Virus record (IMG/VR): IMGVR_UViG_3300042319_002138
Coordinates: 162,304-226,303 of that record
Length of the DNA stretch: 64,000 nt
Strand: one strand, 5' to 3'
Part shown: positions 1 to 64,000 of the stretch, piece by piece
Layout: every line of letters begins with the position of its first letter
Numbering within the stretch: the first letter of the stretch is position 1
Program-made: the position numbers and the translations under genes
The notes under the pieces: model-generated
Database searches by the model: none
Seen by the model: only the letters and a program-made list of their open reading frames with translations
What the model was told of the DNA's origin: nothing

Positions 1-315
1 GATGGTTCTGGTTTAATTGGTGTTAGTGGTTCTTTTACTGGTGGTACTGTAACAGGACCTACTGAGTTTACAAGTGGTTTATCAGCTGACACAATTTACG
101 CCAATTATTTTATTGGGGACGGTTCTCAGTTAGCTGGGGTAGTTGGTCTTACTTATACCGATTTAGGGTTTACAGTAACATCACCGGCACCCTCAACTAT
201 AAATCAAAATGTAGTTTTACCTTATAATTCAACAGTAACTTATCCAACACCTTTAACAGTTGACCCAGGTTTTTCTGTTACAGTACCATCTGGAACAACA
301 TTATCAGTAATCTAA
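1..315 (+). CDS. C-terminal end of Gly/Thr/Ser-rich tail fibre-like protein (partial)
   Basis: Frame 1 is open from base 1 to TAA at 313-315; contains the 'YFIGDGSQLAG' motif, also seen as 'YYGDGSGLSN' in ORF 1131. Confidence 0.6.
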   Translation, partial: DGSGLIGVSGSFTGGTVTGPTEFTSGLSADTIYANYFIGDGSQLAGVVGLTYTDLGFTVTSPAPSTINQNVVLPYNSTVTYPTPLTVDPGFSVTVPSGTTLSVI

Positions 316-360
316 TATATAAAATAATAATAAAATAATAATAAAATAAAAAAAAACAAA

Positions 361-1107
361 ATGAGTCAAATTAATGTAAATACAATAAATTCAGCTGGAG
401 ACCCAAGTATATCAATAAGTGTTCCGTTTAGATATTCATCATCAGTAGCTACAGGTGGTAGTTCTTCAGCTATAGGAAGTTCTGTTACAGCAACAGGTTC
501 TGGTTCACATGCTGAAGGATGGCAAACTTTAGCTTCAGGAAATTTTGGTTCACATGCTGAGGGGTATCAAACTTCAGCAACAACACAATCATCACACACT
601 GAGGGTTCACAAACTTTAGCTTCAGGAAATAACGCACACGCTGAAGGGGAACAAACTATAGCTTCTGGTGCTTCTTCACACGCTGAAGGGGAGGATAGTG
701 TAGCTTCAGGTACTTCTTCACACGCTGAAGGTAAAACTACAATAGCATCGGGAAATTATTCACATTCACAAGGATACCAAACAACAGCGGGAGGTGATTA
801 CTCACACGCGAGTGGTTCTGCTACTATTGCTAGTAATACATCTTCATTTATTCATTGTAATTCTGGTACTGTTGATGCTATTGCTGGAGCCGTTTTGGGT
901 GGTACAAGTAATATTTTAACTAATACAGCTACAAATAGTGCTATTATAGGTGGTAATAATATTACAGGGTCAACATCAAACACAGTTTATGTACCAGAAC
1001 TAGAAGTGACATCAGTTGGTTTTGGTATAATATTACAATCTTCTAATGGTACTAGATATAGAGTAACAGTATCGAATGGTGGTGCATTGACTGTAACAGC
1101 AGCATAA
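361..1107 (+). CDS. Tail fibre/adhesin with YadA-head-like SHAEG repeats
   Basis: About 9 tandem 14-aa repeats of the form 'SHAEGxxTxASGxx'. Confidence 0.7.
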   Translation: MSQINVNTINSAGDPSISISVPFRYSSSVATGGSSSAIGSSVTATGSGSHAEGWQTLASGNFGSHAEGYQTSATTQSSHTEGSQTLASGNNAHAEGEQTIASGASSHAEGEDSVASGTSSHAEGKTTIASGNYSHSQGYQTTAGGDYSHASGSATIASNTSSFIHCNSGTVDAIAGAVLGGTSNILTNTATNSAIIGGNNITGSTSNTVYVPELEVTSVGFGIILQSSNGTRYRVTVSNGGALTVTAA

Positions 1108-1130
1108 AATTTATTAATAAAAAGAAAATT

Positions 1131-1622
1131 ATGTCTACACAATACATTATTAATAATAACGACGGTCTATTATCTGGACAAACAATTAGTGGAGATTTAA
1201 CGGTAACTAATTCTTTATCAGCCACAACATATTATGGTGATGGTTCTGGTTTAAGTAACATAGGAGTTAGCCAACCTTATAAAGTTTATACGGCTTTATT
1301 AAATCAGGGTGGTGTTGGTATTGCTCCGACAGCTAGGGTATTAGAGAATACTTTAGGTGTTATAACTTGGGAGTATATCGATGCAGGTATATATTATGGG
1401 ACATTAACTAGTGCTTTTACACCTTCTAGTAGTGCTTTTACTTATGACAAAACAGTTGTGTTTGTACAAAGGTATCTATCTCTTTCTGCCGCAGGAGGTG
1501 GTAAAGATGTTGTTGCGTATAGGGGCAGTGATGAGAGTATTACTGTTGTAACAATGGACAATGTTGATTACATTAATAATGTTTTATATGAACAAGGAAT
1601 AGAAATAAGGTTGTATGATTAA
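1131..1622 (+). CDS. Tail fibre-associated protein
   Basis: 'SATTYYGDGSGLSNI' fibre motif; co-transcribed with fibre genes. Confidence 0.5.
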   Translation: MSTQYIINNNDGLLSGQTISGDLTVTNSLSATTYYGDGSGLSNIGVSQPYKVYTALLNQGGVGIAPTARVLENTLGVITWEYIDAGIYYGTLTSAFTPSSSAFTYDKTVVFVQRYLSLSAAGGGKDVVAYRGSDESITVVTMDNVDYINNVLYEQGIEIRLYD

Positions 1623-1627
1623 AATAT

Positions 1628-1660
1628 AAAAAAACCACAATTAATGTTGTGGTTTTTTTT
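1628..1660. terminator. Bidirectional intrinsic terminator
   Basis: AAAAAACCACAA-ttaatg-TTGTGGTTTTTTTT between convergent genes. Confidence 0.8.
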
Positions 1661-1661
1661 A

Positions 1662-2057
1662 TTATGGAACAAATATTTGTAATTGTCCAGCACTTACAGT
1701 AAAATCAGGTTTTTTCATCACGGTGATTGTGACCAGATTCCAATGATTTGTTTCTAATTTTTCAGGATTAATAATAACATTTAAATTATCACCACCTTCT
1801 CTTGAAACTATAAATCTTCTATTAGGTCTTATTTCATTATCTATAATACTATAAATTATTTCATCTTTAGCATCCTCAAGTAGGTTAATAATGTCATAAT
1901 CATATATTTTTTCACCACTCCCGTGTCTCCATTTTCTTTGTGCTGTATGACCACCTGTATCATGATATAAGTCAAAAGTAAAAGTAATTTCACTACTTAA
2001 CTCATGAAATTTTTCTTCCCTTAAGATAGTTTCTTTTATTAAAGATTTAATATTCAT
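1662..2057 (-). CDS. Hypothetical protein with IKSLIKE...LREE N-terminal tag
   Basis: ORF; ATATTTATA motif upstream on the minus strand. Confidence 0.65.
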   Translation of the reverse strand: MNIKSLIKETILREEKFHELSSEITFTFDLYHDTGGHTAQRKWRHGSGEKIYDYDIINLLEDAKDEIIYSIIDNEIRPNRRFIVSREGGDNLNVIINPEKLETNHWNLVTITVMKKPDFTVSAGQLQIFVP

Positions 2058-2134
2058 ATTTTATAAATATTTATATAAGTATTAAACGATATACTTTTAA
2101 AATAAAATTAATTAAAATTAAAAATAAAAAGGCT

Positions 2135-2464
2135 ATGAAAAAAATTATTGAGTTTGTAAAAAAATATAAAATCTACATTTTATCGGGATTATTATTTATC
2201 TTCTTTTTCCGTTCTTGTATTAAATCAGGTGAGGTAAGAAAGTTGGATAAAATTAAAACTAAAAATGAAAGAGTTATTGATAGTTTAACTTCTGTTGTTA
2301 ACGGACAAAAAGACACTATTAATAATATTTCTGAAGTAATTAGAATGGAAAAAATTAGAGTCCATAGAAATTATGATAATTATATTTCTTCTAAAGACAG
2401 GGGTGACCAATTAATGGAACTCCATATGGTTGTGAAAAAAAATATTAAAGAACTAGAAAAATGA
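2135..2464 (+). CDS. Membrane-anchored coiled-coil protein (possible lipoprotein/spanin-like)
   Basis: N-terminal hydrophobic stretch followed by 'FRSC'. Confidence 0.45.
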   Translation: MKKIIEFVKKYKIYILSGLLFIFFFRSCIKSGEVRKLDKIKTKNERVIDSLTSVVNGQKDTINNISEVIRMEKIRVHRNYDNYISSKDRGDQLMELHMVVKKNIKELEK

Positions 2465-3420
2465 GAAAAATAATTAATTGGGTTAAGGACAACCCAAACA
2501 GAAGTATGTTCTTGTTACCTATTATATTGGTAGCAGGAATTTCTATTTCACACGTTGTTTCTTGGTATGATATTACTAACCCATTTAGTTGGGCAGTTTA
2601 CTTATCAGTCGCTATTGAAATAGGTGCTATGACAGCTTTGGTCGCAGCAACAAATAAAATGAAAGGTGGGGTTTGGTTTATGTTTGGATTGATTACACTA
2701 ATCCAAATGATTGGTAACATATTCTTCTCATTTAAAGAAATTGACGCAAACGGTTCTTTATTTAAATCTTGGGTTGAACTTACGGGTCCACTTTGGGATA
2801 TGATTGGTTCAGATTCTACCGATGTTGTTTCCATGAAAAGATGGTTGGCATTTTTAGAGGGTGGATTACTACCTATTATATCACTAACCTCACTACATTT
2901 CTTTGTTAAGTATGAAAAATCTAATTCCCCAAAAAAGGAAGAGATTTCTCCAAATGAAGAGGTAATTACTGTAAATCAAGTACAAATTGAAGAAACCAAT
3001 TCCCCAAAAGAAGATGAAAACTTGTTTCAAGAAGAGGTTTATTTACCTACAAAGGAAGAGGCTTTAATCGAAATAAATGAGACTCTTAATAAAGAGGTTA
3101 AAAAAGTTTGGGCAAAAGTTGAGGAATTAAGAGAAGAAAGTAAATTACCTGAAACAACAGAAGAGGATGATTCATCTGAACCTACCACTTTAGCTAATTC
3201 TGAATATAGACTAGAAGAAATTAATGAGGAGGATGATGAACAACCATTGTTAGTTGAAGAAGAAAATCCTGAAGATGAAATAATTATTCCCATGACAGGA
3301 GACACTAGAGTAGTTGAAGTTGGAACAGATATTAAAGCTGGAAAAACTTTGGGTGATGAATTAACTAAAAGTTGGAATAGAATAATCAAAAAAAATAACA
3401 CTATCGATAGATTAGGTTAA
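2461..3420 (+). CDS. Multi-pass membrane protein with acidic C-terminal tail
   Basis: 4 hydrophobic segments, then a Glu-rich region. Confidence 0.65.
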   Translation: MRKIINWVKDNPNRSMFLLPIILVAGISISHVVSWYDITNPFSWAVYLSVAIEIGAMTALVAATNKMKGGVWFMFGLITLIQMIGNIFFSFKEIDANGSLFKSWVELTGPLWDMIGSDSTDVVSMKRWLAFLEGGLLPIISLTSLHFFVKYEKSNSPKKEEISPNEEVITVNQVQIEETNSPKEDENLFQEEVYLPTKEEALIEINETLNKEVKKVWAKVEELREESKLPETTEEDDSSEPTTLANSEYRLEEINEEDDEQPLLVEEENPEDEIIIPMTGDTRVVEVGTDIKAGKTLGDELTKSWNRIIKKNNTIDRLG

Positions 3421-4004
3421 TGATTAACGAAATATCATATCTTTTAGGTGAAAATAATTACTACAAACAAACCTACGAAAAAACTCAAATAGTAGTTGGT
3501 CATAATAGTAGAAAAGATATGCGTCACTACCATTCATGGATTAATAGGAGAAATGGTGGTTATAAAAAAACAGCCACCTTCTCAATAGATAAGGATGGTT
3601 CTATTTATAAACATTACGACCCAAAATACTATTCAGATTTTTTAGGTTGTGAACAAGATAAATGTAATATATCAATAGTATTAGTTAACGAAGGTTGGGT
3701 AAAATTAAACGATATGAACGTGTTTGTTGACTGGTTAGGGCATACTTATAGTAAAAATAGTGATTTATTAGAAAAGAATTGGAGGAACTATAAATATTGG
3801 ATAAAATACACCGAAAAACAGTTTGATTCCCTTAATTATTTAATAAATCATTTATGTGAAAACTATAATATTAAAAATAAATTTATTGGTCATAATGTTT
3901 ATGATGAAAATATAGATTTATTTAAAGGAATAACTTTTAGGAGTAATTACTTTAAGGATATAACGGATGTAAGTCCGGCTTTTGAATTTGAAAAAATAAA
4001 ATAA
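3420..4004 (+). CDS. N-acetylmuramoyl-L-alanine amidase-like protein
   Basis: Amidase_2-like layout: 'IVVGHNS', 'FSIDKDGSIY', 'NISIVL', 'IGHNVY...DVSPAF'. Confidence 0.65.
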   Translation: MINEISYLLGENNYYKQTYEKTQIVVGHNSRKDMRHYHSWINRRNGGYKKTATFSIDKDGSIYKHYDPKYYSDFLGCEQDKCNISIVLVNEGWVKLNDMNVFVDWLGHTYSKNSDLLEKNWRNYKYWIKYTEKQFDSLNYLINHLCENYNIKNKFIGHNVYDENIDLFKGITFRSNYFKDITDVSPAFEFEKIK

Positions 4005-4005
4005 A

Positions 4006-4557
4006 ATGGATGATAGAAAATTTTTAGACAAAATTAGAAAATTACAAGAAAGTGGTCAAAAAATTGGTCTAACAGAATCTACTGTAGGTAAATCTACATT
4101 AAAAGACTCTAGTTTTAGAAGACTTTTAAAAGAGTACGAGGAAAATACTAATATACAAACAGTTGAACCTGACGAACAAAGAGACGAAGAAAATAAGTTT
4201 AAAGATACTGTATCTAAATTGGTTAAATTTAACCCAATTAAGGTACATAAAGAAAACGTTGAGTGGTCAGGAAATCTTGTAAGAGAAAAGATTCAATGGA
4301 ACTACTCACTAGATGAAAAAATTGGTTGTTATATTCAATCAATGACAGATGGAGGTACTTCAGCACCAATTCAATTAACGGATGATACTTTAGAAGTTAT
4401 TAAAAAACTTAGAGGTTATTATGATGTATGGAGTGATGAATGGTCAGCAAGATTAACGGGTGGTTCAGCAGAAGAAACAACCGAAGAAACACCAGTAGAA
4501 ACTGCACCCACAGAAGCAGGTACAGAAGGTAAAGAAACAGGAGGATTTGGATTTTAA
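4006..4557 (+). CDS. Hypothetical protein
   Basis: ORF in operon with phage-like composition. Confidence 0.65.
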   Translation: MDDRKFLDKIRKLQESGQKIGLTESTVGKSTLKDSSFRRLLKEYEENTNIQTVEPDEQRDEENKFKDTVSKLVKFNPIKVHKENVEWSGNLVREKIQWNYSLDEKIGCYIQSMTDGGTSAPIQLTDDTLEVIKKLRGYYDVWSDEWSARLTGGSAEETTEETPVETAPTEAGTEGKETGGFGF

Positions 4558-4559
4558 TT

Positions 4560-5366
4560 ATGAAAGGTATTAATTTAAAAGACACCATTTTATTTGGTGG
4601 TATTATGTTTTTAATCATTTTACTTATGATGAGTAGATGTGAAAAAACTAAAATGGAAAAAGACTTGTATGAACAAGTTAGAGCAACAAATAAAGAAATT
4701 GTTAAAAACAGTAAACTAATAAAAGAAAAAGACGGGCAATACTCTAAGTTTGTCAATAATTTCAACGACCAAAAAGATTTACTTAAACAATTAAAGGAAG
4801 AAAATAAAGATTTATATAAAACAATCAAAAAAAGTGATGAAAAACTTTTAATGATTAATAATACATTGATTACACTAGAAGGACAAGTTTCGGAAGGTTT
4901 TGGTAAAATTAATCCTAGTGATAGTAATTTAATTGATTTAAAATTAAAATACCCTAACGACAAAGATTGGTTTATTTCTTGGGATGGTACAGTACATAAG
5001 AAGACAGCTTTCTATAAAGGTGACTGGACTTTTGGTAAATTACCTTTACAGATTATTTTAACTGAAACAGATAAAGGTATATGGAATAGTAGATTAATTG
5101 GACCAGAATGGTTAAAGGTTGATAAAATGGAGGTTAATGCTATTAAACCTGAAGACATTACATCACCATATGTACCACAACCACGTAATTTTGGACTTAT
5201 GTTAGGTGGTGGTTATGTAAAAGGATTTGCTAATCCAACAACTAACGCACTTTCAATAGGTATAGGTGGGTTCTTTAAAAATCATTCAGTAATAGTTAAT
5301 GGAACAACTAATAGTACGATAGGCTTTAATTATTATTACAGATTTGTTACTTTTAAGAAAAAATAA
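4560..5366 (+). CDS. Membrane-anchored coiled-coil protein with beta-rich C-terminus
   Basis: N-terminal TM 'ILFGGIMFLIILLMM' plus 'SRC'. Confidence 0.55.
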   Translation: MKGINLKDTILFGGIMFLIILLMMSRCEKTKMEKDLYEQVRATNKEIVKNSKLIKEKDGQYSKFVNNFNDQKDLLKQLKEENKDLYKTIKKSDEKLLMINNTLITLEGQVSEGFGKINPSDSNLIDLKLKYPNDKDWFISWDGTVHKKTAFYKGDWTFGKLPLQIILTETDKGIWNSRLIGPEWLKVDKMEVNAIKPEDITSPYVPQPRNFGLMLGGGYVKGFANPTTNALSIGIGGFFKNHSVIVNGTTNSTIGFNYYYRFVTFKKK

Positions 5367-5371
5367 TTGTC

Positions 5372-5698
5372 ATGAGTAGTAATTTACAGGTTAAAAGATT
5401 AATAGAAGAAATACAAGAAAACAGTCACAAAAAAGTTATTGTTTACGCATTAGATGGTTGTCCAGCGTGTGAAGAGTTTAAAAGTAAGATTGATAAAATA
5501 GGTCTTGTTTTTGAAAATATCGGTATGGATGGTAACGACGTTATGTGGAAAATGTTAAGTGAAAAAGGTGGTAGTGACTTTGTTCCACAAGTTGAAGTGG
5601 AGGGTTATTTGATTAAAGAGGAAGAATATGAAACTGTTAATGAGTTGGTTAGTAAGACCTTATCGAGACTCTTAGAACGAAAAATTATAATTAAATAA
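5372..5698 (+). CDS. Glutaredoxin-like protein
   Basis: CPAC active site and 'FVPQV' cis-Pro motif. Confidence 0.85.
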   Translation: MSSNLQVKRLIEEIQENSHKKVIVYALDGCPACEEFKSKIDKIGLVFENIGMDGNDVMWKMLSEKGGSDFVPQVEVEGYLIKEEEYETVNELVSKTLSRLLERKIIIK

Positions 5699-5793
5699 TT
5701 AAAAAATTAAAACCACTTAAAATTTAGGTGGTTTTTTTATGCTCAGAAGATATTTATCTAATAAATAATAATCGATTATTAAAAAAACACAAA

Positions 5794-5958
5794 ATGGCAA
5801 AGGTATTAAGATACAATGAAGAAGAATTCGTAACTCTATTAGAGAACATCGTAAAAAGAGTTAAAAAAGAACAAATGTTAGAAGAGGCTAGAAAAAATAG
5901 AAAAGCTAACCTATCTGAAAATTTCAATAGACTTAGAGAAAGAAGAAGTCGTAATTAA
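5794..5958 (+). CDS. Small helical protein (MAKVLRYNEEEF...)
   Basis: ATG at 5794 downstream of GATATTTAT motif. Confidence 0.55.
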   Translation: MAKVLRYNEEEFVTLLENIVKRVKKEQMLEEARKNRKANLSENFNRLRERRSRN

Positions 5959-5960
5959 TA

Positions 5961-6230
5961 ATGAAAAGTCTTATTAAACAAGTCCTTAAGGAAGAACTAA
6001 CTCGTGCCGATAAAGCTGAAATTAAAAAAATAGCAAGGACCGAGTTTGAAGACATGCTTAAAAGTTCCAACATCAAATCAAAGATAGAGGATATTGTTAA
6101 AAAACAACTTAAAAACGATAAAGCAACCCAAAAAGAAGTTGCTGATATCACACAAAAAGTATTAGTACAATTCTATAAAACCCTTTGGACTAGAAGAAGT
6201 TTTTGGGCTAATAAATTAGATAACATATAA
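5961..6230 (+). CDS. Hypothetical protein with MKSLIKQVLKEE tag
   Basis: ORF with the shared N-terminal motif. Confidence 0.65.
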   Translation: MKSLIKQVLKEELTRADKAEIKKIARTEFEDMLKSSNIKSKIEDIVKKQLKNDKATQKEVADITQKVLVQFYKTLWTRRSFWANKLDNI

Positions 6231-7858
6231 TGTCATATAATTTAATTAATAGAGACCCAATAGCTAAAGTAGGGATGAGAATCCGTATGGGTGAATTTGA
6301 TGCCAACAATCCATCTAAAAAAAATTCTGAATGGAAACCTGATGTAAGTGCAGTAAAAAAAGATTTAGAAGGTACTATATATAAAATAGATGACATTGGT
6401 ACCTTACATGTTAAGTGGGACAACGGGAGTACAATGGGGATTATACCTAATATAGACACTTATACGTTATTACCATCTTTAAAAGACCAGGTAGATTTTA
6501 ATGTTTTTGAGGCTGAAGATAAACCTATTTTAAATAATAGTAAGGCAACTCCAGCAGGAAAAAATCTATCAAAAAAGTTTAAAGCACCAATGAAAAAACT
6601 TGGTGTAAAATCTGAATCTGAGGAAAAAAATCTATCAAAAGAGGTTGATTGTGAAATGTGTGACCATTCTTGGGACATAGAACCAAAAGAAAAACACCCA
6701 TACTTATGTCATGATTGTGGTTACGATAACAAATCTAAAAAATATAACTACAAAGAACTTGAAAACTTTCGGAAGAAACATAAAAAAGAGGGTGAGTTAG
6801 AAGAAACTATGACAGCCGGTGGAGGAAATGGTTTAGCTGGTGCATCAGGTTATGCATTTACAGGTTCATTAGGTGGTACCAAAAAAACAAACGAAAACAA
6901 AATCATTAAAGTAAAAGATTTAATGAAAGAAGAAACTACCACAAGTGCTATTTCAGCAACGGTAGATTTTGTGGTAGCTAATTTATTGGGTTGGGGTACA
7001 AAGGAGGATATGAGTCCACCTTGGCCTTCACCTAAAAGAAAAGCTGATAATAATGAAATAGAAGATTGGTGGTGGCAAAAAATACCAACATACAATGGTG
7101 GTGTTATAACAGACCCTTATGCCAAAACAAACGAAACTTGGGACGACGACCAATTAGAGGTTCATATTGACGGTGATATGACGCAATTTCAAAAAGACGT
7201 TTATAAAAACCCTAAAAAATATAAACAATCTGTTATTACAATTGACAAGGGGTTTGACCTTAACGTTAGTCCACCAAATAATGATTGGAAAACATCATTA
7301 CAAAAAGGGGTAACTTTAAAAAACCAAAAATCAGAAGAACCCGCTGAACATTTTCGTAATAGACACTATTCAAGAACCATCAAGAAAGAAGAGGTATCTA
7401 ATTTTGTAAATGATTTACTTTCAGAATCTAAGAAAAAAGAAAAGGAAAAAGAGGATTTAGAAGAAACAACAACATTTGGTTCTGTATTTGGTGGTGGTTT
7501 CCCTGTAGGTCCTGCTTTTGCAGCTAAGAAAGGGAAATGGACACCATCTAAAAAACCTATATGGAAAGGTGGTAAAATCATCCAAAGATTAGATAATACT
7601 GGTATTCTAGGTGAAAACACTTTATTTACTGAAATAAATAAAATTAAGTTTGTCCCAAAAGGAGGTAAATTTGTTAAGATTAAAGACAAATGTGCTAAAT
7701 ATAATAACCAACCATGGTGTAGTCAGGGAGCAATAGATAAACCTTTAGAACTTAGTAATAATACCTTTGAAAGTATTAAAAAAGTCTCTAAAGAAACTGG
7801 TTTACCTTTTAATATTATCTTAGATAAAATCAAATTAAAGATACTAAACAATAAATAA
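6230..7858 (+). CDS. Multi-domain protein: DUF4314-like N-terminus, CxxC..CxxC module, repeated xEETT motifs
   Basis: 'GTIYKIDDIGTLHVKWDNGS'; 'CEMC...CHDC'; LEETMT, KEETTT, LEETTT. Confidence 0.55.
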   Translation: MSYNLINRDPIAKVGMRIRMGEFDANNPSKKNSEWKPDVSAVKKDLEGTIYKIDDIGTLHVKWDNGSTMGIIPNIDTYTLLPSLKDQVDFNVFEAEDKPILNNSKATPAGKNLSKKFKAPMKKLGVKSESEEKNLSKEVDCEMCDHSWDIEPKEKHPYLCHDCGYDNKSKKYNYKELENFRKKHKKEGELEETMTAGGGNGLAGASGYAFTGSLGGTKKTNENKIIKVKDLMKEETTTSAISATVDFVVANLLGWGTKEDMSPPWPSPKRKADNNEIEDWWWQKIPTYNGGVITDPYAKTNETWDDDQLEVHIDGDMTQFQKDVYKNPKKYKQSVITIDKGFDLNVSPPNNDWKTSLQKGVTLKNQKSEEPAEHFRNRHYSRTIKKEEVSNFVNDLLSESKKKEKEKEDLEETTTFGSVFGGGFPVGPAFAAKKGKWTPSKKPIWKGGKIIQRLDNTGILGENTLFTEINKIKFVPKGGKFVKIKDKCAKYNNQPWCSQGAIDKPLELSNNTFESIKKVSKETGLPFNIILDKIKLKILNNK

Positions 7859-7883
7859 AGATATTTATAATAAAAACATAGAC

Positions 7884-8852
7884 ATGTCAAATAAGATTAA
7901 TAAACTAGTTAAAAAGAACTTAAATACTTTACTTGAAACTAAAGGATTTGAGGATATGGAAGTTGCTTTTGGTGTTAAACACAAAAGTGATAACCTTTCT
8001 GACGCTGAAAAAGGCCAATTTGGTTCAATGGAGTCAATCCAAGACAAAGAAAGTGGTGTTGTTAAATTAGGTACTTCTACTGTACAACCAGCATTAAATA
8101 AAGTACATAAAGAAGATGTGAAAGATGCTGAAGAGTATTACAAAATGGTTTTGGATAGAATGAGAAACTTCCAAAAGACAGATACTTCTGAACCATCACA
8201 AATTGGTGAGGCTTTTAAACCTAAAAAGGTTAATAGAGAAGATGACCAAACAAAAGATTATGATGTATATGATACTGAAGCTTTAGGACCTGGTATGTTA
8301 GCACTAAAATATGATAATGAAGGAACACCTGTTCACGATGAATTCGTGAAAAGACAAGATGAGTTAAACGGTAACGACTCTACATATCTAAAATTAAGAG
8401 GTTATTCAGAAAAGTATTTAAAACACAAATACGGAACACCTGATGAATACCACTACTCACCAAAAGTTAGAACAACTGATAAACCTATTGCTGAATCAGA
8501 TAAAAAATACTCTGACGTTATTGAAGAAAATATATTCAAAACAAAAAGTAAGATAACATCAAAAGAACAGGTTATTAGATTAACAGAAAAGTTACCTTCT
8601 AGAGTTAAGATTGATGAGACAGTATTTGCTGTTACTGACGGTAATAACTATTATAGATTGATTTGGGAAGGTGAAGAAGACGGTGAAGCGGTTATTACAC
8701 ACGAAAAAAATACTAAGGTAGTTAGTGAGTCGATTGATAAAATGAAACATTTGTGGGGTTATAAAGCATCGGATTCTATTTCCACTAAAAACATTGTTAA
8801 AGAAAACGAAGAAGATAAGTTTAAAACATTATTTAGACAAATGAAAAAATAA
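7884..8852 (+). CDS. Hypothetical protein (possible head-associated)
   Basis: GATATTTATA motif upstream; several xxE motifs. Confidence 0.6.
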   Translation: MSNKINKLVKKNLNTLLETKGFEDMEVAFGVKHKSDNLSDAEKGQFGSMESIQDKESGVVKLGTSTVQPALNKVHKEDVKDAEEYYKMVLDRMRNFQKTDTSEPSQIGEAFKPKKVNREDDQTKDYDVYDTEALGPGMLALKYDNEGTPVHDEFVKRQDELNGNDSTYLKLRGYSEKYLKHKYGTPDEYHYSPKVRTTDKPIAESDKKYSDVIEENIFKTKSKITSKEQVIRLTEKLPSRVKIDETVFAVTDGNNYYRLIWEGEEDGEAVITHEKNTKVVSESIDKMKHLWGYKASDSISTKNIVKENEEDKFKTLFRQMKK

Positions 8853-8857
8853 TCACT

Positions 8858-9184
8858 ATGGCAAATGAAAAAAAAATAAACACGGAACCAACAAAAAAGA
8901 AGTGGTATTCAGTAGCAGCAGAAAAAATTAAATGGTTTTTTACTGAAGTTATGAATATGTATTCAGCTAGTGATTCTTATTTTTCTAAAAAAAGAATTGA
9001 ATCTGGTGTAGCTTTTGTTATAGCTCAATGGGGGATGATATTTTTTTTAATGGAAAAACATAGTAAACTAAGTATGGGTGAATTTCTATTATGGGCTTCA
9101 GCGGAATTTGCGGTCGCGGGATGGATGATTACTAAAATACAGAAAGAAAAAAATACAAATCATAACGAAGAAAACCCTCAGTAA
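8858..9184 (+). CDS. Small membrane protein, holin candidate
   Basis: Two hydrophobic helices, charged C-terminus, near lysozyme gene. Confidence 0.45.
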   Translation: MANEKKINTEPTKKKWYSVAAEKIKWFFTEVMNMYSASDSYFSKKRIESGVAFVIAQWGMIFFLMEKHSKLSMGEFLLWASAEFAVAGWMITKIQKEKNTNHNEENPQ

Positions 9185-9219
9185 GAGGGTTTTTTTATTT
9201 ATAATCATATTTATGTAAT

Positions 9220-9603
9220 ATGAAAAAAGTAATTAGACTTACAGAATTAGATTTAACAAGAATTGTCAAAAGAATTCTTAAAGAAGAGGCTGAAGAAAAA
9301 GTTGAGGTAACATATAGTACTTCACATGGTGATATAACTTATATTGGGCAATTAGGTAGAAACCCTAACGAAGATTTATATTATTTTAAACCAGAGGAAG
9401 GTGGGTTTGAATTTATGTCTAATAGTAGTATGAAACCTAATTGGGGTCTTGAAAAAGAATTTAATAGATTAGTCGGAAAAAAATTAACTGTTGATTATGA
9501 ATATGGTCCTTCTATTAAATTAGGTGGTCAAATAAATCATGGTAAAATGTTTATTAAAGGCCTCTTAAACGGTGAGGAGAATGTTAAAATAAAAAAAATT
9601 TAA
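9220..9603 (+). CDS. Hypothetical protein with MKKVIRLTELDLTRIVKRILKEE tag
   Basis: ORF; ATATTTAT upstream. Confidence 0.65.
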   Translation: MKKVIRLTELDLTRIVKRILKEEAEEKVEVTYSTSHGDITYIGQLGRNPNEDLYYFKPEEGGFEFMSNSSMKPNWGLEKEFNRLVGKKLTVDYEYGPSIKLGGQINHGKMFIKGLLNGEENVKIKKI

Positions 9604-9673
9604 TTTATTAAACCCCATCTTTATATAGTTAGGGTTTTTTTTATGTCTAAGAATATTTATAAATAAAAACATT

Positions 9674-10132
9674 ATGAAAATTACAAAAACAAGTGAGAAA
9701 GGTATTGATTTAATTAAATCTTTTGAAGGATTTATGTCAAAACCTTATTTATGTCCAGCTAAAATCCCAACAATTGGGTATGGAGCAACTTTTTACCCTG
9801 ACGGTAAAAAAGTAACCTTAAATGACAAAGCGATTACTGAAGCGGAAGGTGTTGCGTTATTAAAAAGTATGTTAGTAAAGTTTGAACAATACGTTGATTC
9901 TTACTGTGTGGATACAATTAATCAAGGTCAATTTGATGCATTAGTTTCTTTCGCCTATAACTTAGGTCCAGCTAACTTAAAATCTAGTACATTACTTAAA
10001 AAAGTTAATACTGACCCTAACGACCCAACTATTGAAGTTGAATTCTTAAAATGGACTAAAGCTGGTGGTAAAACACTTAAAGGTTTGGTAAGAAGAAGAG
10101 AGGCTGAAGTTAAATTATATTTTAATAAATAA
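9674..10132 (+). CDS. Lysozyme (GH24-type endolysin)
   Basis: 'IKSFEG...YLCPAKIPTIGYG', 'QFDALVSFAYNLG', 'GLVRRREAE'. Confidence 0.92.
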   Translation: MKITKTSEKGIDLIKSFEGFMSKPYLCPAKIPTIGYGATFYPDGKKVTLNDKAITEAEGVALLKSMLVKFEQYVDSYCVDTINQGQFDALVSFAYNLGPANLKSSTLLKKVNTDPNDPTIEVEFLKWTKAGGKTLKGLVRRREAEVKLYFNK

Positions 10133-10138
10133 AAAAAA

Positions 10139-10729
10139 ATGAGTTATACAAGAGAACAAATTGAAACAGCAGTTAAATCAAAAGGATACGTTTGGTTTGA
10201 AGGCACTAAAGATTACGATGTGAACATTGTAGGGGTAAGAAATTCCGCTACTGGAGATAAAGTTACTAATGTATTTGATGATACAATGACTATATCTTAT
10301 AAAGAAAATGGTGAATGGAAATTCCGCACTTGGTCATGTACAACAGACCCAGGTAAAAAAGGGGTTATGGAGTATCATAACGCAGCTGGTGTAGCTAGAT
10401 TAGTGGAAGGTCAGTACAGAGGTTCACACACAATTAGATTACACCAAGGTAAGTATGAGGCGTTAGGTCAAGCAAAGAATGTTAAAGTTTATCGTGATGC
10501 TAATCGTGATATGAAATATGATGAGACTAAAATTACTGAAGGTGTTTACGGTATCAATATTCATAAAGCAGGTGCTGATTCTACTTACGTAGAGAATTGG
10601 TCAGAAGGTTGTCAAGTATTTAAAAAATCAGCTGATTTTGAAGAATTTATGAAAATCTGTAGAAAAGCTAAAGATATTCATGGAAATTCATTTACCTACA
10701 CTCTTATTGAGTCAAAAGATATTGTTTAA
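10139..10729 (+). CDS. Putative peptidoglycan-acting enzyme (GINIH...WSEGCQV, L,D-transpeptidase-like His/Cys pair)
   Basis: His in 'GINIHK' and Cys in 'SEGCQV'; adjacent to lysozyme. Confidence 0.55.
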   Translation: MSYTREQIETAVKSKGYVWFEGTKDYDVNIVGVRNSATGDKVTNVFDDTMTISYKENGEWKFRTWSCTTDPGKKGVMEYHNAAGVARLVEGQYRGSHTIRLHQGKYEALGQAKNVKVYRDANRDMKYDETKITEGVYGINIHKAGADSTYVENWSEGCQVFKKSADFEEFMKICRKAKDIHGNSFTYTLIESKDIV

Positions 10730-10783
10730 CAATATTTAAACAGTAAACCTATAAATCTAAGAAATAGTCATTAATATTAATAA

Positions 10784-11263
10784 ATGGGTAAAATTAATAA
10801 GATATCAAAGACTATAGATTTTATAGAGTACATATCAAAAAATATGGAAAAAGACGATTTAATGTTGTTATATAAAATTAATAATATAACACAAGAAAAA
10901 TTAGAGTTATTTTTCGATTTTATATACTCACTAAATGAGTTAGTTTTAACTACATATATGGGTGATGATGTTACTATCGGTGAAGAAAAGAATAATCATT
11001 TTAAATGGTGTTGGTCAAAAGTGATTAGTTCCTTTAAAGAAGAGAGAATCTACTTCATCGATGTAACAGAATTATTTAATTATTTTAAAGAGTTTTATAA
11101 AGAATCTTTTTATTACGAAGAAGATAAAGATATTGATAGTACAAAAAAGATAACCGAGTTTTGGGGACAGTTGTTTGATTTTAGTAAAGGTAAAACAATG
11201 TCTGAATATGAAACTCTTTTAGAACTCTACAAAATATTTAATAAAAGTTTTGTAGTAAATTAA
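10784..11263 (+). CDS. Hypothetical protein
   Basis: ORF only. Confidence 0.6.
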   Translation: MGKINKISKTIDFIEYISKNMEKDDLMLLYKINNITQEKLELFFDFIYSLNELVLTTYMGDDVTIGEEKNNHFKWCWSKVISSFKEERIYFIDVTELFNYFKEFYKESFYYEEDKDIDSTKKITEFWGQLFDFSKGKTMSEYETLLELYKIFNKSFVVN

Positions 11264-11327
11264 TATTATTTTAACCCAATACTGTTTAATTTTAAACAAA
11301 TTAGGTTAATTTAAATAAAAATGTTTT

Positions 11328-11567
11328 ATGAATTTTAAAGATTTAAATATTGTAAGTAACGAACTTATACAGGAAAAATTAAAAGCCGAATCCAATATCG
11401 AACACTTGATATTAGATAAAAATTTAAATCCAGAAGAAAAAATAAAAAGCATAATCAAGGAATTAGGTAGACTAAAAGACGCGTCATTAATGATTACGTA
11501 TTGGGAGTCTTTTATATCTAATAATTTAATAACCCCTAAAAACGAAGGGGAAAATAATAATGAATAA
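11328..11567 (+). CDS. Hypothetical protein
   Basis: ORF only. Confidence 0.55.
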   Translation: MNFKDLNIVSNELIQEKLKAESNIEHLILDKNLNPEEKIKSIIKELGRLKDASLMITYWESFISNNLITPKNEGENNNE

Positions 11568-11579
11568 AAAATAATTAAA

Positions 11580-11765
11580 ATGGAAAAAATTATTGAACTA
11601 GAAAATCTTGTAAAATCTTTTAGAGATGATTACGAAAAATTTATTGAAAAAGGTAATAAAACTGCTGGTACTAGAGCAAGAAAAACTTTACAAGACATTC
11701 GTAATGTGGCTAAAGACACTAGAGATGAAATTAGTAACACTAAAAAACAAATGGTAACACCGTAA
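11580..11765 (+). CDS. Histone H1-like (Hc1-family) small DNA-binding protein
   Basis: 'KGNKTAGTRARKTLQDIRNVAKDTRDEI' motif. Confidence 0.75.
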   Translation: MEKIIELENLVKSFRDDYEKFIEKGNKTAGTRARKTLQDIRNVAKDTRDEISNTKKQMVTP

Positions 11766-11968
11766 TGGGAGAATTTTTTTTAAATAAAGTTTTATTAGTT
11801 ATATTCATAATGGGTGTCTTTAATGTACTTAAACACTCTTGGAATATAATAAATGGGTTGAGGTCGGAAGTACCCACTAAATACGAAATCTCTACTTGGG
11901 ACAGGTTTTTATTGGGTCTTTCTATCTCATACATTATCACAGCATTACTCACAGGAATTCAATTATAA
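11765..11968 (+). CDS. Small two-TM membrane protein
   Basis: Two hydrophobic segments. Confidence 0.55.
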   Translation: MGEFFLNKVLLVIFIMGVFNVLKHSWNIINGLRSEVPTKYEISTWDRFLLGLSISYIITALLTGIQL

Positions 11969-12417
11969 TGATACAAAAAAGAATAGACAAACTACAACCT
12001 TTTTTTAAGGGGTTAAAAGTTGCTGAAGGTTATAGAATAGTTGAGGTTAACTTAAGAAAGACTTGGGAAATAGAGGAAACAGATGAAATTCAGGTTTCAC
12101 AAAAAGAAACCAAAGAACAAGGTTCTCTTTATAATATGTTTTATTCAGATACAAAAAGTTTTGATGAAATTTTAGATTATATTGAAGAAAAGGTAATTAA
12201 CTATAATCTAGAAATTGAGGAAAAAGAAAGATTACTTAAAGCTAAGGTTGAGGAACTTAAAAGAGTTTTTGAAACAAAAAGTTTAGATGAACTTAATCAC
12301 CTTAAATTCACTACAGAAGAGAATAATCTAAAGTTGAACGCAAAAAACATTATCGCTAATGTTACTACAACAAACGAACAACAAGATAATAACAAAACAA
12401 CAGAAAAAATTTCTTAA
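11968..12417 (+). CDS. Hypothetical coiled-coil protein
   Basis: ATG at 11968 overlaps the upstream stop. Confidence 0.6.
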   Translation: MIQKRIDKLQPFFKGLKVAEGYRIVEVNLRKTWEIEETDEIQVSQKETKEQGSLYNMFYSDTKSFDEILDYIEEKVINYNLEIEEKERLLKAKVEELKRVFETKSLDELNHLKFTTEENNLKLNAKNIIANVTTTNEQQDNNKTTEKIS

Positions 12418-12418
12418 A

Positions 12419-12817
12419 ATGGGGGTTCCTAAAAATTTTCACCAAACAGTTAATCTACCTAAAATGGCTGAGGCTTTAAATGAACTAAGTTTTTATGATT
12501 TTGAGTATTCAGTGGTTTTAACCGAAAATTATAATAAACAATTACGTGAAGCCGAAATCCTAGGTCACATCATTGAAACCGATTTAAATGTTATTGGTAG
12601 AGGTGGTGATTTAGAATTTAGATGTACAAAAAGTTTTAGTGCTTTAGATGACGAAACCGCTAATAATAAAATTACAGAATGGTTAGACACTAAAGTAGAT
12701 AAGGGTGAGATATCACACTACGAAATAAATGGGATGAATTCTAACACTTTTTATGAAGAACTAGAAGAAAGACATTTGGATAAATTATTTGTTAAAGAAG
12801 AAAAAGGGACTAATTAA
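12419..12817 (+). CDS. Hypothetical protein
   Basis: ATG at 12419; terminator at 12802-12829. Confidence 0.55.
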   Translation: MGVPKNFHQTVNLPKMAEALNELSFYDFEYSVVLTENYNKQLREAEILGHIIETDLNVIGRGGDLEFRCTKSFSALDDETANNKITEWLDTKVDKGEISHYEINGMNSNTFYEELEERHLDKLFVKEEKGTN

Positions 12818-12827
12818 GTCCCTTTTT

Positions 12828-13172
12828 TTATTCCTCATTAAAGGCTCTTTCAGCCATTTCCTGAAATGTATGGATTAACCAAGTAGTACCTGAGGCTAAC
12901 ATACCGTCAAAAAATACGGAAGTAACTTCATTAGGTATTGTAAAAAATCCAAGATTTAAATCTCCTAAACCATAGTACAAACTAGGTGAGAAAAATGTTA
13001 ATGAAAGGAAGAATCCTGCCCATGTAGGAAAACACATCATACAAGAAACTAGTTTACCCCAAAAATTAGGGCTCTTCTTAGTCAAAAACTCTCTCATACT
13101 GCCAAATATTGTTCCATAAACAATGATATTTGACAATCCATAACAAACTAAAATAAATAATAATGTATTCAT
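12828..13172 (-). CDS. Membrane protein, DUF1360-like
   Basis: Hydrophobic helices with 'LVSCMMCFPTW' CxxC motif. Confidence 0.6.
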   Translation of the reverse strand: MNTLLFILVCYGLSNIIVYGTIFGSMREFLTKKSPNFWGKLVSCMMCFPTWAGFFLSLTFFSPSLYYGLGDLNLGFFTIPNEVTSVFFDGMLASGTTWLIHTFQEMAERAFNEE

Positions 13173-13218
13173 ACTGTATTGTTTTTATATTTATAAGTAT
13201 AATGAATTTATATATATA

Positions 13219-13653
13219 ATGAAAGAGTCTGTAGGAATTTTAATAATAGCAAGAGATACAAATAACTTTCTTTTGTTACATAGGTCTGATAGGCCAATAG
13301 TATGGTCCATTTTAACGGGTACTATGGATGTTGAAGGTGAGACACCATTAGATTGTGTTAAAAGAGAGATTGAAGAGGAAATAAGGGTAGATTCTAGTCA
13401 AATACAAAACATTAAGTTATTAGATACAATAACAAATGATTACGGTCTTTTTCATGTCTTTGTTGGGTTTGTTGATGAAGAATTTAAACCTAATCTAAAA
13501 TTAGATGAAAATGATGATTATATGTGGTCTAATGAAAATAATTTACCAAAACCAATACATAAAGGTTGGAATAAAACTTTCCAATTAGTAGAACCCATAT
13601 TAAATTTAAGAGAATCAATTAACAGAAAATTAAACAAATTGTTATATGAATAG
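13219..13653 (+). CDS. NUDIX hydrolase
   Basis: Nudix box 'GTMDVEGETPLDCVKREIEEEI'. Confidence 0.88.
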   Translation: MKESVGILIIARDTNNFLLLHRSDRPIVWSILTGTMDVEGETPLDCVKREIEEEIRVDSSQIQNIKLLDTITNDYGLFHVFVGFVDEEFKPNLKLDENDDYMWSNENNLPKPIHKGWNKTFQLVEPILNLRESINRKLNKLLYE

Positions 13654-13843
13654 AGAAGAATGGGAAATAGAACAAGAAAGAAGAAAAATTGTACAAGACC
13701 AATTAGTAACTGAACATAAAAAAAATAAGTTCATTAATGAGATAATGGGTGGTTTGGGTGAAATCATTAAAAAAGAACCAAATACAGTTCAAAAAAAACT
13801 CACTAAATGGGAAAAATTTAAAAAATTAATAGGATGGAATTAA
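13646..13843 (+). CDS. Hypothetical protein
   Basis: ORF in operon. Confidence 0.55.
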   Translation: MNREEWEIEQERRKIVQDQLVTEHKKNKFINEIMGGLGEIIKKEPNTVQKKLTKWEKFKKLIGWN

Positions 13844-14070
13844 AAAGTTTTGTTGATTTTGCTTACTCCATGGTCAATATGGATGAAGTAAAAGCAGGTA
13901 AATTCCTTTTACCAAAAGAAATAGTATATGATTTACGTGATGATTTACATAGAGAAATCCATAGAGAAATCCAAAGAGAAATTAAAAAAGATAACAACAC
14001 TAATTTAGACCAAGAGTTTGAGGTAGAAATTTATAACATAAATTTTAAATTCTTAAAAAACACTATATAA
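13834..14070 (+). CDS. Hypothetical protein
   Basis: ORF in operon. Confidence 0.55.
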   Translation: MELKSFVDFAYSMVNMDEVKAGKFLLPKEIVYDLRDDLHREIHREIQREIKKDNNTNLDQEFEVEIYNINFKFLKNTI

Positions 14071-14672
14071 TGGGTTTAAAATCATATTTACACACAGATT
14101 TAGTAGAATGTGGTGTTGATGAGGTCGGTAGAGGTTCGTTAGCTGGACCTGTTTTTGCGGCAGCAGTAATCCTACCCAAATATTTTACATCTGAACAAAT
14201 TAAAGACTCAAAAAAACTAACAGAAAAAGGTAGACAAAGAGCTCTTAAAGAAATTGAAGAAAATGCGATAGCTATTTCAGTTGAGATGGTTGATGTGGAA
14301 GGTATCGACACCTACAACATCCAAAACGCAACATTTGGTGCAATGAATAAAGCTATTACTTCTTTATCAGTTAAACCTGAACATATCTTGGTTGATGGTA
14401 ATATTTTTGATTCTTTTGAAGAGATACCTTATACTTGTGTTATTAAAGGTGATAATGAATATCTTTCTATTGCTGCTGCTTCAATTGTAGCTAAAGTTTA
14501 TCGTGATGAATACATGAACTTTCTCCACGAAAAATTTCCTTCATATAAGTGGGATAAAAATAAGGGGTATGGAAGTAGTCACCACATTCAAACTATAAAA
14601 GAAGAAGGTATAACTAGTCACCATAGAAAAAGTTTTTTAAAGAAAATTTTAACGACTACTACTTCTATATAG
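14070..14672 (+). CDS. rnhB: Ribonuclease HII
   Basis: 'GVDEVGRGSLAGPV', 'DSKKL', 'VIKGD...SIAAASIVAKVYRD', 'KGYG'. Confidence 0.95.
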   Translation: MGLKSYLHTDLVECGVDEVGRGSLAGPVFAAAVILPKYFTSEQIKDSKKLTEKGRQRALKEIEENAIAISVEMVDVEGIDTYNIQNATFGAMNKAITSLSVKPEHILVDGNIFDSFEEIPYTCVIKGDNEYLSIAAASIVAKVYRDEYMNFLHEKFPSYKWDKNKGYGSSHHIQTIKEEGITSHHRKSFLKKILTTTTSI

Positions 14673-15290
14673 TCTATTGTAACCTACACCAGTTACTGAA
14701 TTCAATTTTTTGTACCATTCTTTTTTATTTTCTTTAGGTACAGAACCAAAGAAAATAATGTGTTTAACTCTGTTGTCATAGCAATGGATACGTAATCTAT
14801 TGTACAATCTAGTGGCCTCACTAACATCCTTACAAGTAACCATATTTAAAGCTAAACCTTCTATAACAATTTTATTATTTAAAATAACAACCTGTTTAGG
14901 GTTTTTATCACTTAATTTACTCAACAAAACGTAACTAATAATCTCTTGGGTGTTTAATTTTCTATTTGCACCCGTTACCGAAAATTGTTCCTCTATTTGA
15001 TATTCAGAACGGCCTAAAACAACCCAATCAGGGTCCTCCATAAATGATTCTAATAATTTACCATATTTATCCCGTAGAATAATACTTTTATCACCCTCAC
15101 CTCTTTTCTTTAAGAGTAAGACATGATAAACTACCTCCGTTAAAACTTTGTTTTTATAAACTTGTTTTTTCGGATATTGTATTTGTTTATTACTTACGTT
15201 TGTAAAACGATAAAGAGCATCATATTCCCGACTATATTTGTATAGTGTTTTGACTTTCTTATCATTTTCTGTTAATATTATTTCGTACAT
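14649..15290 (-). CDS. Hypothetical basic protein
   Basis: 213-aa ORF. Confidence 0.6.
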   Translation of the reverse strand: MYEIILTENDKKVKTLYKYSREYDALYRFTNVSNKQIQYPKKQVYKNKVLTEVVYHVLLLKKRGEGDKSIILRDKYGKLLESFMEDPDWVVLGRSEYQIEEQFSVTGANRKLNTQEIISYVLLSKLSDKNPKQVVILNNKIVIEGLALNMVTCKDVSEATRLYNRLRIHCYDNRVKHIIFFGSVPKENKKEWYKKLNSVTGVGYNRLYRSSSR

Positions 15291-15348
15291 ATTACTTTTT
15301 AATATTACATACGTTTACAAAAAATGTCCACACTATTATTATTAACAA

Positions 15349-16281
15349 ATGAAAGAATATTATGATATTTTAGGTTTAAATGAAGGAGCTAAAGAAGAAG
15401 ATATAAAAAAGGCATATAGAAAAATGTCTAAAAAATATCACCCAGATTTAAACCCAAACAACAAAGAGGCTGAAGAAAACTTTAAAAAGGTTGTTGAAGC
15501 TTACGAAATATTAACAGGGAAACAAAAACCAAAAAACCAAGGAAATCCTTTTGGTGGTTTTAACCCTTTCCAAGGAGGTCCACAAAAAGCTAGACCTTTA
15601 AAATTAGTTATAGAATTAACCCTTGAGGAATCTTATTATGGTTGTGATAAGATTATTAATTTCCATTCTACCGAAGCTTGTGACAAATGTCATGGGGAAG
15701 GAGGTTTTGAACCACAACAGTGTAACCAATGTGGTGGGAATGGTCATATACAACAAGGCCCATTTTTATTTATGTGTAATAATTGTGGTGGTAACGGTAA
15801 ATTATTTAAATCTGTTTGTTATCACTGTAATGGTAATGGTGCTGTTAAAACGATTAGAAGTGTTGAGGTTAAAGTACCTAGTGGAACAGTTGATGATTCT
15901 TTCTTTACCTACCCTGGTTTAGGTGATTGGGTTAAGAATGCCCAAAGGGGGGATTTGTATTTTATTACCAAGTTAAAACCACATGATGTTTATACTTTAG
16001 AAGGTTTAAATCTTAAAAGAAAATTAGACATTCCAATCCTAGACATTTTATTAGGTATTGAAAGTGAGTTTAGTACTTTAGATGGTAGTGTTAAAGTAAA
16101 GATACCTAAGTTATCTGAGACAAATAAAACGTTTAGATTACGTGGTAAGGGTTTTGTGGATGGTTCTACTGGTATAACCGGTGATTTATACGTTACATTA
16201 AACCCAATAATACCAAAAGAATTATCTGATATTGAAGAATATAAGATAAGGGAGTTAAAAAATATGCCCAACTTTAGTTAA
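15349..16281 (+). CDS. dnaJ: DnaJ chaperone
   Basis: J domain with HPD, four CxxCxGxG repeats, C-terminal domain. Confidence 0.93.
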   Translation: MKEYYDILGLNEGAKEEDIKKAYRKMSKKYHPDLNPNNKEAEENFKKVVEAYEILTGKQKPKNQGNPFGGFNPFQGGPQKARPLKLVIELTLEESYYGCDKIINFHSTEACDKCHGEGGFEPQQCNQCGGNGHIQQGPFLFMCNNCGGNGKLFKSVCYHCNGNGAVKTIRSVEVKVPSGTVDDSFFTYPGLGDWVKNAQRGDLYFITKLKPHDVYTLEGLNLKRKLDIPILDILLGIESEFSTLDGSVKVKIPKLSETNKTFRLRGKGFVDGSTGITGDLYVTLNPIIPKELSDIEEYKIRELKNMPNFS

Positions 16282-16304
16282 AGGATATTTATAATAAAAC
16301 TTTA

Positions 16305-17504
16305 ATGAAAAAAGTAGAATTACTTAACGAGATAATGGGTGTCCCTAAAGATTTGGACCCATGGGTTGAATCTTTAACAAAATTACTATTGGATGAGATT
16401 AAATCTGAAATAAGAGGTGGTTGGGCCGAAGAAGGTAGATTTAACTACACAGACCCAAACACAGGAGAAGAAATAGAAGATTTTGCTAATAAATCAAATG
16501 ATGTTGAAATATCTGGTGGTGAGGTAATGGATTTTGTTATGAAAGACAATGGTTTTAGTGATATGAAAGATTTCCTAAATTCAAAAATGTTTCAATCATT
16601 GCCAATATGGAAACCTAGGATAACTTTTAATGTTGTAGGAATACCTTCGATAGTGTTAAAACAAGAGGATGGGACAATACAAGCCTCTGTAGGTGGTGAG
16701 ATAACCCAAAAACTAAGTAAACTAGGTAAACATATGGTTTTATCAAAACTATACCTAGATTTTAATGTAATTATTGAAAAAGAAGGTATGTCTACTAAAG
16801 ATGTTAATGAATTAAGAGAAACTATAGCTCACGAACTTTTACACGTTTATCAAAAATGTAAACAATTAAAGGCTGGTAAAGATGTACATTTTGGTAAAGA
16901 AACCGCTCTAAATGCTGTGGCTAATAACCATTATTTTAGGGAAATAGGTATTGATTGGTGGCGTGATTTTCTTAATTTAGTATACCTACACTTATCTTTT
17001 GAGATTAACGCTAGAATTGAACAGTTATATTATAAATTAAAAAATAAGGACATTAAAACAACTGATGATTTTGTAAGAGAATTACATAAATCAGAGGTTT
17101 GGCGTCAAATGAAGATGTTGGAAGATTTTAACGCTGAAGAATATTTAAAAAGTTTCCAATTACCGTCAGCTGGTAGTAAACGTAATCCATTATATATGTT
17201 ACATAAATTAATGAGAGATACACAACTTAAGTCTATGGGAGTAGACACAAGTTCCAAGGATAGTGCTATAAAATCTTTAATAAACCTTTGGGATACTGTA
17301 TTAGAGAACGGTGTAAAAGGAATTCAATCTGTTGGGGTAAATATTAGTATGGATAAAGTTCCACAAAAAGCTAAAGAAGACCCTTACGTATTTTTTAAAT
17401 TCTTTGAAAAACGTTTTCATAAAAAAGCTGAAACATGGAAGAAAAAAATGTACCGAGTTGGTGCATTAATTTTACAAGAAAACAATGAAGGTACTTTACA
17501 ATAA
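16305..17504 (+). CDS. Putative zinc metallopeptidase-like protein
   Basis: 'TIAHELLHVYQ' HExxH plus downstream 'EINAR'; GATATTTATA upstream. Confidence 0.55.
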   Translation: MKKVELLNEIMGVPKDLDPWVESLTKLLLDEIKSEIRGGWAEEGRFNYTDPNTGEEIEDFANKSNDVEISGGEVMDFVMKDNGFSDMKDFLNSKMFQSLPIWKPRITFNVVGIPSIVLKQEDGTIQASVGGEITQKLSKLGKHMVLSKLYLDFNVIIEKEGMSTKDVNELRETIAHELLHVYQKCKQLKAGKDVHFGKETALNAVANNHYFREIGIDWWRDFLNLVYLHLSFEINARIEQLYYKLKNKDIKTTDDFVRELHKSEVWRQMKMLEDFNAEEYLKSFQLPSAGSKRNPLYMLHKLMRDTQLKSMGVDTSSKDSAIKSLINLWDTVLENGVKGIQSVGVNISMDKVPQKAKEDPYVFFKFFEKRFHKKAETWKKKMYRVGALILQENNEGTLQ

Positions 17505-17554
17505 GTTTTTTTAATAGTAGATTTAATATATAATAAAAATAAAATATTGTTAAA

Positions 17555-17968
17555 ATGATTAAAGAAGGAAGTAAAGTAAAAGTACATTACACAGGTAAAT
17601 TTGAAGATAATAATGTTTTCGATTCATCTACAGGTAAAGACCCAATCGAATTCGTTGTTGGTGAGGGTAATTTGATTCTTGGTTTTGAACAAGGTGTTAT
17701 GGGGTTGTCGGCAGGTGATAAAAAAACTGTTGAATTAGAACCAGAGCAAGCTTATGGACCATATAACGAAGAACTAGTTAACCAAGTACCTCTTGATAGA
17801 GTACCTGAAGGAGTACAAGCAGGTCAAATGTTGGAAGCACAAACAGAAGCGGGGCCAATTCCTGTTGTTGTTACTGATGTAAACGAAGAAACTGTTACCA
17901 TCGATGCTAATCACCCATTGGCTGGTAGAAAATTGATTTTTGAATTGGAAATTGTTGAAGTAGCGTAA
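17555..17968 (+). CDS. FKBP-type peptidyl-prolyl isomerase (SlyD/FkpB-like)
   Basis: 'VKVHYTGK...FDSS', 'PEQAYG', 'IDANHPLAG'. Confidence 0.93.
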   Translation: MIKEGSKVKVHYTGKFEDNNVFDSSTGKDPIEFVVGEGNLILGFEQGVMGLSAGDKKTVELEPEQAYGPYNEELVNQVPLDRVPEGVQAGQMLEAQTEAGPIPVVVTDVNEETVTIDANHPLAGRKLIFELEIVEVA

Positions 17969-18038
17969 TTTTTAAAAAAATCATAAAAAAAATAATCCTA
18001 TATGTTAATCATGTGGGATTTTTTTTTATCTTTGTGTT

Positions 18039-18212
18039 ATGAAAAAACCCTGTAAAGAATGTCCTCACTTTATCCGTAATCGTCATAATGATATGATTGT
18101 GGAGTTCGGTGAAAAAACGGGAAAGAAACACAATTGTCACATGACGGAAGGAAAAAAAGATTTGTGGAATGTGACGGATAAAAAACTTGAATGTTATGGA
18201 AGTAAAAACTAA
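18039..18212 (+). CDS. Small Cys/His (putative Zn-binding) protein, not in the ORF track
   Basis: 57 aa MKKPCKECPHF...HNCHM...LECYGSKN; TATCTTTG promoter directly upstream. Confidence 0.6.
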   Translation: MKKPCKECPHFIRNRHNDMIVEFGEKTGKKHNCHMTEGKKDLWNVTDKKLECYGSKN

Positions 18213-18525
18213 ATTTGGAACATATATAGAAATGGAAACAGAAACTAGTACAAAAATAAGTACAGATAAACTCGGAGTGTTTGTTGAACGACTTAAAAAA
18301 ATAGGAATTGATGTAAAACTATCAGGAAATTTTCCTTGGGTTTATCTTGGTAAAATCAATGGTGTTAGAGTTACTGAAACATTTTATGCTAATCACGGGT
18401 TTACTGTGATGTTTCTTCCTAGTAGAATGGATAGTCCACCATCCGAGTTTACAGACATTACGGAGATTTTTAAATTAATTAGAAAATATACAAAAAAACC
18501 TATTGACAAATCAGAAAATAAATAG
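18187..18525 (+). CDS. Hypothetical protein
   Basis: ORF; probable ATG at 18196. Confidence 0.55.
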   Translation: MNVMEVKTKFGTYIEMETETSTKISTDKLGVFVERLKKIGIDVKLSGNFPWVYLGKINGVRVTETFYANHGFTVMFLPSRMDSPPSEFTDITEIFKLIRKYTKKPIDKSENK

Positions 18526-18573
18526 TATAATTTATAACTGTTTTAAAGAAACCTAATTAAAAAAATAGAAATT

Positions 18574-20016
18574 ATGTCAAGATTAACTGAAGCATTACAA
18601 ACTGAAAACACAACCACTAAGAACGGGATGGAAACTAATTCATCTTCTCTTAATGAGTGTGTTAACCTTTTCTTCTCCATTGGAGCAATGAGAGGTAAAA
18701 GTTCTGAGAGTGTTGTAAAACTTTTCTCAAAGGCTTTCAGTGAAGAACCAACTACAGCATTAAGAATCCTTTTTTGGGCAAGAGATGTTAGAGGTGGTGC
18801 TGGTGAGAGAAAAATCTTTAGAGATATTTTATCTTACCTAGTTGATAACTACTCAAAAGTAGTTAAAGTTAATCTTAACTTAATTCCTGAATACGGGAGA
18901 TGGGATGACGTTCATATCCTTTTCGGAACTGAATTGGAAAATGACGCCATCACACTTCTTGTAGAAGGTTTAAAAAGTGGTAATGGTTTATGTGCTAAAT
19001 GGATGCCCCGTAAAGGTTTGGTATTTAATAAAGTACGTAAAGCACTTAAGTTGGACCCAAAATCCCTTAGAAAATTACTTGTGTCTTTGTCAAACACGGT
19101 AGAACAAAAAATGTGTTCGAAAAGTTGGGCAGAGATTGAGTATTCAAAGACACCATCTTTGGCTATGTCAAGGTATACAAAAGCTTTTGGCAGAAACGAC
19201 CAAGAAAGATTTGGTCAATTTATTGAAGCCCTTCAAAAAGGTGAAACTAAAGTTAACGCCGGAGCTTTGTATCCTTACGATGTTACCAAGAATCTTAGAT
19301 TCGGTAATAAAGATTTGGCTAATGAACAATGGAAAGCCCTACCAAATTATATGGAAGGTTCAACAGAACTTGTCCTACCTTTGGTTGACGTTTCAGGTTC
19401 AATGGATTGTTCGGTAGGAGGTAATCCAAACCTTACATGTATGGAGGTGGCTATTTCTTTGGGTATGTACATCTCTGAAAGAAATGAGGGAGCATTTAAA
19501 GATATGTTTATGACATTTTCTTCAAATCCCGAAATTCAAAAATTGATGGGTCCACTTAGTGACCGTTACAATCAATTAGCTAGAGCTAAATGGGGTATGT
19601 CAACTAATTTAGAAGCAGCGTTCAAGACTATCTTGAATCAAGCAGTTAAATTTGGTGTTCCACAGGAAGAGATGCCAACAAAGATTCTTATCCTATCCGA
19701 TATGGAGTTTGATTCCGCTACTAGTAGTGGTTGGGGAAATGAATCTGATTGGAATCCCTCGGCTATGTCGATGATTGATGAAATGTACACTAACGCTGGT
19801 TATGTAAAACCTGGAATTATTTTCTGGAACCTACATTCCAACGGGGGTAATTTCCCAGCAAGATTTGATGAGGTTGGAACTGCTTTAATTAGTGGTTTCA
19901 GTCCATCAATCTTGAAATCGGTTCTGAATAATCCTAACAGTTTAACACCTGTTAATATTATGAATGAAACCGTACATTCAGAAAGATATGAACCTGTAAA
20001 GGTTTGGATTCTTTAA
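18574..20016 (+). CDS. DUF2828-type Ro60/TROVE-like protein with vWA domain
   Basis: 'FWARDVRGGAGER', 'PEYGRWDD', 'AKWMPR', MIDAS 'DVSGSM', 'ILSDMEFD', 'IIFWNL'. Confidence 0.8.
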   Translation: MSRLTEALQTENTTTKNGMETNSSSLNECVNLFFSIGAMRGKSSESVVKLFSKAFSEEPTTALRILFWARDVRGGAGERKIFRDILSYLVDNYSKVVKVNLNLIPEYGRWDDVHILFGTELENDAITLLVEGLKSGNGLCAKWMPRKGLVFNKVRKALKLDPKSLRKLLVSLSNTVEQKMCSKSWAEIEYSKTPSLAMSRYTKAFGRNDQERFGQFIEALQKGETKVNAGALYPYDVTKNLRFGNKDLANEQWKALPNYMEGSTELVLPLVDVSGSMDCSVGGNPNLTCMEVAISLGMYISERNEGAFKDMFMTFSSNPEIQKLMGPLSDRYNQLARAKWGMSTNLEAAFKTILNQAVKFGVPQEEMPTKILILSDMEFDSATSSGWGNESDWNPSAMSMIDEMYTNAGYVKPGIIFWNLHSNGGNFPARFDEVGTALISGFSPSILKSVLNNPNSLTPVNIMNETVHSERYEPVKVWIL

Positions 20017-20020
20017 AATA

Positions 20021-20178
20021 TTGTGGTATTGAGGAATAATTGCAGCAAAATTAAAATCTTAAATTTATAGCTACATAAGAGAGGGCTTTGATAACCCGTC
20101 TAACCACAAGGGTGTAAAGGTGAAAGCCGGGGACCACTCAGAGTTAGACAAAAGAGTCAAACGATTCTGTTACCACAA
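20021..20178 (+). ncRNA. Candidate structured RNA A downstream of the Ro-like gene
   Basis: Terminal stem TTGTGGTA/TTACCACAA and inner GAAT..GCAGCAA ... ATTCTG. Confidence 0.6.
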
Positions 20179-20189
20179 AATTATTAAAA

Positions 20190-20512
20190 AGGTGTAATGG
20201 GTACGTCAAACGAGACTATAAGACCCAATAAACGAATGGTTTCTGCAAATTCTTCTAGAAACTTGTAAGAACGACGAGGGGTTTTACCGATTTACCCCAA
20301 ATTAAATTATAAATTGGCGACCATAGGAGAGTTTAAACGTGGGAAAATCTCACACTTGAGGTCGTAAAACATACCTCTTGATTATCACAAGTAAAAATGG
20401 TAGTTGGATTTGTCTCAATCAAATAAAAGACACCCGAACCAAAATGGGTTAATAATATTGGGGTGGTTACTCAGCCACCGAAAATAACAAAAGGACCACC
20501 ATTCCGACACCT
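20190..20512 (+). ncRNA. Candidate structured RNA B downstream of the Ro-like gene
   Basis: Terminal stem AGGTGT/ACACCT and inner GAATGGT..CTGCAA ... ACCATTCCG; followed by terminator at 20521-20545. Confidence 0.6.
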
Positions 20513-20600
20513 AATTTTTTAAAGGGAGCTTGTCTCCCTTTTTTTATTTTACTATACTTAATAATTAACGGTTTTATTATATTTATTTAATATTAAATTA

Positions 20601-20825
20601 TTGGAAATGACTAGAATAGAAGAGATATTTTTTGAGGCTTTTGAATTGGGTATTCAAAATAAAATGTACGACACAGTATCTAAAATGGTTGGTAGTGGCG
20701 ATTATAAATACGTGGAACTCCGCCAAATTTATGAAATTGCTTTTGAAAAAGAAAAAAAGGTTTTAATTAATAATAATTTATATGAACAAACAAACAGTTC
20801 AGAAGTTTATCAACCGAGAGCTTAA
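20601..20825 (+). CDS. Hypothetical protein
   Basis: ORF. Confidence 0.5.
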   Translation: MEMTRIEEIFFEAFELGIQNKMYDTVSKMVGSGDYKYVELRQIYEIAFEKEKKVLINNNLYEQTNSSEVYQPRA

Positions 20826-21513
20826 GGCTAAAGATATTTTCTATTTAAAAGAAGTTACCAAAAAAGAGGCTTACGATTTTGTTAAAACTTATCACTACTT
20901 GGGTGAAGCTAAATTTTTTGCTAAATTTTCTTATGCTGTAATTGATAGGGAGACTGAAGATATCATTGGTGTTGCTACTTTCTCTAATCCACAAGGTAAT
21001 GTAGCTTTAAAGGGTTGGTTTGGTTTATCCAATGATAACCAAACGGTTTTAGAACTTAGTAGACTTTGTGTTTTACCTGAATTAAATGGTACAAACCTAA
21101 CTTCATACCTATTAGGTGGTAGTATTAGATTACTAAAAAAAGAAGGTGTTAAGGCAGTTATAACATTAGCGGATGATAGTAGACATAGCGGTAGTATATA
21201 TCAGGTCTGTAACTTCACCTATTACGGCTTAACAGATAAGAAATCAGATTTTTTTAGATGGGATGGTAAGGTTAACCCTAGAGGTTCAACAAAAGAAGTC
21301 CAAGGTGTTTGGATTCCTAGAACAAGGAAACATAGATATGCTTATATTATTGATAAATCTTTAAAGTGCTTATATATTGAAGAAATGAGACCACAAAAAG
21401 GTGATACAAATGAATATGATTGTTGTGCCGGTAAAAAACAAATTTACGACAATAGATTTAAAAAATGGTATTCTTGCCCCAAATGTGATGAAATAACTGA
21501 ATTAGCTTTTTAA
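20782..21513 (+). CDS. Mom-like (GNAT-fold) DNA modification protein
   Basis: 'VKTYHYL', 'LELSRLCV', 'ADDSRHSGSIYQVCNFTYYG', 'KHRYAY'. Confidence 0.7.
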   Translation: MNKQTVQKFINRELKAKDIFYLKEVTKKEAYDFVKTYHYLGEAKFFAKFSYAVIDRETEDIIGVATFSNPQGNVALKGWFGLSNDNQTVLELSRLCVLPELNGTNLTSYLLGGSIRLLKKEGVKAVITLADDSRHSGSIYQVCNFTYYGLTDKKSDFFRWDGKVNPRGSTKEVQGVWIPRTRKHRYAYIIDKSLKCLYIEEMRPQKGDTNEYDCCAGKKQIYDNRFKKWYSCPKCDEITELAF

Positions 21514-21514
21514 A

Positions 21515-22309
21515 ATGAAATATTTTTTTGAAATTAAAGAGATAGATAAAACTCTTGCTATAGAATTTGTACAAGAAAGACACTATTCAAAAGTAATGCC
21601 TAAATTAACCAAACATTGGTTAGGTTGTTTTTTAAACAATGAGTTAGTTGGTGTTGTTACATTGGGGTGGGGGACACAACCCTTACAAACAATTAAAAAG
21701 TTATTCCCGAACTTAAAATCAGAGGATTATTACGAAATTGGTAAGATGTGTATGGATGATTCTATGCCTAGAAATTCAGAGTCACAGATGTTAGCTCAAG
21801 TAGTTAGATGGATGAAAACTAATTTACCTGAAAAGAAATTTCTTTATACATGGGCAGATGGAATTGTGGGTAAAGTTGGGTATGTGTACCAAGGGTCTAA
21901 TTTTTATTATGGTAATTTTATTTGGACCGATATCTACATATCACCTTTAGGGGAGAAAATACACCCAAGAAGTTCAAAAGCTTTATTGAAAGAAAATGCT
22001 GAATTTTCGGGTAAAGAAAAATTATTTTGGATGACCCCTGATTTTATAAAAATAAAAGGTATTCGTAGAATTAGAGGAAAACAATTTAGATATATATACC
22101 CCCTGAATAAAAAATCAAAAGAACTTTTAAGAAGAGAATCTACGGTAGTATGGAACAAAATATACCCAAAAGAAGTTGACCTGTTATGGAAAGAACAAAA
22201 AGGTAAAGGTGATTATGTTTTATTAACGAGTAAACCTGAAATGAATTTAAGTGTTGTTGAATATAATCAAAACAATGTTAATGCACATAAAAAGTTAAAG
22301 AAATCTTAG
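21515..22309 (+). CDS. Second Mom-like (GNAT-fold) DNA modification protein
   Basis: 'VQERHYS', 'YEIGKMC', 'WADGIVGKVGYVYQGSNFYYG', 'KQFRYIY'. Confidence 0.7.
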   Translation: MKYFFEIKEIDKTLAIEFVQERHYSKVMPKLTKHWLGCFLNNELVGVVTLGWGTQPLQTIKKLFPNLKSEDYYEIGKMCMDDSMPRNSESQMLAQVVRWMKTNLPEKKFLYTWADGIVGKVGYVYQGSNFYYGNFIWTDIYISPLGEKIHPRSSKALLKENAEFSGKEKLFWMTPDFIKIKGIRRIRGKQFRYIYPLNKKSKELLRRESTVVWNKIYPKEVDLLWKEQKGKGDYVLLTSKPEMNLSVVEYNQNNVNAHKKLKKS

Positions 22310-22320
22310 GATATTTATTA

Positions 22321-23226
22321 TTGATGAAAAAAACTATTAGAAAAGTATTAAGAGAAGAACAATTATCATTGTTCGATGATTACGAAGACACCAGTTATAA
22401 AATATGTTCCCATTTTAAAGATGAGGACCAGCAGAACCTATGTTCAAATTTAAATTCTCTTGGTAAATTTTTATATTCAGAGGATGGTTTAGGTTTACAA
22501 AGAATCATTGATTTTAAAACCAACCAAATGAAAAAACTTGTTGATTTAAACAATCAATACCAAGAACCACTAGCTATTTTATGGGAAACAGGTAAATACA
22601 ATCAATCAGGTAGATATGATTATATCTCAAAAGAAAATGACTACTATCAAAATGAGGCCATGAAATCTGTTAATAGAGTTTATGATGATAATGGTAAATG
22701 GGATTCTATTAATAAATTAAACACAAATTATTCTGATTTAGCTGAACTATTAACAGAATTATTTATCAGAGGTAATATGGTAGGTACCCTAAAAGATAAA
22801 AACGCTTTAGGATTAAGGAAGTATCTTATATCTATTAAAGATAAGTTAGAAAGAGTTATAGATAAGTATATAAAATTAGATGAGTTTAAATCTTTCGTAA
22901 GAAATACAAAACACTTATCAAAAATAGGTGAAAAAGCTGAAAACGATGTTAAAAACATTTTAACAAAGGCTCAAATAGATACAGTGTATCAGGGGGGTGA
23001 TGGGGACTTTGTTGATATGATTTTTGGTGTAGACCTTATAGTGAATTCTGGTGGTGAGGTTTATACGATACAAGTTAAGAGTAATGAGATTCAGGCAAAA
23101 GAATCTAGAGGATTAAAAAAATATGGAAAGATTGACTTTACTGCTTCACCTACCGATTATGGTATTATTATGTTTGATATAGATAATAACGAATTAAAAT
23201 TCGATAAAAATGGTGATGAAATCTAA
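22321..23226 (+). CDS. PD-(D/E)xK nuclease-like protein with MKKTIRKVLREE tag
   Basis: 'GEKAE...DMIFGVDLIV...YTIQVK'. Confidence 0.55.
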   Translation: MMKKTIRKVLREEQLSLFDDYEDTSYKICSHFKDEDQQNLCSNLNSLGKFLYSEDGLGLQRIIDFKTNQMKKLVDLNNQYQEPLAILWETGKYNQSGRYDYISKENDYYQNEAMKSVNRVYDDNGKWDSINKLNTNYSDLAELLTELFIRGNMVGTLKDKNALGLRKYLISIKDKLERVIDKYIKLDEFKSFVRNTKHLSKIGEKAENDVKNILTKAQIDTVYQGGDGDFVDMIFGVDLIVNSGGEVYTIQVKSNEIQAKESRGLKKYGKIDFTASPTDYGIIMFDIDNNELKFDKNGDEI

Positions 23227-23229
23227 TAA

Positions 23230-23466
23230 ATGGAACCAAAAAAACTTTTAAAAATACATAGTTTTTTATATGGTATAAATGAAATCTTAGGATATAAGGG
23301 TAATACTATTATAGAGACTGATTATATCTACGCACCATATTTACCTATGTTTATAGAAGAAGATTTTAGACCTAGGCAAGGGATTGCTTCAAGGTATGCA
23401 CGAAAAATCGTGAATAACAATTTTTATGGGAGAGTTACACTTGGAGCCGATACGCAAAATACCTAA
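23230..23466 (+). CDS. Short protein matching the C-terminal segment of a T4 gp23-like major capsid protein
   Basis: 'YIYAPYLPM...FRPRQGIASRYA...FYGRV'. Confidence 0.7.
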   Translation: MEPKKLLKIHSFLYGINEILGYKGNTIIETDYIYAPYLPMFIEEDFRPRQGIASRYARKIVNNNFYGRVTLGADTQNT

Positions 23467-23851
23467 ATTTAATTTTGACAATTCAATAAATTTTAATTTT
23501 AATTCTTACACTGTTAATGCGGGTGCAAGAACAATACGTGCAACATGGTCACCCGAATTAGCACAAGATTTACAAGCATACCACGGGATAGACGCTGAGG
23601 CTGAATTAACGAGGTTATTATCTGAGGAATGGGCTAGAAGTATTGATAGAGAAATTATTAATACTCTTCTTGCTCAAGATTTAATAACCGTACAACCATT
23701 AGGCCGACCAATCGGTCATCTTTTTTATTTCGATTCCCAATACGAAACATTCGAACCTAAAGTTTATGACGATGGTTCTTGGAGTCTAAAAAATATTTTT
23801 GAAAGTTCCATTGGTTTTAAAATAGAAATATCCCCACATAAGTTTATTTAA
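23426..23851 (+). CDS. Short protein matching middle then N-terminal segments of a gp23-like capsid protein
   Basis: 'VNAGARTIRATWSPELAQDLQAYHGIDAEAELTRLLSEE...IDREII' followed by 'LITVQPLGRPIGHLFYFD'. Confidence 0.75.
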   Translation: MGELHLEPIRKIPKFNFDNSINFNFNSYTVNAGARTIRATWSPELAQDLQAYHGIDAEAELTRLLSEEWARSIDREIINTLLAQDLITVQPLGRPIGHLFYFDSQYETFEPKVYDDGSWSLKNIFESSIGFKIEISPHKFI

Positions 23852-23870
23852 TTAATTTTGCCGATATTTA

Positions 23871-24209
23871 TTGTTAAATGAATTTAACGTGCAAAATAAC
23901 CTTTTCAATAGATTTTTATTGTTATTGGGATTTTTTAAATTTAAAAAAACTGAATCAAAAGATGAGGCTTTTAATAGATTAAAAAAATTAGTTCTTTCTG
24001 TTAAAAATAGGGAGGATTTAATTAATGCTGTTAAACTAATAAACCACTTTAATAAAACTTATGAAATAAATCCTGAATCAGCGGAATTTATTTATTTTAA
24101 CAAAATAGTTAATTTAATGAGATTGATTATTCGTAAAAAACATAAGAAAAGTGGTGACAAAAATGACGAGGGTCAGTGGAAATGCGAAATAGAATTAGAA
24201 AGATATTAA
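23871..24209 (+). CDS. Hypothetical protein
   Basis: ORF; start uncertain. Confidence 0.5.
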   Translation: MLNEFNVQNNLFNRFLLLLGFFKFKKTESKDEAFNRLKKLVLSVKNREDLINAVKLINHFNKTYEINPESAEFIYFNKIVNLMRLIIRKKHKKSGDKNDEGQWKCEIELERY

Positions 24210-25552
24210 AAGAAAATTCTGATGAGTTAGGTAATTGGTTTAATGAAATCGAACCGACCTTTAAAAATTGGAATTTTGAGTTTGATGGTAAACACGAATA
24301 TTGGGTCGATTTAACTAAAATGACTAAAGATGAAATTAGTGTTGTTGCTGATTACATTTTAAAATGTTTACCAAACATTAGTGGGTTACGAAAAACTAAG
24401 TTTAAAAATTTAGGAGATTATGATGGTGTTGTCATTCATTGCGGTAGTGAAGATAATGATTATTATCCCACAGAAAATTATGTATGTTTTATGGAGTTTT
24501 CTTTTGATGATGACGAAGAAAAAAATAATAGTATTTATATTGACGGTAGAGAAGTGTATGAGTACATCAAAATCAAAGAAGAACAAAATTTAAAAGAAAG
24601 TTTAAATTGGTCTGATAAAGACACAATTAATTGGGATAAAGACCCTAATTGGGGTACTGATAACTATTATGGCCCTGACACTAACAATTGGACAACCGAT
24701 ACAGCAAAAAGCCAATGGGTACAAGGTGATGGAGGTGGTGTCTCAAAATCATCAGAAGATACAATGTCAGAAGAAGATGAAATAGAATTTGGTGACGATT
24801 TTGATTGGGCTAAAAATACTGGGGTACAACCAAATTATAATGGACATCCACAAGGTGTGGTTTATCTTCGTGACCATGATGAAATTGATGAATTTTGTGA
24901 TATTATAGAAACTTATAATGGTGGTGAATTACCTAGAGGTAATGTAAGAGAAAATTTACATAGTGGTTTAGAAAATAGTAGGGATGAATTAGAGGGTAGT
25001 GACTATAACCCTTCTAATGCTGTAATATCAGTCTCATTTTTTGTAGAAAAAAACAAACCCAGTTTATTGTCCGTTGGTTATTGGGGTTATGATGTAGCTG
25101 ACAGGTCAATTTTTGAATGGTTAGAAGATGGTGACACATTTAACAATGAATATGAATTATATACCAATTTAAATCAAGTTAAAAAGGTTTTTGAAGATTA
25201 TCAAAATCCTGAATTAGTGAAAGAATCTACTGACCCAGAATGGGAGTGGCTAAATGATGTACCTGTTACAATCCCATTTGAAATGGTTGAATTACATAAA
25301 AAATATAAAATAGAAGTAAAAGAAGATTTACGAGACGCTATTGAGTCATGTGGTGATAATTCAAGAATATTTGTACAAGGGTATTACGGTGTTGTCACCA
25401 AAACTGATACAATATCTTATAATCGAATACATTGTGATTCAGAAATAGAAGATGAAGTTTTTACTTTACAATTATATTTTTATGATATAGATGATAATAA
25501 AATTAGTTACTTTTGGGTATCCTCTAATATGGTAGATTTTTACGAAATATAA
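24182..25552 (+). CDS. Acidic multi-module protein with MRNRIRKILKE tag and internal LKES/VKES repeats
   Basis: Internal 'NLKESLNW' and 'LVKESTDPEWEWL'. Confidence 0.65.
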   Translation: MRNRIRKILKENSDELGNWFNEIEPTFKNWNFEFDGKHEYWVDLTKMTKDEISVVADYILKCLPNISGLRKTKFKNLGDYDGVVIHCGSEDNDYYPTENYVCFMEFSFDDDEEKNNSIYIDGREVYEYIKIKEEQNLKESLNWSDKDTINWDKDPNWGTDNYYGPDTNNWTTDTAKSQWVQGDGGGVSKSSEDTMSEEDEIEFGDDFDWAKNTGVQPNYNGHPQGVVYLRDHDEIDEFCDIIETYNGGELPRGNVRENLHSGLENSRDELEGSDYNPSNAVISVSFFVEKNKPSLLSVGYWGYDVADRSIFEWLEDGDTFNNEYELYTNLNQVKKVFEDYQNPELVKESTDPEWEWLNDVPVTIPFEMVELHKKYKIEVKEDLRDAIESCGDNSRIFVQGYYGVVTKTDTISYNRIHCDSEIEDEVFTLQLYFYDIDDNKISYFWVSSNMVDFYEI

Positions 25553-25980
25553 TGAGAAATTTAATTAAAAAAATATTAAAAGAATCTACTGACCCAGATT
25601 GGGCATGGCTAGATGAGATACCACCAATTATAGATGGTTGGGATTTATATCATAACAAATTAAAAGGTGAATCTTTTACAATAAATCTTAAATCTGAAGT
25701 TATGACTGATGATTGTGTTGATGAATACTTCCCAGATGATGTTGATTATGAATCTGAAGTAAAAGTAATATTAGTAGAAGTGGTACCAAAAATGAGGGTA
25801 AAAACAAATGGTTGTTATACTAAAGAGGTAGAAGTATTATTATTAAAATTTTATGAAAGTACTAATGGACATGATGGGATTAGTGACAATTTTAGTGGTG
25901 AAAAAAATGGGGAGATTGCTAATATGTGTGATAATAGATGTTGGTGGGTTTACCCTGGGTTAATAAACGTAAATTATTAA
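25552..25980 (+). CDS. Acidic protein with MRNLIKKILKESTDPDW tag
   Basis: N-terminus repeats the internal 'KESTDPEWEWL' of the upstream gene. Confidence 0.65.
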   Translation: MRNLIKKILKESTDPDWAWLDEIPPIIDGWDLYHNKLKGESFTINLKSEVMTDDCVDEYFPDDVDYESEVKVILVEVVPKMRVKTNGCYTKEVEVLLLKFYESTNGHDGISDNFSGEKNGEIANMCDNRCWWVYPGLINVNY

Positions 25981-26154
25981 AGATTTCTTAACATTAGATA
26001 TTTGTCCTTTTTACTTTTATGACCTATATATTGTTATATGAAAATAATATTATTAACACTAATAATAACAACAATCACATTTTTATTACTGACAGTCTCA
26101 AAAGACAGAAAAGAGTATTTTGATTATTACGGAAAAAAGTAATATCTTTGTCTT

Positions 26155-26364
26155 ATGGAAATAATTGATTATACTTGGTTCACAACATCCCAAACAGTTG
26201 GTATTGTTTTAGTTAAAGACCCCTATGATGGGTATAAAGCATATATTGGTGTGGCGAAGGGTGGTAACGAACTTGACGATGTTACCCATATTACAAAATG
26301 GGGGAGTAGTTTCCCTATCGAAGCGGCAAAAAAATTATTTACACACATAAATTTTACAAATTAA
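26155..26364 (+). CDS. Hypothetical protein
   Basis: TATCTTTG promoter upstream. Confidence 0.6.
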   Translation: MEIIDYTWFTTSQTVGIVLVKDPYDGYKAYIGVAKGGNELDDVTHITKWGSSFPIEAAKKLFTHINFTN

Positions 26365-26394
26365 TTGACAATTTAAAAACTTTTATTATCTTTG
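26365..26394 (+). promoter_or_regulatory. Bacteroidota-type promoter for leader 1 / tRNA cluster 1
   Basis: TTGACA at 26365 and -7 element TATCTTTG at 26387. Confidence 0.75.
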
Positions 26395-26423
26395 TAACAT
26401 ATTTAATTAATAAGAATAAAAAA

Positions 26424-26534
26424 ATGATAACAAATAACATACATATCAGCAATCGTAATCAGTGGTATCAGCCGTGTTTTATTAACAATGGTAAGGGTAT
26501 GTTATGTGTAAATGGAAGTGAGGAAATAATTTAA
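26424..26534 (+). CDS. Leader peptide 1 (36 aa, MITNNIHISNRNQWYQPCFINNGKGMLCVNGSEEII)
   Basis: Short ORF between promoter and terminator; codons mirror tRNA cluster 1. Confidence 0.8.
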   Translation: MITNNIHISNRNQWYQPCFINNGKGMLCVNGSEEII

Positions 26535-26560
26535 TCACAGAAGTAAATAAAAATATAACA

Positions 26561-26590
26561 AACCCAATTCCAAAAGAGTTGGGTTTTTTG
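26561..26590 (+). terminator. Attenuator terminator of tRNA cluster 1
   Basis: AACCCAATTC-caaaa-GAGTTGGGTT plus T-tract; competing pairing 26495-26505 with 26555-26565. Confidence 0.8.
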
Positions 26591-26604
26591 TTTATAAAAA
26601 AAAA

Positions 26605-26678
26605 CGATGTGTATATCAGTTGGTTAGATAGACACTCTGATAAGGTGTAGGTCGGAGGTTCGAGCCCTCCCACATCGA
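26605..26678 (+). tRNA. tRNA-Ile(GAU)
   Basis: Cloverleaf; anticodon loop CTGATAA. Confidence 0.93.
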
Positions 26679-26718
26679 CAAAAAAGAAAAAGTTCTTTGA
26701 TGTATTGGTATTAGTAAT

Positions 26719-26791
26719 GACTCAGTAGCTCAATTGGTAGAGCTCCACACTGTTAATGTGGCCGTTACAGGTTCAAGTCCTGTCTGAGTCG
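26719..26791 (+). tRNA. tRNA-Asn(GUU)
   Basis: Cloverleaf; loop CTGTTAA. Confidence 0.93.
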
Positions 26792-26794
26792 CTG

Positions 26795-26915
26795 AGGTTG
26801 ATTGGGGAATGATATAACGTTAACGTGTCAGTAGTCGTGGTTATATCGGAGTTGTAACTGTCCGAGTAAAGCCAATCGTAAAAGGGGATGTCCACACAAC
26901 CATCTTCCCCTTTCC
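26795..26915 (+). ncRNA. Candidate structured RNA between tRNA-Asn and tRNA-Tyr
   Basis: GATTGG/CCAATC, GATATAAC/GTTATATC and GGGGATG/CATCTTCC stems. Confidence 0.5.
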
Positions 26916-26921
26916 TAACTT

Positions 26922-27002
26922 GGGAACTGAAAGTCGTTTGGATACGGCAGCGAAACTGTAAATTTCGTCCTCGCGGGAGTGGTTCGAGTCCACCAGGTCC
27001 CA
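26922..27002 (+). tRNA. tRNA-Tyr(GUA), atypical D arm
   Basis: Loop CTGTAAA, T arm GGTTCGAGTCC, acceptor GGGAACT/AGGTCCC. Confidence 0.75.
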
Positions 27003-27070
27003 CAAAAAAAAATAAATGTAATATAAGTGGATTTTAACTCTGTTTGTTATATTTATAATAAAAGAATATT

Positions 27071-27520
27071 ATGAAACAGAGAGAAGTTAAAATTACTGAT
27101 GAAGAAATAAAGTTGGCATATGACAAATACGACACACTACATCAGGCATCCGCAGAATTAAAAATGACTACTGTGTCATTATGGAGAAGGGCAAAAAAAA
27201 TTGGTTTAGCCTGGAAAGATAAAAACTTTAAACCTGAACAACAAAAAATACCTTTAAACGAGATTATAGAAGGTAAACATCCGTACTACCAAACCTTAAA
27301 ATTAAAAAAAAGGTTATTGAAAGAAGGGGTTAAAGAAAATAAGTGTGATATTTGCGGTATAATAGATTGGAATAATATAGAGTTATCAATGCAATTAGAC
27401 CATATTGATGGTGACTCACACAACCACAAATTGGATAATTTAAGGATGGTTTGCCCTAACTGCCATTCACAAACAAACACTTATTGTGGTAAAAATAAAA
27501 AAATCAAAGCGGAAATTTGA
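27071..27520 (+). CDS. HNH homing endonuclease inside tRNA cluster 1
   Basis: 'KCDICG...QLDHIDGDSHNHKLDNLRMVCPNCH'. Confidence 0.9.
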   Translation: MKQREVKITDEEIKLAYDKYDTLHQASAELKMTTVSLWRRAKKIGLAWKDKNFKPEQQKIPLNEIIEGKHPYYQTLKLKKRLLKEGVKENKCDICGIIDWNNIELSMQLDHIDGDSHNHKLDNLRMVCPNCHSQTNTYCGKNKKIKAEI

Positions 27521-27550
27521 AAACAACATGTCTTCCTGTATATTTTATAC

Positions 27551-27622
27551 GCGTCTTTGGTGTAATTGGTAGCACGGCTGGTTCCAACCCAGTCGGTCAG
27601 GGTTCGAGGCCTTGGGGATGTG
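27551..27622 (+). tRNA. tRNA-Trp(CCA)
   Basis: Loop TTCCAAC; G-U-rich acceptor. Confidence 0.8.
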
Positions 27623-27627
27623 CAAAT

Positions 27628-27703
27628 GGTGATGTAGCTCAGTTGGTAGAGCAAAGGACTGAAAATCCTTGTGTCGAAGGTTCAATTCCTTCCATCACCA
27701 CCA
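27628..27703 (+). tRNA. tRNA-Phe(GAA)
   Basis: Loop CTGAAAA; encoded CCA. Confidence 0.95.
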
Positions 27704-27707
27704 TTAT

Positions 27708-27782
27708 AGGGTAATGGACTAATTGGCAAGTCACCACGTTTGGGACGTGGGCATCGTGAGAGTTCGAGTCTCTCTTACCCTA
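27708..27782 (+). tRNA. tRNA-Pro(UGG)
   Basis: Loop TTTGGGA. Confidence 0.9.
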
Positions 27783-27790
27783 CTATACAA

Positions 27791-27863
27791 TGTCCTATGG
27801 TGTAATTGGCAACACGTCGGTTTTTGGTACCGAAGAGTCGAGGTTCGAACCCTTGTGGGACAA
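27791..27863 (+). tRNA. tRNA-Gln(UUG)
   Basis: Loop TTTTGGT. Confidence 0.9.
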
Positions 27864-27869
27864 CAATAT

Positions 27870-27943
27870 GGTGTTTGAAGCATTAAGGTGATGTACTAGT
27901 TTGTGGGACTAGGAAAGACGGGTCGGTACCGTCCTTACACCCA
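27870..27943 (+). tRNA. tRNA-His(GUG), non-canonical T loop
   Basis: Loop TTGTGGG; G-1 extended acceptor; T loop GTCGGTA. Confidence 0.75.
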
Positions 27944-27947
27944 AAAA

Positions 27948-28037
27948 GGAAAGGTGGGTGAGTGGCTAAAACCAACAATCTGCTAAGTTGTCGTACCTGT
28001 AAGGGTACCGAGGGTTCGAATCCCTCCCTTTCCTCCA
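27948..28037 (+). tRNA. tRNA-Ser(GCU)
   Basis: Loop CTGCTAA, long variable arm, CCA. Confidence 0.93.
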
Positions 28038-28040
28038 TAT

Positions 28041-28112
28041 GTGGATGTGATGTAACGGTTAACATGAGACTCTTATACAGTCTTCTCGGTGGTTCAACTC
28101 CACCCATCCATA
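28041..28112 (+). tRNA. tRNA-Ile(UAU)
   Basis: Anticodon arm AGACT-CTTATAC-AGTCT. Confidence 0.8.
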
Positions 28113-28117
28113 CTATT

Positions 28118-28191
28118 ACACTCTTAGCTCAATGGATTAGAGCACAACGTTACGGACGTTGGGGTTGGTGGTTCGAGTCCATCAGAGTGTA
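28118..28191 (+). tRNA. tRNA-Arg(ACG)
   Basis: Loop TTACGGA. Confidence 0.9.
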
Positions 28192-28200
28192 CAATAATAA

Positions 28201-28271
28201 GGCACCATGCCCGAGTGGTTAGGGGTCGGTCTGCAAAACCGCTTACATTGGTTCGAACCCAATTGGTGCCT
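28201..28271 (+). tRNA. tRNA-Cys(GCA)
   Basis: Loop CTGCAAA. Confidence 0.92.
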
Positions 28272-28354
28272 CTATCTTTAATTTCTTTTATATTCAATAT
28301 AGGCCCAAACACCAACAAATATTGGGGTTAGTATAGCAATAACTATTTCTGTAT

Positions 28355-30562
28355 TCATCGCATAATTGTTAAATGTCCTGTTATCATTTTACGTGAGTCA
28401 TCATACTCAGACCCATACATTATTCTCCAAACATAAATCCCATCAAAACACATTTTATTATTATAAGTACCATCCCAACCAACGGTATGATTGTATGATT
28501 CAAAAATTGTTTCACCCCATCTATTGAATACCAATAAATTATAATCATAGACATCAAACCCATCAGTAAATATTGGTAACCAAATATTGTTGAAAGCATC
28601 ACCATCGGGGGTAAATGTATTAGGTATATAAATTAATTCTTGTGGACATTCTTGTATTGCTATATTAGCTTGTTCTTCATTAGAAACACAACCATTAACC
28701 GTTTGGGAAACGCTAATTGTATAAAAACCAACATTATTCCAAACATAAGGTAAACTATTATCTTGTATTGTATCACCTTCAACAACCCAATCAAACAACC
28801 CAGATAAAGATGAATAAGCTGTATAGATTCTAAAAATACTATCACCTTCACAAAGTTGGTTAAATTCATATGAAGGTGTTACAGATGTTATGATTGGTTG
28901 TGGGTTTACAATAACGTTGATTGTTGTATCAAATGGGCAATTACTTTGTGTATATGTATAAGTTACATCATTGTTTGTTATGATACCTTGTTGTGGGCAA
29001 AATTCATCAGTCTGAACCCCATTGACTAAGAAAGTACCATTTAAAGGTGAACCCACTAAATCTACACAACCATCATAATCACAAAAAGGACCAATAGGGT
29101 CTATTGTAGGGTTTATGTTTAAAATAAATGTAGTGAAGTAAGAGGTATCACTATTACAACCAATAGGACTAGTAGAATAAACACTTATAGAGTCTTGATA
29201 TAAACCACTAGGTTCTAATGACCAATCCGTTGTTATATTATCAGTACCTTGACCATTTATTATTTGTGGTGTTGTAGACCATATGTAGTTGTAACCAACA
29301 CCCATAGAAGGTACACTATAACTTTCTGATGTTGATAAATAACATACCGTATCAGGACCACTAATAGGTGTCATTATTATTTGTGCTGGGTTAGTGAGTG
29401 TTGCATTACCTGTTACGGTACAACCTATACCGTCTGTAATTAAAAAACTATAATTACCATAACAAAGGTTAGTGGGGTTAAAAGTTGTTTGTAGAGTATT
29501 CCAAGAAATAGTAGTGACACCATTGGTTCCGTTAGGGATTACATTAATACTACCATCACAATAGTTATAACAAGTTGGGTCAATAAAAGTAATTGTAGGT
29601 TGTGGTAAGTTAGGTGGACCAGGTTGTACAAACACCGTATCAGGTCCTGGACCGGCAATACTATTACAAGTATTCCATCCAACATTACAAGAAGGATATA
29701 CTAGTTGACAAGTATAATTAGCTCCTTGTACAGGTGGTGTAACCGTAATGGACGCACCAACCCCAATTGGATTTGGGTTACCTACAATATACCATGTTGG
29801 TACAGGTAAAACAGTTGGTCCACTTGGAGTGTATCGGTACGCATCATTATTTGCTGTCCATTGTGTGGAATTCCTACCTGGTACAGTTATCGCCACGGTT
29901 CCTGTGGTATTATGTAATCCTTGAACCGCGGTACCTCCCGCCCAAGCTAGACAGTTTGGTTTTGATTGAATATAATTTTCTATTACGTTTGTTGATTCAT
30001 AAATCACTGTATGAAATGTCCCCAGTAAATTTGTACATGAAAACATAGGGACACCAACCCAACTAACAACTAATTTTCTACAAGGTGCTGTACCTTGAAC
30101 TTGGTACCTAATTTGCCCACCTAAACCTGGGTGCCAATCTTGCCAAGGACCCATGACACAATTTTTTGGTACTGTACCCGCACCATTAGGTATTGTTGCT
30201 GAAGTAAATGTTGTTGGTTGTGCCGGTGAAAAAGAAATCCAACCGTTAGAACCAACCCAAAATTGATTGTATGTTTGTCCAAAGAAACAAAATGTAAACC
30301 CAATATTAAAAGGACCTTGTTGTGAATCATCCGACATAAATAATTGTGTACCAGTATTTGTTTGTGTTACATAAGGAATATTTGTAACACCGTAGTTTGT
30401 TGTTTGATTTGGATTTGAACCTGGTCCACATTGACTAAAATCGGCAGTTAATGTTGTTGACCCAACACCACAAGGTAGTATTTGGTCTGGTCCTAAATAA
30501 GGACAGTATTGTGAATAGGTCACAAAAGAAATTAGTATAAAAAGGTATTTAATTAAGTTCAT
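28355..30562 (-). CDS. Secreted adhesin-like protein with T9SS type B (gliding motility-associated, CHU_C) C-terminal domain
   Basis: Signal peptide ending YSQ; C-terminal 'YIPNTFTPDGDAFN...VFNRWGE...GWDGTYN...GIYVW'. Confidence 0.88.
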   Translation of the reverse strand: MNLIKYLFILISFVTYSQYCPYLGPDQILPCGVGSTTLTADFSQCGPGSNPNQTTNYGVTNIPYVTQTNTGTQLFMSDDSQQGPFNIGFTFCFFGQTYNQFWVGSNGWISFSPAQPTTFTSATIPNGAGTVPKNCVMGPWQDWHPGLGGQIRYQVQGTAPCRKLVVSWVGVPMFSCTNLLGTFHTVIYESTNVIENYIQSKPNCLAWAGGTAVQGLHNTTGTVAITVPGRNSTQWTANNDAYRYTPSGPTVLPVPTWYIVGNPNPIGVGASITVTPPVQGANYTCQLVYPSCNVGWNTCNSIAGPGPDTVFVQPGPPNLPQPTITFIDPTCYNYCDGSINVIPNGTNGVTTISWNTLQTTFNPTNLCYGNYSFLITDGIGCTVTGNATLTNPAQIIMTPISGPDTVCYLSTSESYSVPSMGVGYNYIWSTTPQIINGQGTDNITTDWSLEPSGLYQDSISVYSTSPIGCNSDTSYFTTFILNINPTIDPIGPFCDYDGCVDLVGSPLNGTFLVNGVQTDEFCPQQGIITNNDVTYTYTQSNCPFDTTINVIVNPQPIITSVTPSYEFNQLCEGDSIFRIYTAYSSLSGLFDWVVEGDTIQDNSLPYVWNNVGFYTISVSQTVNGCVSNEEQANIAIQECPQELIYIPNTFTPDGDAFNNIWLPIFTDGFDVYDYNLLVFNRWGETIFESYNHTVGWDGTYNNKMCFDGIYVWRIMYGSEYDDSRKMITGHLTIMR

Positions 30563-30705
30563 TTTTTTTTTATTTATAAATATAATATTAAGACGTATTT
30601 AAATGTAAATAGAAGGAACACTTATCCCAAAAGGTGGGATTGGAGAATATCTAGTACTTTTGGCTTATTTTTTAAATTTACGATTAAATAGAATATTTAT
30701 ATTAT

Positions 30706-31455
30706 ATGAAGTTAATTAGAGAATTCGATGATTTTAGTTGGACTAATATGGGTACACTTAATCCGTTTATGAGTGATGACCCACTTGTTGTTGTATGGTT
30801 AGATAAATCTGCCACTGAATCAGAGATTAATAAATTATATGATATGCTTTTGGAAGTTAATATAGAAATTAGTACATCAAAGTCAGATTTTGTAAAAAGT
30901 TTATTAACATATTCTAGAAATGGGTCTGCATATGTTAAATCTTACATAGCTCAAAATGGTGAAAAAAGAGCTGGGTATGGTGATACAAAAGCTTTATTTG
31001 ATGAACATAAATATTGGAAAGCTATGGAAGATTTAGACGGTAAACCATATATAGAATATAAATTAGGTGATATCTTTAAAGATAGATTAAATGAGTCTGA
31101 AGAGTTAAATTGGATTATAGAAAGTAACCCATCATTTAGAAACAAGATAATTATTTTTGAACCACTGATTATTGAGGATGAGTATAATATTGTTATAGAT
31201 GGTTTATTAGAATTTGATGAGGACCTTTATACCTATAGTGGTAATTTAGAAGAATTAAGACCTTTCACTTCTTATGATTATTTACACCATTTAGTTATAG
31301 GTTTAAATGGTGTAGTAGCTTATGGTGGGGCCAATGAACATAACAACGAAGACTGGGGTGGTTTTATGGATAACGTAGAAAATTACATAGGTAATTATTA
31401 TAAAAATTTTAACAACCCAGAAGTTATTGATGGAAGAAAATATTTTAATCTTTAA
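30706..31455 (+). CDS. Acidic two-module protein (MKLIREFDDFSW; internal RLNESEELNWI)
   Basis: ATATTTATA upstream; shared motif family. Confidence 0.6.
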   Translation: MKLIREFDDFSWTNMGTLNPFMSDDPLVVVWLDKSATESEINKLYDMLLEVNIEISTSKSDFVKSLLTYSRNGSAYVKSYIAQNGEKRAGYGDTKALFDEHKYWKAMEDLDGKPYIEYKLGDIFKDRLNESEELNWIIESNPSFRNKIIIFEPLIIEDEYNIVIDGLLEFDEDLYTYSGNLEELRPFTSYDYLHHLVIGLNGVVAYGGANEHNNEDWGGFMDNVENYIGNYYKNFNNPEVIDGRKYFNL

Positions 31456-31479
31456 TAACTCCAATTAATACTTATTGAT

Positions 31480-33405
31480 ATGGATAAAAATTTTTACATT
31501 AATAAATTAAATAAAACTTTAATTTCACAAACACATAACCCTCTTTTTTATAAAGGGGATATAGTAGAAGGTTCTAAAATTCTAACTAAAGAAGTTGTAG
31601 ACTCAATTAATGTTGATAGATGTTCTATATGGTTATACAACAAAAATAAAACATCTATTGTTTGCCAACAATTATATGTTAAATCTGAAAATATGTGGTA
31701 TGATGGTTTAGAAATCTTTGAAAAGGATTTTGGACCGTATTTCGAAGAATTAATAAAGAACCCAATAATAATAGCTAATGATGCTGAAAAACATCCAGCA
31801 ACATCTTGTTTTACTGATGGTTATTTAAAACCACTGGGTATTAAATCTATGTTAGATGTACCTATCATTTATTTTGGGGAAACTATTGGTGTTATATGTA
31901 TTGAAAGTTTTACATTACGTGAATGGGATTCTTTTGAGGTTGATTTTACTCAATTATTATCTTCTTTATACACTTTTGCTTATTCAATAAAAGAAACAAA
32001 CAATTTAAATAAAAAAATAGAAGAAACAGAAAAATTTATTGACGTATCGACAATTATATCTACTGCTGATAAAAGAGGTAAAATTACATATGTTAATAAA
32101 AAATTTGAGGATGTTTCTGGGTGGTCTTTGGATGAGGTAGTTGGTAAAGACCATGTTATTGTTAATTCGGGATTACAACCTGATGGATATTGGGGTAAAA
32201 TGTATGAAACGGTAATGAAAGGTGATGTATGGAATGACGTTGTTACCAATAAAGGAAAATCAGGAGAATTATATTACGTTGATACTTTTATTAGAGCAAT
32301 TTTTGATACCGATGGTAAATTGGATGGATTTGCTTCAATAAGACAAGATGTTACAGAACTTAAAAAAAAGGAAGTTGAAATTCGCAATAGAATGAACGCG
32401 ATAAATAAATCTAACGCAGTTATTGAGTTTGATTTAGAAGGAAACATCATTTTTGCTAATAATTTGTTTTTAGAAACTATGGGATATTCTTTACAGGATG
32501 AAGTAGTTGGAAAACACCATAGAATTTTTATAGATGAGGAATACTCAAAAAGTGAAGAATACTCTCTTTTTTGGGAAAAATTAAATGAAGGGGTGTTATT
32601 TACCGGTGAAATTACTAGAATTAAAAAAGACGGTTCTTTAGTGTATCTACAAGCAACATACAATCCAGTTATCGGTTTAGATGGTAAGGTTTATCGTGTT
32701 ATGAAAATCGCGACAGATATCACCAATTCCTACGAACAAAAGAAAGAAATTGAAAAGAAAAACACTTACCTAGAACATGCGGCTAAAATATTAAGACACG
32801 ATATGCATTCAGGTATTAATACTTATATGCCAAGAGGATTAAGTTCTTTAGAAAGAAGATTAACCCCCGAAGATATTAAAACTTTAAAAATTGAGGCCCC
32901 AATTAAAATGATTAAAGAGGGTTTAAAACATTCCCAAAAAGTATATAAAGGGGTTTACGAATTTACAAATCTTGTAAAGAAAGATGTTGTTTTAAATAAA
33001 ACGGAATGTAATTTAAAAGATATACTTGAGGATTATTTATCAGCGACAGCATATAGTAGTCAAGTTATTATTGATGAGTTACCAACGATAGAAGTTAATG
33101 AACCATTATTCTGTACCGCAGTCGATAATTTAATTCGTAATGGGTTAAAGTATAATGATAGTAATACAAAATTTGTTAAAATATATATGGAAGATGGTAA
33201 TCTAATTATACAAGACAACGGTAGAGGGATTACACAAAAAGATTTTATTCATTTATCCCAACCATATACCAGAAAAGAAGGCCAAAAAGAATCTGGAACT
33301 GGTCTAGGGCTTAATATATGTGTAGCTATTTTAGAAGAACATAAATTTAATATTTCGTGTGAGAAAAATGACATAGGGACAAAAATGAAAATTGAACTAA
33401 AATGA
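31480..33405 (+). CDS. Cytoplasmic sensor histidine kinase (GAF-PAS-PAS-HisKA-HATPase)
   Basis: GAF 'MLDVPII..GVICIE'; two PAS/PAC; H box 'RHDMHSG'; N box 'DNLIRNGLKY'; 'DNGRG'; 'GTGLGL'. Confidence 0.93.
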   Translation: MDKNFYINKLNKTLISQTHNPLFYKGDIVEGSKILTKEVVDSINVDRCSIWLYNKNKTSIVCQQLYVKSENMWYDGLEIFEKDFGPYFEELIKNPIIIANDAEKHPATSCFTDGYLKPLGIKSMLDVPIIYFGETIGVICIESFTLREWDSFEVDFTQLLSSLYTFAYSIKETNNLNKKIEETEKFIDVSTIISTADKRGKITYVNKKFEDVSGWSLDEVVGKDHVIVNSGLQPDGYWGKMYETVMKGDVWNDVVTNKGKSGELYYVDTFIRAIFDTDGKLDGFASIRQDVTELKKKEVEIRNRMNAINKSNAVIEFDLEGNIIFANNLFLETMGYSLQDEVVGKHHRIFIDEEYSKSEEYSLFWEKLNEGVLFTGEITRIKKDGSLVYLQATYNPVIGLDGKVYRVMKIATDITNSYEQKKEIEKKNTYLEHAAKILRHDMHSGINTYMPRGLSSLERRLTPEDIKTLKIEAPIKMIKEGLKHSQKVYKGVYEFTNLVKKDVVLNKTECNLKDILEDYLSATAYSSQVIIDELPTIEVNEPLFCTAVDNLIRNGLKYNDSNTKFVKIYMEDGNLIIQDNGRGITQKDFIHLSQPYTRKEGQKESGTGLGLNICVAILEEHKFNISCEKNDIGTKMKIELK

Positions 33406-34016
33406 TAAAACTAAAAAATTTATTAACCATATTTTTCATAAGTATGGTAAGTATAGTGTATTCACAACCAACCTACCCTATCCAGACACAATTAAAAGGT
33501 GATTCTGTGGTTATTCTTACAAAAAAACAATCTGATGATATTAATTCACTAATTGAGAATCAAAAAATTAGAATACAAAAATATAAAACAGAAATAAAAT
33601 TAGTTAATGATACTAACACGTTATTAAATAACGATATTAAAATAAAAGATAGTGTTATTAACCAATTGGATAGTTTGTTAACCGTCCAAAACAATTATTA
33701 CGATAGTTTAATTTCTAAAATAGATACGTTAGAGAATTGGATTTTATCGTCGTCGATAGATAATGGGTACCTATATTATTCTTGGCAAGACTCAACAGTT
33801 AAAGTTATTGATTTAAGTTTGTATATGTTAGTATCGCATAGAGGAAGTGGTAATTATAGTTTAATTACAAGAGGTGATGTTACTAATATATATTATTGGA
33901 AACAAATAAATCTACTTAAAGAAGAAAGTCCTGAGATTGGTTGGGAATTAAATATATCCCCAAAATATAAACCAAGAATAGTATTATTCCCATATAAATT
34001 AACCCCAAAATTATGA
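33402..34016 (+). CDS. Secreted coiled-coil protein in two-component locus
   Basis: Signal peptide ending YSQ. Confidence 0.6.
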   Translation: MIKLKNLLTIFFISMVSIVYSQPTYPIQTQLKGDSVVILTKKQSDDINSLIENQKIRIQKYKTEIKLVNDTNTLLNNDIKIKDSVINQLDSLLTVQNNYYDSLISKIDTLENWILSSSIDNGYLYYSWQDSTVKVIDLSLYMLVSHRGSGNYSLITRGDVTNIYYWKQINLLKEESPEIGWELNISPKYKPRIVLFPYKLTPKL

Positions 34017-35416
34017 TAAAAAATATTTTAATAACAATAATGTTTTTGGGTTTTTTTACTTCTTTAAATGTAAATTCACAGACTGATAATAACCCCAAAA
34101 AAACAGAGATTGAACCTACATGTCCTAGTGATAGTCGTATAACTAGTTTAATTAAAAAATTAAATTACGAACCAAATAAAAAATTAACTAAATACCAATC
34201 AAGCTTATGTCAAGAAATTGGTATCTCTTTTTATAATAAAGGTATGTATGATGAGTCAGATTGGTATTTAGATAAGGTTAGTACCTATATTGATGTTGTT
34301 GATTTAAAACCTGAAAAAGTTTTTGACACACCTAAAGAAGAACCCGTACAAGAGTTAAGTGACTCAGAATTATCTAGTATTAAAGCCGACCAAAAATTTT
34401 TAGATGACCTACCAAAATCATACGATAATTTATCTAAAAAAGATATAAAAAAAATTGCTGATGAGATAGAGTCAAAACTCCAAAAACTATTAAAAGAAAA
34501 AAAAGAATTATTAAAAAATAAAGCTAGTCAAGAAGTTATCAGTTCTAAAACAAGTACTATACAAATATTAGGTAAAGAAAAAAATATCATTAATCTTAGT
34601 GTTAAAAATGATGATTTAGTTACCGATAAAAAAACCTTAAAAAAATATTTATGGTGGTCCACAATTGTTCTTTCTGTTTTGGTTTTAGGTATTATTGTTT
34701 TATTACAAAGAAAAACAATTAAAGTCCAAGACATAGAAATCGAAAACCAATTAAAAGACATTAACAAGAAAAACACTTACCTTGAATATGCGGCTAGAAT
34801 AATTAGACACGACATGCATTCAGGTATTAACACCTATATACCAAGAGGGTTATCGTCATTAGAAAAAAGAATTTCAATTGAGGAAATGAATAACTTAAAA
34901 ATTACACCCTCAATTAAAATGATAAAAGATGGTTTGGCACACACACAAAAAGTATATAAAAGTGTTTATGAGTTTACAAACCTTGTGAAAAATACTGTAG
35001 TTTTAGATAGAAATATGGTTGATATAAAAGAATCTTTATTAAAATACTTAACAAATACATCATATAAAAATCAGGTAGAAATTAGTGAATTAGTTACACT
35101 AAATGTAAATGAAACTCTTTTTTGGAACGCTATTGATAATTTAATTAAAAATGGGTTAAAATATAATAGTAGTGAAAATAAAGAAATTAAAATTTACATG
35201 GATAATAATGATTTAATTATTGAAGATAATGGTGTTGGATTTTCACAAAAAGAGTTCGAAAGAACAACAGGTGAATATTTAAATAAAAAGAGTAATTCCG
35301 AAGTTGGTTTAGGTTTAGGTATAACCAAAACAATTTTAGAAGAACATGGTTTTAGTATGATGTGTGAAAAAATTAACACTGGTACAAAAATAACGGTTAA
35401 ATTAAATAAAAATTAA
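34013..35416 (+). CDS. Membrane sensor histidine kinase
   Basis: Signal peptide, periplasmic domain, one TM, H box 'RHDMHSG', 'DNLIKNGLKY', 'DNGVG', 'GLGLG'. Confidence 0.9.
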   Translation: MIKNILITIMFLGFFTSLNVNSQTDNNPKKTEIEPTCPSDSRITSLIKKLNYEPNKKLTKYQSSLCQEIGISFYNKGMYDESDWYLDKVSTYIDVVDLKPEKVFDTPKEEPVQELSDSELSSIKADQKFLDDLPKSYDNLSKKDIKKIADEIESKLQKLLKEKKELLKNKASQEVISSKTSTIQILGKEKNIINLSVKNDDLVTDKKTLKKYLWWSTIVLSVLVLGIIVLLQRKTIKVQDIEIENQLKDINKKNTYLEYAARIIRHDMHSGINTYIPRGLSSLEKRISIEEMNNLKITPSIKMIKDGLAHTQKVYKSVYEFTNLVKNTVVLDRNMVDIKESLLKYLTNTSYKNQVEISELVTLNVNETLFWNAIDNLIKNGLKYNSSENKEIKIYMDNNDLIIEDNGVGFSQKEFERTTGEYLNKKSNSEVGLGLGITKTILEEHGFSMMCEKINTGTKITVKLNKN

Positions 35417-35423
35417 AAAAAAA

Positions 35424-35861
35424 ATGATTGATTCTATATTATTAGTTGATGACGAGGATTTATTCCATTTAGTATTTGAGGATGCGTGTTCCTTATTAGA
35501 TATAAGTTTGTCTTTAAACGCGTTAAACAGTTCTGACGAAGCAGCAAAACTATTCCAAAAATGGTTCCAAAGTGGTAATGAAGACAATAAACCAGAATGT
35601 GTTTTTGTTGACTTAAATATTATTGGTAGTTCTTTTGATGGTATTGAGTTAATTAGAAAAATAAACTTTGAATATGGTAACCATGTGGTTATTGGTATAA
35701 TTTCATCGTCTAATGAACCAGATGAACAAGCTAAAGCATTACAAGCTGGAGCACAGTTTTGGATTATTAAATCAGACGATATAGAACCAAGACTAGAAGA
35801 ATTTAGAAAAGATTACGAAGGTTATAAAAATAGAACCGCACCATTTAAAGTTTACAAATGA
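35424..35861 (+). CDS. Stand-alone response regulator (receiver domain)
   Basis: 'ILLVDD', phosphoacceptor 'FVDLN', 'ISSS', 'WIIKS'. Confidence 0.92.
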   Translation: MIDSILLVDDEDLFHLVFEDACSLLDISLSLNALNSSDEAAKLFQKWFQSGNEDNKPECVFVDLNIIGSSFDGIELIRKINFEYGNHVVIGIISSSNEPDEQAKALQAGAQFWIIKSDDIEPRLEEFRKDYEGYKNRTAPFKVYK

Positions 35862-36535
35862 TTAAAATAGAAAGTTTTACTAAAAAAAGTTTAATAGATT
35901 TATATAAAGAAAAAAATGTAGGTCTTGAGGGTAATATCACAAAATTAATTGATTCTGAGGATGATGAAGAATTTAAAGATTATTTAAAAGATTGTGAATT
36001 AAGAGATACCGAAAAAAGGAAGAAGCGTCTTGATATGACAAAAAAAATACAAAAACAAAATCAAGAACTATCTAATTTAAATAATGAAAACGAAAGAATT
36101 CTAGAAGAATTACAGGAAACTTTAAAAGACGTTGAGGATTCCAAGTTGACGTATGAGGTTCAGAATAAGGAACTTAATGAGTGGAAAGAAGATAACCTTA
36201 GATTAACTGAAGAGTTAAAAAATGAAATGGCTAAATCTGAAAAGGCTAGAATAGATGCGGAAAAAGCTAAAGATATGGCCGAAAACGATTTAGATTTATT
36301 ACAAAAAAGAACTCAAAATGAACTAATCTCCACCATTGTTAGAGTTGCTCTATGGATAATCATGGGTGTGGGTTTTGTAACAACTGGTGTTTATGTCTTC
36401 ACATTATTAATGGGCAAAGACACTCAAGTTATTAGTGCTACTTGGTCTAACATATTTGGTATTCTATTAACAAATGCATTTTCTATTGTAGGTACCATTA
36501 TGGGTATAAAATACGCAACAGAAAAAAAAGAATAA
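35858..36535 (+). CDS. Coiled-coil protein with two C-terminal TM helices
   Basis: Long E/K heptads, then two hydrophobic segments. Confidence 0.65.
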   Translation: MIKIESFTKKSLIDLYKEKNVGLEGNITKLIDSEDDEEFKDYLKDCELRDTEKRKKRLDMTKKIQKQNQELSNLNNENERILEELQETLKDVEDSKLTYEVQNKELNEWKEDNLRLTEELKNEMAKSEKARIDAEKAKDMAENDLDLLQKRTQNELISTIVRVALWIIMGVGFVTTGVYVFTLLMGKDTQVISATWSNIFGILLTNAFSIVGTIMGIKYATEKKE

Positions 36536-36541
36536 AAATAG

Positions 36542-36572
36542 TTTGACAATTAATAAACTTTTACTATATTTG
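36542..36572 (+). promoter_or_regulatory. Bacteroidota-type promoter for leader 2 / tRNA cluster 2
   Basis: TTTGACA and TATATTTG; flanking sequence closely resembles the leader-1 promoter. Confidence 0.75.
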
Positions 36573-36614
36573 TACCATATTTAATTAATACGAACAAAAA
36601 TTTTTATAAATTCA

Positions 36615-36716
36615 ATGAAAACAACAATGACATACAAACAAGGGACCGTTAAAACGGTTGATGGGAAAGTGGATTCACTTTTCTACGGACATGGGTTGTC
36701 ATACTGGAGTTGTTGA
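36615..36716 (+). CDS. Leader peptide 2 (33 aa, MKTTMTYKQGTVKTVDGKVDSLFYGHGLSYWSC)
   Basis: Short ORF between promoter and terminator; codons mirror tRNA cluster 2. Confidence 0.8.
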   Translation: MKTTMTYKQGTVKTVDGKVDSLFYGHGLSYWSC

Positions 36717-36741
36717 TTTGAATTTACTCTATATATAGAAT

Positions 36742-36773
36742 AACCCTGGGTCCAAAAGATTCAGGGTTTTTTG
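36742..36773 (+). terminator. Attenuator terminator of tRNA cluster 2
   Basis: AACCCTGGGTC-caaaa-GATTCAGGGTT plus T-tract. Confidence 0.8.
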
Positions 36774-36799
36774 TTCTTTGATATATCGGTTTAAAAAAA

Positions 36800-36889
36800 G
36801 GAAGGGTGGCAGAGTTGGTCTATTGCATCTGATTTGAAATCAGAAGTACCTTTGAAAGGGTACCGTGGGTTCGAATCCTACCTCTTCCT
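36800..36889 (+). tRNA. tRNA-Ser(UGA)
   Basis: Loop TTTGAAA, long variable arm. Confidence 0.93.
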
Positions 36890-36896
36890 CATAAAT

Positions 36897-36968
36897 GGTC
36901 CATTGGTGTAGTGGCCAACATACATCCCTGTCACGGATGTGCCGCGAGTTCGATTCTCGCATGGACCG
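36897..36968 (+). tRNA. tRNA-Asp(GUC)
   Basis: Loop CTGTCAC. Confidence 0.92.
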
Positions 36969-37009
36969 CAACTAACCATAAATCCTAGTAACCCCTAGGT
37001 TGGTTAAAC

Positions 37010-37082
37010 AGTTCCTTAGCTCAGCTGGGAGAGCAACTCGCTTACATCGAGAAGGTCACAGGTTCGAACCCTGTAGGAACTA
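37010..37082 (+). tRNA. tRNA-Val(UAC)
   Basis: Loop CTTACAT. Confidence 0.92.
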
Positions 37083-37091
37083 CAATAAATT

Positions 37092-37166
37092 GCCTCATTA
37101 GCTCAGCTGGCTTAGAGCGTCTGATTTGTACTCAGAAGGCCGTGGGTTCGATTCCTACATGAGGCT
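37092..37166 (+). tRNA. tRNA-Thr(UGU)
   Basis: Loop TTTGTAC. Confidence 0.92.
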
Positions 37167-37228
37167 CAATTAATAACAAACAAATAAAAACGTCAGATTA
37201 TGGAAAGTGGCAAGTATGGCAAACACAA

Positions 37229-37300
37229 TCCCTCGTAGCAAACAAGTGTAGGCAACGGACTTTTAATCCGTGGGGCTGGGAGCGTTACCCGGCGGGGGAA
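37229..37300 (+). tRNA. tRNA-Lys(UUU), non-canonical T loop
   Basis: ACGGA-CTTTTAA-TCCGT; T arm CTGGG-AGCGTTA-CCCGG; 7-bp acceptor. Confidence 0.75.
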
Positions 37301-37308
37301 CAAAACAC

Positions 37309-37378
37309 ACCGAGGCTTAGTGGTAAAGAACTATCTCTCATAAGGATGGTCAAGTGGGTTCAATTCCCATACTCGGTA
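37309..37378 (+). tRNA. tRNA with CAU anticodon (Met or Ile2), short D arm
   Basis: Loop CTCATAA; T arm GTGGG-TTCAATT-CCCAT. Confidence 0.7.
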
Positions 37379-37386
37379 CATTATAT

Positions 37387-37457
37387 TGCGGCAAGGTGTA
37401 ATTGGTTGCATGGGAGTCTCATAAACTTCAGGGGTGGTTCGAGTCCACAGCACGCTA
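37387..37457 (+). tRNA. tRNA with CAU anticodon, imperfect acceptor stem
   Basis: GGAGT-CTCATAA-ACTTC; bulged acceptor. Confidence 0.6.
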
Positions 37458-37462
37458 CTAAT

Positions 37463-37537
37463 GGGGATATAGTTTAATTGGCTAAAACATCTGATTTGCA
37501 TTCAGAAGATGTCTCGGTTCGATTCCGAGTATCTCCA
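37463..37537 (+). tRNA. tRNA-Ala(UGC)
   Basis: Loop TTTGCAT; G3-U70. Confidence 0.92.
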
Positions 37538-37570
37538 CAATAAAATAACAAAAGAAAAAGAAAGAAATTA

Positions 37571-37690
37571 ATGAAGATAGTGTTAACAGGTAAATTAGAA
37601 TCACATAGAGAAATTTTTAGAGGAGAAAGAGAAAAAAATAAATTGATTAAAAGAATAAAAAAATTTATTTTTAAAAGAAAAAACGCTTAA
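37571..37690 (+). CDS. Small basic ORF inside tRNA cluster 2 (39 aa)
   Basis: ATG 37571 to TAA 37690; not in the ORF track. Confidence 0.35.
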   Translation: MKIVLTGKLESHREIFRGEREKNKLIKRIKKFIFKRKNA

Positions 37691-37734
37691 TAGAACAAAG
37701 TACAAGTTCAGGGTGGGGTGCGGTTCCCACAAAT

Positions 37735-37811
37735 GCGGGTGTAGCTCAATTGACTAGAGTACTAGCCTTCCAAGCTGGGAGTTGCGGGTTTGAATCCCGC
37801 CACCCGCTCCA
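37735..37811 (+). tRNA. tRNA-Gly(UCC)
   Basis: Loop CTTCCAA; CCA. Confidence 0.92.
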
Positions 37812-37812
37812 T

Positions 37813-37895
37813 ACGTCAGTGGCGGAATTGGTAGACGCGTTGGTTTTAGGAACCAATATCGTTAAGATGTGGGGGTTCGACTCCCCCCTGACGTA
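37813..37895 (+). tRNA. tRNA-Leu(UAG)
   Basis: Loop TTTAGGA, long variable arm. Confidence 0.93.
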
Positions 37896-37938
37896 CTTTT
37901 ATTTTGCCAATTAAACAATAACCCTTATATTTGTAATT

Positions 37939-38634
37939 ATGAAAAAATTAACCTTTATTAGTGACACACACACCAAACACGAGAAACTTAACGGTTTTCT
38001 TCCTGGTGGTGATATGTTAATCTGTGCTGGTGATATCACTAGTAGAGGTTATAAAACTGAAATTGAAAATTTTCTTAAGTGGTTTGATAAAATTGATAAC
38101 TATGACCACAAAATTTTCATAGCAGGTAATCACGACTTTGGTTTCCAAGACCAACCTAATGAAACTAAAGGTTTGTTAACTGGTTATAAAACAGTTGAAT
38201 ATTTACAAGACGAACTTTTATTGGTTGGTGATGAGGATTATGACGATATGGTTAAAGTTTGGGGTACTCCTTGGCAACCTGAATTTCATAATTGGGCATT
38301 TAACTTACCAAGAGGACAAGCTTTAAAAGAGAAGTGGGATATGATAACAGTTGGTACTGACATTCTTATCACTCACGGACCACCATTTGGCAAATTGGAT
38401 TACGTAAAATACCCAAATCAAAATGTTGGTTGTGAAGAACTAATGAAACGAGTTGAAGTAATCAAACCAAAAATTCACGTATTTGGACACATCCACGAAG
38501 GTTATGGTTATGTGTTTGATGGAAATACTCACTACATTAACGCAGCTGTGTTAAATGGACGATATGAGTTCCGCAATAAACCTGTGAATGTTTTATGGGA
38601 TAAAAACACAAATCATTTGGAATTTGTTGATTAA
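37939..38634 (+). CDS. Calcineurin-like metallophosphoesterase
   Basis: 'SDTH', 'AGD', 'AGNHD', 'THGPP', 'FGHIH'. Confidence 0.92.
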   Translation: MKKLTFISDTHTKHEKLNGFLPGGDMLICAGDITSRGYKTEIENFLKWFDKIDNYDHKIFIAGNHDFGFQDQPNETKGLLTGYKTVEYLQDELLLVGDEDYDDMVKVWGTPWQPEFHNWAFNLPRGQALKEKWDMITVGTDILITHGPPFGKLDYVKYPNQNVGCEELMKRVEVIKPKIHVFGHIHEGYGYVFDGNTHYINAAVLNGRYEFRNKPVNVLWDKNTNHLEFVD

Positions 38635-38651
38635 TAGGTTATCTTTGTGGT

Positions 38652-39113
38652 ATGAATAAAGTAAAAATATATTTGGATGACATAAGAACTCCTAATGACA
38701 AAGATTGGTTGGTTGTTAGGAGTTTTTATGAATTTGTAGACTTAATAAATAAAGTTGGTTTGAATAACATCGAATTAATTTCATTAGACCATGACTTGGG
38801 TGATACTGCTATGAATGAGTATTATAACAATGTTTCACCTAACTACAAATTAGATTATGAGAACATAGAAGAAAAAACTGGTTACGACGCGGTTAAATGG
38901 TTAGTTAATTTGTTTTATTCTTTGAATGAACATAGAATCAACATGAGTAGGTCTGAGAAAAAAAGGGATAAAAATTTTTATTTCCCTAAAGTTGTGGTTC
39001 ATTCAGCTAACCCAATAGGTTCAGCTAATATCATGGGTTATATCAATAACTTTTTAATGAATGAAGGTAAATCACAAGATTGTATAAGAGTTAAAATTGA
39101 GTATTATGTATGA
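38652..39113 (+). CDS. Cyclic-phosphate processing receiver-like domain protein
   Basis: 'IYLDDIRTP', 'ISLDHDLG', 'TGYD', 'VHSANPIG'. Confidence 0.8.
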   Translation: MNKVKIYLDDIRTPNDKDWLVVRSFYEFVDLINKVGLNNIELISLDHDLGDTAMNEYYNNVSPNYKLDYENIEEKTGYDAVKWLVNLFYSLNEHRINMSRSEKKRDKNFYFPKVVVHSANPIGSANIMGYINNFLMNEGKSQDCIRVKIEYYV

Positions 39114-39233
39114 TACTGAGGGACCAGAATTAACAAAACAACAAAAAAAAGATATTAAAAAAGTTGTTGACCGTTATCTTAGAATTAGATTCAAGAGAAG
39201 GGTTAGATTATTAATAGGATTAAAATTAAAATA

Positions 39234-39623
39234 ATGAAAGTTTCATTTGATTTTGATGGTACGCTTTCTCTTAAGAGTGTCCAAGAATACGCCAAAGATT
39301 TGGTGAGTAGGGGTTTAGATGTCCACATTGTTACTAGTAGACATAGTGATAAAGCAGCCAAAGAAGCTGGTTGGTGGTGGATATTGGACCAAAATAAAAA
39401 TCTATTTAATGTTGCTCAAGAATGTGGTATTGATGAAAAAAATATTACCTTCACAAACGGAAGGGACAAGATAGAATATTTGAAAGGTAAAGACTTCAAA
39501 TTTCATTTGGACGATGACGAAATTGAATTAATGTTAATTTTTGAATCTGATGAAAAGTGTATGCCTTTGAACGTTGGTCATAGTGATTGGCGTGATAATT
39601 GTGAAACAGAAATTAAAAGTTAA
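39234..39623 (+). CDS. HAD-superfamily phosphatase
   Basis: 'SFDFDGTL', 'VTSR', 'K...HLDDD'. Confidence 0.8.
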   Translation: MKVSFDFDGTLSLKSVQEYAKDLVSRGLDVHIVTSRHSDKAAKEAGWWWILDQNKNLFNVAQECGIDEKNITFTNGRDKIEYLKGKDFKFHLDDDEIELMLIFESDEKCMPLNVGHSDWRDNCETEIKS

Positions 39624-39624
39624 T

Positions 39625-40200
39625 ATGAAAGTAATTTTTCTTGATAATGATGGTGTAATCTGTTTGGCAGATAATTGGGGTAGTAGAATGAAAAAATTTA
39701 AAAAATATCATTCTAAAAATCCTGATGTTAAATTTGATGATAGACCAATTGATTGTAGATTAGATAACTTTGATGTGAAAGCAATTAAAGTTTTAAATAC
39801 CATCCTTGAACAAACAGGAGCTGAGATTGTGGTATCTTCTGATTGGAGATACCAAGCTTCTCTTGAGGAACTTGGGGACTACTATCAAAGTCAAGGAATT
39901 ATCAAAAGACCTATTGGGGTTACTGACATGTTTAAAGATATCTACCCAAGAGAATGGCAAAGATTGAGAAACTACGCCAAACTTGAGTATGAGAGACAAG
40001 CAGAAATCAAACATTGGTTATCGCAACATCCTGAAGTAACTCATTGGGTTGCAGTTGATGATTTAGATATGTCAGAAAAGTTTGGGTCAATCTCTGGTAA
40101 TCCTAATAGTGGGTTAACTAACTTTGTCCTAACACCAAAATCAACACAGGGAATTAAACAATCAGGGATTAAAGAAAAAATCTTAAAATTTTTAATGTAA
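39625..40200 (+). CDS. HAD domain protein (RNA-repair Swiss-army-knife type)
   Basis: 'IFLDNDGV', 'IVVSSDWR', 'WVAVDD'. Confidence 0.8.
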   Translation: MKVIFLDNDGVICLADNWGSRMKKFKKYHSKNPDVKFDDRPIDCRLDNFDVKAIKVLNTILEQTGAEIVVSSDWRYQASLEELGDYYQSQGIIKRPIGVTDMFKDIYPREWQRLRNYAKLEYERQAEIKHWLSQHPEVTHWVAVDDLDMSEKFGSISGNPNSGLTNFVLTPKSTQGIKQSGIKEKILKFLM

Positions 40201-40201
40201 T

Positions 40202-40489
40202 ATGGCTAGATTAAGTAGAGAAGAAAAAATGAACAAAGCTGTTGTCGACATTATTAATGAAATGTTTAAGATAGCAGGTCATGAGGTAACTTATGACGAT
40301 ATCAAGGACCGTAAGGATAATTGGTACGCCCAATGGACCATGACTGAAGCTCAATACGACGAATGGAAAAAATGGGGTAAAAAATATCTCCAAAAGAACC
40401 TTCGTATGTATGCAAAACAAGCAGAAAAAGAAATGTTATGGGTAGGTATGATGTGGGGATTAAAATTTTCTGACCTACAACTTGGTTAA
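40202..40489 (+). CDS. Hypothetical protein
   Basis: ORF. Confidence 0.6.
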   Translation: MARLSREEKMNKAVVDIINEMFKIAGHEVTYDDIKDRKDNWYAQWTMTEAQYDEWKKWGKKYLQKNLRMYAKQAEKEMLWVGMMWGLKFSDLQLG

Positions 40490-40542
40490 TTAGTGTTTTT
40501 ATTTCTTTTATAGGATATTTATAATTAACAAATTAATTAGTT

Positions 40543-41163
40543 ATGAGTAGAAATATTAATAGAAGTACTTCAGCTATTGTTGATGAAATTCTTAGAAAGA
40601 GTAGAATTCGTGAACAAGAAGAGGAAGAAGAAAACAAAGATACTGAAGAAAAGAAAACTGAAACAAAAGGTGAACCTGAACTTTATAAATTAAGTAGTAA
40701 GGTTATAGAAATTCTTAATAATAGAATTAAAGATGAGTATACAGCTCATTACTATTATAGAGCGGCTACTAACTGGTGTCAGGATATGAATTATAAGAAA
40801 GCTGCTGAGTTCTTTAAAAATGAGGCTGACGATGAGTTAGAACACGCTCAAAAACTACAAGAGTATATGACAGGTTTTAATATTTTACCTGAAATAGAAA
40901 AAACAGAAACAAAACACACTTTTGGTAATTTACTTGATGTTGTTTATGGAGCTTACACTATGGAGTTGGCTTTAATGAAAGATTATAATAAAGATTCTCA
41001 GGATGTTTTTTCTGATGATATCACAACATTTGATTTTTTAACTGAATTTAGAGAAATCCAAAAAGGAGCTGTAATTGAATACAATGATTTGATTAACGCA
41101 TCCAATTTGATTGATAAAGGGGATAAATTCCAAATACTTTATTTTGAACAAACTTATTTTTAA
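40543..41163 (+). CDS. Ferritin-like protein with N-terminal extension
   Basis: 'LNNRIKDEYTAHYYY', 'EADDELEHAQK', 'EIQKGAVIE'. Confidence 0.82.
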   Translation: MSRNINRSTSAIVDEILRKSRIREQEEEEENKDTEEKKTETKGEPELYKLSSKVIEILNNRIKDEYTAHYYYRAATNWCQDMNYKKAAEFFKNEADDELEHAQKLQEYMTGFNILPEIEKTETKHTFGNLLDVVYGAYTMELALMKDYNKDSQDVFSDDITTFDFLTEFREIQKGAVIEYNDLINASNLIDKGDKFQILYFEQTYF

Positions 41164-41258
41164 GTAATTGTATCATCGAATAAGGACCCCTTTCAGAAAT
41201 GTTAGGGGTTTTTTGTTTTTATATTGTTTAATTAAAAAAATAACTATATATTTGTGTT

Positions 41259-41450
41259 ATGGAATATTTTAAATTGTTTTTAATGTGGTTAGCATTTATT
41301 GTTATCACAACTTATTACGGGGATTACCTTGTAAGTAGAGAAGTAAACGGGTTCATCCAACTTTTAGGTTTCGTTGGAATGGTTGCACTCGTAGGATTAG
41401 TAGGAAACGAAACCATCAAAGTTTTAAATAATAAAAAAGAAGAAAAATGA
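41259..41450 (+). CDS. Small two-TM protein
   Basis: Hydrophobic helices; TATATTTG promoter. Confidence 0.6.
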   Translation: MEYFKLFLMWLAFIVITTYYGDYLVSREVNGFIQLLGFVGMVALVGLVGNETIKVLNNKKEEK

Positions 41451-42397
41451 TTAGTACAGTAATTTTTGTAGTATGTTTAATTGCGGTTATCCTTACCGTT
41501 CTAAAAACAAGAGGTAGTATGTTTACGGTAACCCAAAACCATTACGGTCATGATAGTAAACGATTCAACCCATCTTGGCTCATTAAACCGATTGGTATTT
41601 TTGTTGTAGGTATCGTTATTTCAATGACCCAACCGTTTGCGATTGAAAAAGTTGACGCAGGTCACAAAGGATTAAAGATTAATTTGGTCGGAGACCAACG
41701 AGGTGTATCAAGTTATCAGTATAAAACTGGTTGGGTACTTTATAACACTTGGACAGAACAAGTATTGGAGTTTCCAACATACCAACAACACATTGAGTAT
41801 GAAGACCAAGGTGTAATCCTTAAAGGTGGATTCTCAGCAACCATTAAACCAACATTTAACTATTCTCTACGTGAGGATGCTATTGGTGATATGTTTGTTA
41901 ATTTAAGATTATCTATTAGTGAAATTGAAAAGGGTTGGTTGAAAAACGCTATTATTGGGGCAGTAAATGACGTAGCTAACACATGGGAGGTAGATAGTAT
42001 TTTTAATCACCGACAAGCATTTGAATCAGCAATTGTTGCAGAATGTAATGTTAGGTTATCTAAATGGTTTAACGTATCTCAGTTGAGAACTAATATCACA
42101 CCACCTGAGGCATTACAAGAGTCAATTATCGCTAAAACAAAGGCTATCCAACAAGCTGAAGCCTCTGAACAACAAGCTATCGCAGCAATCTCTGAAGGAA
42201 GACGTAAAGTAGCCGTAGCAAGAGCGGATTCTGCTGAAACTATAATCAACGCAAATGCGTCAGCACTTTCAATTAAGATTAAACAAACTCAATTAACACC
42301 TATGTATATTGAGTACTTAAAGGCGTCTGCTTGGGATGGAAAATTACCAACAACGGTAGCAGGTGGTTCAGGATTGTTTTTAAACCTAAACAAATAA
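41447..42397 (+). CDS. SPFH/band-7 (prohibitin-like) membrane protein
   Basis: TM anchor, 'VDAGHKG', 'NITPPEALQESIIAK', 'WDGKLP'. Confidence 0.88.
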   Translation: MISTVIFVVCLIAVILTVLKTRGSMFTVTQNHYGHDSKRFNPSWLIKPIGIFVVGIVISMTQPFAIEKVDAGHKGLKINLVGDQRGVSSYQYKTGWVLYNTWTEQVLEFPTYQQHIEYEDQGVILKGGFSATIKPTFNYSLREDAIGDMFVNLRLSISEIEKGWLKNAIIGAVNDVANTWEVDSIFNHRQAFESAIVAECNVRLSKWFNVSQLRTNITPPEALQESIIAKTKAIQQAEASEQQAIAAISEGRRKVAVARADSAETIINANASALSIKIKQTQLTPMYIEYLKASAWDGKLPTTVAGGSGLFLNLNK

Positions 42398-42666
42398 TGA
42401 AGAATGGATTTATTGGGATGGTGACAGTACTTGTTACCATCCTATTTCTAACAGGATGTGGTTGTAGTGACGAAGAATATTACAAACAAAAGTTTAAATT
42501 CAAAAACGGTGATTTTGTAACACATAAGGTTAGTGGTAGTAAAATTTTAATTATTGATACACTAAGATTTAATAATGATTGTGGGTGTGAAGTTGAGTTA
42601 GAATATCTTGGAGTAAACTCAAAAGAACTTAATGAACGTTATAAAGAAATTGAATTAACTAAATAA
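42397..42666 (+). CDS. Putative lipoprotein
   Basis: Lipobox-like 'LFLTGC'. Confidence 0.55.
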   Translation: MKNGFIGMVTVLVTILFLTGCGCSDEEYYKQKFKFKNGDFVTHKVSGSKILIIDTLRFNNDCGCEVELEYLGVNSKELNERYKEIELTK

Positions 42667-42684
42667 ATTTATTATATTTGTGTT

Positions 42685-42924
42685 ATGGAAAAAAGAAGCA
42701 CACATTACGGAGACGTATCAAAATGGATTGAAAAGGTAATTGATTCTTGCGAGACATACCAACAGACATTTACTGTTAAAAAATTGATTAGTAATTTTGC
42801 AAAACAATTAAGAAATAGTGCCCCTGATAAATATTGGAACAGTTATCAATACACAGTTATTTGGCCACTTGAACATAAATTAAAATATAAAAGACAATCA
42901 TTCATAGATAAGATTGGGGAATAA
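42685..42924 (+). CDS. Hypothetical protein
   Basis: TATATTTG promoter upstream. Confidence 0.6.
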   Translation: MEKRSTHYGDVSKWIEKVIDSCETYQQTFTVKKLISNFAKQLRNSAPDKYWNSYQYTVIWPLEHKLKYKRQSFIDKIGE

Positions 42925-43082
42925 TGGGGAATAATGAAATTGAACTAGAAAAAAATTATCTACCCGAATTTATTGACCAATTTGGTGATGGTCCTCTCGG
43001 TGAATTAGACCCTGAAGAATGGGGAGCATTAGAGTTTCTCAGATGGTTAGAAATTAATAATTATAAAATTATAAAAAAATAA
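42924..43082 (+). CDS. Small hypothetical protein (52 aa)
   Basis: ATG overlaps upstream stop; not in the ORF track. Confidence 0.5.
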   Translation: MGNNEIELEKNYLPEFIDQFGDGPLGELDPEEWGALEFLRWLEINNYKIIKK

Positions 43083-43089
43083 TAAATTT

Positions 43090-43236
43090 ATGGAAAATAT
43101 GAAAAGAGTTGATTGGTTTTTGTTAATAATATTTGTAGCAAACTTATGTGCTAGCATTCCATTAGGGTCTTTACCAAACATTCTTGGTTGGTCTTGTGCG
43201 GCAATGGTACAATTAAGAATTTGTTTAACCAAATAA
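43090..43236 (+). CDS. Small membrane protein (48 aa)
   Basis: MENMKRVDWFLLIIFVANLC...; not in the ORF track. Confidence 0.45.
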   Translation: MENMKRVDWFLLIIFVANLCASIPLGSLPNILGWSCAAMVQLRICLTK

Positions 43237-43306
43237 TATAAAAGGTAATAATTGTTAATTACAAAATTTGACTTTTTAAGAAATACAACTATATTTATAA
43301 TATAAA

Positions 43307-43375
43307 ATGAAAAATACGAACATCATATCATTATTAGAAAGATTAGAGAGATTTAGTCTAATGGAGATGGTATGA
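43307..43375 (+). CDS. Leader peptide 3 (22 aa, MKNTNIISLLERLERFSLMEMV)
   Basis: Core codons TTA TTA GAA AGA TTA GAG AGA match downstream Leu(UAA), Glu(UUC) and Arg(UCU). Confidence 0.78.
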   Translation: MKNTNIISLLERLERFSLMEMV

Positions 43376-43396
43376 TTATTTTTTAAATAATATTTT

Positions 43397-43432
43397 AAAA
43401 CCCGTCTCTTAAAACAGATGGGTTTTTTTTTT
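43397..43432 (+). terminator. Attenuator terminator of tRNA cluster 3
   Basis: AAAACCCGTCT-cttaaaac-AGATGGGTTTT plus T-tract. Confidence 0.8.
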
Positions 43433-43486
43433 GAAAAAGATTTGGTAGATTAAAAAAGATTACTTACATTTGTAAGACAAACAACG

Positions 43487-43915
43487 GGGGTAGGAAGTTA
43501 GAGATGAGTGTCCTACTCCCGTGACAAAAAGAAAAAGTTCTTTGACATATTAAAACGGGGACAAGGTAACCACAAACCCACTGGTAATAGGCAGTTCTTG
43601 AGATGGAATGCAAGACAGAACGTAACCCCTACCTTGTTCTTTTTTAAAATATATTGTGGTGGTAAGAAAAGGTGAACTCGTTAAGTTCATAGGCCTGTTG
43701 ACAAAAGATGGTGAAACGAGTGTGGTTGTCGACTACTGCATCACATATATAATACATTGTGTTGTTCCCTTGAGAAAGGAATCAAGAATAAGAGTGGACA
43801 GACTTTAAGCACTACAACACAGAGGACTCAACCTCAAAGAACCTGTACCCTTGAAAAACTCGTTTAAGTAAAGCAGGTTTGCTCCGAAATAAAAGGGTAT
43901 GAGAATAAGGAGTAT
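43487..43915 (+). ncRNA. Tandem array of candidate structured small RNAs
   Basis: Consecutive closed stems: GGGGGTAGGA/TCCTACTCCC, ACAAGGTA/TACCTTGT, TGTGGTG/CATCACA, TGTGTTGT/ACAACACA, and a pseudoknot-like AACCTG/CAGGTT with TACCCTT/AAGGGTA. Confidence 0.55.
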
Positions 43916-43917
43916 TT

Positions 43918-44000
43918 GCTCGGGTGGTGAAATAGGTATACACGTTTGACTTAAAATCAAATTCCCATTGGGAGTGAGGGTTCAAGTCCCTCTCCGAGTA
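43918..44000 (+). tRNA. tRNA-Leu(UAA)
   Basis: TTTGA-CTTAAAA-TCAAA, long variable arm. Confidence 0.92.
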
Positions 44001-44061
44001 CTGTGAAATGAACAACGTCACCACAAGAGTTGTACCTTTATGGTTTTATAATGTGGTATTT

Positions 44062-44133
44062 GGTCCTATCGACTATCGGTTAGGTCGTCAGGTTTTCATC
44101 CTGGAAAGCGGGGTTCGATTCCCCGTAGGACTA
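44062..44133 (+). tRNA. tRNA-Glu(UUC)
   Basis: Loop TTTTCAT. Confidence 0.92.
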
Positions 44134-44216
44134 CAAAAGAGGTGGATACTTTGTACGTAGATAATTTAGTAATATCTTGTCGTAGTGCACCGTTGACGAA
44201 ACCTCTTTTATTTTTG

Positions 44217-44289
44217 GGTCCCGTAGTGTAATGGATTAACATAAGGAGCTTCTACCTCTTTGATTCAGGTTCGAATCCTGACGGGACTA
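44217..44289 (+). tRNA. tRNA-Arg(UCU)
   Basis: Loop CTTCTAC. Confidence 0.9.
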
Positions 44290-44356
44290 CTAAAAAAATA
44301 TTAACTACTAGGTTCGATTTTTAATAAACCTTAAATATTTATTAATAAAATATATT

Positions 44357-44962
44357 ATGAATTTTGAGGAAAAATATAATAAAGAAGAACTTGAGAAGTT
44401 AATTTTTGTTGAGAGTAAGAGTTATCGTGAAATTGGTAAAATTTATGGTGTTAGTGACGCATACATAAAAAAAGTGTGTGGCAGATTAGGGATTAAACTT
44501 AGAAAAAGAAAAAATTTTCCTGAAAATTTTATACCACACAATAAAGGTATGGGTAAAAAAGTTATATGTAAAAATTGTGGTAAAGAAACAAAAAGTTCAC
44601 ACGATAAACAAATATATTGTTCATTTGATTGTAATGTGGAACATAAAAATAAAAATAAATACAAAGATTACTTAGACAATCAAGAAAAATATTGTAATAC
44701 CACATCAGGTTTGCGATGGTTAAAAAAATATTTTTTAATAGACCAAGATAATAAGTGTAATATTTGTGGAATAGATAATTTTTGGAACGGTAAACCATTA
44801 GTTTTTGTTATGGACCATATAAACGGTGATGCTAGTAATAACAAAAGAGATAATCTAAGATTAATATGTCATAATTGTGATTCACAGTTAGACACATACA
44901 AATCTAAAAATAAGAATTCAGCAAGGAAAGAAAGATATTTGTTAAACTACAAAAATATTTAA
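44357..44962 (+). CDS. HNH homing endonuclease inside tRNA cluster 3
   Basis: 'KCNICG...VMDHINGDASNNKRDNLRLICHNCD'; N-terminal CxxC module. Confidence 0.9.
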   Translation: MNFEEKYNKEELEKLIFVESKSYREIGKIYGVSDAYIKKVCGRLGIKLRKRKNFPENFIPHNKGMGKKVICKNCGKETKSSHDKQIYCSFDCNVEHKNKNKYKDYLDNQEKYCNTTSGLRWLKKYFLIDQDNKCNICGIDNFWNGKPLVFVMDHINGDASNNKRDNLRLICHNCDSQLDTYKSKNKNSARKERYLLNYKNI

Positions 44963-45177
44963 AATAAACGAGAAAGAGATACTCGTAGGGTTTTTAAGTA
45001 TCCCTCAAAACTTAACGGAGCTGGTACCACCACGTCAAGGGGTACTCGTTGGGAATCGGAAGGAAGACTCTCCTATCCCCCAAGTAAGAGTTGACTTTTA
45101 AGTGGTAAGACACGTTGGGTTTTGAAATAGAAAAACTGTGAATATCTACTCACCATTAATCTCAGGTGGGGAAACAT

Positions 45178-45283
45178 AGTCAGGTGGCGGAATTGGTTAG
45201 ACGCTAAATTAACGAGTGGATAGTGTGCCATTGGGGAAGGGCCAAGAAAGTTACACATACAGGTTCAAGTCCTGTCCTGACTA
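45178..45283 (+). ncRNA. tRNA-like RNA (Leu-type D arm, T arm, acceptor AGTCAGG/CCTGACT) lacking a canonical anticodon arm
   Basis: TGGCGGAATTGGTTAGACGC ... ACAGGTTCAAGTCCTGT; the middle does not form a 5-bp stem with 7-nt loop. Confidence 0.7.
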
Positions 45284-45300
45284 CAAAAAAATAAAAAATT

Positions 45301-45549
45301 ATGGAAAATAAAGAAACATACCAAATGGTGAATTATGATGGTGATAGTTACGACAGTAAGATCCCTGTGGAATTAGTTGAGTCGTTCCTTAAAATGAAAG
45401 AACTAATGGAACAGGTGTCTAATGGGAAATATTATTGTACACCAAGTATGTATTATACAGATGAATTGGAAGGTGTTTCAGTAGGTATAGTTGAGGTTAA
45501 TGGTGACGGGACACATATTAAAACACCATTTAGTTTAATTATCAAATAA
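45301..45549 (+). CDS. Hypothetical protein
   Basis: ORF between the two tRNA-like RNAs. Confidence 0.55.
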   Translation: MENKETYQMVNYDGDSYDSKIPVELVESFLKMKELMEQVSNGKYYCTPSMYYTDELEGVSVGIVEVNGDGTHIKTPFSLIIK

Positions 45550-45554
45550 AAAAT

Positions 45555-45635
45555 AGTCAGGTGGCGAAATGGTGACGCCTAAATGAGACCCGTGGGGCGA
45601 AAAGACTCTCGTAGGTTCAAATCCTGTCCTGACTA
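45555..45635 (+). ncRNA. Second tRNA-like RNA with identical acceptor AGTCAGG/CCTGACT and no anticodon arm
   Basis: TGGCGAAATGGTGACGC ... GTAGGTTCAAATCCTGT. Confidence 0.7.
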
Positions 45636-45640
45636 ATTTA

Positions 45641-45714
45641 GGTCCTTTAGCTCAGTCGGTTAGAGCAACAGACTCATAATCTGTGGGTCCACGGTTCGAG
45701 CCCGTGAAGGACCA
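45641..45714 (+). tRNA. tRNA(CAU), probably Ile2 (lysidine type)
   Basis: ACAGA-CTCATAA-TCTGT; body resembles bacterial Ile2. Confidence 0.8.
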
Positions 45715-45797
45715 CAATCCCTTTGTATTGACAAGGGGATTTTTATTTTGATATTTAAAAATAATTCCTTATCTTTGTAGAAATAAAATAAGGGACT

Positions 45798-46199
45798 ATG
45801 ATTTTTGAGTATACACAACCAAAGGGAATTGAGGATATCAGATGTAATAAAGACTGTATGGTCAGGGCTGTAGCAAATATCACAAAAGAAAATTATTCTA
45901 AGGTTCATAAACTTATGTATGGTCATGGTTGGAGAGCCTCTAGAAAATCATCTAAAGGTAATTGGGAAGACCAAGTAACAAAGACTTTGGACGACTTGGG
46001 TGTTAAGTGGGAAAGAATTTCGTTCCCTGGAGTTAAGGGTCAAAAAAGAATGACAGCTAAGGAATTGGTGGAAATGGACCCTAACGGTAAATATATCATC
46101 AGAATTACCAAACATGTTGCCGCATTGGATGGTGGTAAGTTATTGGATACTTGGGATTGTTCTGATAAGTGTGTTTATTTTGTATGGAAAATTAAATAA
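45798..46199 (+). CDS. Hypothetical phage protein
   Basis: 'DCMVRAVA' and 'HVAALDGG..DTWDC' motifs; TATCTTTG promoter. Confidence 0.65.
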   Translation: MIFEYTQPKGIEDIRCNKDCMVRAVANITKENYSKVHKLMYGHGWRASRKSSKGNWEDQVTKTLDDLGVKWERISFPGVKGQKRMTAKELVEMDPNGKYIIRITKHVAALDGGKLLDTWDCSDKCVYFVWKIK

Positions 46200-46202
46200 G
46201 GT

Positions 46203-46478
46203 ATGTATTATAGAATTGGTACTAAGGTTAGAATTGAGAAGGGTAAAAGAAGTTCCGTTTGGGATGGTATGACTGGCACTTTTGCTCATATATCGATGCC
46301 TGATAGATTTGGTTTTTGGATGTACGGTATTGATTTGGATGAACCTGATGTTAATGGGAAAACAAAGGTTATTATGGTTTCTACTAAACCAAATGAGGCA
46401 CATAAAAGATTAACCAAATTGGATACCTCTGAACTACACCCAAAATTTATTAACTATAAAAAATTTAAATTTAAATAA
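46203..46478 (+). CDS. Hypothetical protein (KOW/SH3-like beta pattern)
   Basis: 'IGTKVRI...GMTGT...YGIDLD'. Confidence 0.55.
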   Translation: MYYRIGTKVRIEKGKRSSVWDGMTGTFAHISMPDRFGFWMYGIDLDEPDVNGKTKVIMVSTKPNEAHKRLTKLDTSELHPKFINYKKFKFK

Positions 46479-46479
46479 A

Positions 46480-47268
46480 ATGAAAAACATACATTTAATA
46501 CCAACGGATAAGGAACAACATTCCATTGTTCAAAAACATACAGGATTACTTTTAATTCAAACGCCACGTAAAGAGTATAGTGGAACAAAATTAAACATCT
46601 ACATCACTTCTAACGAAGAAATTAAAGAAGGAGATTGGTTTTATTCTGTAAGAGAATTAATTGAAAAAGCAATAATTAATTATCCTAAAGGAGAAAATTT
46701 TGGTAAAATAATCCTAACAACAGACCAATTTTTAATAGATAACGGTGTTCAAGCTATTGATGATGAGTTCTTAGAATGGTTTGTTAAGAATCCAAGTTGT
46801 GAGAGTGTTGATATTGACTATAAAATAAAGTCATTTATTGAAATTAGTCATCCATCTGATAAAAAATCAACTCAATATATAGAAAAACTACATAAAATCA
46901 TCGTTCCACAAGAAGAACCTAAAACGAATTTAGAAAAGCATTTAGACACTTTACCTGATTCACATTTCATTAGAAGAAGTGCTGTCATTCCACAAGAAGA
47001 ACCTAAACAAGAATGTACTTGTGGTGTATGTGATAACTGTGAAGAAAAAGAATCTATTCAAATTCTAAAGGAAGCAAAAGAAAATGCTTTAAAACAAGAA
47101 ACACTAGAAGAAGCGGCAACTAAAGTATTAGATAGGAAATACCCTTACCATCGACCATCAGATGCAGGTTATTGGAAAGATATGTTTATATCAGGAGCTA
47201 AATGGATGGAAGAAGAGATGGAGAAGTTAAAAGATTTTGATACTTGGAAAGAATGGAAAAATAAATAG
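46480..47268 (+). CDS. Hypothetical mosaic protein
   Basis: Duplicated 'PQEEPK' and 'KQETLEEAA' module. Confidence 0.6.
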   Translation: MKNIHLIPTDKEQHSIVQKHTGLLLIQTPRKEYSGTKLNIYITSNEEIKEGDWFYSVRELIEKAIINYPKGENFGKIILTTDQFLIDNGVQAIDDEFLEWFVKNPSCESVDIDYKIKSFIEISHPSDKKSTQYIEKLHKIIVPQEEPKTNLEKHLDTLPDSHFIRRSAVIPQEEPKQECTCGVCDNCEEKESIQILKEAKENALKQETLEEAATKVLDRKYPYHRPSDAGYWKDMFISGAKWMEEEMEKLKDFDTWKEWKNK

Positions 47269-47286
47269 TTATAAATAAAAGGCCTT

Positions 47287-47796
47287 ATGAAAGTGTTAGT
47301 ATTAAACATGGACTACAGCCCAATAAACATTACCACACTACAAAAGGGTTTTAAATTAGTGTTTAAAGGTAAGGCTGAAGTCGTGACTCACGAGTCAGAA
47401 AACCCAATTGTGACAGATAAAAAAGATTATATTAGACCAACGGTAATTCGGTTACTGAAGTATATTGTTTTGCCTTTTAAGAAAGTTCATCTATCTAGAC
47501 AGAATATTTTTAAAAGAGATGATAATGAATGTATTTATTGTGGTGCTACAACTGATTTAACCATTGACCATGTTATCCCTAGGTCTAAAGGTGGTTCTAA
47601 TACTTGGGAAAATTTGGTTACTTGTTGTGGTATTTGTAATGTTAGAAAGTGTAGTAAGGATGTTGATGAGTTTTTATCAGAGTATAATTTAACCATGAGA
47701 CATAAACCTTTCAGACCTTCTTATTTATATTTTGTTGAAAAAATAAATAGAATTAGTAATGATTGGAAACAATATTTAGGATTTAAAAATGGATAA
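47287..47796 (+). CDS. HNH endonuclease (McrA-like)
   Basis: 'IFKRDDNECIYCG...TIDHVIPRSKGG...ENLVTCCGICN'. Confidence 0.92.
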   Translation: MKVLVLNMDYSPINITTLQKGFKLVFKGKAEVVTHESENPIVTDKKDYIRPTVIRLLKYIVLPFKKVHLSRQNIFKRDDNECIYCGATTDLTIDHVIPRSKGGSNTWENLVTCCGICNVRKCSKDVDEFLSEYNLTMRHKPFRPSYLYFVEKINRISNDWKQYLGFKNG

Positions 47797-47980
47797 AGAT
47801 TTTATATTTGAAGAAGGTAAGGATTATTACCTAGAGAATGGGGCTATTGTTTTAACTGAACGATACCATAAAAAACGTGGTACTTGTTGTGGCAGCGGTT
47901 GTAGACACTGTTGTTTTGACCCAATACACCAAAAGGGTAATAAAAATCTTAAAGAATATCTGAAGACTAAAGAAAAGTAA
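47789..47980 (+). CDS. DUF5522-like Cys-rich protein
   Basis: 'LTERYHKKRGTCCGSGCRHC'. Confidence 0.8.
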   Translation: MDKDFIFEEGKDYYLENGAIVLTERYHKKRGTCCGSGCRHCCFDPIHQKGNKNLKEYLKTKEK

Positions 47981-47991
47981 GATATTTATTA

Positions 47992-48456
47992 TTGATGAAA
48001 CGATTGATTAAGAAAATTTTAAAAGAGTCTTTTTTGGATGATTTTGGTATGTCATCCAATTATAAATATGATCCTTTAAATTGGGAACAAGATGCTCAAG
48101 ATGTGGGTGGTGCTAAAAAATTAGCAGATGAAATTTATGGTGGTGACTATAATAATTTCTTAGATAGAATTCCACAATTAGAAGAGGAACAACTTAAAAC
48201 TGATACTATAAAGGTAATGACTGTTAACGGTAAAAGCGTTGAGAGGGATTATAGATATGTAATGTATAAAGATGGTGAAAGAGATATTATGGCTTACGAC
48301 CATGACACTAACCAAATGTTTGTAGATGATTCTATTTGGACGTTTTTGAGACAGGGATTTGATCTGAATTCTTCAGAAATATCAGATATATTCCGAGATT
48401 GGATAAAAGAAAATTATGGATTAGACGTTCCTTATATCCATTCACAAAAACTTTAA
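47992..48456 (+). CDS. Hypothetical protein with MKRLIKKILKES tag
   Basis: GATATTTAT upstream. Confidence 0.65.
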   Translation: MMKRLIKKILKESFLDDFGMSSNYKYDPLNWEQDAQDVGGAKKLADEIYGGDYNNFLDRIPQLEEEQLKTDTIKVMTVNGKSVERDYRYVMYKDGERDIMAYDHDTNQMFVDDSIWTFLRQGFDLNSSEISDIFRDWIKENYGLDVPYIHSQKL

Positions 48457-48460
48457 TTAT

Positions 48461-49249
48461 ATGAAATTAGTTGAGGTATATAATGATTTAATGGTTGAAA
48501 AGGCCTGGAAAAAATTAGATGAGATATTATTAAATGCTGATATTTTACAAGAAGCTGACCCAACTAAATTAAATGACCTATTAAAAAAATCAAAGGTATT
48601 AATATTTGATGCATTTGGTATTAATCCTTCTCAACGTGAATACTTTATCGCTGGTTCTGCTAGATTATTTAAAAATCCCATGTTATTGAAGGCTTTAAAC
48701 CAAATGGATAGTAGAACTTGGTCCATGGATATTGGTGATTTGGATATTGTTGTACCTGATGAAAGTAATTGGAAAACATTATATACAAATTATACCACTG
48801 ATTCAGAGTTTTTAAAAAAAATAGGTAATGTTATAGGTGAAGAAAACGTACCAAAGATTGTTGAACGTTTTAAAAAACAATGGGAAGATTTTGGTGGTAA
48901 GGTTTACAGACCAGGTTTAGGTAAAAATGGTTTAGGTCTTATTAAAGAAGATATGGAAGCTTTTACTACATGGGACCCCAAAAGGGCTAAAGTTCAAGGA
49001 GCAAATGATTTTGATGTTAGGGACGAACAATCAATATTAAAAGATTCTGTTAACATGGGTGGTTTTTATTTTATGAGTATCTATGATGTTATGGATTATA
49101 AATCAAAATTAAACAGAGAAAAAGAAACAGAATTAGTTAAGTTTGTTAACCAATTTATAGAACAGGGTGAGACACCACAAGCTAAAGAAGTACTATTCAA
49201 AAACATATACACACTTTTTAAAGCTGAACAACAACAAAAATCAAAATAA
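48461..49249 (+). CDS. Putative nucleotidyltransferase-fold protein
   Basis: 'FIAGSARL' plus 'DIGDLDIVV' (GS...DxD). Confidence 0.55.
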   Translation: MKLVEVYNDLMVEKAWKKLDEILLNADILQEADPTKLNDLLKKSKVLIFDAFGINPSQREYFIAGSARLFKNPMLLKALNQMDSRTWSMDIGDLDIVVPDESNWKTLYTNYTTDSEFLKKIGNVIGEENVPKIVERFKKQWEDFGGKVYRPGLGKNGLGLIKEDMEAFTTWDPKRAKVQGANDFDVRDEQSILKDSVNMGGFYFMSIYDVMDYKSKLNREKETELVKFVNQFIEQGETPQAKEVLFKNIYTLFKAEQQQKSK

Positions 49250-49267
49250 TTTTATTATATTTGCCTT

Positions 49268-49546
49268 ATGAAAGGTAAAGACTACTTTAATTGGTTGAAT
49301 GAGGAAGAACAATCCAAATGGATTGCCAATTTTAACTCATTGAATAAATTTAACTATTCTGTAGAGGAATTTTTAGATTTAGAATTTATCAGCTGGATGG
49401 GGTTTATTGGTGTTTCTTTTGAATTTAGAAAAACACTCGAAGGTGTTAATTATTGGGCTGACGTTTATTCTAAATACAGAAAGTATGATAATCTAAAAGT
49501 TAAACCAGGTTTTAATAATTTTAAAACACCACCTAAAATTTTGTAA
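49268..49546 (+). CDS. Hypothetical protein
   Basis: TATATTTG promoter. Confidence 0.55.
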   Translation: MKGKDYFNWLNEEEQSKWIANFNSLNKFNYSVEEFLDLEFISWMGFIGVSFEFRKTLEGVNYWADVYSKYRKYDNLKVKPGFNNFKTPPKIL

Positions 49547-49577
49547 AAAATTGTTATATTTGTAAAAAATAAAAATT

Positions 49578-49742
49578 ATGGAAAGATTTTCGATGAAACA
49601 GGTTATTGCCAACAAGTATGGTGAAACAGAGAAGAACACAAAAACAGCAAAGTCCACAAAACGTTCCCAAGGTAAAACAAAGGACCAAGGGAAATATATG
49701 GTTAAGATTGTTGATGGGGTAAAATACATGGTCTTAAAATAA
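49578..49742 (+). CDS. Small basic protein (54 aa)
   Basis: TATATTTG promoter; not in the ORF track. Confidence 0.5.
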   Translation: MERFSMKQVIANKYGETEKNTKTAKSTKRSQGKTKDQGKYMVKIVDGVKYMVLK

Positions 49743-49804
49743 TTAAAAAAAAAATTGACAGATTAAAAAAAAGTTATTATCTTTGTTAAACAAATAAAAA
49801 ACAT

Positions 49805-49913
49805 ACACAAGTGGTGAAATTGGTAAACACGGGGTGTAACAACTCTGACCGAAAATAATCTACCTTCGGGTCGATAAAAGTAGGTTTTGGAGGTTCGAAT
49901 CCTTCTTTGTGTA
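49805..49913 (+). ncRNA. tRNA-like RNA with aberrant anticodon arm and expanded variable region
   Basis: Acceptor ACACAAG/TTTGTGT, D arm TGGTGAAATTGGTAAACAC, T arm GGAGGTTCGAATCCTTC. Confidence 0.65.
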
Positions 49914-50002
49914 CACTAATCACATAGTATCACTATCATTATCTAGTGAGTAAATAGTAGAGTAAATCTACAGCTATGTGATAAAGTTCTTTGAAATAAT
50001 AC

Positions 50003-50292
50003 ATATAAGTGGCGGAATTGGTAGACGCTTACGTTTGAAAAGAGAGTAAGGTTAGATTGGGAGTTCTGTAAAAGCCTAAAAGACCTTAGATTTAGCTAAT
50101 CTTGGTGGTCTATAATCAGACTGGTCAAGAGGTTTGGTTACGGTACTCTTTAAAAACCAACTGTAACAAGTTATATAGATAGATTTAATAATATGATAGA
50201 ATTAAATCCTTAGACTCTTGTAAAATGTATGGACTGAAAGAAACCTAGTTTTGAATAAGTTCGTGGAGGTTCGAATCCTCCCTTATATACCA
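50003..50292 (+). ncRNA. 290-nt RNA with tRNA ends (acceptor, D arm, T arm, CCA) and an insert of about 235 nt
   Basis: ATATAAG-TGGCGGAATTGGTAGACGC ... GGAGGTTCGAATCCTCC-CTTATAT-ACCA. Confidence 0.75.
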
Positions 50293-50297
50293 TATAT

Positions 50298-50370
50298 TGT
50301 GGGATGGAGAAGTTGGTATCTCAGCAGGCTCATAACCTGAAGGCCGCTGGTTCGAGTCCAGCTCCCGCTA
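50298..50370 (+). tRNA. tRNA-Met(CAU), initiator-like
   Basis: Loop CTCATAA; mismatched 1:72 pair. Confidence 0.85.
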
Positions 50371-50376
50371 CTAATA

Positions 50377-50419
50377 GTACCTATCACGCTACCCATAAGA
50401 ACAGCGTCCCAGGATAGGT
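50377..50419 (+). ncRNA. Small structured RNA after tRNA-Met
   Basis: ACCTATC/GATAGGT enclosing ACGCT/AGCGT. Confidence 0.45.
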
Positions 50420-50563
50420 CTTTTAACCCCACCGTTGGAAACAACGGGACCCTCTAGTTCTCAGGTTCTAGAGTTTTACGCCCCACACCGATTTCGAATA
50501 AGTGTGGGGTTTTTTATTGACAAAATTTAAATCTGTATTATATTTATAATAAAAAAATAAAAT

Positions 50564-51043
50564 ATGAGTGATTTTGGATTTAATGGTATGAGTGATGAAG
50601 AGTTTAATAAAGAATTTTTAAGATTTTTGAATATGTATCAGTCAGGTCTTGAAAGTTTTATGAAAAAAAATTTAGGTTCACAAAATAATAGTTTTTTTGG
50701 TTCACATCCAATGAACATAGAGCCTTTTGATATGGATTCTTTAAGAAAAATATTATCACAACTTAATGATGATATGGGACTTGAAAAGGGTAATGATGAA
50801 AACGGTGAATGGGAAAAAAGAAATTGGTTGTCACCCGATGGTTCTACTAGTTTTAGTTCTTTTAGTAGAAACCAATATTTCAATCCATTTGAAGGTAGAG
50901 TATCTAAATATAGAAAAGAACCTGAGATTGATACAATAAAACTTTTAACTAAAAAACTAAATCAGGCAATTTCTGATGAAAAATACGAAGAAGCGGCAAA
51001 AATTAGAGATTTAATTAAATCTTTAGGAGATGATAATAAATAA
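50564..51043 (+). CDS. UVR (UvrB/UvrC motif) domain protein
   Basis: C-terminal 'LNQAISDEKYEEAAKIRDLI'. Confidence 0.75.
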   Translation: MSDFGFNGMSDEEFNKEFLRFLNMYQSGLESFMKKNLGSQNNSFFGSHPMNIEPFDMDSLRKILSQLNDDMGLEKGNDENGEWEKRNWLSPDGSTSFSSFSRNQYFNPFEGRVSKYRKEPEIDTIKLLTKKLNQAISDEKYEEAAKIRDLIKSLGDDNK

Positions 51044-51141
51044 AAAAAACCCACTACTAAGTGGGTTTTTTATTTTACAAAGATTGGTCAGGGTGCCAAT
51101 CATAGTCATCTAGCAAATCTTCCATGATTATTAATTTAAAA

Positions 51142-51735
51142 CTATTGGGTTATTAAAAATTTTTTATAGTCTGTTGTTAGTGGTTTTTCATTTTTAAAAT
51201 AATAAGTTTCTTTCTTACCATCATAATTTATTATTTTATAAAATCCGTCTGGTATTGTAGCTCCCGAAGGTAGTACAACAGATTTTTTTGAAAATACACA
51301 TCTTATTTCAACAGTTACTTCATATTTTAAAGCCAAAGTCCTTTCATGTTCTTCTAATAATCTCCATGTAGTTCTATTTAAATCTTGATTTTGTAAAACA
51401 CAATTTAAATAACTAAAAGTCATTTTTAACATTTCTTTGGTACAATTAAAATCGGCTGCTGGAGCCATATGACCTTTATCCCAAATGTTGTTAATATAAT
51501 CTTGATTGTCTGATGTCTTAATTGAATCATTACTATAAAAATCCATACCCTTTCTTGAGGCATTTCCTGTAGGGCATTCTACAACATATTCAATCCATTT
51601 TGGTTGTTCTAATTTCTCTGAATAAACCAAAGTAAAAATTTGGGTTTCTATATAGATACTATCACGAAGTTTACTTTGTGAAAACGTTTTAAGTATTATA
51701 AATAAAAACAGTGTGATGGTTAATATTTTTCTCAT
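51142..51735 (-). CDS. Secreted DNA/RNA non-specific endonuclease (NucA-like)
   Basis: Minus strand (track label wrong); signal peptide ending FSQ; 'WDKGHMAPAADF', 'LQNQDLNRTTWRLLE'. Confidence 0.9.
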   Translation of the reverse strand: MRKILTITLFLFIILKTFSQSKLRDSIYIETQIFTLVYSEKLEQPKWIEYVVECPTGNASRKGMDFYSNDSIKTSDNQDYINNIWDKGHMAPAADFNCTKEMLKMTFSYLNCVLQNQDLNRTTWRLLEEHERTLALKYEVTVEIRCVFSKKSVVLPSGATIPDGFYKIINYDGKKETYYFKNEKPLTTDYKKFLITQ

Positions 51736-51785
51736 TAATATATAAATATGATTTATTTTAATAAAAAACCAATTAGGTTTATTAA

Positions 51786-52295
51786 ATGGAACCAAAAAAG
51801 AAATTAAAAAAATTTAACGAATTTAAAGCCAAAAAAAAGAGTGAATTTGTATCACTTGGTATTAATTACGTTGCTTATGAACCGATGAGACAAAATAGGT
51901 ATCTGATGGAATTTCCTCTTGGTGACACTATGTTTAATTGTCTTGTTAATTGTGAATTGCCATCAGTTTCTATAACAAGAGGACACCGAGAATTTGATAT
52001 GTACCGACCACAATGGCAACCCGTACAGGTTGTGATTAGAGATGTTATTGGTGATGAAACTCATAGAAATTTATTTTACAGTAGAATTCGTGATTGGTTT
52101 AATGATTATAATATTACTGGAAGAAAAATTAATTCAACCATATCAAGGTTAGACCCAACAGGTGTTGTTATTAGTAGATGGGATTTAAGAGGTTGTTTTT
52201 GTAGTTCTTTACACTATAGTAATACTTACTTAGATTTTGAGCAACCCGAATTAGAAATAACTTTACATTACGATTATTGTACTATTGTTATGTAG
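51786..52295 (+). CDS. T4 gp19-like tail tube protein homolog
   Basis: 'EPMRQNRYLMEF', 'WQPVQVVIRD', 'LDPTGVVISRWDLRGCF', 'ITLHYDYC'. Confidence 0.7.
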   Translation: MEPKKKLKKFNEFKAKKKSEFVSLGINYVAYEPMRQNRYLMEFPLGDTMFNCLVNCELPSVSITRGHREFDMYRPQWQPVQVVIRDVIGDETHRNLFYSRIRDWFNDYNITGRKINSTISRLDPTGVVISRWDLRGCFCSSLHYSNTYLDFEQPELEITLHYDYCTIVM

Positions 52296-52330
52296 ATTAA
52301 TTATTTATTATTACTTTTGTAAAAAAAAAT

Positions 52331-53092
52331 ATGCCAGAATTAGCTGAGGTAAAAATAATGTCTGAATATATAAATTATGTTTCAGATAAAAGAACTTTCA
52401 ACAAAGTTAAAAAATCACCACAAAACAAAAATCCTGAATTAATAATTGGGGGTGAGTTCAAAATAAAGGCTCACAACCGTGGTAAAGAATTGATATTACA
52501 AATTAATAATAAAAAGTTATTGTGTAATATGGGGATGTCGGGTAATTGGGTTTTTGTTAAAACAGGAGAAGAACCCAAACACGCTCATCTAATGTTTGAT
52601 ACCACAGATGGTTATACACTTGCCTTAGTTGATTTTAGGCGTTTTTCTAGATGGAAATGGGTCGAAGGTTGGTCTGATAACCGTGGTCCTTGTATGTTAA
52701 CCGAATGGGATGATTTTGTTACCAATCTAAAAAACAATTCACACAAAAAAATATTCGATAAATCAATCTATGAATTGATGTTAGACCAAAAATATTTTAA
52801 CGGTTTGGGCAACTATCTACGTGCCGAAATATTAGACCGCTCTAACCAAAACCCTTTTGTATCTTCTAGGGAGTCAATCAACAACCAATTAATGTTAGAA
52901 CTTTGTAGAGATATTGTAATGGAGGCATACCAATTAGGCGGTGGACAACTTTTACAATGGACTAACCCTTACTTTGATGACAAGGTTACTTTTAGAGAAT
53001 GGTTACAATGTTATGGGAAAAAAGAAAAAATTGTTGATTCAAAAGGACGTACATTTTGGTTTGATAGAAAATATAAAACCTCTCTTACTTAA
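52331..53092 (+). CDS. Fpg/Nei DNA glycosylase, zincless-finger type
   Basis: N-terminal PELAE, 'GKEL', 'MGMSG', H2TH 'LDQKYFNGLGNYLRAEIL', C-terminal 'GRTFW' with no Cys4 finger. Confidence 0.9.
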   Translation: MPELAEVKIMSEYINYVSDKRTFNKVKKSPQNKNPELIIGGEFKIKAHNRGKELILQINNKKLLCNMGMSGNWVFVKTGEEPKHAHLMFDTTDGYTLALVDFRRFSRWKWVEGWSDNRGPCMLTEWDDFVTNLKNNSHKKIFDKSIYELMLDQKYFNGLGNYLRAEILDRSNQNPFVSSRESINNQLMLELCRDIVMEAYQLGGGQLLQWTNPYFDDKVTFREWLQCYGKKEKIVDSKGRTFWFDRKYKTSLT

Positions 53093-53176
53093 AAAAATTA
53101 AAATAATCAAACCTTTTTTAAAAAAAATATTAACAAAATATTGATTATTTAAAAATTTAACATATCTTTGTATTAA

Positions 53177-53299
53177 AGTGAGTGGTGGAGAGCATACACG
53201 GTCCCATGACGGTGGGATTGGTTTCCCTAAATAAGGTTGTCGGATGAAAAACCGAAACACGAAAAGATTCATCGGAGGGTTTAATTCCCTCCCTCACTG
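53177..53299 (+). ncRNA. tRNA-like RNA with multi-hairpin insert
   Basis: AGTGAG/CTCACT acceptor, D-like TGGTGGAGAGCATACAC, T-like GAGGG-TTTAATT-CCCTC; own TATCTTTG promoter and terminator. Confidence 0.55.
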
Positions 53300-53308
53300 T
53301 TCAAAAAC

Positions 53309-53337
53309 AAAAAAGGGACCTTCGGGTCCCCTTTTTT
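53309..53337. terminator. Bidirectional terminator
   Basis: AAAAGGGACC-ttcg-GGTCCCCTTTT. Confidence 0.85.
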
Positions 53338-55231
53338 ATATTCTACTATAAAGGTCTTCTAAAAAATATTCTTTCATATCTGAATTGGTGGCGTAATCAC
53401 TGTAATGTGGGCTTAAATCTTCATTTTCTTCGTCCAAGACATCAGCATAGAAATCATTAAAATAAGACCAATGACCAAATGGTTCATCTATACATTCTTC
53501 ACAAAAACTTTCAAAAGCTTCTATTTCATCTGCATGTTCTGTAGTGTCATAATGTCTTTCAGGGTCATAATATTTTTTACAACTGTCCCAACATCCAGAT
53601 ATTTTGTTTTTTATTACATCTAAAATTAAATCTGTAGATTCAAAAACAAGATTATTATTTTCCCATATAGGTTGACCTAATAAATCTTTAATACTATCTA
53701 CAGCTGTAGTGTAAATACCACTAGATACAGCATTGTTATATGAACTTGCATAAGCCCAACCTAATTCCATTTTTAAATCATCAAACATTTCGTCTTCATT
53801 TATCAGGTCACCCATTAAATCATCATCTAATAACATGTCTTCCCTAAATGGTTCACCGTTTTCCAATTCTCCGTCTATAAAACCACCTTTCCTAATATAT
53901 TTTTTTATATACTCTAAAGCTTTTTGGTCATCTGTAACCAAATCCCACACATTACTTTTCCATTCACGACCAATAAGGTCACTGGCTGAGTAAGGTTCCC
54001 AATAATCTTCATCACAAAAAACAGCTTTGGCTAGATACCTATTCATATAACTGTAACCACCATCATTATCTTCAAATAATCGTATAAGGTCACACCAATC
54101 ACCAGCAATAAAATATAATTTACCACTTCGATATTCTATATCTATAAATTGACCAGCAATATAAGGACCAACTATTTCTATAGGGAATGTTTGGTATCTA
54201 TTATAAATTTGTGCCGGAGTTAAATCAGTTTTTACTTCAATTTCTTTAGCCCAACCCCAATCATCTTCTTCAGATTCATTTAATTTATTTCCTTGGCTGA
54301 CAACTATTAAATCCTCCCAACTGTAACTATTTGTACGACCAATCCATTTAACTTGTATGGGTAAACTATCACCAAAAGTCGTGTAAACGTCATTAATGAT
54401 ACCCACTTCTTCTATTGGATTATCTTCATCGTCGGCATTATAAAATCTTGAATTTTCAGATATTCTAACGTTAAAACCAAGAACATCTGTCAATTCATAA
54501 CCTAAATCTTTAAAATCTTTAAGTGGTGTTTCAATATCACCCCTCATCCAATCAATGTCATCTAATTCTTTAGATTCATTCATTGTTTTTGGTTCTAATG
54601 GTGGACTTAATAAGAACTTTTGATTAATCCAATTTCTCAATTCATTCTCAACAAAATATTCTGGAACTGGTTCTGAATCTGGTTTTGATGCTGCTAATTC
54701 AGATATATATCTAGCAAATTTAATTTTGAATTTTCTATCCATCATATGTAACAAACCATCTGAGATAAAAAATATTTTTGATATGGGGTCTTCGTGAGGG
54801 ATATCACCCTCAACAGCATCCATAACATGAATTAAAGTTCTACCCCACCATTTTTTATAACCTCTAGTATCTTCTAATCCTGGTTTTATTATTTTATTGA
54901 AAGCCCTAATAGAACTACCAACAAAACCGGCCACAGCTATTTGTGGAAAAAACCACGGTATCAATCTTATTAAGGCTTTATAAACCCCCTCACCGATATC
55001 GTATGTTAAATTTTTATTTTGAGCAGTTTCAACTAAAGTTCTTAATTGACCAAAAGTGATTGGGCCCTGTTTTTTACAAAACTGTTCTTTTTCACAAACA
55101 TCTGAAATAACTTTTTGAGATGGAGCAACAACACCCTTAGATGGTTCAGTATGTTTTGGTAAATCTATTAGGTTTGAGTTGTCTAACTCTTCCTCAGTTT
55201 CCTTTAATATTTTTCTAATGATTTCTTTCAT
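53336..55231 (-). CDS. Acidic multi-module protein with MKEIIRKILKE tag and internal NES repeats
   Basis: 'MNESKELDDIDW' and 'KLNESEEDDWGW'. Confidence 0.65.
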   Translation of the reverse strand: MKEIIRKILKETEEELDNSNLIDLPKHTEPSKGVVAPSQKVISDVCEKEQFCKKQGPITFGQLRTLVETAQNKNLTYDIGEGVYKALIRLIPWFFPQIAVAGFVGSSIRAFNKIIKPGLEDTRGYKKWWGRTLIHVMDAVEGDIPHEDPISKIFFISDGLLHMMDRKFKIKFARYISELAASKPDSEPVPEYFVENELRNWINQKFLLSPPLEPKTMNESKELDDIDWMRGDIETPLKDFKDLGYELTDVLGFNVRISENSRFYNADDEDNPIEEVGIINDVYTTFGDSLPIQVKWIGRTNSYSWEDLIVVSQGNKLNESEEDDWGWAKEIEVKTDLTPAQIYNRYQTFPIEIVGPYIAGQFIDIEYRSGKLYFIAGDWCDLIRLFEDNDGGYSYMNRYLAKAVFCDEDYWEPYSASDLIGREWKSNVWDLVTDDQKALEYIKKYIRKGGFIDGELENGEPFREDMLLDDDLMGDLINEDEMFDDLKMELGWAYASSYNNAVSSGIYTTAVDSIKDLLGQPIWENNNLVFESTDLILDVIKNKISGCWDSCKKYYDPERHYDTTEHADEIEAFESFCEECIDEPFGHWSYFNDFYADVLDEENEDLSPHYSDYATNSDMKEYFLEDLYSRI

Positions 55232-55291
55232 TCTTATATAAATATTTTGCCAAACAAAAAAGTATGCTTATATTTGTATAAATAATAAGTT

Positions 55292-55750
55292 ATGGTAAAG
55301 AATTTTATATATTTCATCGTTTTTGTTTTTACTTTTGTCCTTACTTCATGTAAGAAAGAACCTAATAACCACAAAATAAAGTATGAGATTGAGTTTATTG
55401 AGGGTTGTCAATCAGGTAGTTCAAATGCTATTGATGTAAACTGTACACCACATTATAATGATGTACCATCAGATTTACCTTATATTAATAAAACTCAAAT
55501 ACAACATGGGTTTATATGGAAGTATGAGTATTGGCAATTGCATGATGGTGACAAAGTATTTTTCAATGTTATGCCACAACAAGGATATCATTTTATTATG
55601 AGAGTTTATGTAGATGGTACATTGGTCTCGTATCGAGAAATATTAACAAGTTATGGTTCTTATTATGTTACCACTACTTTAGATATTTGGGGTATCAATA
55701 ACAAAGCTGATGTTGATAGTGGTGTTATAGAATTTATTTATTCAGAATAA
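55292..55750 (+). CDS. Putative lipoprotein
   Basis: Lipobox 'VLTSC' followed by KKE. Confidence 0.65.
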   Translation: MVKNFIYFIVFVFTFVLTSCKKEPNNHKIKYEIEFIEGCQSGSSNAIDVNCTPHYNDVPSDLPYINKTQIQHGFIWKYEYWQLHDGDKVFFNVMPQQGYHFIMRVYVDGTLVSYREILTSYGSYYVTTTLDIWGINNKADVDSGVIEFIYSE

Positions 55751-55840
55751 CTTTTACTGTTTTAGTATATATTTAATAATGTTGACAACGTAATTTCGCC
55801 CCTCGTTAGTTTATTTAGATGGTAAGAGGTTGTTGGTGAC

Positions 55841-55873
55841 AAAAAAGGGGACTTAATGTCCCCCTTTTTTTTT
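55841..55873. terminator. Bidirectional terminator
   Basis: AAAAAAGGGGAC-ttaat-GTCCCC-T-tract. Confidence 0.8.
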
Positions 55874-55875
55874 TA

Positions 55876-57300
55876 TTAAATTTTTGTTGATTTTTCTTTT
55901 ATAGTTTCTAAAACAGAAGTAGGTATATCTGATGTAGATTTACCAATGTAATCATCAAGGAAACCAGATTCAGTTTTAATACCATACATTGAAGTATCAG
56001 GTTGTACTTGTTTTCTTAGTTTCATCATGTTGATTGTTCTATATGATTCTGGGTCTAATGGGTCAACTTTAACTATCTTCTCAACTAAGTCTTCTGGATT
56101 AGATAAGAATACATAGAAAGAAGTTTGACCGTGTTTTGCTCTTTCTTCAGCACTCATAGACCATTTTCTAAACAATACTTTACTATCTGTATTGTTTATT
56201 TGTTTTGCGTCAACTACTTTAGATAATTCATATTTTTGGTCATCTGTCAATTCCTTATTCAAGTCATTCATAACATCAATATTATTAAGAATAGATGGAT
56301 TGAATTTAACTAAAGTCATTTTTTGTAACTCTGTTAAATGTTCTTGCATTTGTTTATAATCATTAGCGTTAACTGTACCTTTGACGTAGTTAGTGATAAA
56401 GTCCATTTTTTGTTTATCATTAAGGTCAGACGCTAAAATACTAAAAGCTTTAGAGTTAAGTCCACCTTTTTTAATAATTTTACTAATCACGTTAGTTTTT
56501 TGTTCAGGTGTAATATAATCTTTAAATTTAGCGTACTCATCAAATTTAGGGTCATCAAGGAAAGAAGCTATTTTTATAGCTAATTTTTTCTTAGTGTGTG
56601 AAGGATTAAAAGCTTCCACAACCGCCATCATATCAGGAGTCACCCAATAAGGTGCGTTACTGTGTGAATCATCTCGTGCATCCCACCAAGTTAAATCTCT
56701 ACCATTACCATCAAATCTCCATTGTAAAGCGTATTTGTAATGTGTACTATCACTATTAACTAAATTATTGTTAATAAAAAAGTAGAAATTTGAGTGTTCA
56801 CTATAGGAGTCAAAATAAGTATTTAAATTATTATCACCACTTTTACCAGCTATACACCACTTAGACCCAGCACCATATTTACATGAAGCTTCAACTGTGA
56901 ATGGTACGTAAATCACAACACCATCTTTGTCATAAATTTTTGTCGCTTCTTTAGAAATTCTTTTGTCTTTTTCATCTTTTAAAGCTTGAGCAACAACATC
57001 ATTTAATTCAGATAAAGATTTATAAGTATTAATATCTTTTTGTTTAATTCTAGGTAATAGTCTATGATAGTCCACTACAGCTTTAGCTATTTGGTCAGCC
57101 ATTGGTATACTGTCATCTTGATTTTTACCTAAAGCGGTTTTAATCATCCAGTCAAGATATTTGTTATTTCCTGATGGGTCAACCTCAACAAACATATCAA
57201 CAAGTTCGGTATGGTCTTCACCATATTTTTTAATTACATCTTCTCTTCTACCTTCTAATAATATAGTAGATTCTAAAATTTGAGATAAGTTAAATTTCAT
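55876..57300 (-). CDS. 'YGAGSKWC' family protein (PcfJ-like) with helical repeats
   Basis: 'DPSGNNKYLDW', 'ASCKYGAGSKWCI'. Confidence 0.6.
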   Translation of the reverse strand: MKFNLSQILESTILLEGRREDVIKKYGEDHTELVDMFVEVDPSGNNKYLDWMIKTALGKNQDDSIPMADQIAKAVVDYHRLLPRIKQKDINTYKSLSELNDVVAQALKDEKDKRISKEATKIYDKDGVVIYVPFTVEASCKYGAGSKWCIAGKSGDNNLNTYFDSYSEHSNFYFFINNNLVNSDSTHYKYALQWRFDGNGRDLTWWDARDDSHSNAPYWVTPDMMAVVEAFNPSHTKKKLAIKIASFLDDPKFDEYAKFKDYITPEQKTNVISKIIKKGGLNSKAFSILASDLNDKQKMDFITNYVKGTVNANDYKQMQEHLTELQKMTLVKFNPSILNNIDVMNDLNKELTDDQKYELSKVVDAKQINNTDSKVLFRKWSMSAEERAKHGQTSFYVFLSNPEDLVEKIVKVDPLDPESYRTINMMKLRKQVQPDTSMYGIKTESGFLDDYIGKSTSDIPTSVLETIKEKSTKI

Positions 57301-57301
57301 T

Positions 57302-57712
57302 TTATTTCTTTTTTTTATAAATATCACCTTTCCGCTTAAATTTCCTTAAAACTTTATGTGATTCTTCAGTTATTTTATATCCTTTCCTTATGTTATCCTC
57401 TGAAGGTATAAATCTTAGGTTAGAAATACCCCCTATTTTTTCGGGTGGGATGTTATTATTGTAACCGTAAATTATTGGTACCGTGTGGTCCAAATGATAA
57501 CAGGAAGGTCCCCTAAAACACCGTTTGTCATAGTTTATTAATTTAAAAAGTGGTTGTGATTCAGTTATAACCCATACTTTTATATAATAAAGTCTTTTTT
57601 CTAAATCTTTTATAGCATTTAATTTACGTTTTTTGAGGTGTGGGTTTTTTCTAACCAAGACTCTACATTCCTGAATTAACTCAAGGTCCTTTTTACTTTT
57701 AGGTATAGCCAT
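57302..57712 (-). CDS. HNH-like nuclease
   Basis: 'YHLDHTVPI...ISNLRFIPSEDNIRKG'. Confidence 0.6.
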   Translation of the reverse strand: MAIPKSKKDLELIQECRVLVRKNPHLKKRKLNAIKDLEKRLYYIKVWVITESQPLFKLINYDKRCFRGPSCYHLDHTVPIIYGYNNNIPPEKIGGISNLRFIPSEDNIRKGYKITEESHKVLRKFKRKGDIYKKKK

Positions 57713-57749
57713 TTACTTATTTTAATGTATACATATAATTATATAAAAA

Positions 57750-57944
57750 TTGTATATTATGAATAATGAACAAAAGGCAAAAATTTACGACCAAATACTT
57801 AGAGAACATGATGAAATGGCTAGACAAGTATCGGCTATAAAAAATAAATTTGATTTAACTAGAGAAGATGAAAAACAAATGGAATCTTTAAAAAAAGAAA
57901 TGGATTTATTACAAAGAAAAGCAATGTCTTTAGGTAGTCTTTAA
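57750..57944 (+). CDS. Small coiled-coil protein
   Basis: ORF. Confidence 0.5.
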   Translation: MYIMNNEQKAKIYDQILREHDEMARQVSAIKNKFDLTREDEKQMESLKKEMDLLQRKAMSLGSL

Positions 57945-57995
57945 TTTGATTATTTAATATTTATTCTTATATTTGTAAGAGTTCTTTGAATTATT

Positions 57996-58388
57996 GGGGG
58001 TGTTTTTGGATTTGACTGGTTAACGATTGGTAATGGGTAAGCATGTCGTGAAATAATACTATCACGTTAATACACGTATTGAAACTTCAAACGGCGACGT
58101 ATTCGCAAACGCAACTGTAGGTCACTTTGTGACTGAAGGTGCAACAGTAGCTGCCTAATCATATTAGGTGTTACTACGGGGTCGGCAGACATATAACCTA
58201 GCAACAGAAGTCGTAGTTGTGGTGGATTATCATTGAACCCAAAATCGAATGATACCCATTGTTTGTTGATTTACAATGGTAAATAATAAATCAAATATTT
58301 TGTCCATTTAGATTAAAATGGAATAAGCATGTAGAAGACGTTAGTAATGTAACGCAGGACGAGGGTTCGAAACCCTCCACCTCCACCA
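57996..58388 (+). ncRNA. ssrA: tmRNA
   Basis: GGGGGTG/CACCTCC-ACCA acceptor with G3-U70, T arm GAGGGTTCGAAACCCTC, tag ORF 58093-58158 GDVFANATVGHFVTEGATVAA*. Confidence 0.92.
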
Positions 58389-58484
58389 AAATTAATCCTC
58401 AGTAAAATGGGGGTTTTTTATTTTAAATAAATTTATTACACTTGAAAAATGATAATTAAATAATTATATTTAAATAAAAGTGGG

Positions 58485-58600
58485 ATAACTTGTGTAGGTG
58501 CCACAGAGTTCTGCAGACTCACTACACTCTAACTGTTTCCTTGTTTAGAAAAACAAGGTGGTGGAATCCGAAAGATATTATATCCATTCGGCCCTATTAA
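58485..58600 (+). ncRNA. Candidate structured RNA downstream of tmRNA
   Basis: GC-enriched non-coding block with CCTTGTTT/AAACAAGG and CCGAA/TTCGG stems, closed by a terminator. Confidence 0.4.
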
Positions 58601-58648
58601 GACTCACAGAAATGTGGGTCTTTTTTTTTGTACAGTATATTTATTAAT

Positions 58649-59824
58649 ATGAATATTAAAAAAATTATTTTAGAAGAAATTAAACGTTCACTTTTTGAGG
58701 GTATTGAACATATACAAAATCTTTATAAATCTTGGGCTAATAAGAAAAGTGGTAACCCTGAGGCTGCCATGAAAATAATGGATGATGTAATTGATAATAG
58801 AAGAAGTCTACCAAAAAAAGATTTTGCTAATTACAATTCTTATGAAGAATTATTAAAAGATTTAAATCAAATTAAAAAGGCTAAAGCCCCTGATGATGTT
58901 ACTAAGTTTTATGAAGATAAAGACTTGTTGGTAGTGGCAGCTAATACGTGGGAAGCGTCTTGTAAATATGGTGCGGGTTCTAAATGGTGTACAACTGCTA
59001 AAGATACTAGTTCATACTGGGATAGACATAATACTACTGGAACTGAATTCTTTTGGATTTTTAAAAACAAACCACAGGACGACCCAAATCATAAATTTTC
59101 TTACCATATTAAAGCAGGGGGTGGAACCGATTGGTGTAATGCAGTTAATAATTGTAAAACAAATCCTCAAATTATAATTCATCTACATCCAAAATACGAA
59201 CAAATTATTGAAAAATTAATGGAGTACCACAACTCAAGAAAAATGACGGCATCACCAGAACAAATTGGTCGTATTAATTATAACTATATTAATGATTGGT
59301 TAACTAATAATGGACATGATTTTATTACAACATTTGAGGATTTAATAAATTTTAAGAGTTTTATTGAAAGTCACTCATATTTTATAATAAATAATGAAGT
59401 TATGGATGGATTATTTGACTCACCTGGTTTTGATCTGGAAGAGTTATTACACCTCGGTATGGATAAGGAAGAGTTATATGATATGTTATTACAAGATTTG
59501 AATAATTCACCATTTAATGATTATTATATTGATAGAGATATGTTATTACGAGAATTAACCTATACGGTTAAATTAATATTAGGACAGAAGTATAATATTA
59601 ACCCAGACCTACCCATTGGGGAAGAAATAGAGAGAGTGTTTGGCAGACCTTTAGAAATCTCAGATGTTTTAACTGAAGAAATAGTTGATGAATATGAAGA
59701 AGAATTTAATGAAATATTAGATGAAGTAGTAGGGTTTGAAATGAGTAACCATTATTATAAAGAAGCAGAATTATTTATTGGAGATTATTTAGAAGAATAC
59801 AAAATAAAAAATAATCTTGATTAA
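58649..59824 (+). CDS. 'YGAGSKWC' family protein with acidic C-terminus
   Basis: 'ASCKYGAGSKWCTT'; MNIKKIILEE tag. Confidence 0.6.
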   Translation: MNIKKIILEEIKRSLFEGIEHIQNLYKSWANKKSGNPEAAMKIMDDVIDNRRSLPKKDFANYNSYEELLKDLNQIKKAKAPDDVTKFYEDKDLLVVAANTWEASCKYGAGSKWCTTAKDTSSYWDRHNTTGTEFFWIFKNKPQDDPNHKFSYHIKAGGGTDWCNAVNNCKTNPQIIIHLHPKYEQIIEKLMEYHNSRKMTASPEQIGRINYNYINDWLTNNGHDFITTFEDLINFKSFIESHSYFIINNEVMDGLFDSPGFDLEELLHLGMDKEELYDMLLQDLNNSPFNDYYIDRDMLLRELTYTVKLILGQKYNINPDLPIGEEIERVFGRPLEISDVLTEEIVDEYEEEFNEILDEVVGFEMSNHYYKEAELFIGDYLEEYKIKNNLD

Positions 59825-59849
59825 TTAAAAAAAAGATATTATATTTGTA

Positions 59850-59985
59850 CTGTTGAGTGATTAAACGGTCTCCCCAGGGTAACTAAAATGGGTTGAAGAT
59901 AGTAGTAGAATTAGTTACATCCACTTTTCACCACAAAGTAGCTACGACCCCCTTGATGATAGTACGTAATCATGGGGGTTTTTTT
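59850..59985 (+). ncRNA. Candidate small RNA
   Basis: TATATTTG promoter immediately upstream; GTAACTAA/TTAGTTAC stem; terminator hairpin; no ORF. Confidence 0.4.
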
Positions 59986-60011
59986 ATGCCTATTATATAT
60001 TTATAATAAAA

Positions 60012-60548
60012 ATGAAAAATATAATTAAAAAAATATTAAAGGAATCTGATTTAGATTGGATTAAAGATATTTCTGATGAAGTACCTTCTTGGAGTAATAG
60101 AGTTAAATTACCTATCGAAGATTTAGTGTTTGATTACATGTTAGAAAATACTAATTTATTCAACGAATTATACAGAGAAGGGTATTATTCACCAACGGAA
60201 GAGTATAAATTAAGATTTACACCTGAAGAATGGGATGACTATGGGTTTGACCAATGGGAAAGTGGTGATTGGAAAGAAAATGGTGAATGGGATAATACAC
60301 CTAACCTTACTGATTGGAGTATAATGGAACCACTTTTAAAGGATTGTTCTAAATGGGAACATATGTCACAAGAAAATGTAGATTGGGATTTAGATGCCCA
60401 ATCTTTTACAGATAGACTTATTTGGCAAAGAAAAAGTGATGGTAGATATTTTGGTGCAACTATTTATGGTACATCTTACGATGGTTGGGAAGGTAATGAC
60501 GAATTTTTGAGGGAGATATTCCAAAAGAAAGTAACAATTTTTGTATAG
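60012..60548 (+). CDS. Acidic Trp-rich protein with MKNIIKKILKESDLDWI tag
   Basis: ATATTTATA upstream. Confidence 0.65.
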   Translation: MKNIIKKILKESDLDWIKDISDEVPSWSNRVKLPIEDLVFDYMLENTNLFNELYREGYYSPTEEYKLRFTPEEWDDYGFDQWESGDWKENGEWDNTPNLTDWSIMEPLLKDCSKWEHMSQENVDWDLDAQSFTDRLIWQRKSDGRYFGATIYGTSYDGWEGNDEFLREIFQKKVTIFV

Positions 60549-60552
60549 TATT

Positions 60553-60975
60553 ATGGATAAATTTTTAAGAAAAATAATCAAAGAAGAACTTGACGATTCA
60601 ATGGATTGGATTAAACAACATGCTTTCCATTTGGATTTAATGTCACAAAATAAAAGAAAGATAGAATCATTATCAGAAGTTAAAAAAATATTATTTAATC
60701 CGGCTGTACAAACATTTAGTGAAAAGTTTAAGACTGTGGCATATTATTTAGAGGACATGAATTACATGCCTGAAAATCTTATCTTTGATGAATATCTTTC
60801 TTATATAGAAATAAAAAGACACCCACAAGGTAAAGGTCTTTTTATTAAAAAGGGTAGATATTTTGTTGGACCAACAGTAAGTGATGATGAACTTATTGAA
60901 ATGAGTAAAGAAGTAGGTTCTTTTTGGTTTGAGGAATTTGTTGGCAGTTTTTTACCAAATAGATTATATAGGTAA
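60553..60975 (+). CDS. Protein with MDKFLRKIIKEELDDSMDWI tag
   Basis: Shared N-terminal motif. Confidence 0.6.
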   Translation: MDKFLRKIIKEELDDSMDWIKQHAFHLDLMSQNKRKIESLSEVKKILFNPAVQTFSEKFKTVAYYLEDMNYMPENLIFDEYLSYIEIKRHPQGKGLFIKKGRYFVGPTVSDDELIEMSKEVGSFWFEEFVGSFLPNRLYR

Positions 60976-61278
60976 TTTATTTTCACGAATCATTTTTTGA
61001 ATGTAAGTTTTTAAATTACCGACTATTTCTTTGTAGTTAACTTCAGGAAATTCATTAGGGTATCTCTCGTTTAACGTTTCTTGTTCCCTTATATCATTAC
61101 AACTATTATAGATATCACGAATCATTTCTAGATAAATTAATTCTTTATCATATACGTCTTCAACTTTTCTTTCCAATACTTGTCCTTCAAGTTCTTGACA
61201 ATACTCAATTAGTTCTTCAACAGGCCCAAAACCCGTTAGATGTTCATTACCTTTGAATATTTGTCTTATATTTTTCAT
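60964..61278 (-). CDS. Hypothetical protein
   Basis: ORF. Confidence 0.6.
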   Translation of the reverse strand: MKNIRQIFKGNEHLTGFGPVEELIEYCQELEGQVLERKVEDVYDKELIYLEMIRDIYNSCNDIREQETLNERYPNEFPEVNYKEIVGNLKTYIQKMIRENKLPI

Positions 61279-61357
61279 CCTAAATAATTTTTATTGATTT
61301 TATACTACAAATATACAAAAATTTATTATATTTGTAAGAACAATAAAAACAAAAGAT

Positions 61358-61834
61358 ATGGACTTCGTAAAAATACCTACAACATCAAAACCAACATTTC
61401 AATTTGTACCTGAAGCACAACTACGTGGACAACAACTACGTGATTTTGTTTTCGCTGGTAACGCCCTATTCACTATCTTAAATAAAGACAGTGGTAACTA
61501 CTTTACTTACAAGGTTAAAAAACATAAGGAGGATGATGTTTGGTTTGTACAGGTACTTAGTGGTCATGATTATGTTTTTATTGGGACTTGTTTTGAGGAC
61601 AAAAAATTTAAGTACAGTGAAAAATCTGTATTAGGTTTGGACAATCAAAAAGTTAAAACATTTGATTGGTTCTTGGAAAAATTCTTTAATGACCAAAACA
61701 AATTTTCACAAGTAGAGGTTTATCATCATGGTCGTTGTGGGCATTGTTATAAAACCTTGACAACACCTGAGTCAATCAAGACAGGTATTGGACCTGTATG
61801 TAGTGGTAAAAAGTATAAGAAAGTGACTAGATAG
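61358..61834 (+). CDS. DUF6011-like protein
   Basis: 'GRCGHCYKTLTTPESIKTGIGPVC'. Confidence 0.75.
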   Translation: MDFVKIPTTSKPTFQFVPEAQLRGQQLRDFVFAGNALFTILNKDSGNYFTYKVKKHKEDDVWFVQVLSGHDYVFIGTCFEDKKFKYSEKSVLGLDNQKVKTFDWFLEKFFNDQNKFSQVEVYHHGRCGHCYKTLTTPESIKTGIGPVCSGKKYKKVTR

Positions 61835-61899
61835 TCACTTTTTTTGTTTATTTAAAAAATTATACCTATATTTGTACCGTAATTTAAAAATAAAAGGTC

Positions 61900-62727
61900 A
61901 TGTCTAGGAAATTAGAAGAATTAAAAACTAAATACGGTGTATCTGAAAGGTCTGTTGCGTTAATTGGTAGAATGGACCCAACCACTAACCAAAAATATAT
62001 TGAATGGTTATTCAAAGTTAGATATATTAGTCTTACTAATGGTAAGTATAGACTTAACCCTGATTTTCCAGCATCATTGGAAAACCCTGTTAAAGAATCT
62101 TTAATTTGGTTTGAAAGAAACTTAAATGGCAAAATCCCAACTGATTTTAGAGATATAAACAAATTTAAAACTGTCAATGAATTTCTTTTAAAGGTACAAG
62201 AATTAAATATACCTTCTAGGTCTGAGGTTAAGAATGATGTAAGAGTTGTTTTTGAAGATGATAATTGGAAAATTCTTGTTCCACTTAGTTTCGATTCTTC
62301 TAAACTATATGGTATGGGTACTAAGTGGTGTACAACTCAAAAAGGTTATTACGATAGCTATATGAGGGAAGGTTTCTTATACTACATCATAGATAAAAGA
62401 ATTAATAGAAAGTTTGGAGTTCCTATTAATAGCAATAAAGGTTTAACTGTTAATGTTAATAGTTTTACATTTTATAACAATGAAGATGCTGGTTTAAATC
62501 TAGGTCAAATTAAACTTATCTATGGTGACAATTTTAACTTTGCCGCAGAAAAAGTTAAAGACGACTTTGTTCAACAACTTAAGTTGAAGTTAAAAACAAG
62601 ATTCATGACAGAATCAAAAGTATCTGTACAACGTGCAGTAGAAACTTTAAGGTCTGTAGACTTAACTAACGATGAGGTTAATGAAGTATTAACCTCTGTA
62701 TTAAAAACAATGGGTGTTATCAAATAA
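61900..62727 (+). CDS. Third 'YGxGxKWC' family protein
   Basis: 'DPTTNQKYIEW', 'SKLYGMGTKWCTT'; TATATTTG promoter. Confidence 0.6.
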   Translation: MSRKLEELKTKYGVSERSVALIGRMDPTTNQKYIEWLFKVRYISLTNGKYRLNPDFPASLENPVKESLIWFERNLNGKIPTDFRDINKFKTVNEFLLKVQELNIPSRSEVKNDVRVVFEDDNWKILVPLSFDSSKLYGMGTKWCTTQKGYYDSYMREGFLYYIIDKRINRKFGVPINSNKGLTVNVNSFTFYNNEDAGLNLGQIKLIYGDNFNFAAEKVKDDFVQQLKLKLKTRFMTESKVSVQRAVETLRSVDLTNDEVNEVLTSVLKTMGVIK

Positions 62728-62757
62728 AAAAAAGGTGGGATATCCCACCTTTTTTTT
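62726..62757. terminator. Bidirectional terminator
   Basis: AAAAAAAGGTGGGA-TA-TCCCACCTTTTTTT. Confidence 0.85.
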
Positions 62758-63835
62758 ATCTATAAATCTTCTTATTTGTTCCATCAGAGTACACCTCAAA
62801 AAAGAACCCTCGGTAATCTTTATCTACCACTTGACCTAACAAATTAACGTATTTAATAACCACTTTCTTTGTTGTTCTGTTATCGATTGATATTGGTCCA
62901 TATATTTTATATTCACCATTAAAATCTACTTGGGTGATTCTATAGTAATTTATTGTTTCTCTAAAATTGTTATCTAAAAAACTATACTCCATTACTTGGT
63001 TACTATTACCAGCTGCGGTTTTATTACCTATAACCGTACTTTCATTAAACTCACCTGTGGTAGAACATTCAATTAAATAATAATCTGAATTATGTTCGGA
63101 AGCGGTTTTCCATACTAGTAGGTTACCCTCCTCATGGTTTGTACCTTCAAAAGAAATCATTTCTACTGGTAGTGGGAATATTTCTATCAATTCAATATTA
63201 TCAATCCACCATTCCTCACCAGCTGAATTTACTCTACAAAAAATATCGATTGCTATTTGAGAAATTCCAGATGGGAGATTCAAAGTAACCGTAGACGGTC
63301 CCGTTGTAGTTGAACCTGCAGGAGCTTGATATATGTCACCTGTTGGAGCCAAAGAATTTGTATATGAACCATTTGCATTATGACTGATTACACCTGTTGC
63401 AGTGTATGGCCAAATTGCATTTGCATTTCCTGTAATTCTAAGCTCAGAAACATATGCGCCTCCATTTCTTGAAACTTGAACTTCAACTAAATCTGTAGCA
63501 TCCAATCCACGTGTTAATGCCGTTGGACCTGTAAATGTTTGTGACGCTAAACGGAATTTTAATTGGTATGGATGTGATGTATTTAACCCTGTAATATTTG
63601 GTAATACATACCAAGCTTGTTCAACTCCAGAAGTTCCACTTCCAGCTCCATATATTACAGCACTCTGAGTAGGAGAAACTGATATATTTGTTGCCCACGT
63701 TGCTGTTGGTGCTCCAAACCAACCAGAAGTTGCGTAACCTGTTGACCATGTTTCCATGTAGTCATATTGAATAACAGTTTGACCATATGACAATGTACTT
63801 AATAATAAAAATAACGATAATAATAATTTTTTCAT
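62756..63835 (-). CDS. Secreted protein with Bacteroidota T9SS-like C-terminal region
   Basis: Signal peptide ending YGQ; 'PLPVEMISFEG...W.TASE.N..Y...YYRI.QVDFNG' and 'VNLLGQ...EVYSDGT'. Confidence 0.75.
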   Translation of the reverse strand: MKKLLLSLFLLLSTLSYGQTVIQYDYMETWSTGYATSGWFGAPTATWATNISVSPTQSAVIYGAGSGTSGVEQAWYVLPNITGLNTSHPYQLKFRLASQTFTGPTALTRGLDATDLVEVQVSRNGGAYVSELRITGNANAIWPYTATGVISHNANGSYTNSLAPTGDIYQAPAGSTTTGPSTVTLNLPSGISQIAIDIFCRVNSAGEEWWIDNIELIEIFPLPVEMISFEGTNHEEGNLLVWKTASEHNSDYYLIECSTTGEFNESTVIGNKTAAGNSNQVMEYSFLDNNFRETINYYRITQVDFNGEYKIYGPISIDNRTTKKVVIKYVNLLGQVVDKDYRGFFFEVYSDGTNKKIYR

Positions 63836-64000
63836 AATGTATTTATTTATAATTATCTTAATATAAGAATTGCGTTTATTATTGTACATAAATTTTTAAT
63901 AAAAAATAAATGATGAATGCTTTTTTAATTAGAAATAAGTTATTATATTTGTATCATTAATCATTTAAAAAACAAAAAACATTATGGCAAAATCAGGAGG

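Follow-up and report, generated by a model that had tools for sequence, protein, structure and literature searches.

We analysed a 64,000-nt stretch of DNA (the window), positions 162,304 to 226,303 of the 226-kb virus record IMGVR_UViG_3300042319_002138, and focused on five tightly packed genes on the + strand at 31480-36535. These encode K1 (31480-33405), a GAF-PAS-PAS histidine kinase; O2 (33402-34016), a secreted coiled-coil protein; K2 (34013-35416), a membrane kinase; RR (35424-35861), a stand-alone receiver; and O5 (35858-36535), a protein with a small N-domain, a long helix and a C-terminal TM hairpin. The observation on which this work was based, namely that a two-component island with paired kinases and no DNA-binding output lies at this position, was confirmed. 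Three of the gene junctions are 4-bp overlaps and one is a 7-nt gap, and the only strong promoter-like and terminator-like sites lie downstream of O5; co-transcription is therefore plausible but inferred. The downstream boundary (36543-36768, + strand) consists of a promoter-like TTGACA-16-TATATT (36543-36570), a 33-aa ORF and a terminator-like hairpin (36742-36768) before tRNA cluster 2, although these are consensus matches only and the sigma-70 consensus may not apply to Bacteroidota. tRNA clusters at 26605-28272 and 36800-37896 flank the region, with a T9SS-CTD gene on the - strand and a 249-aa ORF between cluster 1 and K1.

Domains and motifs of the five proteins

K1 (641 aa) has no TM segment and comprises GAF (about residues 33-165), PAS (about 190-300) and PAS (about 310-420) domains, followed by DHp and HATPase_c (420-641). 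Pfam detected GAF, two PAS and HATPase_c (PF02518, 1.7e-13) in K1, HATPase_c in K2 and Response_reg in RR, but nothing in O2 or O5. The H-box RHDMHSGINTY is present in both kinases, at R439-Y449 of K1 (32794-32826, +) and R265-Y275 of K2 (34805-34837, +), with H440 and H266 as the predicted phospho-accepting histidines. This motif is invariant in 65 unique K1 and 12 unique K2 orthologues, apart from single M-to-L and T-to-I variants in two K1 sequences, and the RHD motif is invariant in all 77 unique kinases. The CA domain and DHp helix 2 align to HK853, QseC and CpxA. However, the Pfam HisKA model did not detect the DHp, and H440 was assigned by positional alignment; its correspondence to SHELRTPLT of HK853, anchored on the aligned second DHp helix, is inferred. 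The N, G1 and G2 boxes of K1 (NLIRNGLKY, DNGRG and G[TS]GLGL) are conserved in 64-65 of 65 orthologues, and the sensor region is modular in relatives.

K2 (467 aa) has a signal/TM-like N-terminus, a hypervariable periplasmic region of about 190 aa and a TM segment at 213-231, followed by DHp and HATPase_c. The two kinases are 57% identical over 221 aa of DHp+CA, 75% over the 75-aa DHp and 81% around the H-box helix, so that their original description as having near-identical DHp domains is a slight overstatement. Although K2 keeps the N and G1 boxes, the first Gly of the G2 box is lost and the ATP-lid segment is variable. The ATP-binding boxes are therefore only partly retained in K2, which may not be an equal kinase.

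RR (145 aa) has no output domain, and PF00072 matched it with 35.9 bits, above the cut-off. D9/D10, the predicted phospho-acceptor D63 (35610-35612), S94-S96 and K116 are invariant in 36 diverse orthologues, with a mean column identity of 88%. The nearest solved structure is 3ilh, a two-component response regulator. RR is the only PF00072 match in the 226-kb record, which holds only two HATPase_c genes. We also examined whether RR belongs to the cREC (cyclic-phosphate-processing receiver) systems, in which a divergent receiver, PF20274, is linked to RNA-repair or NAD enzymes and never to histidine kinases. RR does not match PF20274, and the cREC protein is a separate neighbouring gene at 38652-39113.

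O2 (204 aa) has a signal-peptide-like, hydrophobic N-terminal helix, a conserved YPIQT..KGDSVVILT motif, a long helix and a poorly predicted beta-rich C-terminus, and had no hit in Pfam, NCBIfam or PADLOC. The AF2 model of O5 (225 aa; mean pLDDT 85.8) shows a small N-terminal cap, one helix spanning residues 37-185 and a second helix at 189-222, which gives a C-terminal TM hairpin. We refer to the N-terminal cap and conserved segment (about residues 1-70) as O5N; it is followed by a coiled-coil stalk of variable length and by the hairpin (about residues 156-222; 36323-36523, +) with a short charged tail. TM2 (WSNIFGILLTNAFSIVGTIMGIKYA) is the most conserved stretch, with invariant columns from W196 to Y219, and contains a GxxxG motif. 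O5 belongs to a virus-only family without a Pfam model, and its nearest 100 Atlas clusters are all viral.

A conserved three-gene core and its bacterial cousins

A chimeric host fragment had been named in advance as one outcome that would overturn the observation. We found instead that the GC content of the island (0.26-0.30) matches its surroundings, that five contigs from different samples, assembled independently, carry 100%-identical copies of the kinase core, and that seven retrieved loci show the same gene order from the T9SS-CTD gene to cREC. Moreover, hundreds of related viral contigs, up to 322 kb, carry the module. It is absent from GenBank phages but very common in this uncultured clade of giant lake phages: the receiver search alone gave at least 571 confirmed matching stretches in IMG/VR, and the O5 family has 5,963 protein clusters.

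Conservation of the five-gene order in other phages had likewise been proposed as a check, and the comparison showed that the conserved unit is smaller. K1-RR-O5 occurs in 51 of 61 non-redundant contigs, whereas K2 occurs in 10; O2-K2 is thus an accessory insert found in about 16% of non-redundant relatives, and O2 is present in 9 and missing in 3 of 12 distinct K2-bearing variants. K2 cores form one clade (99/97 support) nested in the K1 radiation, indicating that the K2 core arose once by duplication of that of K1. The RR stop and O5 start overlap by 4 or 1 nt in 59 of 61 contigs, and the kinase-RR-O5 trio stays together on contigs with GC from 0.39 to 0.66 that share nothing else with this phage.

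We then scanned 185,579 species genomes with the H-box pattern and found it at only eight loci, all in MAGs. In bacterial-type loci (L163, L177/L178 and L179-L181), a kinase with the same H-box (59% identical core) and a receiver 66-70% identical to RR are followed by a protein in which the first ~100 residues of O5 (38-44% identity) are fused to HisKA + HATPase_c, and the start of this gene overlaps the receiver stop. O5N therefore behaves as an input module placed after this receiver. However, one cellular locus (L165) has the kinase and RR without any O5N gene found in that genome with our query. Conversely, three phage proteins retain the stalk and hairpin without O5N: P0140 is a K1-type GAF fused to O5 residues 60-225, and P0167 and P0174 are PAS domains fused to O5 residues 98-225. 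These are stand-alone genes with no kinase or receiver nearby, and P0140 and P0167 were each found in two samples. The stalk and hairpin thus behave as the output.

Proximity to endolysin genes in relatives

In 50 of 64 distinct O5 variants, a GH19 endolysin homologue lies near the cassette. In 24 it starts 10-23 nt after O5 on the same strand, and in 13 it is divergent, 26-149 nt upstream of K1. The neighbour in locus L022 was confirmed as PG_binding_1 + Glyco_hydro_19 with no N-terminal hydrophobic segment, the five-gene relative L117 has the same O5-endolysin junction, and the fusion genes sit among small TM and lipoprotein ORFs upstream of GH19 endolysins. However, 14 of 64 variants lack the linkage, including the lineage of the window: no GH19 or PG_binding_1 gene was found in the 226-kb record, and the best endolysin candidate, a T4-type lysozyme (PF00959; 9674-10132, +), lies about 21 kb from the cassette and is only a possible downstream partner. 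Whether O5 is encoded in a lysis cluster was thus answered differently by the relatives and by the window's own genome, and we do not regard it as settled. The linkage counts come from related genomes and are partly inherited synteny; two different arrangements plus the fusion loci argue against pure inheritance, but the number of independent events is small.

With two C-terminal TM helices, a cytoplasmic N-terminus and a short charged C-tail (KYATEKKE), O5 resembles the topology of class II holins. However, at 225 aa, with a cytoplasmic extension of about 155 aa, it is larger than typical holins, so that its architecture neither places it among them nor excludes it. O5 matched no Pfam, PHROG or NCBIfam holin family, and a Foldseek search against viral structures found only one uncharacterised homologue, although this is weak evidence because holin families are very diverse. 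Other small TM proteins recur 0.9-2.3 kb downstream of O5 and could be the true holin, in which case O5 might be only a regulator or have another membrane role. None of these small ORFs matches an annotated holin or spanin family, so that the term lysis cassette rests on the endolysin plus topology. Contigs of three-gene relatives occur in lake metatranscriptome libraries, which is only suggestive of expression.

A proposed signalling route to lysis timing

The original interpretation was supported: this is a phage-borne two-component module with two kinases, one receiver and no DNA-binding output, and the guess that the coiled-coil/2-TM protein is the output is now backed by comparative evidence; O5 is very probably the output. 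Convergence of both kinases on RR is consistent with the invariance of the H-box and most of DHp helix 1 across K1 and K2, with the single receiver in the record and with the origin of the K2 core as a duplicate. Besides the three-gene core, the accessory and possibly unequal status of K2 and the distribution of the system, the original prediction did not include the link to the lysis cluster or the bacterial cousin cascade.

We propose, with only even confidence, that the island is a phage-encoded phosphorelay with a protein-level rather than a transcriptional output. In this model, K1 senses a cytoplasmic cue through its GAF and PAS domains, autophosphorylates on H440 and transfers the phosphoryl group to D63 of RR. 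In this lineage K2, a duplicate of the K1 core joined to a fast-evolving periplasmic domain and usually accompanied by O2, would feed a periplasmic cue into the same receiver, acting as a kinase or mainly as a phosphatase. RR, depending on its phosphorylation state, would act on O5N, and the signal would pass down the stalk to the hairpin, a holin-like or antiholin-like element that sets the time at which a signal-less endolysin reaches the cell wall, so that lysis timing depends on the state of the infected cell. Our analysis establishes the gene content, the intact motifs, the K1-RR-O5 core, the single duplication origin of K2, the domain swaps around O5 and the endolysin linkage in relatives, whereas phosphotransfer, binding of RR to O5N, membrane permeabilisation, the link to lysis timing and the nature of the signals are inferences. 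No biochemical data exist, neither autophosphorylation and His-to-Asp transfer nor the formation or blocking of lethal membrane lesions was assayed, and a prediction of the RR-O5 complex gave no answer (score 0.14). More tentatively still, a large clade of uncultured jumbo phages may time host lysis with its own phosphorelay, in which a stand-alone receiver, phosphorylated by cytoplasmic and in some lineages periplasmic sensor kinases, directly gates a new kind of holin or antiholin through O5N, a previously undescribed receiver-responsive domain that would serve in bacteria as the input of a second kinase in an unrecognised three-protein kinase cascade.

Other explanations were considered less likely. 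O5 might have a membrane role unrelated to lysis timing, such as superinfection exclusion, control of membrane potential or transport, or anchoring of a replication or assembly compartment, with the endolysin proximity being inherited synteny in a late-gene region. The lack of homology to known holins, the 14 unlinked variants, the separate small TM holin candidates and the outward-looking K2 and O2, which would suit sensing of incoming phages, favour this view. However, the linkage persists through two arrangements and in the independently derived fusion genes while other flanking genes are shuffled, and in L022-type genomes O5 is the membrane protein immediately upstream of an endolysin lacking a signal peptide; we regard this alternative as unlikely, though possible. 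Slightly less likely is a hijack of host signalling, in which the phage proteins cross-talk with a homologous host cascade (kinase, RR, then O5N-kinase, then an AraC-type regulator) and O5 is a membrane-tethered decoy that sequesters the host or phage receiver, or mimics the host O5N-kinase, to rewire host gene expression without a direct role in lysis. Closely related cellular-type systems do exist, with RR 61-70% identical and the same H-box, some of them in MAGs of Bacteroidetes, the likely host phylum, and O5 keeps the N-domain but lacks the kinase, as a dominant-negative decoy would. However, a decoy would not need a highly conserved TM hairpin, the sensor-hairpin fusions drop O5N altogether, the recurrent placement next to the endolysin would not be explained, and the cousin system was found in only a handful of the scanned genomes, so that most hosts may lack it.

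Recently captured host genes or an assembly chimera without phage function are very improbable. Although two-component genes are typically cellular and relatives were binned into MAGs of several phyla, this reading is already contradicted by the identical copies with the same flanks in five samples, the many viral contigs, the matching GC content, the all-viral nearest Atlas clusters of O5 and strong purifying conservation (RR at 82-94% identity, with invariant catalytic motifs). The MAG contigs sit in discordant phyla, and the flanks of the one annotated here (L164) have almost no Pfam matches, which fits mis-binned phage DNA.

No earlier description of the system was found, and the closest known systems differ from it. 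Classic HisKA-type systems with a single-domain (CheY-like) response regulator likewise combine DHp + HATPase_c kinases and a complete receiver pocket with output through protein-protein contact rather than DNA binding, although the contact of RR with its target is inferred; here the system is phage-encoded, the H-box variant escapes Pfam HisKA, and the presumed target is a new domain on a tail-anchored membrane protein. Single-domain receivers can also regulate a kinase through a non-catalytic domain, as DivK acts on DivL/CckA in Caulobacter. In the bacterial cousin loci the receiver is followed by a kinase whose only input is O5N plus a coiled coil, suggesting that the receiver controls a second kinase, which in the phage is replaced by a TM hairpin; no homology to DivL or CckA was found or tested. 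In Firmicutes, LytSR/CidR control of the holin-like CidAB and LrgAB proteins places holin-like or antiholin-like membrane proteins, and thereby cell lysis, under a two-component system; PMC3507848 came up in our literature search in this connection. LytSR is cellular and acts on transcription through a LytS-type sensor (5TM-5TMR_LYT + His_kinase) and a LytTR DNA-binding regulator, whereas Pfam and NCBIfam showed only GAF, PAS and HATPase_c and a receiver-only RR here, with no LytTR domain, the kinase is HisKA-like, control is presumably post-translational, and there is no sequence relationship; this is an analogy only. In T4 lysis inhibition, a lytic phage delays lysis in response to signals sensed in the periplasm and cytoplasm, and the periplasmic antiholin RI and the cytoplasmic antiholin RIII act on the soluble domains of holin T by direct binding without a phosphorelay; O2/K2 and K1 would be the corresponding periplasmic and cytoplasmic inputs, but family scans detected no homology and this is an analogy only. 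Arbitrium and VP882 VqmA quorum sensing also give a phage its own sensor to time a life-cycle step, but are one-component transcription factors that control lysis-lysogeny switching, and no integrase was found in the record studied here.

Lysis timing largely determines phage fitness, and the known ways of tuning it, holin allele clocks and T4-style lysis inhibition, do not use a signal-transduction pathway. A phage-owned kinase, receiver and membrane-effector relay would mean that the energy, redox or envelope state of an infected cell is read by the virus and turned into a decision about when to burst, which, given the abundance of the module, would bear on burst size, lake microbial turnover and phage ecology. 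It would also define a new receiver-responsive domain with interchangeable outputs (a TM hairpin or a kinase), a compact, portable switch for synthetic biology; the natural one-component fusions of GAF or PAS sensors to the hairpin offer simple constructs for testing the idea. It also exposes an undescribed bacterial cascade of kinase, receiver and second kinase.

Gene content and integrity of the island

The window is the last 64 kb of a 226,303-bp IMG/VR viral record that CheckV estimates to be about 70% complete. It has about 30% GC and carries 24 tRNA genes in several clusters plus a tmRNA (26605-28272, 36800-37896, 43918-44290, 45641-45715, 50298-50371 and 57996-58388; tmRNA tag ANATVGHFVTEGATVAA). 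The observation behind the original prediction, a five-gene signalling island at 31480-36535, was confirmed: five + strand ORFs were found there, namely K1 (31480-33405, 641 aa), O2 (33402-34016, 204 aa), K2 (34013-35416, 467 aa), RR (35424-35861, 145 aa) and O5 (35858-36535, 225 aa). Three of the junctions are 4-bp overlaps and one is a 7-nt gap. A 249-aa ORF (30706-31455) that ends 24 nt upstream of K1 has no family match; it is conserved only in the window-type loci and may be co-transcribed with the island. A strong promoter-like site and a terminator-like hairpin appear only after O5, where a near-consensus TTGACA-16-TATATT, a 33-aa ORF and the hairpin occupy 36543-36768, between O5 and the second tRNA cluster; their function is unknown and no Rfam match was obtained. 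Rfam found only tRNAs in 30400-38000, including a marginal extra tRNA-like match at 37309-37378 (30.3 bits) that ARAGORN did not call.

Pfam assigned GAF, two PAS and HATPase_c domains to K1, HATPase_c to K2 and Response_reg to RR, but nothing to O2 or O5. K1 has no TM segment, whereas K2 has a signal-like N-terminus and a TM segment at residues 213-231, O2 has a signal-like N-terminus, and O5 has two C-terminal TM helices. The whole record contains only these two HATPase_c genes and one classic receiver. A metallophosphoesterase gene followed by a cREC_REC (PF20274) gene (37939-39113, with cREC_REC at 38652-39113) lies directly after the second tRNA cluster; the latter belongs to a different class of receiver-like enzymes that is not part of histidine-kinase signalling, and the two are probably an RNA-end-processing or repair pair. 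In about 50 relatives, the phosphoesterase sits directly upstream of K1.

We next assessed whether the parts are intact. The two kinases are 57% identical over DHp+CA, 75% over the DHp and 81% around the H-box helix. Although Pfam HisKA did not detect the DHp, the CA domain and the second DHp helix could be aligned to HK853, QseC and CpxA. This alignment places RHDMHSGIN opposite SHELRTPLT, so H440 in K1 and H266 in K2 are the predicted phospho-acceptors, an assignment that is inferred. The H-box was essentially invariant across 65 unique K1 and 12 unique K2 orthologues. The N, G1 and G2 boxes of K1 are conserved, whereas K2 keeps N and G1 but has lost the first G2 glycine, and its lid segment is variable. 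RR keeps D9/D10, D63, S94-96 and K116 in all 36 diverse sequences aligned, with a mean column identity of 88%. The nearest solved structure to RR is 3ilh, a two-component response regulator from Cytophaga hutchinsonii.

Other identities suggested by weak similarities were rejected. Cofactor analysis of the PAS domains had been proposed at the outset, and on sequence a LOV-type photoreceptor reading of PAS1 is rejected because the flavin-cysteine motif is absent (GKDHVIVNSG in place of GRNCRFLQ), despite weak NifL and YtvA hits far below their cut-offs. A weak hit to PorY, the T9SS kinase, is rejected as generic CA-domain similarity (43 bits against a cut-off of 350). PADLOC gave no hits for the five proteins or the upstream ORF. 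The ESM Atlas returned only viral clusters with no Pfam family for O5 and nothing reliable for O2 (best score 0.73). The predicted O2 structure had a mean pLDDT of 64.9 with a poor C-terminal half, and no fold search was run on it because matches to a low-confidence model are meaningless.

Distribution and conserved core of the cassette

That the island might be a chimeric host fragment had been named beforehand as grounds for discarding the original prediction, and we compared independent copies. Five contigs from different samples carry 100%-identical copies of the kinase core, and seven fetched loci show the same gene order from the T9SS-CTD gene to cREC. The GC content of the island equals that of the phage background. 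The kinase-core search returned 132 confirmed matching stretches in viral contigs and the receiver search at least 571, on contigs up to 322 kb, and the O5 family comprises 5,963 protein clusters at 90% identity. The island is thus neither a chimera nor rare.

By contrast, nucleotide and protein searches of 50,697 GenBank phage records found no relative of the island, the kinase core or RR-O5, and no cultured model is available. No tyrosine integrase was found. Outside the window (for example, at G000:C1:94209-113559 and 128037-138950 of the same genome), a PHROG scan of the nine largest ORFs (642-1725 aa) gave almost nothing, only weak tape-measure and endolysin-like hits; an 845-aa protein carries a tail-lysozyme domain (PF18013). 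This is an uncultured and very novel jumbo lineage, very poorly represented among known phages. Next to the island, on the - strand (28355-30562), lies a gene for a 735-aa protein with a PKD-like domain and a CHU_C type IX secretion C-terminal signal, homologues of which (31-41% identity) lie near the cassette in relatives. It looks like a phage-encoded T9SS cargo protein and, together with cousin loci in Bacteroidetes, points to a Bacteroidota host, although this is inferred. A paper on 'moraphages', large aquatic Bacteroidota phages, does not mention kinases or receivers, and whether this phage belongs to that lineage was not established.

Conservation of the five-gene order in other phages had likewise been set in advance as a check. 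Gene-order mapping across 159 loci, and then across 61 non-redundant contigs, gave K1-RR-O5 in 51 contigs and K2-containing forms in 10, indicating that the conserved unit is three genes. O2 accompanies K2 in 9 of 12 distinct variants, and in the other three the K1 stop overlaps the K2 start. No RNA run holds this exact DNA; lake metatranscriptome libraries hold contigs of the three-gene form, which skip about 2.1-2.3 kb between K1 and RR relative to this window, showing that relatives are present but not proving transcription. In a maximum-likelihood tree of 80 kinase cores, all K2 cores fell in one clade (99/97 support), which is nested within the K1 radiation when the tree is rooted on the divergent MAG and cellular group. 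So K2 arose once, by duplication of the K1 core, and acquired a periplasmic domain that is now hypervariable. The K1 and K2 topologies disagree for some genomes, which suggests that the insert is exchanged among relatives. The K1 sensor region is itself modular (GAF+PAS+PAS, GAF+PAS, GAF only or PAS only), whereas RR is far more conserved (82-94% identity) than K1, O5, O2 or K2.

O5 as the proposed output and its link to endolysins

Several lines of evidence connect O5 to the receiver. The RR stop and the O5 start overlap in 59 of 61 contigs. To determine whether the genes persist as a unit, we scanned 185,579 species genomes for the H-box pattern, which was found at only eight loci, all in MAGs of discordant phyla with GC from 0.39 to 0.66. 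Five of the eight show kinase-RR-O5, two of them only in part, and within the 6-kb flanks they share essentially nothing else with this phage. Of the remaining three, one contig ends inside RR, one (locus L163) carries a bacterial cascade described below, and one (locus L165) is clearly cellular. L165 is a 967-kb contig with sulfur-transport, SoxA-type cytochrome, TetR and ABC1 genes; it has the kinase and RR but no O5, and no gene for the O5 N-domain (O5N) was found in that genome with our query.

An exhaustive profile search of 1.84 billion representative proteins found only 266 O5 relatives. Among them are five proteins of 318-349 aa in which the first ~100 residues of O5 are fused to HisKA + HATPase_c. 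In four of the five contexts seen, this O5N-kinase directly follows a kinase with the same H-box (59% identical core) and a receiver 66-70% identical to the phage RR; the receiver stop overlaps the O5N-kinase start, and the neighbouring genes are cellular (YceI, AraC-type HTH_18 and AP endonuclease). This bacterial three-protein cascade, comprising a kinase with the RHDMHSGIN H-box, a 143-aa receiver and O5N fused to HisKA-HATPase_c, is seen at L163 5251-8164, L179 179-3855 and L177 164-1608, and in loci L179-L181 it is followed by an AraC-type regulator. It is a likely ancestor or cousin of the phage cassette.

The same search also identified P0140, a K1-type GAF fused to O5 residues 60-225, and P0167 and P0174, K1-type PAS domains fused to O5 residues 98-225. 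P0140 and P0167 are real stand-alone genes, each seen in two samples, without any kinase or receiver nearby. These natural one-component versions in other phages (L171 5843-6925 and L172 4911-6026), in which GAF or PAS-PAS is fused directly to the stalk and TM hairpin of O5, sit among small TM and lipoprotein ORFs just upstream of GH19 endolysins. Together, the domain swaps mark O5N as the receiver-side input and the stalk plus TM hairpin as the effector. Direct RR-O5 binding remains inferred, because a prediction of the RR-O5 complex, run without controls, gave no answer (score 0.14) and was not used as evidence in either direction. The AF2 model of O5 (pLDDT 85.8) shows a small cap, one uninterrupted helix from residue 37 into TM1, a tight turn and TM2, which is the most conserved segment of the protein.

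Using the endolysins near the fusion genes as probes, we found a homologue within about 2 kb of 108 O5-bearing loci. On distinct O5 variants, the figure is 50 of 64: in 24 the endolysin starts 10-23 nt after O5 on the same strand, and in 13 it is divergent, 26-149 nt upstream of K1. The neighbour in L022, one of these relatives, at L022 9809-10636, is PG_binding_1 + Glyco_hydro_19 with no N-terminal hydrophobic segment, and the divergent five-gene relative L117 has the same junction, whereas other flanking genes are shuffled between relatives. The topology of O5 (N-in, two TM helices and a short charged tail) resembles that of class II holins with a long cytoplasmic extension. However, O5 matches no known holin family, and a Foldseek search of its model against viral structures found one uncharacterised homologue only. 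Other small TM proteins recur nearby and may be the true holin, although ten small ORFs near the endolysins had no annotated holin or spanin match in PHROG. In addition, the window's own genome has no GH19 or PG_binding_1 gene; its endolysin candidates, an Amidase_2 gene (3420-4004) and a T4-type lysozyme (9674-10132), lie 21-28 kb away. Homologues of a 108-aa TM protein encoded in the same region (8858-9184) lie a few kb downstream of O5 in 30 relatives. The lysis region appears to have been separated from the cassette in this lineage.

Comparison with other systems and proposed mechanism

The interpretation in the original prediction, a phage-borne two-component module, is supported: the parts fulfil the sequence criteria of a HisKA-type two-component system with a CheY-like receiver. 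The system is not LytSR/LrgAB, not T4 RI/RIII-T and not a cREC system, which are analogies or neighbours only. Full-text literature searches and the papers examined turned up no description of phage-encoded kinase-receiver control of a membrane or lysis protein, nor did we find a description of the bacterial cousin cascade. Two-component relays are already known; what differs here is a new receiver-responsive domain, a new type of output and a new biological setting.

Alternative explanations were weighed against a role in lysis. We consider it unlikely that the cassette hijacks, or acts as a decoy of, a homologous host cascade, and also unlikely, though slightly less so, that it serves another signal-controlled membrane function such as superinfection exclusion. 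A passenger gene set or a chimera is contradicted by the evidence and is very improbable. The model that we favour, which we hold to be about as likely as not, is that K1, and in this lineage also K2 with O2, set the phosphorylation state of RR. The relaxed ATP lid of K2, combined with its fully conserved DHp, suggests by inference that K2 may be biased towards phosphatase activity. In this model, RR acts on O5N, and the stalk transmits the signal to a hairpin that works as a holin or antiholin. Lysis timing would then depend on cytoplasmic and periplasmic cues.

Follow-up and report, generated by a model that had tools for sequence, protein, structure and literature searches.

Why phages carry tRNA genes and how they use them is still debated. 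The locus described here raises the question of whether a phage can adjust the production of its own tRNAs to their supply. The stretch of DNA analysed, hereafter the window, covers 64,000 nucleotides (positions 162,304 to 226,303) of the IMG/VR record IMGVR_UViG_3300042319_002138 from a large phage. At 36542-36781 it holds a promoter, a short open reading frame (ORF), an intrinsic terminator and a boxA-like motif, followed by an array of 8-10 tRNA genes. A first-pass annotation had proposed that this region is a leader-peptide attenuator whose codons match the downstream tRNAs, and that it was derived by duplication and re-coding of one cassette. Each part of that proposal is supported by the analyses described below, which point to an attenuator by which the phage probably makes these tRNAs only when they run short.

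Anatomy of the cassette and of its paralogues

All the elements lie on the plus strand. The promoter (36542-36572) comprises TTTG/TTGACA at 36542-36548 and the TATATTTG box at 36565-36572, with 19 nt between TTG and TA, and scores 11/12 in a sigma-70-type scan. The same TTG-N19-TAnnTTT(G/A) layout lies upstream of 21 of 24 tRNA-associated cassettes and appears consistent with the -33/-7 promoter type of Bacteroidota. The transcription start is inferred, and the A/U-rich 5' untranslated leader (36573-36614) has no Shine-Dalgarno sequence but contains the block CATATTTAATTAATA that is shared with cassette 1. The leader ORF (36615-36716), which starts 42 nt after the -7 box, consists of 33 codons plus a TGA stop and reads MKTTMTYKQGTVKTVDGKVDSLFYGHGLSYWSC; codons 2-22 (36618-36680) are the proposed regulatory codons. 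The terminator (36742-36774) has arms at 36742-36752 and 36758-36768 forming an 11-bp stem, a CAAAA loop and a T-run. Only 31 nt separate the terminator stem from the first tRNA, with no canonical -33/-7 promoter in that gap.

The array at 36800-37896 encodes Ser-tga, Asp-gtc, Val-tac, Thr-tgt, Lys-ttt, two weak CAT tRNAs (37309-37378 and about 37393-37458), Ala-tgc, Gly-tcc and Leu-tag. A conserved 39-codon ORF lies at 37571-37690, and no terminator-like site lies inside the array. The inclusion of Met among the sensed amino acids in the first-pass annotation rests on the two weak CAT calls.

Interestingly, two similar cassettes precede the window's other arrays. Cassette 1 (26365-26596), with its leader ORF at 26424-26534 and its terminator at 26560-26586, precedes tRNAs Ile-gat, Asn, Tyr, Trp, Phe, Pro, Gln, (His), Ser-gct, Ile-tat, Arg-acg and Cys. 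Cassette 3 (43268-43436), with its leader ORF at 43307-43375 and its terminator at 43397-43426, lies upstream of Leu-taa, Glu-ttc, Arg-tct and Met tRNAs. The promoter and 5' untranslated region of cassette 2, the one under study, are near-duplicates of those of cassette 1. Indeed, TTTGTANCATATTTAATTAATA occurs exactly twice in the window, at 26391 and 36569, against 0.09 expected by chance. The terminators of cassettes 1 and 2 share the same loop and are the two best-scoring terminator-like sites in 26000-45900.

The terminator of cassette 2 is immediately followed by the boxA-like motif GTTCTTTGA (GUUCUUUGA as RNA; 36773-36781), 19 nt before the first tRNA, a motif that the first-pass annotation had missed. 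The motif, GTTCTTTGAnA, matches 10 of 11 positions of the gammaproteobacterial boxA consensus GYTCTTTAANA (PMC5725501). It follows the terminator in most type-2 and type-3 cassettes and also precedes the tmRNA, GOLLD-associated regions and internal tRNAs, recurring in 53 distinct contexts. In a related phage (relatives are designated here by L numbers), cluster C of L014 (Asp, Glu, Leu, Arg, Met) has no cassette and only the boxA-like motif, so that not every array is preceded by a cassette. The function of the motif is inferred, and a role as a promoter or processing site is not excluded; if it were a promoter, it would partly bypass the attenuator.

The leader is written almost entirely in the codons of its own array

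Of codons 2-22 of the leader, 19 of 21 are read by the tRNAs of the downstream array, against a background of 0.468. None of 200,000 random 21-codon gene windows, and only the leader itself among 218 short ORFs of the window, reach that score. Ala is the only anticodon class of the array without a codon in the leader, as the first-pass annotation had noted, with 8 of 9 classes represented. Leader 1 scores 20/21 with all 12 tRNAs represented, a score that is likewise not reached by any of the random gene windows, while leader 3 scores 10/21, its codons 9-15 (LLERLER) being TTA TTA GAA AGA TTA GAG AGA. In contrast, cross-matches are 0-2/21 for leaders 1 and 2 and 6-7/21 for leader 3. The match is confined to the ORF frame, being 0.57 against 0.29 and 0.30 in the other two frames, and it reaches the level of the isoacceptor. 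In particular, Ser is AGC before Ser-gct and TCA before Ser-tga, Arg is CGT before Arg-acg and AGA before Arg-tct, and Leu is TTA before Leu-taa and CTT before Leu-tag; family-wide, 50 of 58 such codons fit, against 34.7 expected. Most tRNAs are nevertheless represented by only one to three codons, and sensitivity to any single species may thus be low.

A predicted antiterminator with a switch point at codon 23

The first-pass annotation had proposed that GGGTTGT at 36693-36699, starting at codon 27, can pair with ATAACCC at 36740-36746. Constrained and truncated folds pair exactly these two stretches, although the 7-bp pairing is only the core of a longer antiterminator. Its 5' strand (region 2, 36687-36703) comprises GGAC at 36687-36690 and GGGTTGTCATA at 36693-36703, and its 3' strand (region 3, 36736-36753) overlaps the 5' arm of the terminator and includes GTCC at 36750-36753. 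A 10-bp hairpin inside the coding region (36662-36685) is predicted in all constrained folds, with an equivalent in the L034, L036, L011, L020 and L007 homologues, and may act as a pause or spacer hairpin. When folding was performed with a modelled ribosome, the stabilisation from pairing the terminator's 5' arm with upstream RNA was -3 to -11 kcal/mol for the A site on codons 1-22 and fell to about -0.9 from codon 23, exactly where the matched codons stop. The same coincidence appears in cassettes 1 and 3 and in most of 24 cassettes from relatives, although L070 and L026 show no clear switch.

Thermodynamic support from single sequences is modest, as the antiterminator is only marginally stronger than in dinucleotide shuffles (P = 0.058, 0.083 and 0.045 for cassettes 1-3), and cross-cassette co-variation was therefore relied upon. 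Region 2 pairs better with its own terminator arm than with the arms of other cassettes (P<=5e-5), although for cassette 2 alone its own duplex is no better than cross-pairings. In homologues, the 5' strand changes together with the terminator arm, from GGACCUGGG to ACUUAGGG. The antiterminator helix is 90.6% paired in homologues and shows compensatory changes, while all cells of the terminator helix are paired in six homologues, with a GC to AU compensatory change. At equilibrium the terminator always wins, so the model needs kinetic control and transcription-translation coupling, neither of which appears to have been demonstrated in Bacteroidota.

Leaders mostly follow re-partitioned arrays in related phages

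A megablast search of 30000-42000 against GenBank phages found nothing, and relatives were thus retrieved from IMG/VR through two neighbouring proteins and a promoter pattern. In these phages the arrays are partitioned differently and the leaders mostly follow. The ORF and its distance of 22-32 nt from stop codon to terminator are conserved, whereas the peptides are not conserved as proteins, and the three leader peptides of the window have no match in Pfam or PHROGs. As treating all codons except the last 10 as regulatory works for type-1 and type-2 leaders but cuts the matched part of the short type-3 leaders, whole-ORF permutation tests were used. In 24 cassettes, 158 of 172 tRNA-in-array cases have a cognate codon in the leader, against 285 of 476 when the tRNA is absent (Fisher 8e-17), and own-array matches total 330, against 216 +/- 18 when arrays are permuted. 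Over 18 non-redundant cassettes, z = 7.0 and 0 of 50,000 permutations reach the observed score. Many cassettes are homologous, so the family-wide P values overstate the number of independent events.

Among independent partitions, L084 has MKNYKTYKGCDAKADKGCDY before Lys, Tyr, Asp, Gly, Gly, Ala and Cys tRNAs; L088, L104, L111 and L180 have Thr/Leu/Phe/Gln/Val leaders before exactly those tRNAs; and L103 has a Thr/Tyr/Gln/Gly/Pro leader before those tRNAs, each giving P from 2e-4 to 1e-6. Together with the near-identical promoter and 5' untranslated region of cassettes 1 and 2, these relatives support the duplication and re-coding of one cassette. Exceptions exist. Homologues with no codon/anticodon match, which the first-pass annotation had named as evidence against its own reading, are limited to a few arrays that have visibly decayed, as L008, L034 and L007 keep full leaders in front of arrays that have lost most tRNAs. 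In addition, the L011 type-2 leader has Asp, Ser and Glu codons although those tRNAs lie elsewhere, and the conserved MKNLHI start of type-3 leaders is mostly unmatched (Leu only).

A model for the attenuator and its alternatives

The locus is best explained as a ribosome-mediated transcription attenuator that controls a phage tRNA operon, a reading that is well supported by the sequence, although it rests on no experimental evidence and the host is uncultured or unknown. In this model, transcription begins at the promoter and a ribosome starts translating the leader, whose codons 2-22 are almost only those decoded by the tRNA species encoded downstream, namely Lys, Thr, Met, Gly, Val, Asp, Ser-UCA and Leu-CUN. 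If those charged tRNAs are scarce, the ribosome lags within codons 2-22 and region 2 is free to pair with region 3, which sequesters the 5' arm of the terminator so that RNA polymerase reads on into the array. If they are plentiful, the ribosome reaches codons 23-33 or the stop codon and covers region 2, the terminator forms and transcription stops. The inferred result is a negative feedback in which phage tRNAs are made on demand, the leader acting as a speedometer for the codon set served by its own array. Because a delay at any regulatory codon favours read-through, the device roughly implements an OR or sum over up to about 12 tRNA species. The boxA-like element just past the terminator may then load host Nus factors onto polymerases that got through.

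The same attenuator could instead sense amino-acid starvation and read the host's nutritional state, as classical thr or ilv leaders do, with the tRNA output being incidental or serving as a timing device. Indeed, the device cannot distinguish too little tRNA from too little charging, its architecture is that of amino-acid attenuators, and the best sub-threshold Rfam match is Thr_leader. However, this appears unlikely, as starvation affects all isoacceptors of an amino acid alike whereas the leaders choose the codon box of the isoacceptor encoded downstream and track which tRNAs are in the array, and making more tRNA does not relieve starvation. More doubtful still is the possibility that the ORF is a chance or vestigial frame, or a micropeptide gene, that the hairpin is an ordinary leaky terminator, and that the tRNAs are expressed from other promoters without any codon sensing. 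The GTTCTTTGA motif, followed by CATATT-like sequence, does resemble the -7 region of the cassette promoters and lies before many RNA genes that have no cassette, and both the weak single-sequence structural support and the leaders kept by decayed arrays could be read in this sense. On the other hand, the codon match is frame-specific and extreme and recurs in at least 18 non-redundant cassettes with different tRNA sets, the ORF length, the spacing from stop codon to terminator and the complementarity of region 2 with the terminator are conserved, and the leader peptides of the window belong to no Pfam or PHROG family. In several loci, moreover, the motif lies 5-17 nt downstream of a canonical -7 box and is thus transcribed there, which fits boxA rather than a promoter.

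Direct sensing of the codons at the RNA level, as T-box-like specifiers that pair with tRNA anticodons without translation, is very improbable. Although the output genes are tRNAs and the codons are complementary to their anticodons by definition, the codons lie in one frame bounded by an ATG and a stop placed 22-32 nt before the terminator, no T-box-like stem I or discriminator architecture is predicted, and around twenty consecutive specifiers have no precedent. No T-box model matches at the gathering threshold, or at E<=10 in 36500-36800, and no other riboswitch model matches.

Relation to known attenuators and implications

The layout of promoter-proximal short ORF, regulatory codons, intrinsic terminator and mutually exclusive antiterminator, whose 5' strand is covered by a ribosome that finishes the ORF, is shared with the multivalent leaders of E. 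coli thrL (Thr and Ile codons) and ilvL/ivbL (Leu, Val and Ile codons), and with the single-amino-acid cases trpL, hisL, leuL and pheL. In those systems too, a stall at the regulatory codons gives read-through, and several amino acids can be sensed by one leader. Here, the output is a tRNA array rather than biosynthetic enzymes, up to 12 tRNA species are each represented by one to six codons instead of runs of one to three amino acids, codon choice is tuned to isoacceptors, and the element is phage-encoded, in a probable Bacteroidota system with -33/-7 promoters and no Shine-Dalgarno sequence. It is not a sequence or structure homologue, as Rfam at gathering thresholds finds only tRNAs and the tmRNA in the window, and a permissive scan of the cassette gives at best Thr_leader (RF00506) at 22.8 bits against a gathering score of 55 (E = 0.032 in a 301-nt search). 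Feedback on the decoding machinery by a leader peptide that senses charged tRNA is found in His-codon leaders upstream of hisS paralogues in bacilli (PMC2965389) and probably in E. coli pheM upstream of pheST, but those systems control aminoacyl-tRNA synthetases for a single amino acid, while here many tRNA genes are themselves controlled at once. T-box riboswitches are also attenuators that monitor specific tRNAs through codon-anticodon recognition and control translation-related genes, but they bind uncharged tRNA directly, without a ribosome, using one specifier codon. The boxA-like motif may resemble rrn boxA in lying in the 5' leader of stable-RNA genes, but it is phage-encoded and placed directly after an attenuator.

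A broader reading, which is probable, is that a clade of large freshwater phages, probably infecting Bacteroidota, regulates each of its tRNA arrays with its own codon-matched attenuator, a translated self-test that opens transcription of the array only when decoding is slow. Slow decoding could arise when host tRNAs are degraded, cleaved by anticodon nucleases or outstripped by phage codon demand. In this view the cassette is evolvable, having been duplicated and its leader re-written repeatedly as tRNA genes moved between arrays, and is coupled to a boxA-like antitermination signal just after the decision point. As no report of leader-peptide or attenuator control of tRNA genes was found within the literature searched, this would be the first case of leader-peptide attenuation acting on tRNA genes and the first known feedback control of virus-encoded tRNA supply.

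The codon-match signature is a simple rule for finding such attenuators and for delimiting tRNA transcription units in metagenomic phage genomes, and the cassettes are compact, programmable parts for sensing tRNA or codon supply. Attenuation by leader peptides would be extended from amino-acid metabolism to the decoding machinery itself, to viruses, and to a phylum whose promoters and translation initiation differ from the E. coli model, while the relatives offer a natural evolution experiment in which a regulatory ORF is re-coded to follow changing operon content. The reasons proposed for phage tRNAs include codon-usage compensation, replacement of a degraded host pool and evasion of tRNA-cleaving defences. 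A sensor written in the codons of the array would show that the phage itself monitors the supply of those particular tRNAs, thus turning a correlative question into a testable one.

Genomic context and organization of the proposed attenuator cassette

The window is A+T-rich, with about 30% G+C, and carries 24 confidently called tRNA genes and a tmRNA, plus several weaker or intron-containing tRNA-like genes. No near relative was found among GenBank phages, while many relatives are present among IMG/VR viral contigs of up to 380 kb. A 735-aa protein encoded at 28355-30562 (- strand), which has a PKD-like domain and a C-terminal CHU_C type IX secretion signal, suggests a large phage of a Bacteroidota host, and promoters of the TTG-N19-TAnnTTTG type point in the same direction. 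Two histidine-kinase-like proteins (31480-33405 and 34013-35416) lie between the tRNA arrays of this phage-like genome, one combining GAF, two PAS domains and HATPase_c, and the other having HATPase_c only. The phage-encoded tmRNA (57996-58388) has the tag peptide ANATVGHFVTEGATVAA, and relatives carry tmRNA genes too.

The range 36542-36781 contains, in order, a strong promoter-like site (TTGACA-16-TATATT, 11/12, which also reads as -33 TTTG and -7 TATATTTG), an A/U-rich untranslated stretch, an ORF of 33 codons at 36615-36716, an 11-bp hairpin at 36742-36768 with loop CAAAA followed by a T-run, and the motif GTTCTTTGA at 36773-36781. The first tRNA gene starts at 36800. The first-pass annotation had proposed that this range is a leader-peptide attenuator whose codons fit the downstream tRNA cluster; all the coordinates it gave are correct, the observation is confirmed and its interpretation is supported.

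Several tRNA-like genes are missed by default ARAGORN. They include a His-gtg in cluster 1 (27871-27942), which matches the lone His codon of leader 1, and two CAT tRNAs in cluster 2 (37309-37378 and about 37393-37458), together with a Ser-like tRNA and three apparently intron-containing tRNAs, one with an insert of about 194 nt (45178-45284, 45554-45636, 49805-49914 and 50003-50292). A conserved, very basic 39-codon ORF (MK.VLTGKLESHREIFRG...KKFI.KRKN) sits inside the tRNA array between tRNA-Ala and tRNA-Gly (37571-37690) and is also found in two loci of related IMG/VR phages, hereafter designated by L numbers (L034 11002-11121 and L007 9856-9975); it has no Pfam or PHROG family.

Codon match between leaders and tRNA arrays

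The array behind the cassette encodes Ser-tga, Asp, Val, Thr, Lys, Ala, Gly and Leu-tag, and also holds the two weak tRNAs with anticodon CAT. Of leader codons 2-22, 19 of 21 are read by these tRNAs, the two exceptions being Tyr TAC and Gln CAA. The same tRNAs read 47% of codons in the long ORFs of the window. None of 200,000 random 21-codon gene windows reaches 19, and among the 218 short ORFs of the window only the leader itself does.

Two more cassettes of the same build precede the other arrays. Leader 1 (26424-26534) has 20 of 21 codons read by cluster 1, with every one of its 12 tRNAs represented, including single Trp, Cys, Pro, Phe, Tyr, His, Arg-CGT and Ser-AGC codons. Leader 3 (43307-43375) contains TTA TTA GAA AGA TTA GAG AGA and lies upstream of Leu-taa, Glu-ttc and Arg-tct tRNAs. 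Cross-matches between a leader and the other arrays are 0-2 of 21 for leaders 1 and 2, and 6-7 of 21 for the weaker leader 3. Interestingly, the choice among synonymous codon boxes follows the isoacceptor behind each leader, which argues for sensing of tRNA species rather than amino acids.

The non-regulatory tail of leader 2 (36681-36713, codons 23-33, FYGHGLSYWSC) is written largely in cluster-1 codons, namely Phe, Tyr, His, Trp, Ser-AGT and Cys. A stall there would hold the ribosome on the leader strand of the antiterminator and favour termination, which could give cross-talk between arrays, or the composition of the tail may simply reflect RNA-structure constraints. Cassettes 1 and 2 also share the nucleotide block ACATACA early in the ORF (26433-26444 and 36630-36640), but it is read in different frames, as Asn-Ile-His in one and Thr-Tyr-Lys in the other. 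This may explain the off-cluster Tyr codon in leader 2, and it fits a cassette that was duplicated and then re-framed. Many leaders also share an N-terminal M-(K/R)-x-x-N-(I/L/V)-H pattern.

In the window, tRNA-Leu is separated from attenuator 3 by a 490-nt insert (43427-43917), where relatives have 15-35 nt. The insert holds a second promoter-like site (TACATTTG near 43466), a possible structured RNA of about 95 nt ending in a hairpin and T-run (about 43552-43650) and a possible small ORF of about 57 codons.

Predicted structural switch

The full leader is predicted to fold with the terminator in place, while truncation before the 3' arm of the terminator leads to an antiterminator in which GGAC at 36687-36690 pairs with GUCC at 36750-36753 and 36693-36703 pairs with 36736-36746. 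The GGGTTGT/ATAACCC pairing noted in the first-pass annotation is the core of this structure. To evaluate the effect of translation, the footprint of a ribosome (A site -15 to +13) was masked at each codon in turn, and the free energy gained by letting the 5' arm of the terminator pair with upstream RNA was calculated. The gain is -9 to -11 kcal/mol for codons 1-9, -3 to -7 kcal/mol for codons 10-22 and about -0.9 kcal/mol from codon 23 onward. The predicted switch therefore falls exactly where the matched codons end. The thermodynamic support has limits, as at equilibrium the terminator always wins, so that control must be kinetic, and the antiterminator gain is only marginally larger than in dinucleotide shuffles of the same leader (P = 0.058, 0.083 and 0.045 for cassettes 1-3). 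Moreover, near the stop codon this simple mask lets RNA behind the ribosome pair with RNA ahead of it, which is probably unrealistic. Cassettes 1 and 3 behave the same way as cassette 2, with switches near codons 21 and 14-15, and so do most of 24 cassettes from relatives, while L026 and L070 show no clear switch.

Leader re-coding in related phages

The decisive evidence comes from relatives. Loci around homologues of the two flanking proteins were retrieved, and a simple search for a short ORF ending 15-40 nt before a strong terminator recovered 24 distinct tRNA-associated cassettes. The arrays are partitioned differently in different phages, and the leaders follow. In particular, L084 has MKTINVHMISISNWGRNSHH before His, Asn, Ile, Trp and Arg-acg, and MKNYKTYKGCDAKADKGCDY before Lys, Tyr, Asp, Gly, Gly, Ala and Cys, while L070 adds Thr, Lys and Val codons to a cluster-1-like leader where those tRNAs have joined the array. 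Leaders of type 3, the kind found in cassette 3, read LLGGDLAE(R) where Gly and Asp tRNAs have joined Leu-taa, Glu and Arg-tct, the version in the window being LLERLER. Type-2 leaders in L036, L020 and L011 contain the Ala codons that the leader in the window lacks.

Family-wide, 158 of 172 tRNA-in-array cases have at least one cognate codon in the leader, against 285 of 476 when the tRNA is absent (odds ratio 7.6, Fisher 8e-17), and own-array matches total 330 of 677, against 216 +/- 18 when arrays are permuted among leaders. A scan of IMG/VR with the shared promoter pattern brought in further, unrelated partitions, such as Thr/Leu/Phe/Gln/Val leaders before exactly those tRNAs (L088, L104, L111, L180) and a Thr/Tyr/Gln/Gly/Pro leader before those five (L103). 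Most give P from 2e-4 to 1e-6, although the second cassette of locus L123 gives only P = 0.027, and each has a terminator 20-35 nt after its stop codon. Over 18 non-redundant cassettes, the own-array match is 305 of 537, against 185 +/- 17 (z = 7.0; 0 of 50,000 permutations). Many cassettes are homologous, so these P values overstate the number of independent events, but even so at least five or six clearly different partitions are involved. The match is confined to the ORF frame, 0.57 against 0.29 and 0.30, and it holds at isoacceptor level for Ser, Arg and Leu, 50 of 58 against 34.7 expected.

The correspondence has exceptions. L008 carries an endonuclease-like gene and tRNA remnants inside cluster 1, L034 has a deletion with a tRNA 3' remnant and L007 keeps only Glu and Met tRNAs, yet all three retain near-full leaders, the simplest reading being recent decay of the arrays. 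Endonuclease-like genes are inserted inside tRNA cluster 1 both in the window (27071-27520), where the copy has an HNH match, and in L008 (4129-4815), where a 228-aa Cys-rich ORF accompanies the loss of most tRNAs of the array while the leader stays intact. In addition, the L011 type-2 leader has Asp, Ser and Glu codons although those tRNAs are elsewhere or absent, and not every array has a cassette. Related phages also carry GOLLD RNA genes, a 'freshwater-1' RNA and group I introns close to their tRNA regions (L044 15925-16335, L059 14334-14744, L075 13964-14370; L051 4659-4720; L034 17167-17466, L060 5928-6115). Several tRNA genes in relatives (L037 4512 and 5080; L050/L051 6790; L052 2689 and 5983; L070 6752) are reported by ARAGORN with anticodon loops that are not 7 nt long (shown as '???' with TT, TTAA or GTAT); Rfam supports them as tRNAs, and they could be unusual decoders or suppressors.

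Co-variation of the RNA switch

The leader strand of the antiterminator (region 2) is in effect a copy of the 3' arm of the terminator, and it changes when the terminator changes. Indeed, in the window, L034 and L036 the arm CCCUGGGUCC is matched by GGAC(C)UGGG in the leader, while in L011, L020 and L007 the arm CCCUAAGU is matched by (A/U)CUUAGGG. On an alignment of the six type-2 cassettes, the outer antiterminator helix is 90.6% paired, against 6-53% in slid registers, with CG to UA changes, and the terminator helix is 100% paired, with a GC to AU change, although these counts rest on essentially one evolutionary split. Across all 24 cassettes, the leader pairs better with its own terminator arm than with the arms of other cassettes (sum -258 against -200 +/- 9 kcal/mol; P<=5e-5), whereas for cassette 2 of the window on its own this test is not informative.

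A boxA-like motif downstream of the terminator

The motif GTTCTTTGA at 36773-36781 abuts the T-run of the terminator and belongs to a recurrent motif, (A)AAGTTCTTTGA, often followed by CATATT, that lies just upstream of stable-RNA genes in 53 distinct contexts in loci L001-L084. It follows the terminator in most type-2 and type-3 cassettes, lies between tRNA-Ile and tRNA-Asn in cluster 1 (26689-26700), occurs in the insert downstream of attenuator 3 (43534-43545), and is found 8 nt before an intron-containing tRNA (49983-49994), 6 nt before the tmRNA (57978-57989) and about 450-500 nt upstream of GOLLD RNA genes in relatives. In several loci it lies 5-17 nt after a canonical -7 box, so it is transcribed there, and it matches 10 of 11 positions of the boxA consensus GYTCTTTAANA (PMC5725501). 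It may be a phage boxA-like site that recruits host Nus factors, placed after the decision point of the attenuator. It could instead be a weak promoter or a processing signal, and a promoter would weaken the grip of the attenuator on the array.

Proposed mechanism and comparison with known systems

The proposed element works like the multivalent thr and ilv leaders. In feeding back on the decoding machinery, it resembles the His leaders of hisS paralogues (PMC2965389) and probably pheM-pheST. It is not a member of any Rfam leader family, and it is not a T-box. No report of leader-peptide attenuation of tRNA genes, in phages or in cells, was found within the literature library searched. The proposed mechanism is classical, while the target, the logic and the setting appear to be new within that library.

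All in all, it is likely, although without experimental evidence of any kind, that the cassette is a functional codon-matched attenuator of the tRNA array. Transcription is inferred to start a few nucleotides after the -7 box, the ORF to be translated, and ribosome and polymerase to be coupled in time. A slow ribosome on codons 2-22 would leave region 2 free, so that the antiterminator forms and the array is transcribed, while a fast ribosome would cover region 2, so that the terminator forms. The biological trigger may be loss of host tRNAs during infection, cleavage by anticodon nucleases or heavy phage codon demand. In this model any delay within the regulatory stretch has the same effect, and the leader would therefore integrate decoding speed over the whole codon set served by its array, with the output tRNAs feeding back negatively on their own transcription.

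What the first reader, a model, noticed from the sequence alone, without database searches (positions are those of the whole stretch)
37939..40200. RNA end-healing cluster directly behind tRNA cluster 2
A metallophosphoesterase, a cyclic-phosphate-processing receiver-like protein and two HAD phosphatases are adjacent. These families are tied to 2',3'-cyclic phosphate and 3'-phosphate healing, as in T4 Pnk repair of cleaved tRNA-Lys. Together with the Ro-like gene, tmRNA and the attenuators, they suggest a layered defence against host tRNA destruction. No RNA ligase is visible in this window.
Basis: partly seen in the sequence, partly recalled or inferred. Interest (0 to 1): 0.6.

Follow-up and report, generated by a model that had tools for sequence, protein, structure and literature searches.

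The report
Ligase-less RNA end-healing gene cluster
A jumbo phage of a probable Bacteroidota host carries, right behind a tRNA gene cluster, four phosphoesterase genes of families predicted to clean up cyclic-phosphate RNA ends, but no kinase or RNA ligase was found in about 292 kb of its sequence, although its relatives keep both.

Summary
Window 37939-40200 holds four tightly packed, same-strand genes that start 42 nt after tRNA-Leu:
- an MPPED2-type metallophosphodiesterase;
- a cREC (cyclic-phosphate-processing receiver) protein;
- a 129-aa HAD phosphatase of an unnamed viral family;
- a "Swiss-army-knife" HAD (HAD_SAK_2).

All catalytic motifs are intact. In 39 dereplicated related viral loci, cREC has a metallophosphoesterase within 5 kb in 26, an RNA ligase (Rnl1 or a PHA02142-OB type) in 17, tRNA genes in 19 and a small P-loop kinase in 9. 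The link to RNA repair is therefore real, but it was already predicted by Iyer, Burroughs and Aravind (2021, 2022).

What is particular here is a healing-only version. I found no Rnl1, Rnl2-type, RtcB, ATP-dependent ligase or polynucleotide kinase in about 292 kb of this phage (expected size roughly 300-320 kb). The positions where the closest collinear relative has Rnl1, and kinase plus a second phosphoesterase, lack those genes here. Two HAD genes follow cREC instead.

Biochemistry is inferred, and cREC has never been assayed. The verdict is a new variant of a computationally known kind, of moderate interest.

The parts
36800..37896 (+). tRNA cluster 2 (Ser, Asp, Val, Thr, Lys, Ala, Gly, Leu), which forms the upstream context. 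A Bacteroidota-type promoter motif lies at 36542-36572 just before it.
   Evidence: ARAGORN; Rfam; motif. Most of these tRNA genes lack an encoded CCA.
37903..37933 (+). Promoter-like motif TTTG-N19-TATATTTG, ending 6 nt before the MPE start codon.
   Evidence: 13 such motifs in the window against 2.9 expected, and 0 of 100 shuffles reach 13. That this is the Bacteroidota -33/-7 consensus is from my own knowledge, and function is inferred.
37939..38634 (+). MPPED2-type (class III) binuclear metallophosphodiesterase, 231 aa, with all five motifs present (SDTH, GD, GNHD, THGPP, GHIHEG).
   Evidence: Pfam PF00149 2e-14; phrog_1649; 3rl4_A MPPED2 E 6.7e-48, aligned 5-216 to 63-286; sequence.
38616..38647 (+). 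Second promoter-like motif, ending 5 nt before the cREC start codon.
38652..39113 (+). cREC protein, 153 aa: receiver fold with a helical insert. Invariant residues are D9, D10, D46-H47-D48 and H117-S-A-N-P121.
   Evidence: Pfam PF20274 1.1e-20; alignment A2; AlphaFold pLDDT 95.5; all 50 best VIA-align hits are receiver domains, Z 7.3-9.1; no solved relative by sequence.
39234..39623 (+). HAD129: minimal capless HAD phosphatase, 129 aa, of an unnamed viral family with no Pfam model.
   Evidence: 392 homologues; invariant D6, D8, T10, T34, R36, K79, D93-95, W47, W49, H91, C109 and C123; pLDDT 96.4; Foldseek hits AphA at 2.5e-4, T4 Pnkp phosphatase 5uj0, Pnkp1 4xru and HisB-N, TM about 0.5.
39625..40200 (+). 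HAD_SAK_2 ('Swiss Army Knife' RNA-repair HAD), 191 aa from the ATG at 39625. Invariant residues are D7, D9, G10, S71-S72 and D145-D146.
   Evidence: Pfam PF18143 2.3e-23; phrog_1818; homologue alignment.
40202..40489 (+). orf95: 95-aa ORF of unknown function that starts 1 nt after the HAD_SAK_2 stop. It may or may not belong to the unit.
   Evidence: No Pfam or PHROG hit; found only in the same phage among the fetched loci; no atlas hit.

Best explanation
This is a 3'-end 'healing-only' RNA-end (or 2',3'-cyclic nucleotide) processing module, derived from a complete heal-and-seal RNA-repair cassette.

Proposed chemistry:
- The MPPED-type metallophosphodiesterase and the cREC protein open 2',3'-cyclic phosphates left by metal-independent ribonucleases on tRNA or other RNA. 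This gives 3'- or 2'-monophosphates.
- HAD_SAK_2, possibly helped by the small HAD129, then removes the monophosphate and leaves a 2',3'-diol end.

The genes have their own host-type promoter motifs, of the same kind that precedes the phage tRNA clusters and the tmRNA. They would therefore be expressed together with the phage's translation-maintenance genes.

Compared with its relatives, this lineage lacks the 5'-kinase, a second metallophosphoesterase and Rnl1, and has two HAD phosphatases after cREC. The healed ends are therefore not resealed by a phage ligase. They would instead go to a host enzyme that needs a 3'-OH, such as the CCA-adding enzyme or a 3'-5' exonuclease, or the module simply removes cyclic-phosphate species.

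Shown: gene content, intact catalytic motifs, folds, family membership, neighbourhood statistics, and the lack of ligase and kinase at the syntenic slots and in about 292 kb.
Inferred: every substrate, the order of the steps, expression, and the fate of the healed ends.
For: Family and motif evidence. Folds.

MPPED-family enzymes are diesterases without monoesterase activity and prefer 2',3'-cAMP, giving 3'/2'-AMP (PMC10547211). That fits a ring-opening step followed by HAD monoesterases.

In relatives, cREC sits with Rnl1 (PF09511 1e-18), a PHA02142-OB/PF09414 ligase, an AAA_33 kinase, MPEs and HAD_SAK_2. Counts in 39 dereplicated full-flank loci: MPE 26, ligase 17, tRNA 19, kinase 9, HAD_SAK_2 6.

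The cREC tree nests this phage in a clade where 16 of 22 members have a ligase adjacent.

Collinear relative G016 has the order tRNA-Gly, tRNA-Leu, kinase, MPE_b, MPE_w, cREC, and has Rnl1 next to the homologue of window ORF 22321-23226. In the window those slots hold nothing and two Mom-family genes respectively.

The MPE_w-cREC-HAD_SAK_2 trio recurs in L022. Promoter motif enrichment. Literature predictions for cREC, SAK-HAD and calcineurin-like genes in phage RNA repair: PMC7824862 and PMC9503650.
Against: - No protein here, and no cREC or HAD_SAK_2 protein anywhere, has been assayed according to the held literature.
- Without kinase and ligase, the benefit of healing anticodon-loop breaks is unclear. 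Removing the 3'-phosphate would even block sealing by a host RtcB-type ligase (established RtcB chemistry, my own knowledge).
- About 10% of the genome is unseen, and all three complete relatives have a ligase, in one case 47 kb from cREC.
- HAD129 homologues lie in unrelated contexts elsewhere.
- MPPED enzymes also hydrolyse free 3',5'- and 2',3'-cNMPs, so small molecules are equally possible substrates.
- The direction of gene loss versus gain rests on a midpoint-rooted tree.
Confidence: 0.5

Rival explanations
1. The enzymes act on small molecules and not on RNA ends. They would degrade nucleotide or ADP-ribose-derived immune messengers or metabolites, such as 2',3'- or 3',5'-cNMPs, cyclic oligonucleotide products with cyclic-phosphate ends, or ADPr-1''-2''-cyclic phosphate and ADPr-phosphates. 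This would be counter-defence or NAD-related clean-up.
For: - MPPED-family enzymes hydrolyse free cAMP, cGMP and 2',3'-cAMP.
- cREC is also predicted to process ADPr cyclic phosphates.
- Ligase and kinase are absent here.
- A Tad6-like (Thoeris inhibitor) gene sits in relatives' cassettes.
- The genome has a Nudix (window 13219-13653) and a SIR2.
- Phage phosphatases that act on ADPR-1''-phosphate have precedent, although that enzyme is a Macro domain.
Against: - No Macro, KptA or NAPRTase/NAMPT gene was found.
- The SIR2 is 39 kb away, next to a sigma factor, and not in the cluster.
- Orthologous cREC and MPE genes are most often beside RNA ligases, kinases and tRNA genes.
- HAD_SAK_2 is defined by RNA-repair contexts (Pfam name).
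Confidence: 0.25
2. It is an ordinary complete heal-and-seal system. The ligase, and perhaps a kinase, lie in the roughly 10% of the genome not yet assembled, or are too divergent to detect, or are supplied by the host.
For: - The record is 70% complete by CheckV, and about 292 kb is known after adding two sibling contigs that do not close the circle.
- All three complete relatives carry a ligase, and it can be 10-47 kb from cREC.
Against: - Pfam models for Rnl1, Rnl2-type, RtcB and ATP-dependent ligases, and HMMs built from the relatives' own ligases and kinase, find nothing in the 292 kb. The best E is about 0.2-0.6 on frames of 40 aa or more, apart from one 0.016 on a 51-aa frame. A positive control worked.
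- Both syntenic slots lack these genes.
- The only AAA_33 hit is an APS kinase in a glycan cluster.
Confidence: 0.15
3. The four genes are not one functional unit. They would be general phosphatases or nucleotidases, for example for nucleotide salvage from degraded host RNA, that happen to be neighbours in a variable region.
For: - The exact four-gene array occurs only in this phage.
- HAD129 relatives sit in unrelated contexts.
- 10 of 39 relatives have cREC with none of the partner genes within 5 kb.
- AphA, the nearest fold of HAD129, is a nucleotide phosphatase.
Against: - MPE-cREC adjacency in 26 of 39 dereplicated loci is far above what a 10-kb span of a roughly 300-kb genome would give by chance.
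- The trio recurs in L022.
- The genes are tightly spaced (17-nt, 120-nt and 1-nt gaps) and on the same strand.
Confidence: 0.1

Closest known systems
cREC-centred phage RNA-repair / ADPr-processing neighbourhoods (Iyer, Anantharaman, Krishnan, Burroughs, Aravind 2021, PMC7824862; Iyer, Burroughs, Anantharaman, Aravind 2022, PMC9503650)
   Same: cREC together with a calcineurin-like phosphoesterase and a standalone 'Swiss-army-knife' HAD, in a tRNA-rich jumbo phage. No histidine kinase is fused or adjacent to cREC itself.
   Different: Those systems are described with an RNA ligase, a nucleotide kinase and often a sirtuin, 2H, Nudix or MazG gene. Here no ligase or kinase was found. The sirtuin and the Nudix are about 39 and 25 kb away in unrelated contexts. 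An extra unnamed HAD is present.
T4 Pnkp + Rnl1 tRNA-Lys repair pathway
   Same: A HAD-type 3'-phosphatase step. The T4 Pnkp phosphatase domain is among the nearest folds of HAD129. The genes are linked with tRNA genes, and relatives carry Rnl1.
   Different: No 5'-kinase domain and no Rnl1 in this phage. Ring opening is assigned to separate MPPED-type and cREC proteins and not to the HAD domain.
MPPED1/MPPED2/dMpped class III metallophosphodiesterases (PDB 3RL3-3RL5)
   Same: The phage MPE aligns over the whole catalytic domain at E 7e-48, including the GHIHEGYG motif, and all metal-binding motifs are conserved.
   Different: It lacks the N-terminal extension of about 60 residues found in the animal proteins. 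The context is phage RNA repair, and the activity is untested.
Bacterial Pnkp/Hen1 and Pnkp1-Rnl-Hen1 RNA repair complexes (e.g. Clostridium thermocellum Pnkp)
   Same: They use a binuclear metallophosphoesterase (CthPnkp, my own knowledge) or a HAD (Pnkp1, a fold hit) to heal >p and 3'-p ends.
   Different: Those are multidomain kinase-phosphatase-ligase proteins with the Hen1 methyltransferase. None of those parts was detected here. By my own knowledge the CthPnkp MPE is lambda-phosphatase-like and not MPPED-like.

Membership tests
cREC (PF20274, cyclic-phosphate processing receiver domain) | Sequence match to the family model above the curated cut-off | tested here: met
   74.6 bits against a cut-off of 27, E 1.1e-20.
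cREC (PF20274, cyclic-phosphate processing receiver domain) | Receiver (CheY-like) fold | tested here: met
   AlphaFold pLDDT 95.5. All 50 top VIA-align hits are receiver domains, Z 7.3-9.1, rmsd 2.0-3.8 A over 73-103 residues. Foldseek hits are weak but of the same family.
cREC (PF20274, cyclic-phosphate processing receiver domain) | Conserved aspartates of the receiver-type acidic pocket | tested here: met
   D9, D10, D46 and D48 are invariant in 35 sequences. Their equivalence to CheY D12/D13/D57 is inferred from strand position and was not superposed.
cREC (PF20274, cyclic-phosphate processing receiver domain) | Never part of a histidine kinase phosphorelay; found in RNA-repair or ADPr contexts | tested here: inconclusive
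   Its immediate neighbours are phosphoesterases, and relatives have ligases and kinases next to it. However, a histidine kinase-like gene and a canonical Response_reg gene lie 2.8-4.6 kb upstream, beyond the tRNA cluster. That arrangement is conserved in relatives.
cREC (PF20274, cyclic-phosphate processing receiver domain) | Hydrolysis of 2',3'-cyclic phosphate or ADPr cyclic phosphate | not testable with these tools
   This is a prediction only. The literature states the domain is experimentally uncharacterised, and nothing newer was found.
HAD_SAK_2 (PF18143) | Model match and HAD catalytic motifs I, II and IV | tested here: met
   83.5 bits against 27.5. D7, D9, G10, S71-S72 and D145-D146 are invariant among 7 homologues.
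HAD_SAK_2 (PF18143) | Standalone protein linked to RNA-repair genes | tested here: met
   A standalone 191-aa protein next to cREC and the MPE. It is found within 5 kb of cREC in 6 of 39 relatives, and in L076 it lies beside two ligases and a kinase.
MPPED / class III metallophosphodiesterase | Close sequence similarity over the catalytic domain and all five metallophosphoesterase motifs | tested here: met
   E 6.7e-48 to 3rl4_A over residues 5-216. Motifs were read.
MPPED / class III metallophosphodiesterase | Diesterase-only activity with a preference for 2',3'-cAMP | not testable with these tools
   Known for the rat and fly enzymes (PMC10547211) and not assayed for the phage protein.
HAD superfamily (for the 129-aa ORF) | DxDxT motif I, S/T motif II, K motif III, acidic motif IV, and a Rossmannoid HAD fold | tested here: met
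   Invariant D6, D8, T10, T34, K79 and D93-95. Fold hits are AphA, T4 Pnkp phosphatase and HisB-N, with probability 0.97-1.0 and TM about 0.5. No Pfam model matches.
Complete heal-and-seal RNA repair system (T4 Pnkp/Rnl1-like) | 5'-OH polynucleotide kinase | tested here: not met
   The only AAA_33 hit is an APS kinase-HAD fusion in a glycan cluster. The HMM of the relatives' kinase finds nothing in 292 kb. The slot next to the MPE is empty.
Complete heal-and-seal RNA repair system (T4 Pnkp/Rnl1-like) | RNA ligase (Rnl1, Rnl2-type or RtcB) | tested here: not met
   None found in G000, G001-G005 or G011, by Pfam models or by HMMs built from the relatives' ligases. PF09414 was not run on G011. 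The positive control worked. Caveat: about 10% of the genome is unseen.
Sirtuin-centred cREC RNA-repair neighbourhoods (Iyer et al. 2022) | Sirtuin gene in the same conserved neighbourhood as cREC | tested here: not met
   A SIR2 gene is present but lies 39 kb upstream, adjacent to a sigma-70 factor.

The most novel reading that the evidence does not exclude
Phages can run a ligase-independent RNA 3'-end healing pathway. A promoter-equipped MPPED-type diesterase / cREC / HAD set, co-regulated with phage tRNAs and the tmRNA, would convert cyclic-phosphate or 3'-phosphate tRNA ends to 3'-OH. The host CCA-adding enzyme or exonucleases could then restore or clear them, or host sensors of cyclic-phosphate RNA would stay silent. 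This lineage would have swapped kinase plus ligase for extra phosphatases. It would also provide the first tractable minimal system in which to assay the never-characterised cREC domain.
Probability: 0.2. Interest if true: 0.65.

Novelty: new variant of a known kind. Interest (0 to 1): 0.42.

Why it matters
cREC and the 'Swiss-army-knife' HADs are widespread in large phages, but they are known only from computational prediction. This locus offers a compact natural arrangement in which to test the predicted order of reactions: diesterase, cREC, then two HADs, with intact active sites and no fused or interfering kinase or ligase. Identifying the cassette's metallophosphoesterase as an MPPED-type enzyme gives a concrete first substrate to try, since assayed members of that family prefer 2',3'-cyclic nucleotides.

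If the ligase-less state is confirmed in a closed genome, it would show that end-healing has a selective value of its own in phage-host conflict. That would bear on how phages with large tRNA sets cope with host RNases. If a ligase turns up instead, this is one more ordinary member of a predicted family.

Tried and rejected
- Megablast of the locus against GenBank phages found no match.
- TROVE/Ro, KptA, Macro, NAPRTase, the CCA-adding enzyme (PolyA_pol), ATP-dependent DNA ligase and RtcB gave no hits.
- An AAA_33 hit looked like a Pnk candidate by size (322-aa frame). It is an APS kinase-HAD fusion among glycosyltransferases, so I rejected it.
- The SIR2 hit raised the sirtuin-centred model. 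I rejected it as a neighbour because it is 39 kb away, next to a sigma factor.
- A preprint on phage phosphatases countering RES defence turned out to concern a Macro-domain enzyme, so it serves only as context.
- Sequence and profile searches of the PDB gave nothing for cREC, HAD129, HAD_SAK_2 or the relatives' MPE_b.
- Closing the genome: sibling contigs added 29.6 kb upstream and 36.5 kb downstream, but the ends do not overlap.
- The sigma-70 promoter scan was uninformative, with fewer hits than in shuffles.
- The Burroughs and Aravind 2016 paper that defined the SAK HADs is not in the held library, so its criteria are taken second-hand from the 2021 and 2022 papers.
- The DUF2828-TROVE relationship could not be checked in the literature or by PDB sequence search.
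- orf95 gave no atlas hit.
- Not used: sequencing-run or read tools, complex prediction, and the large representative protein search.
Full report
**What is there**

The window is the last 64 kb of a 226,303-bp IMG/VR virus record that CheckV rates as about 70% complete. It has about 30% G+C, nearly all genes are on the + strand, and it carries 24 tRNA genes and a tmRNA. A type IX secretion (CHU_C) protein points to a Bacteroidota host. So does a strongly enriched TTTG-N18-20-TAnnTTTG motif: 13 sites against 2.9 expected, with none of 100 shuffles reaching 13. That this motif is the Bacteroidota promoter consensus is my own knowledge.

tRNA cluster 2 ends at 37896. Four co-directional ORFs follow, with gaps of 42, 17, 120 and 1 nt:
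- 37939-38634, 231 aa: Metallophos, 2e-14.
- 38652-39113, 153 aa: cREC_REC, 1.1e-20.
- 39234-39623, 129 aa: no Pfam hit.
- 39625-40200, 191 aa: HAD_SAK_2, 2.3e-23.

The ORF listing starts the last ORF at a TTG at 39574. All homologues begin MKVIFLD, so the start is the ATG at 39625. A 95-aa ORF of unknown function follows 1 nt later.

**The proteins**

The metallophosphoesterase is not a generic calcineurin-like hit. It aligns over its whole length with mammalian MPPED2 (3rl4_A, E 6.7e-48), including GHIHEGYG, and it keeps all five metal-binding motifs. Assayed MPPED-family enzymes are diesterases with no monoesterase activity. They prefer 2',3'-cAMP and produce 3'- and 2'-AMP (PMC10547211).

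cREC has no solved relative by sequence. Its model is confident (pLDDT 95.5). A Foldseek-independent search returns only receiver domains among the top 50 hits (Z 7.3-9.1). D9, D10, D46-H47-D48 and H117-S-A-N-P121 are invariant in 35 homologues.

The 129-aa ORF starts MKVSFDFDGT and belongs to a family of about 130-aa viral proteins with no Pfam model (392 hits). All HAD catalytic positions are invariant in that family, as are two Trp, one His and two Cys. It folds as a capless HAD (pLDDT 96.4). Its nearest solved folds are AphA, the T4 Pnkp 3'-phosphatase domain, Pnkp1 and HisB-N, but TM-scores are only about 0.5.

HAD_SAK_2 keeps D7, D9, G10, S71-S72 and D145-D146.

**Context in relatives**

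At least 156 IMG/VR contigs encode a cREC that is 57% or more identical, and I fetched 80. Five of them are the same phage. The exact four-gene array occurs only there.

I clustered all ORFs within 5 kb of cREC and sent representatives to Pfam. The recurrent neighbours are:
- three metallophosphoesterase clusters;
- an Rnl1-type ligase (PF09511, 1.1e-18);
- a PHA02142-OB plus PF09414 ligase;
- a 130-aa AAA_33 kinase;
- HAD_SAK_2;
- M23 peptidase, an MGS-like protein, DUF3307 and a Tad6-like protein.

Among the 39 dereplicated loci with full flanks, the counts are: MPE 26, ligase 17, tRNA genes 19, kinase 9, HAD_SAK_2 6, and none of these in 10.

Typical gene orders:
- MPE, cREC, kinase, u200, DUF3307, Rnl1, MPE.
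- cREC, MPE, Rnl(PHA02142), Rnl1.
- Rnl1, MPE, kinase, Rnl, HAD_SAK_2, HAD_SAK_2, cREC.

This reproduces the published computational prediction that cREC, SAK-HADs and calcineurin-like enzymes belong to phage RNA-repair or ADPr-processing systems. Those papers also state that cREC is experimentally uncharacterised (PMC7824862 and PMC9503650). I found nothing newer.

**The ligase question**

In the 226-kb record there is no RtcB, PF09414 or PF09511 ligase. HMMs built from the relatives' own ligases and kinase find nothing there either. The best E-values are 0.5-0.6 for the ligases and 1.6 for the kinase, while the cREC, MPE and HAD_SAK_2 HMMs recover their own genes at 1e-80 to 1e-125. The Rnl1 model works as a positive control in three relatives.

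Two near-identical sibling contigs extend the sequence. G005 adds 36.5 kb beyond the 3' end and G011 adds 29.6 kb before the 5' end. About 292 kb is therefore known. Complete relatives are 294-322 kb. Neither extension has a ligase or kinase, and no ATP-dependent ligase domain was found.

The only AAA_33 hit is an APS kinase-HAD fusion among glycosyltransferases.

All three complete relatives do have a ligase, which lies 10 kb, 47 kb or farther from cREC. Absence in an incomplete genome is therefore not proof on its own.

The stronger argument is synteny. The contig of the closest collinear relative (G016, cREC 80% identical) has the order tRNA-Gly, tRNA-Leu, kinase, MPE_b, MPE_w, cREC. It has Rnl1 immediately upstream of the homologue of window ORF 22321-23226. 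In the window, tRNA-Leu is followed after 42 nt by MPE_w, and the Rnl1 slot holds two Mom-family genes with no similarity to a ligase.

On a cREC tree, this phage falls in a supported four-member clade (99/90) with L039, L008 and L022. None of the four has a ligase within 5 kb. That clade is nested in a clade of 22 in which 16 do. L022 shares the MPE_w-cREC-HAD_SAK_2 trio. The most economical reading is loss or displacement of kinase and ligase, and gain of HADs, in this lineage. The tree is midpoint-rooted, so the direction is an inference.

**Other partners**

No KptA, Macro, NAPRTase, TROVE or CCA-adding enzyme was found. A SIR2 gene exists, but it is 39 kb upstream next to a sigma-70 factor. 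A Nudix gene is 25 kb upstream. Homologues of HAD129 on two other jumbo-phage contigs have no RNA-repair neighbours.

**Transcription**

The Bacteroidota-type promoter motif occurs 6 nt before the MPE start (37903-37933) and 5 nt before the cREC start (38616-38647). It also occurs before tRNA cluster 1 (26119), tRNA cluster 2 (36542) and the tmRNA (57945). This suggests, but does not show, that the cluster has its own promoters of the same class as the translation-maintenance RNAs. Most of the phage tRNA genes lack an encoded CCA.

**Interpretation**

The best-supported model (confidence 0.5) is a healing-only module for cyclic-phosphate and 3'-phosphate ends. The MPPED-type diesterase and cREC open the ring. 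HAD_SAK_2, perhaps with HAD129, removes the monophosphate. No phage enzyme reseals the break.

Which enzymes use the healed ends is open. Candidates are the host CCA-adding enzyme, exonucleases, or simple removal of cyclic-phosphate species. Dephosphorylation would work against a host RtcB, which needs the 3'-phosphate (my own knowledge).

The rivals are:
- small-molecule or ADPr-derivative processing as counter-defence (0.25);
- an ordinary complete system whose ligase lies in the unseen 10% (0.15);
- unrelated phosphatases that are neighbours by accident (0.1).

**Verdict**

The T4-like heal-and-seal picture is incomplete for this phage, and the 'Ro-like' element is unsupported by the TROVE model. 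The kind of system is already known from computational work. This is a new, reduced variant with a well-defined diesterase component, and it is of moderate interest mainly as an experimental entry point to cREC.

Noticed in passing
window 31480-35861: The phage carries a two-component signalling set: a GAF-PAS-PAS histidine kinase (31480-33405), a second HATPase_c protein (34013-35416) and a canonical Response_reg protein (35424-35861). The kinase-regulator-u225 block is conserved upstream of cREC in several relatives (L016, L021, L025, L039, L045).
   Followed up: partly
window 20782-22309: Two adjacent Mom-family (DNA modification) genes, at 1e-22 and 1e-54. They occupy the position where the collinear relative G016 has Rnl1.
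   Followed up: partly
The TROVE model does not hit anywhere in the genome, and there is no PDB relative by sequence.
   Followed up: partly
window 26119, 36542, 37903, 38616, 43441, 45747, 55246, 57945, 61843 (+ strand starts): The TTTG-N18-20-TAnnTTTG motif is enriched: 13 sites against 2.9 expected. Copies sit just upstream of tRNA clusters 1 and 2, the MPE, cREC and the tmRNA. They are likely host-type promoters and a hint of a Bacteroidota host.
   Followed up: partly
window 37309-37378, 45178-45283, 45555-45635, 49805-49913; also 37229-37301 and 26922-27003: Rfam gives four weak tRNA matches (30-35 bits) that ARAGORN does not call, two of them about 106-109 nt long. Conversely, ARAGORN's tRNA-Lys and tRNA-Tyr are missing from the Rfam list.
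   Followed up: no
window 13219-17968: A run of host-like housekeeping genes: Nudix (13219-13653), RNase HII (14070-14672), full-length DnaJ (15349-16281) and an FKBP prolyl isomerase (17555-17968).
   Followed up: no
window 40543-42397: A ferritin/rubrerythrin-like protein (40543-41163) and an SPFH/Band 7 membrane protein (41447-42397) lie directly downstream of the cluster. Relative G016 lacks this whole block after cREC.
   Followed up: no
window 28355-30562 (- strand): A 735-aa protein with a PKD-like domain and a CHU_C type IX secretion sorting signal, on the opposite strand to almost everything else.
   Followed up: no
window 23426-23851: A 141-aa ORF that matches only positions 132-195 of the T4 Gp23 major capsid model (4e-22). 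It may be a capsid fragment or a decoration-like paralogue.
   Followed up: no
genome G000:C1:160497-162037 (just before the window; L128:665-2205): A sigma-70 family factor (271 aa) is immediately followed by a SIR2 sirtuin (241 aa, 4.5e-37).
   Followed up: partly
genome G000:C1:66943-70171 (L001): An APS kinase fused to a HAD domain lies next to a cytidylyltransferase-like protein and a double glycosyltransferase. This looks like a sulfation or glycan-modification cluster in the phage.
   Followed up: no
L016:~11000-12400, L047:3603-4361 (relatives): A Tad6-like (type I Thoeris inhibitor family, 5e-16) gene lies inside or beside the cREC/Rnl1 cassette in 6 dereplicated relatives. This phage has none.
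   Followed up: partly
L008:4400-6450 (relative): Two cREC paralogues flank an MPE_w gene and a NUMOD3 homing-endonuclease-like gene, which suggests endonuclease-mediated remodelling of this locus.
   Followed up: no
G016 (L132/L133), reverse-complement coordinates 19993-20256 (= G016:C1:8168-8431): The 264-nt spacer between tRNA-Leu and the kinase gene in the relative contains a G+C-rich, apparently structured segment. It could be an unannotated small RNA.
   Followed up: no
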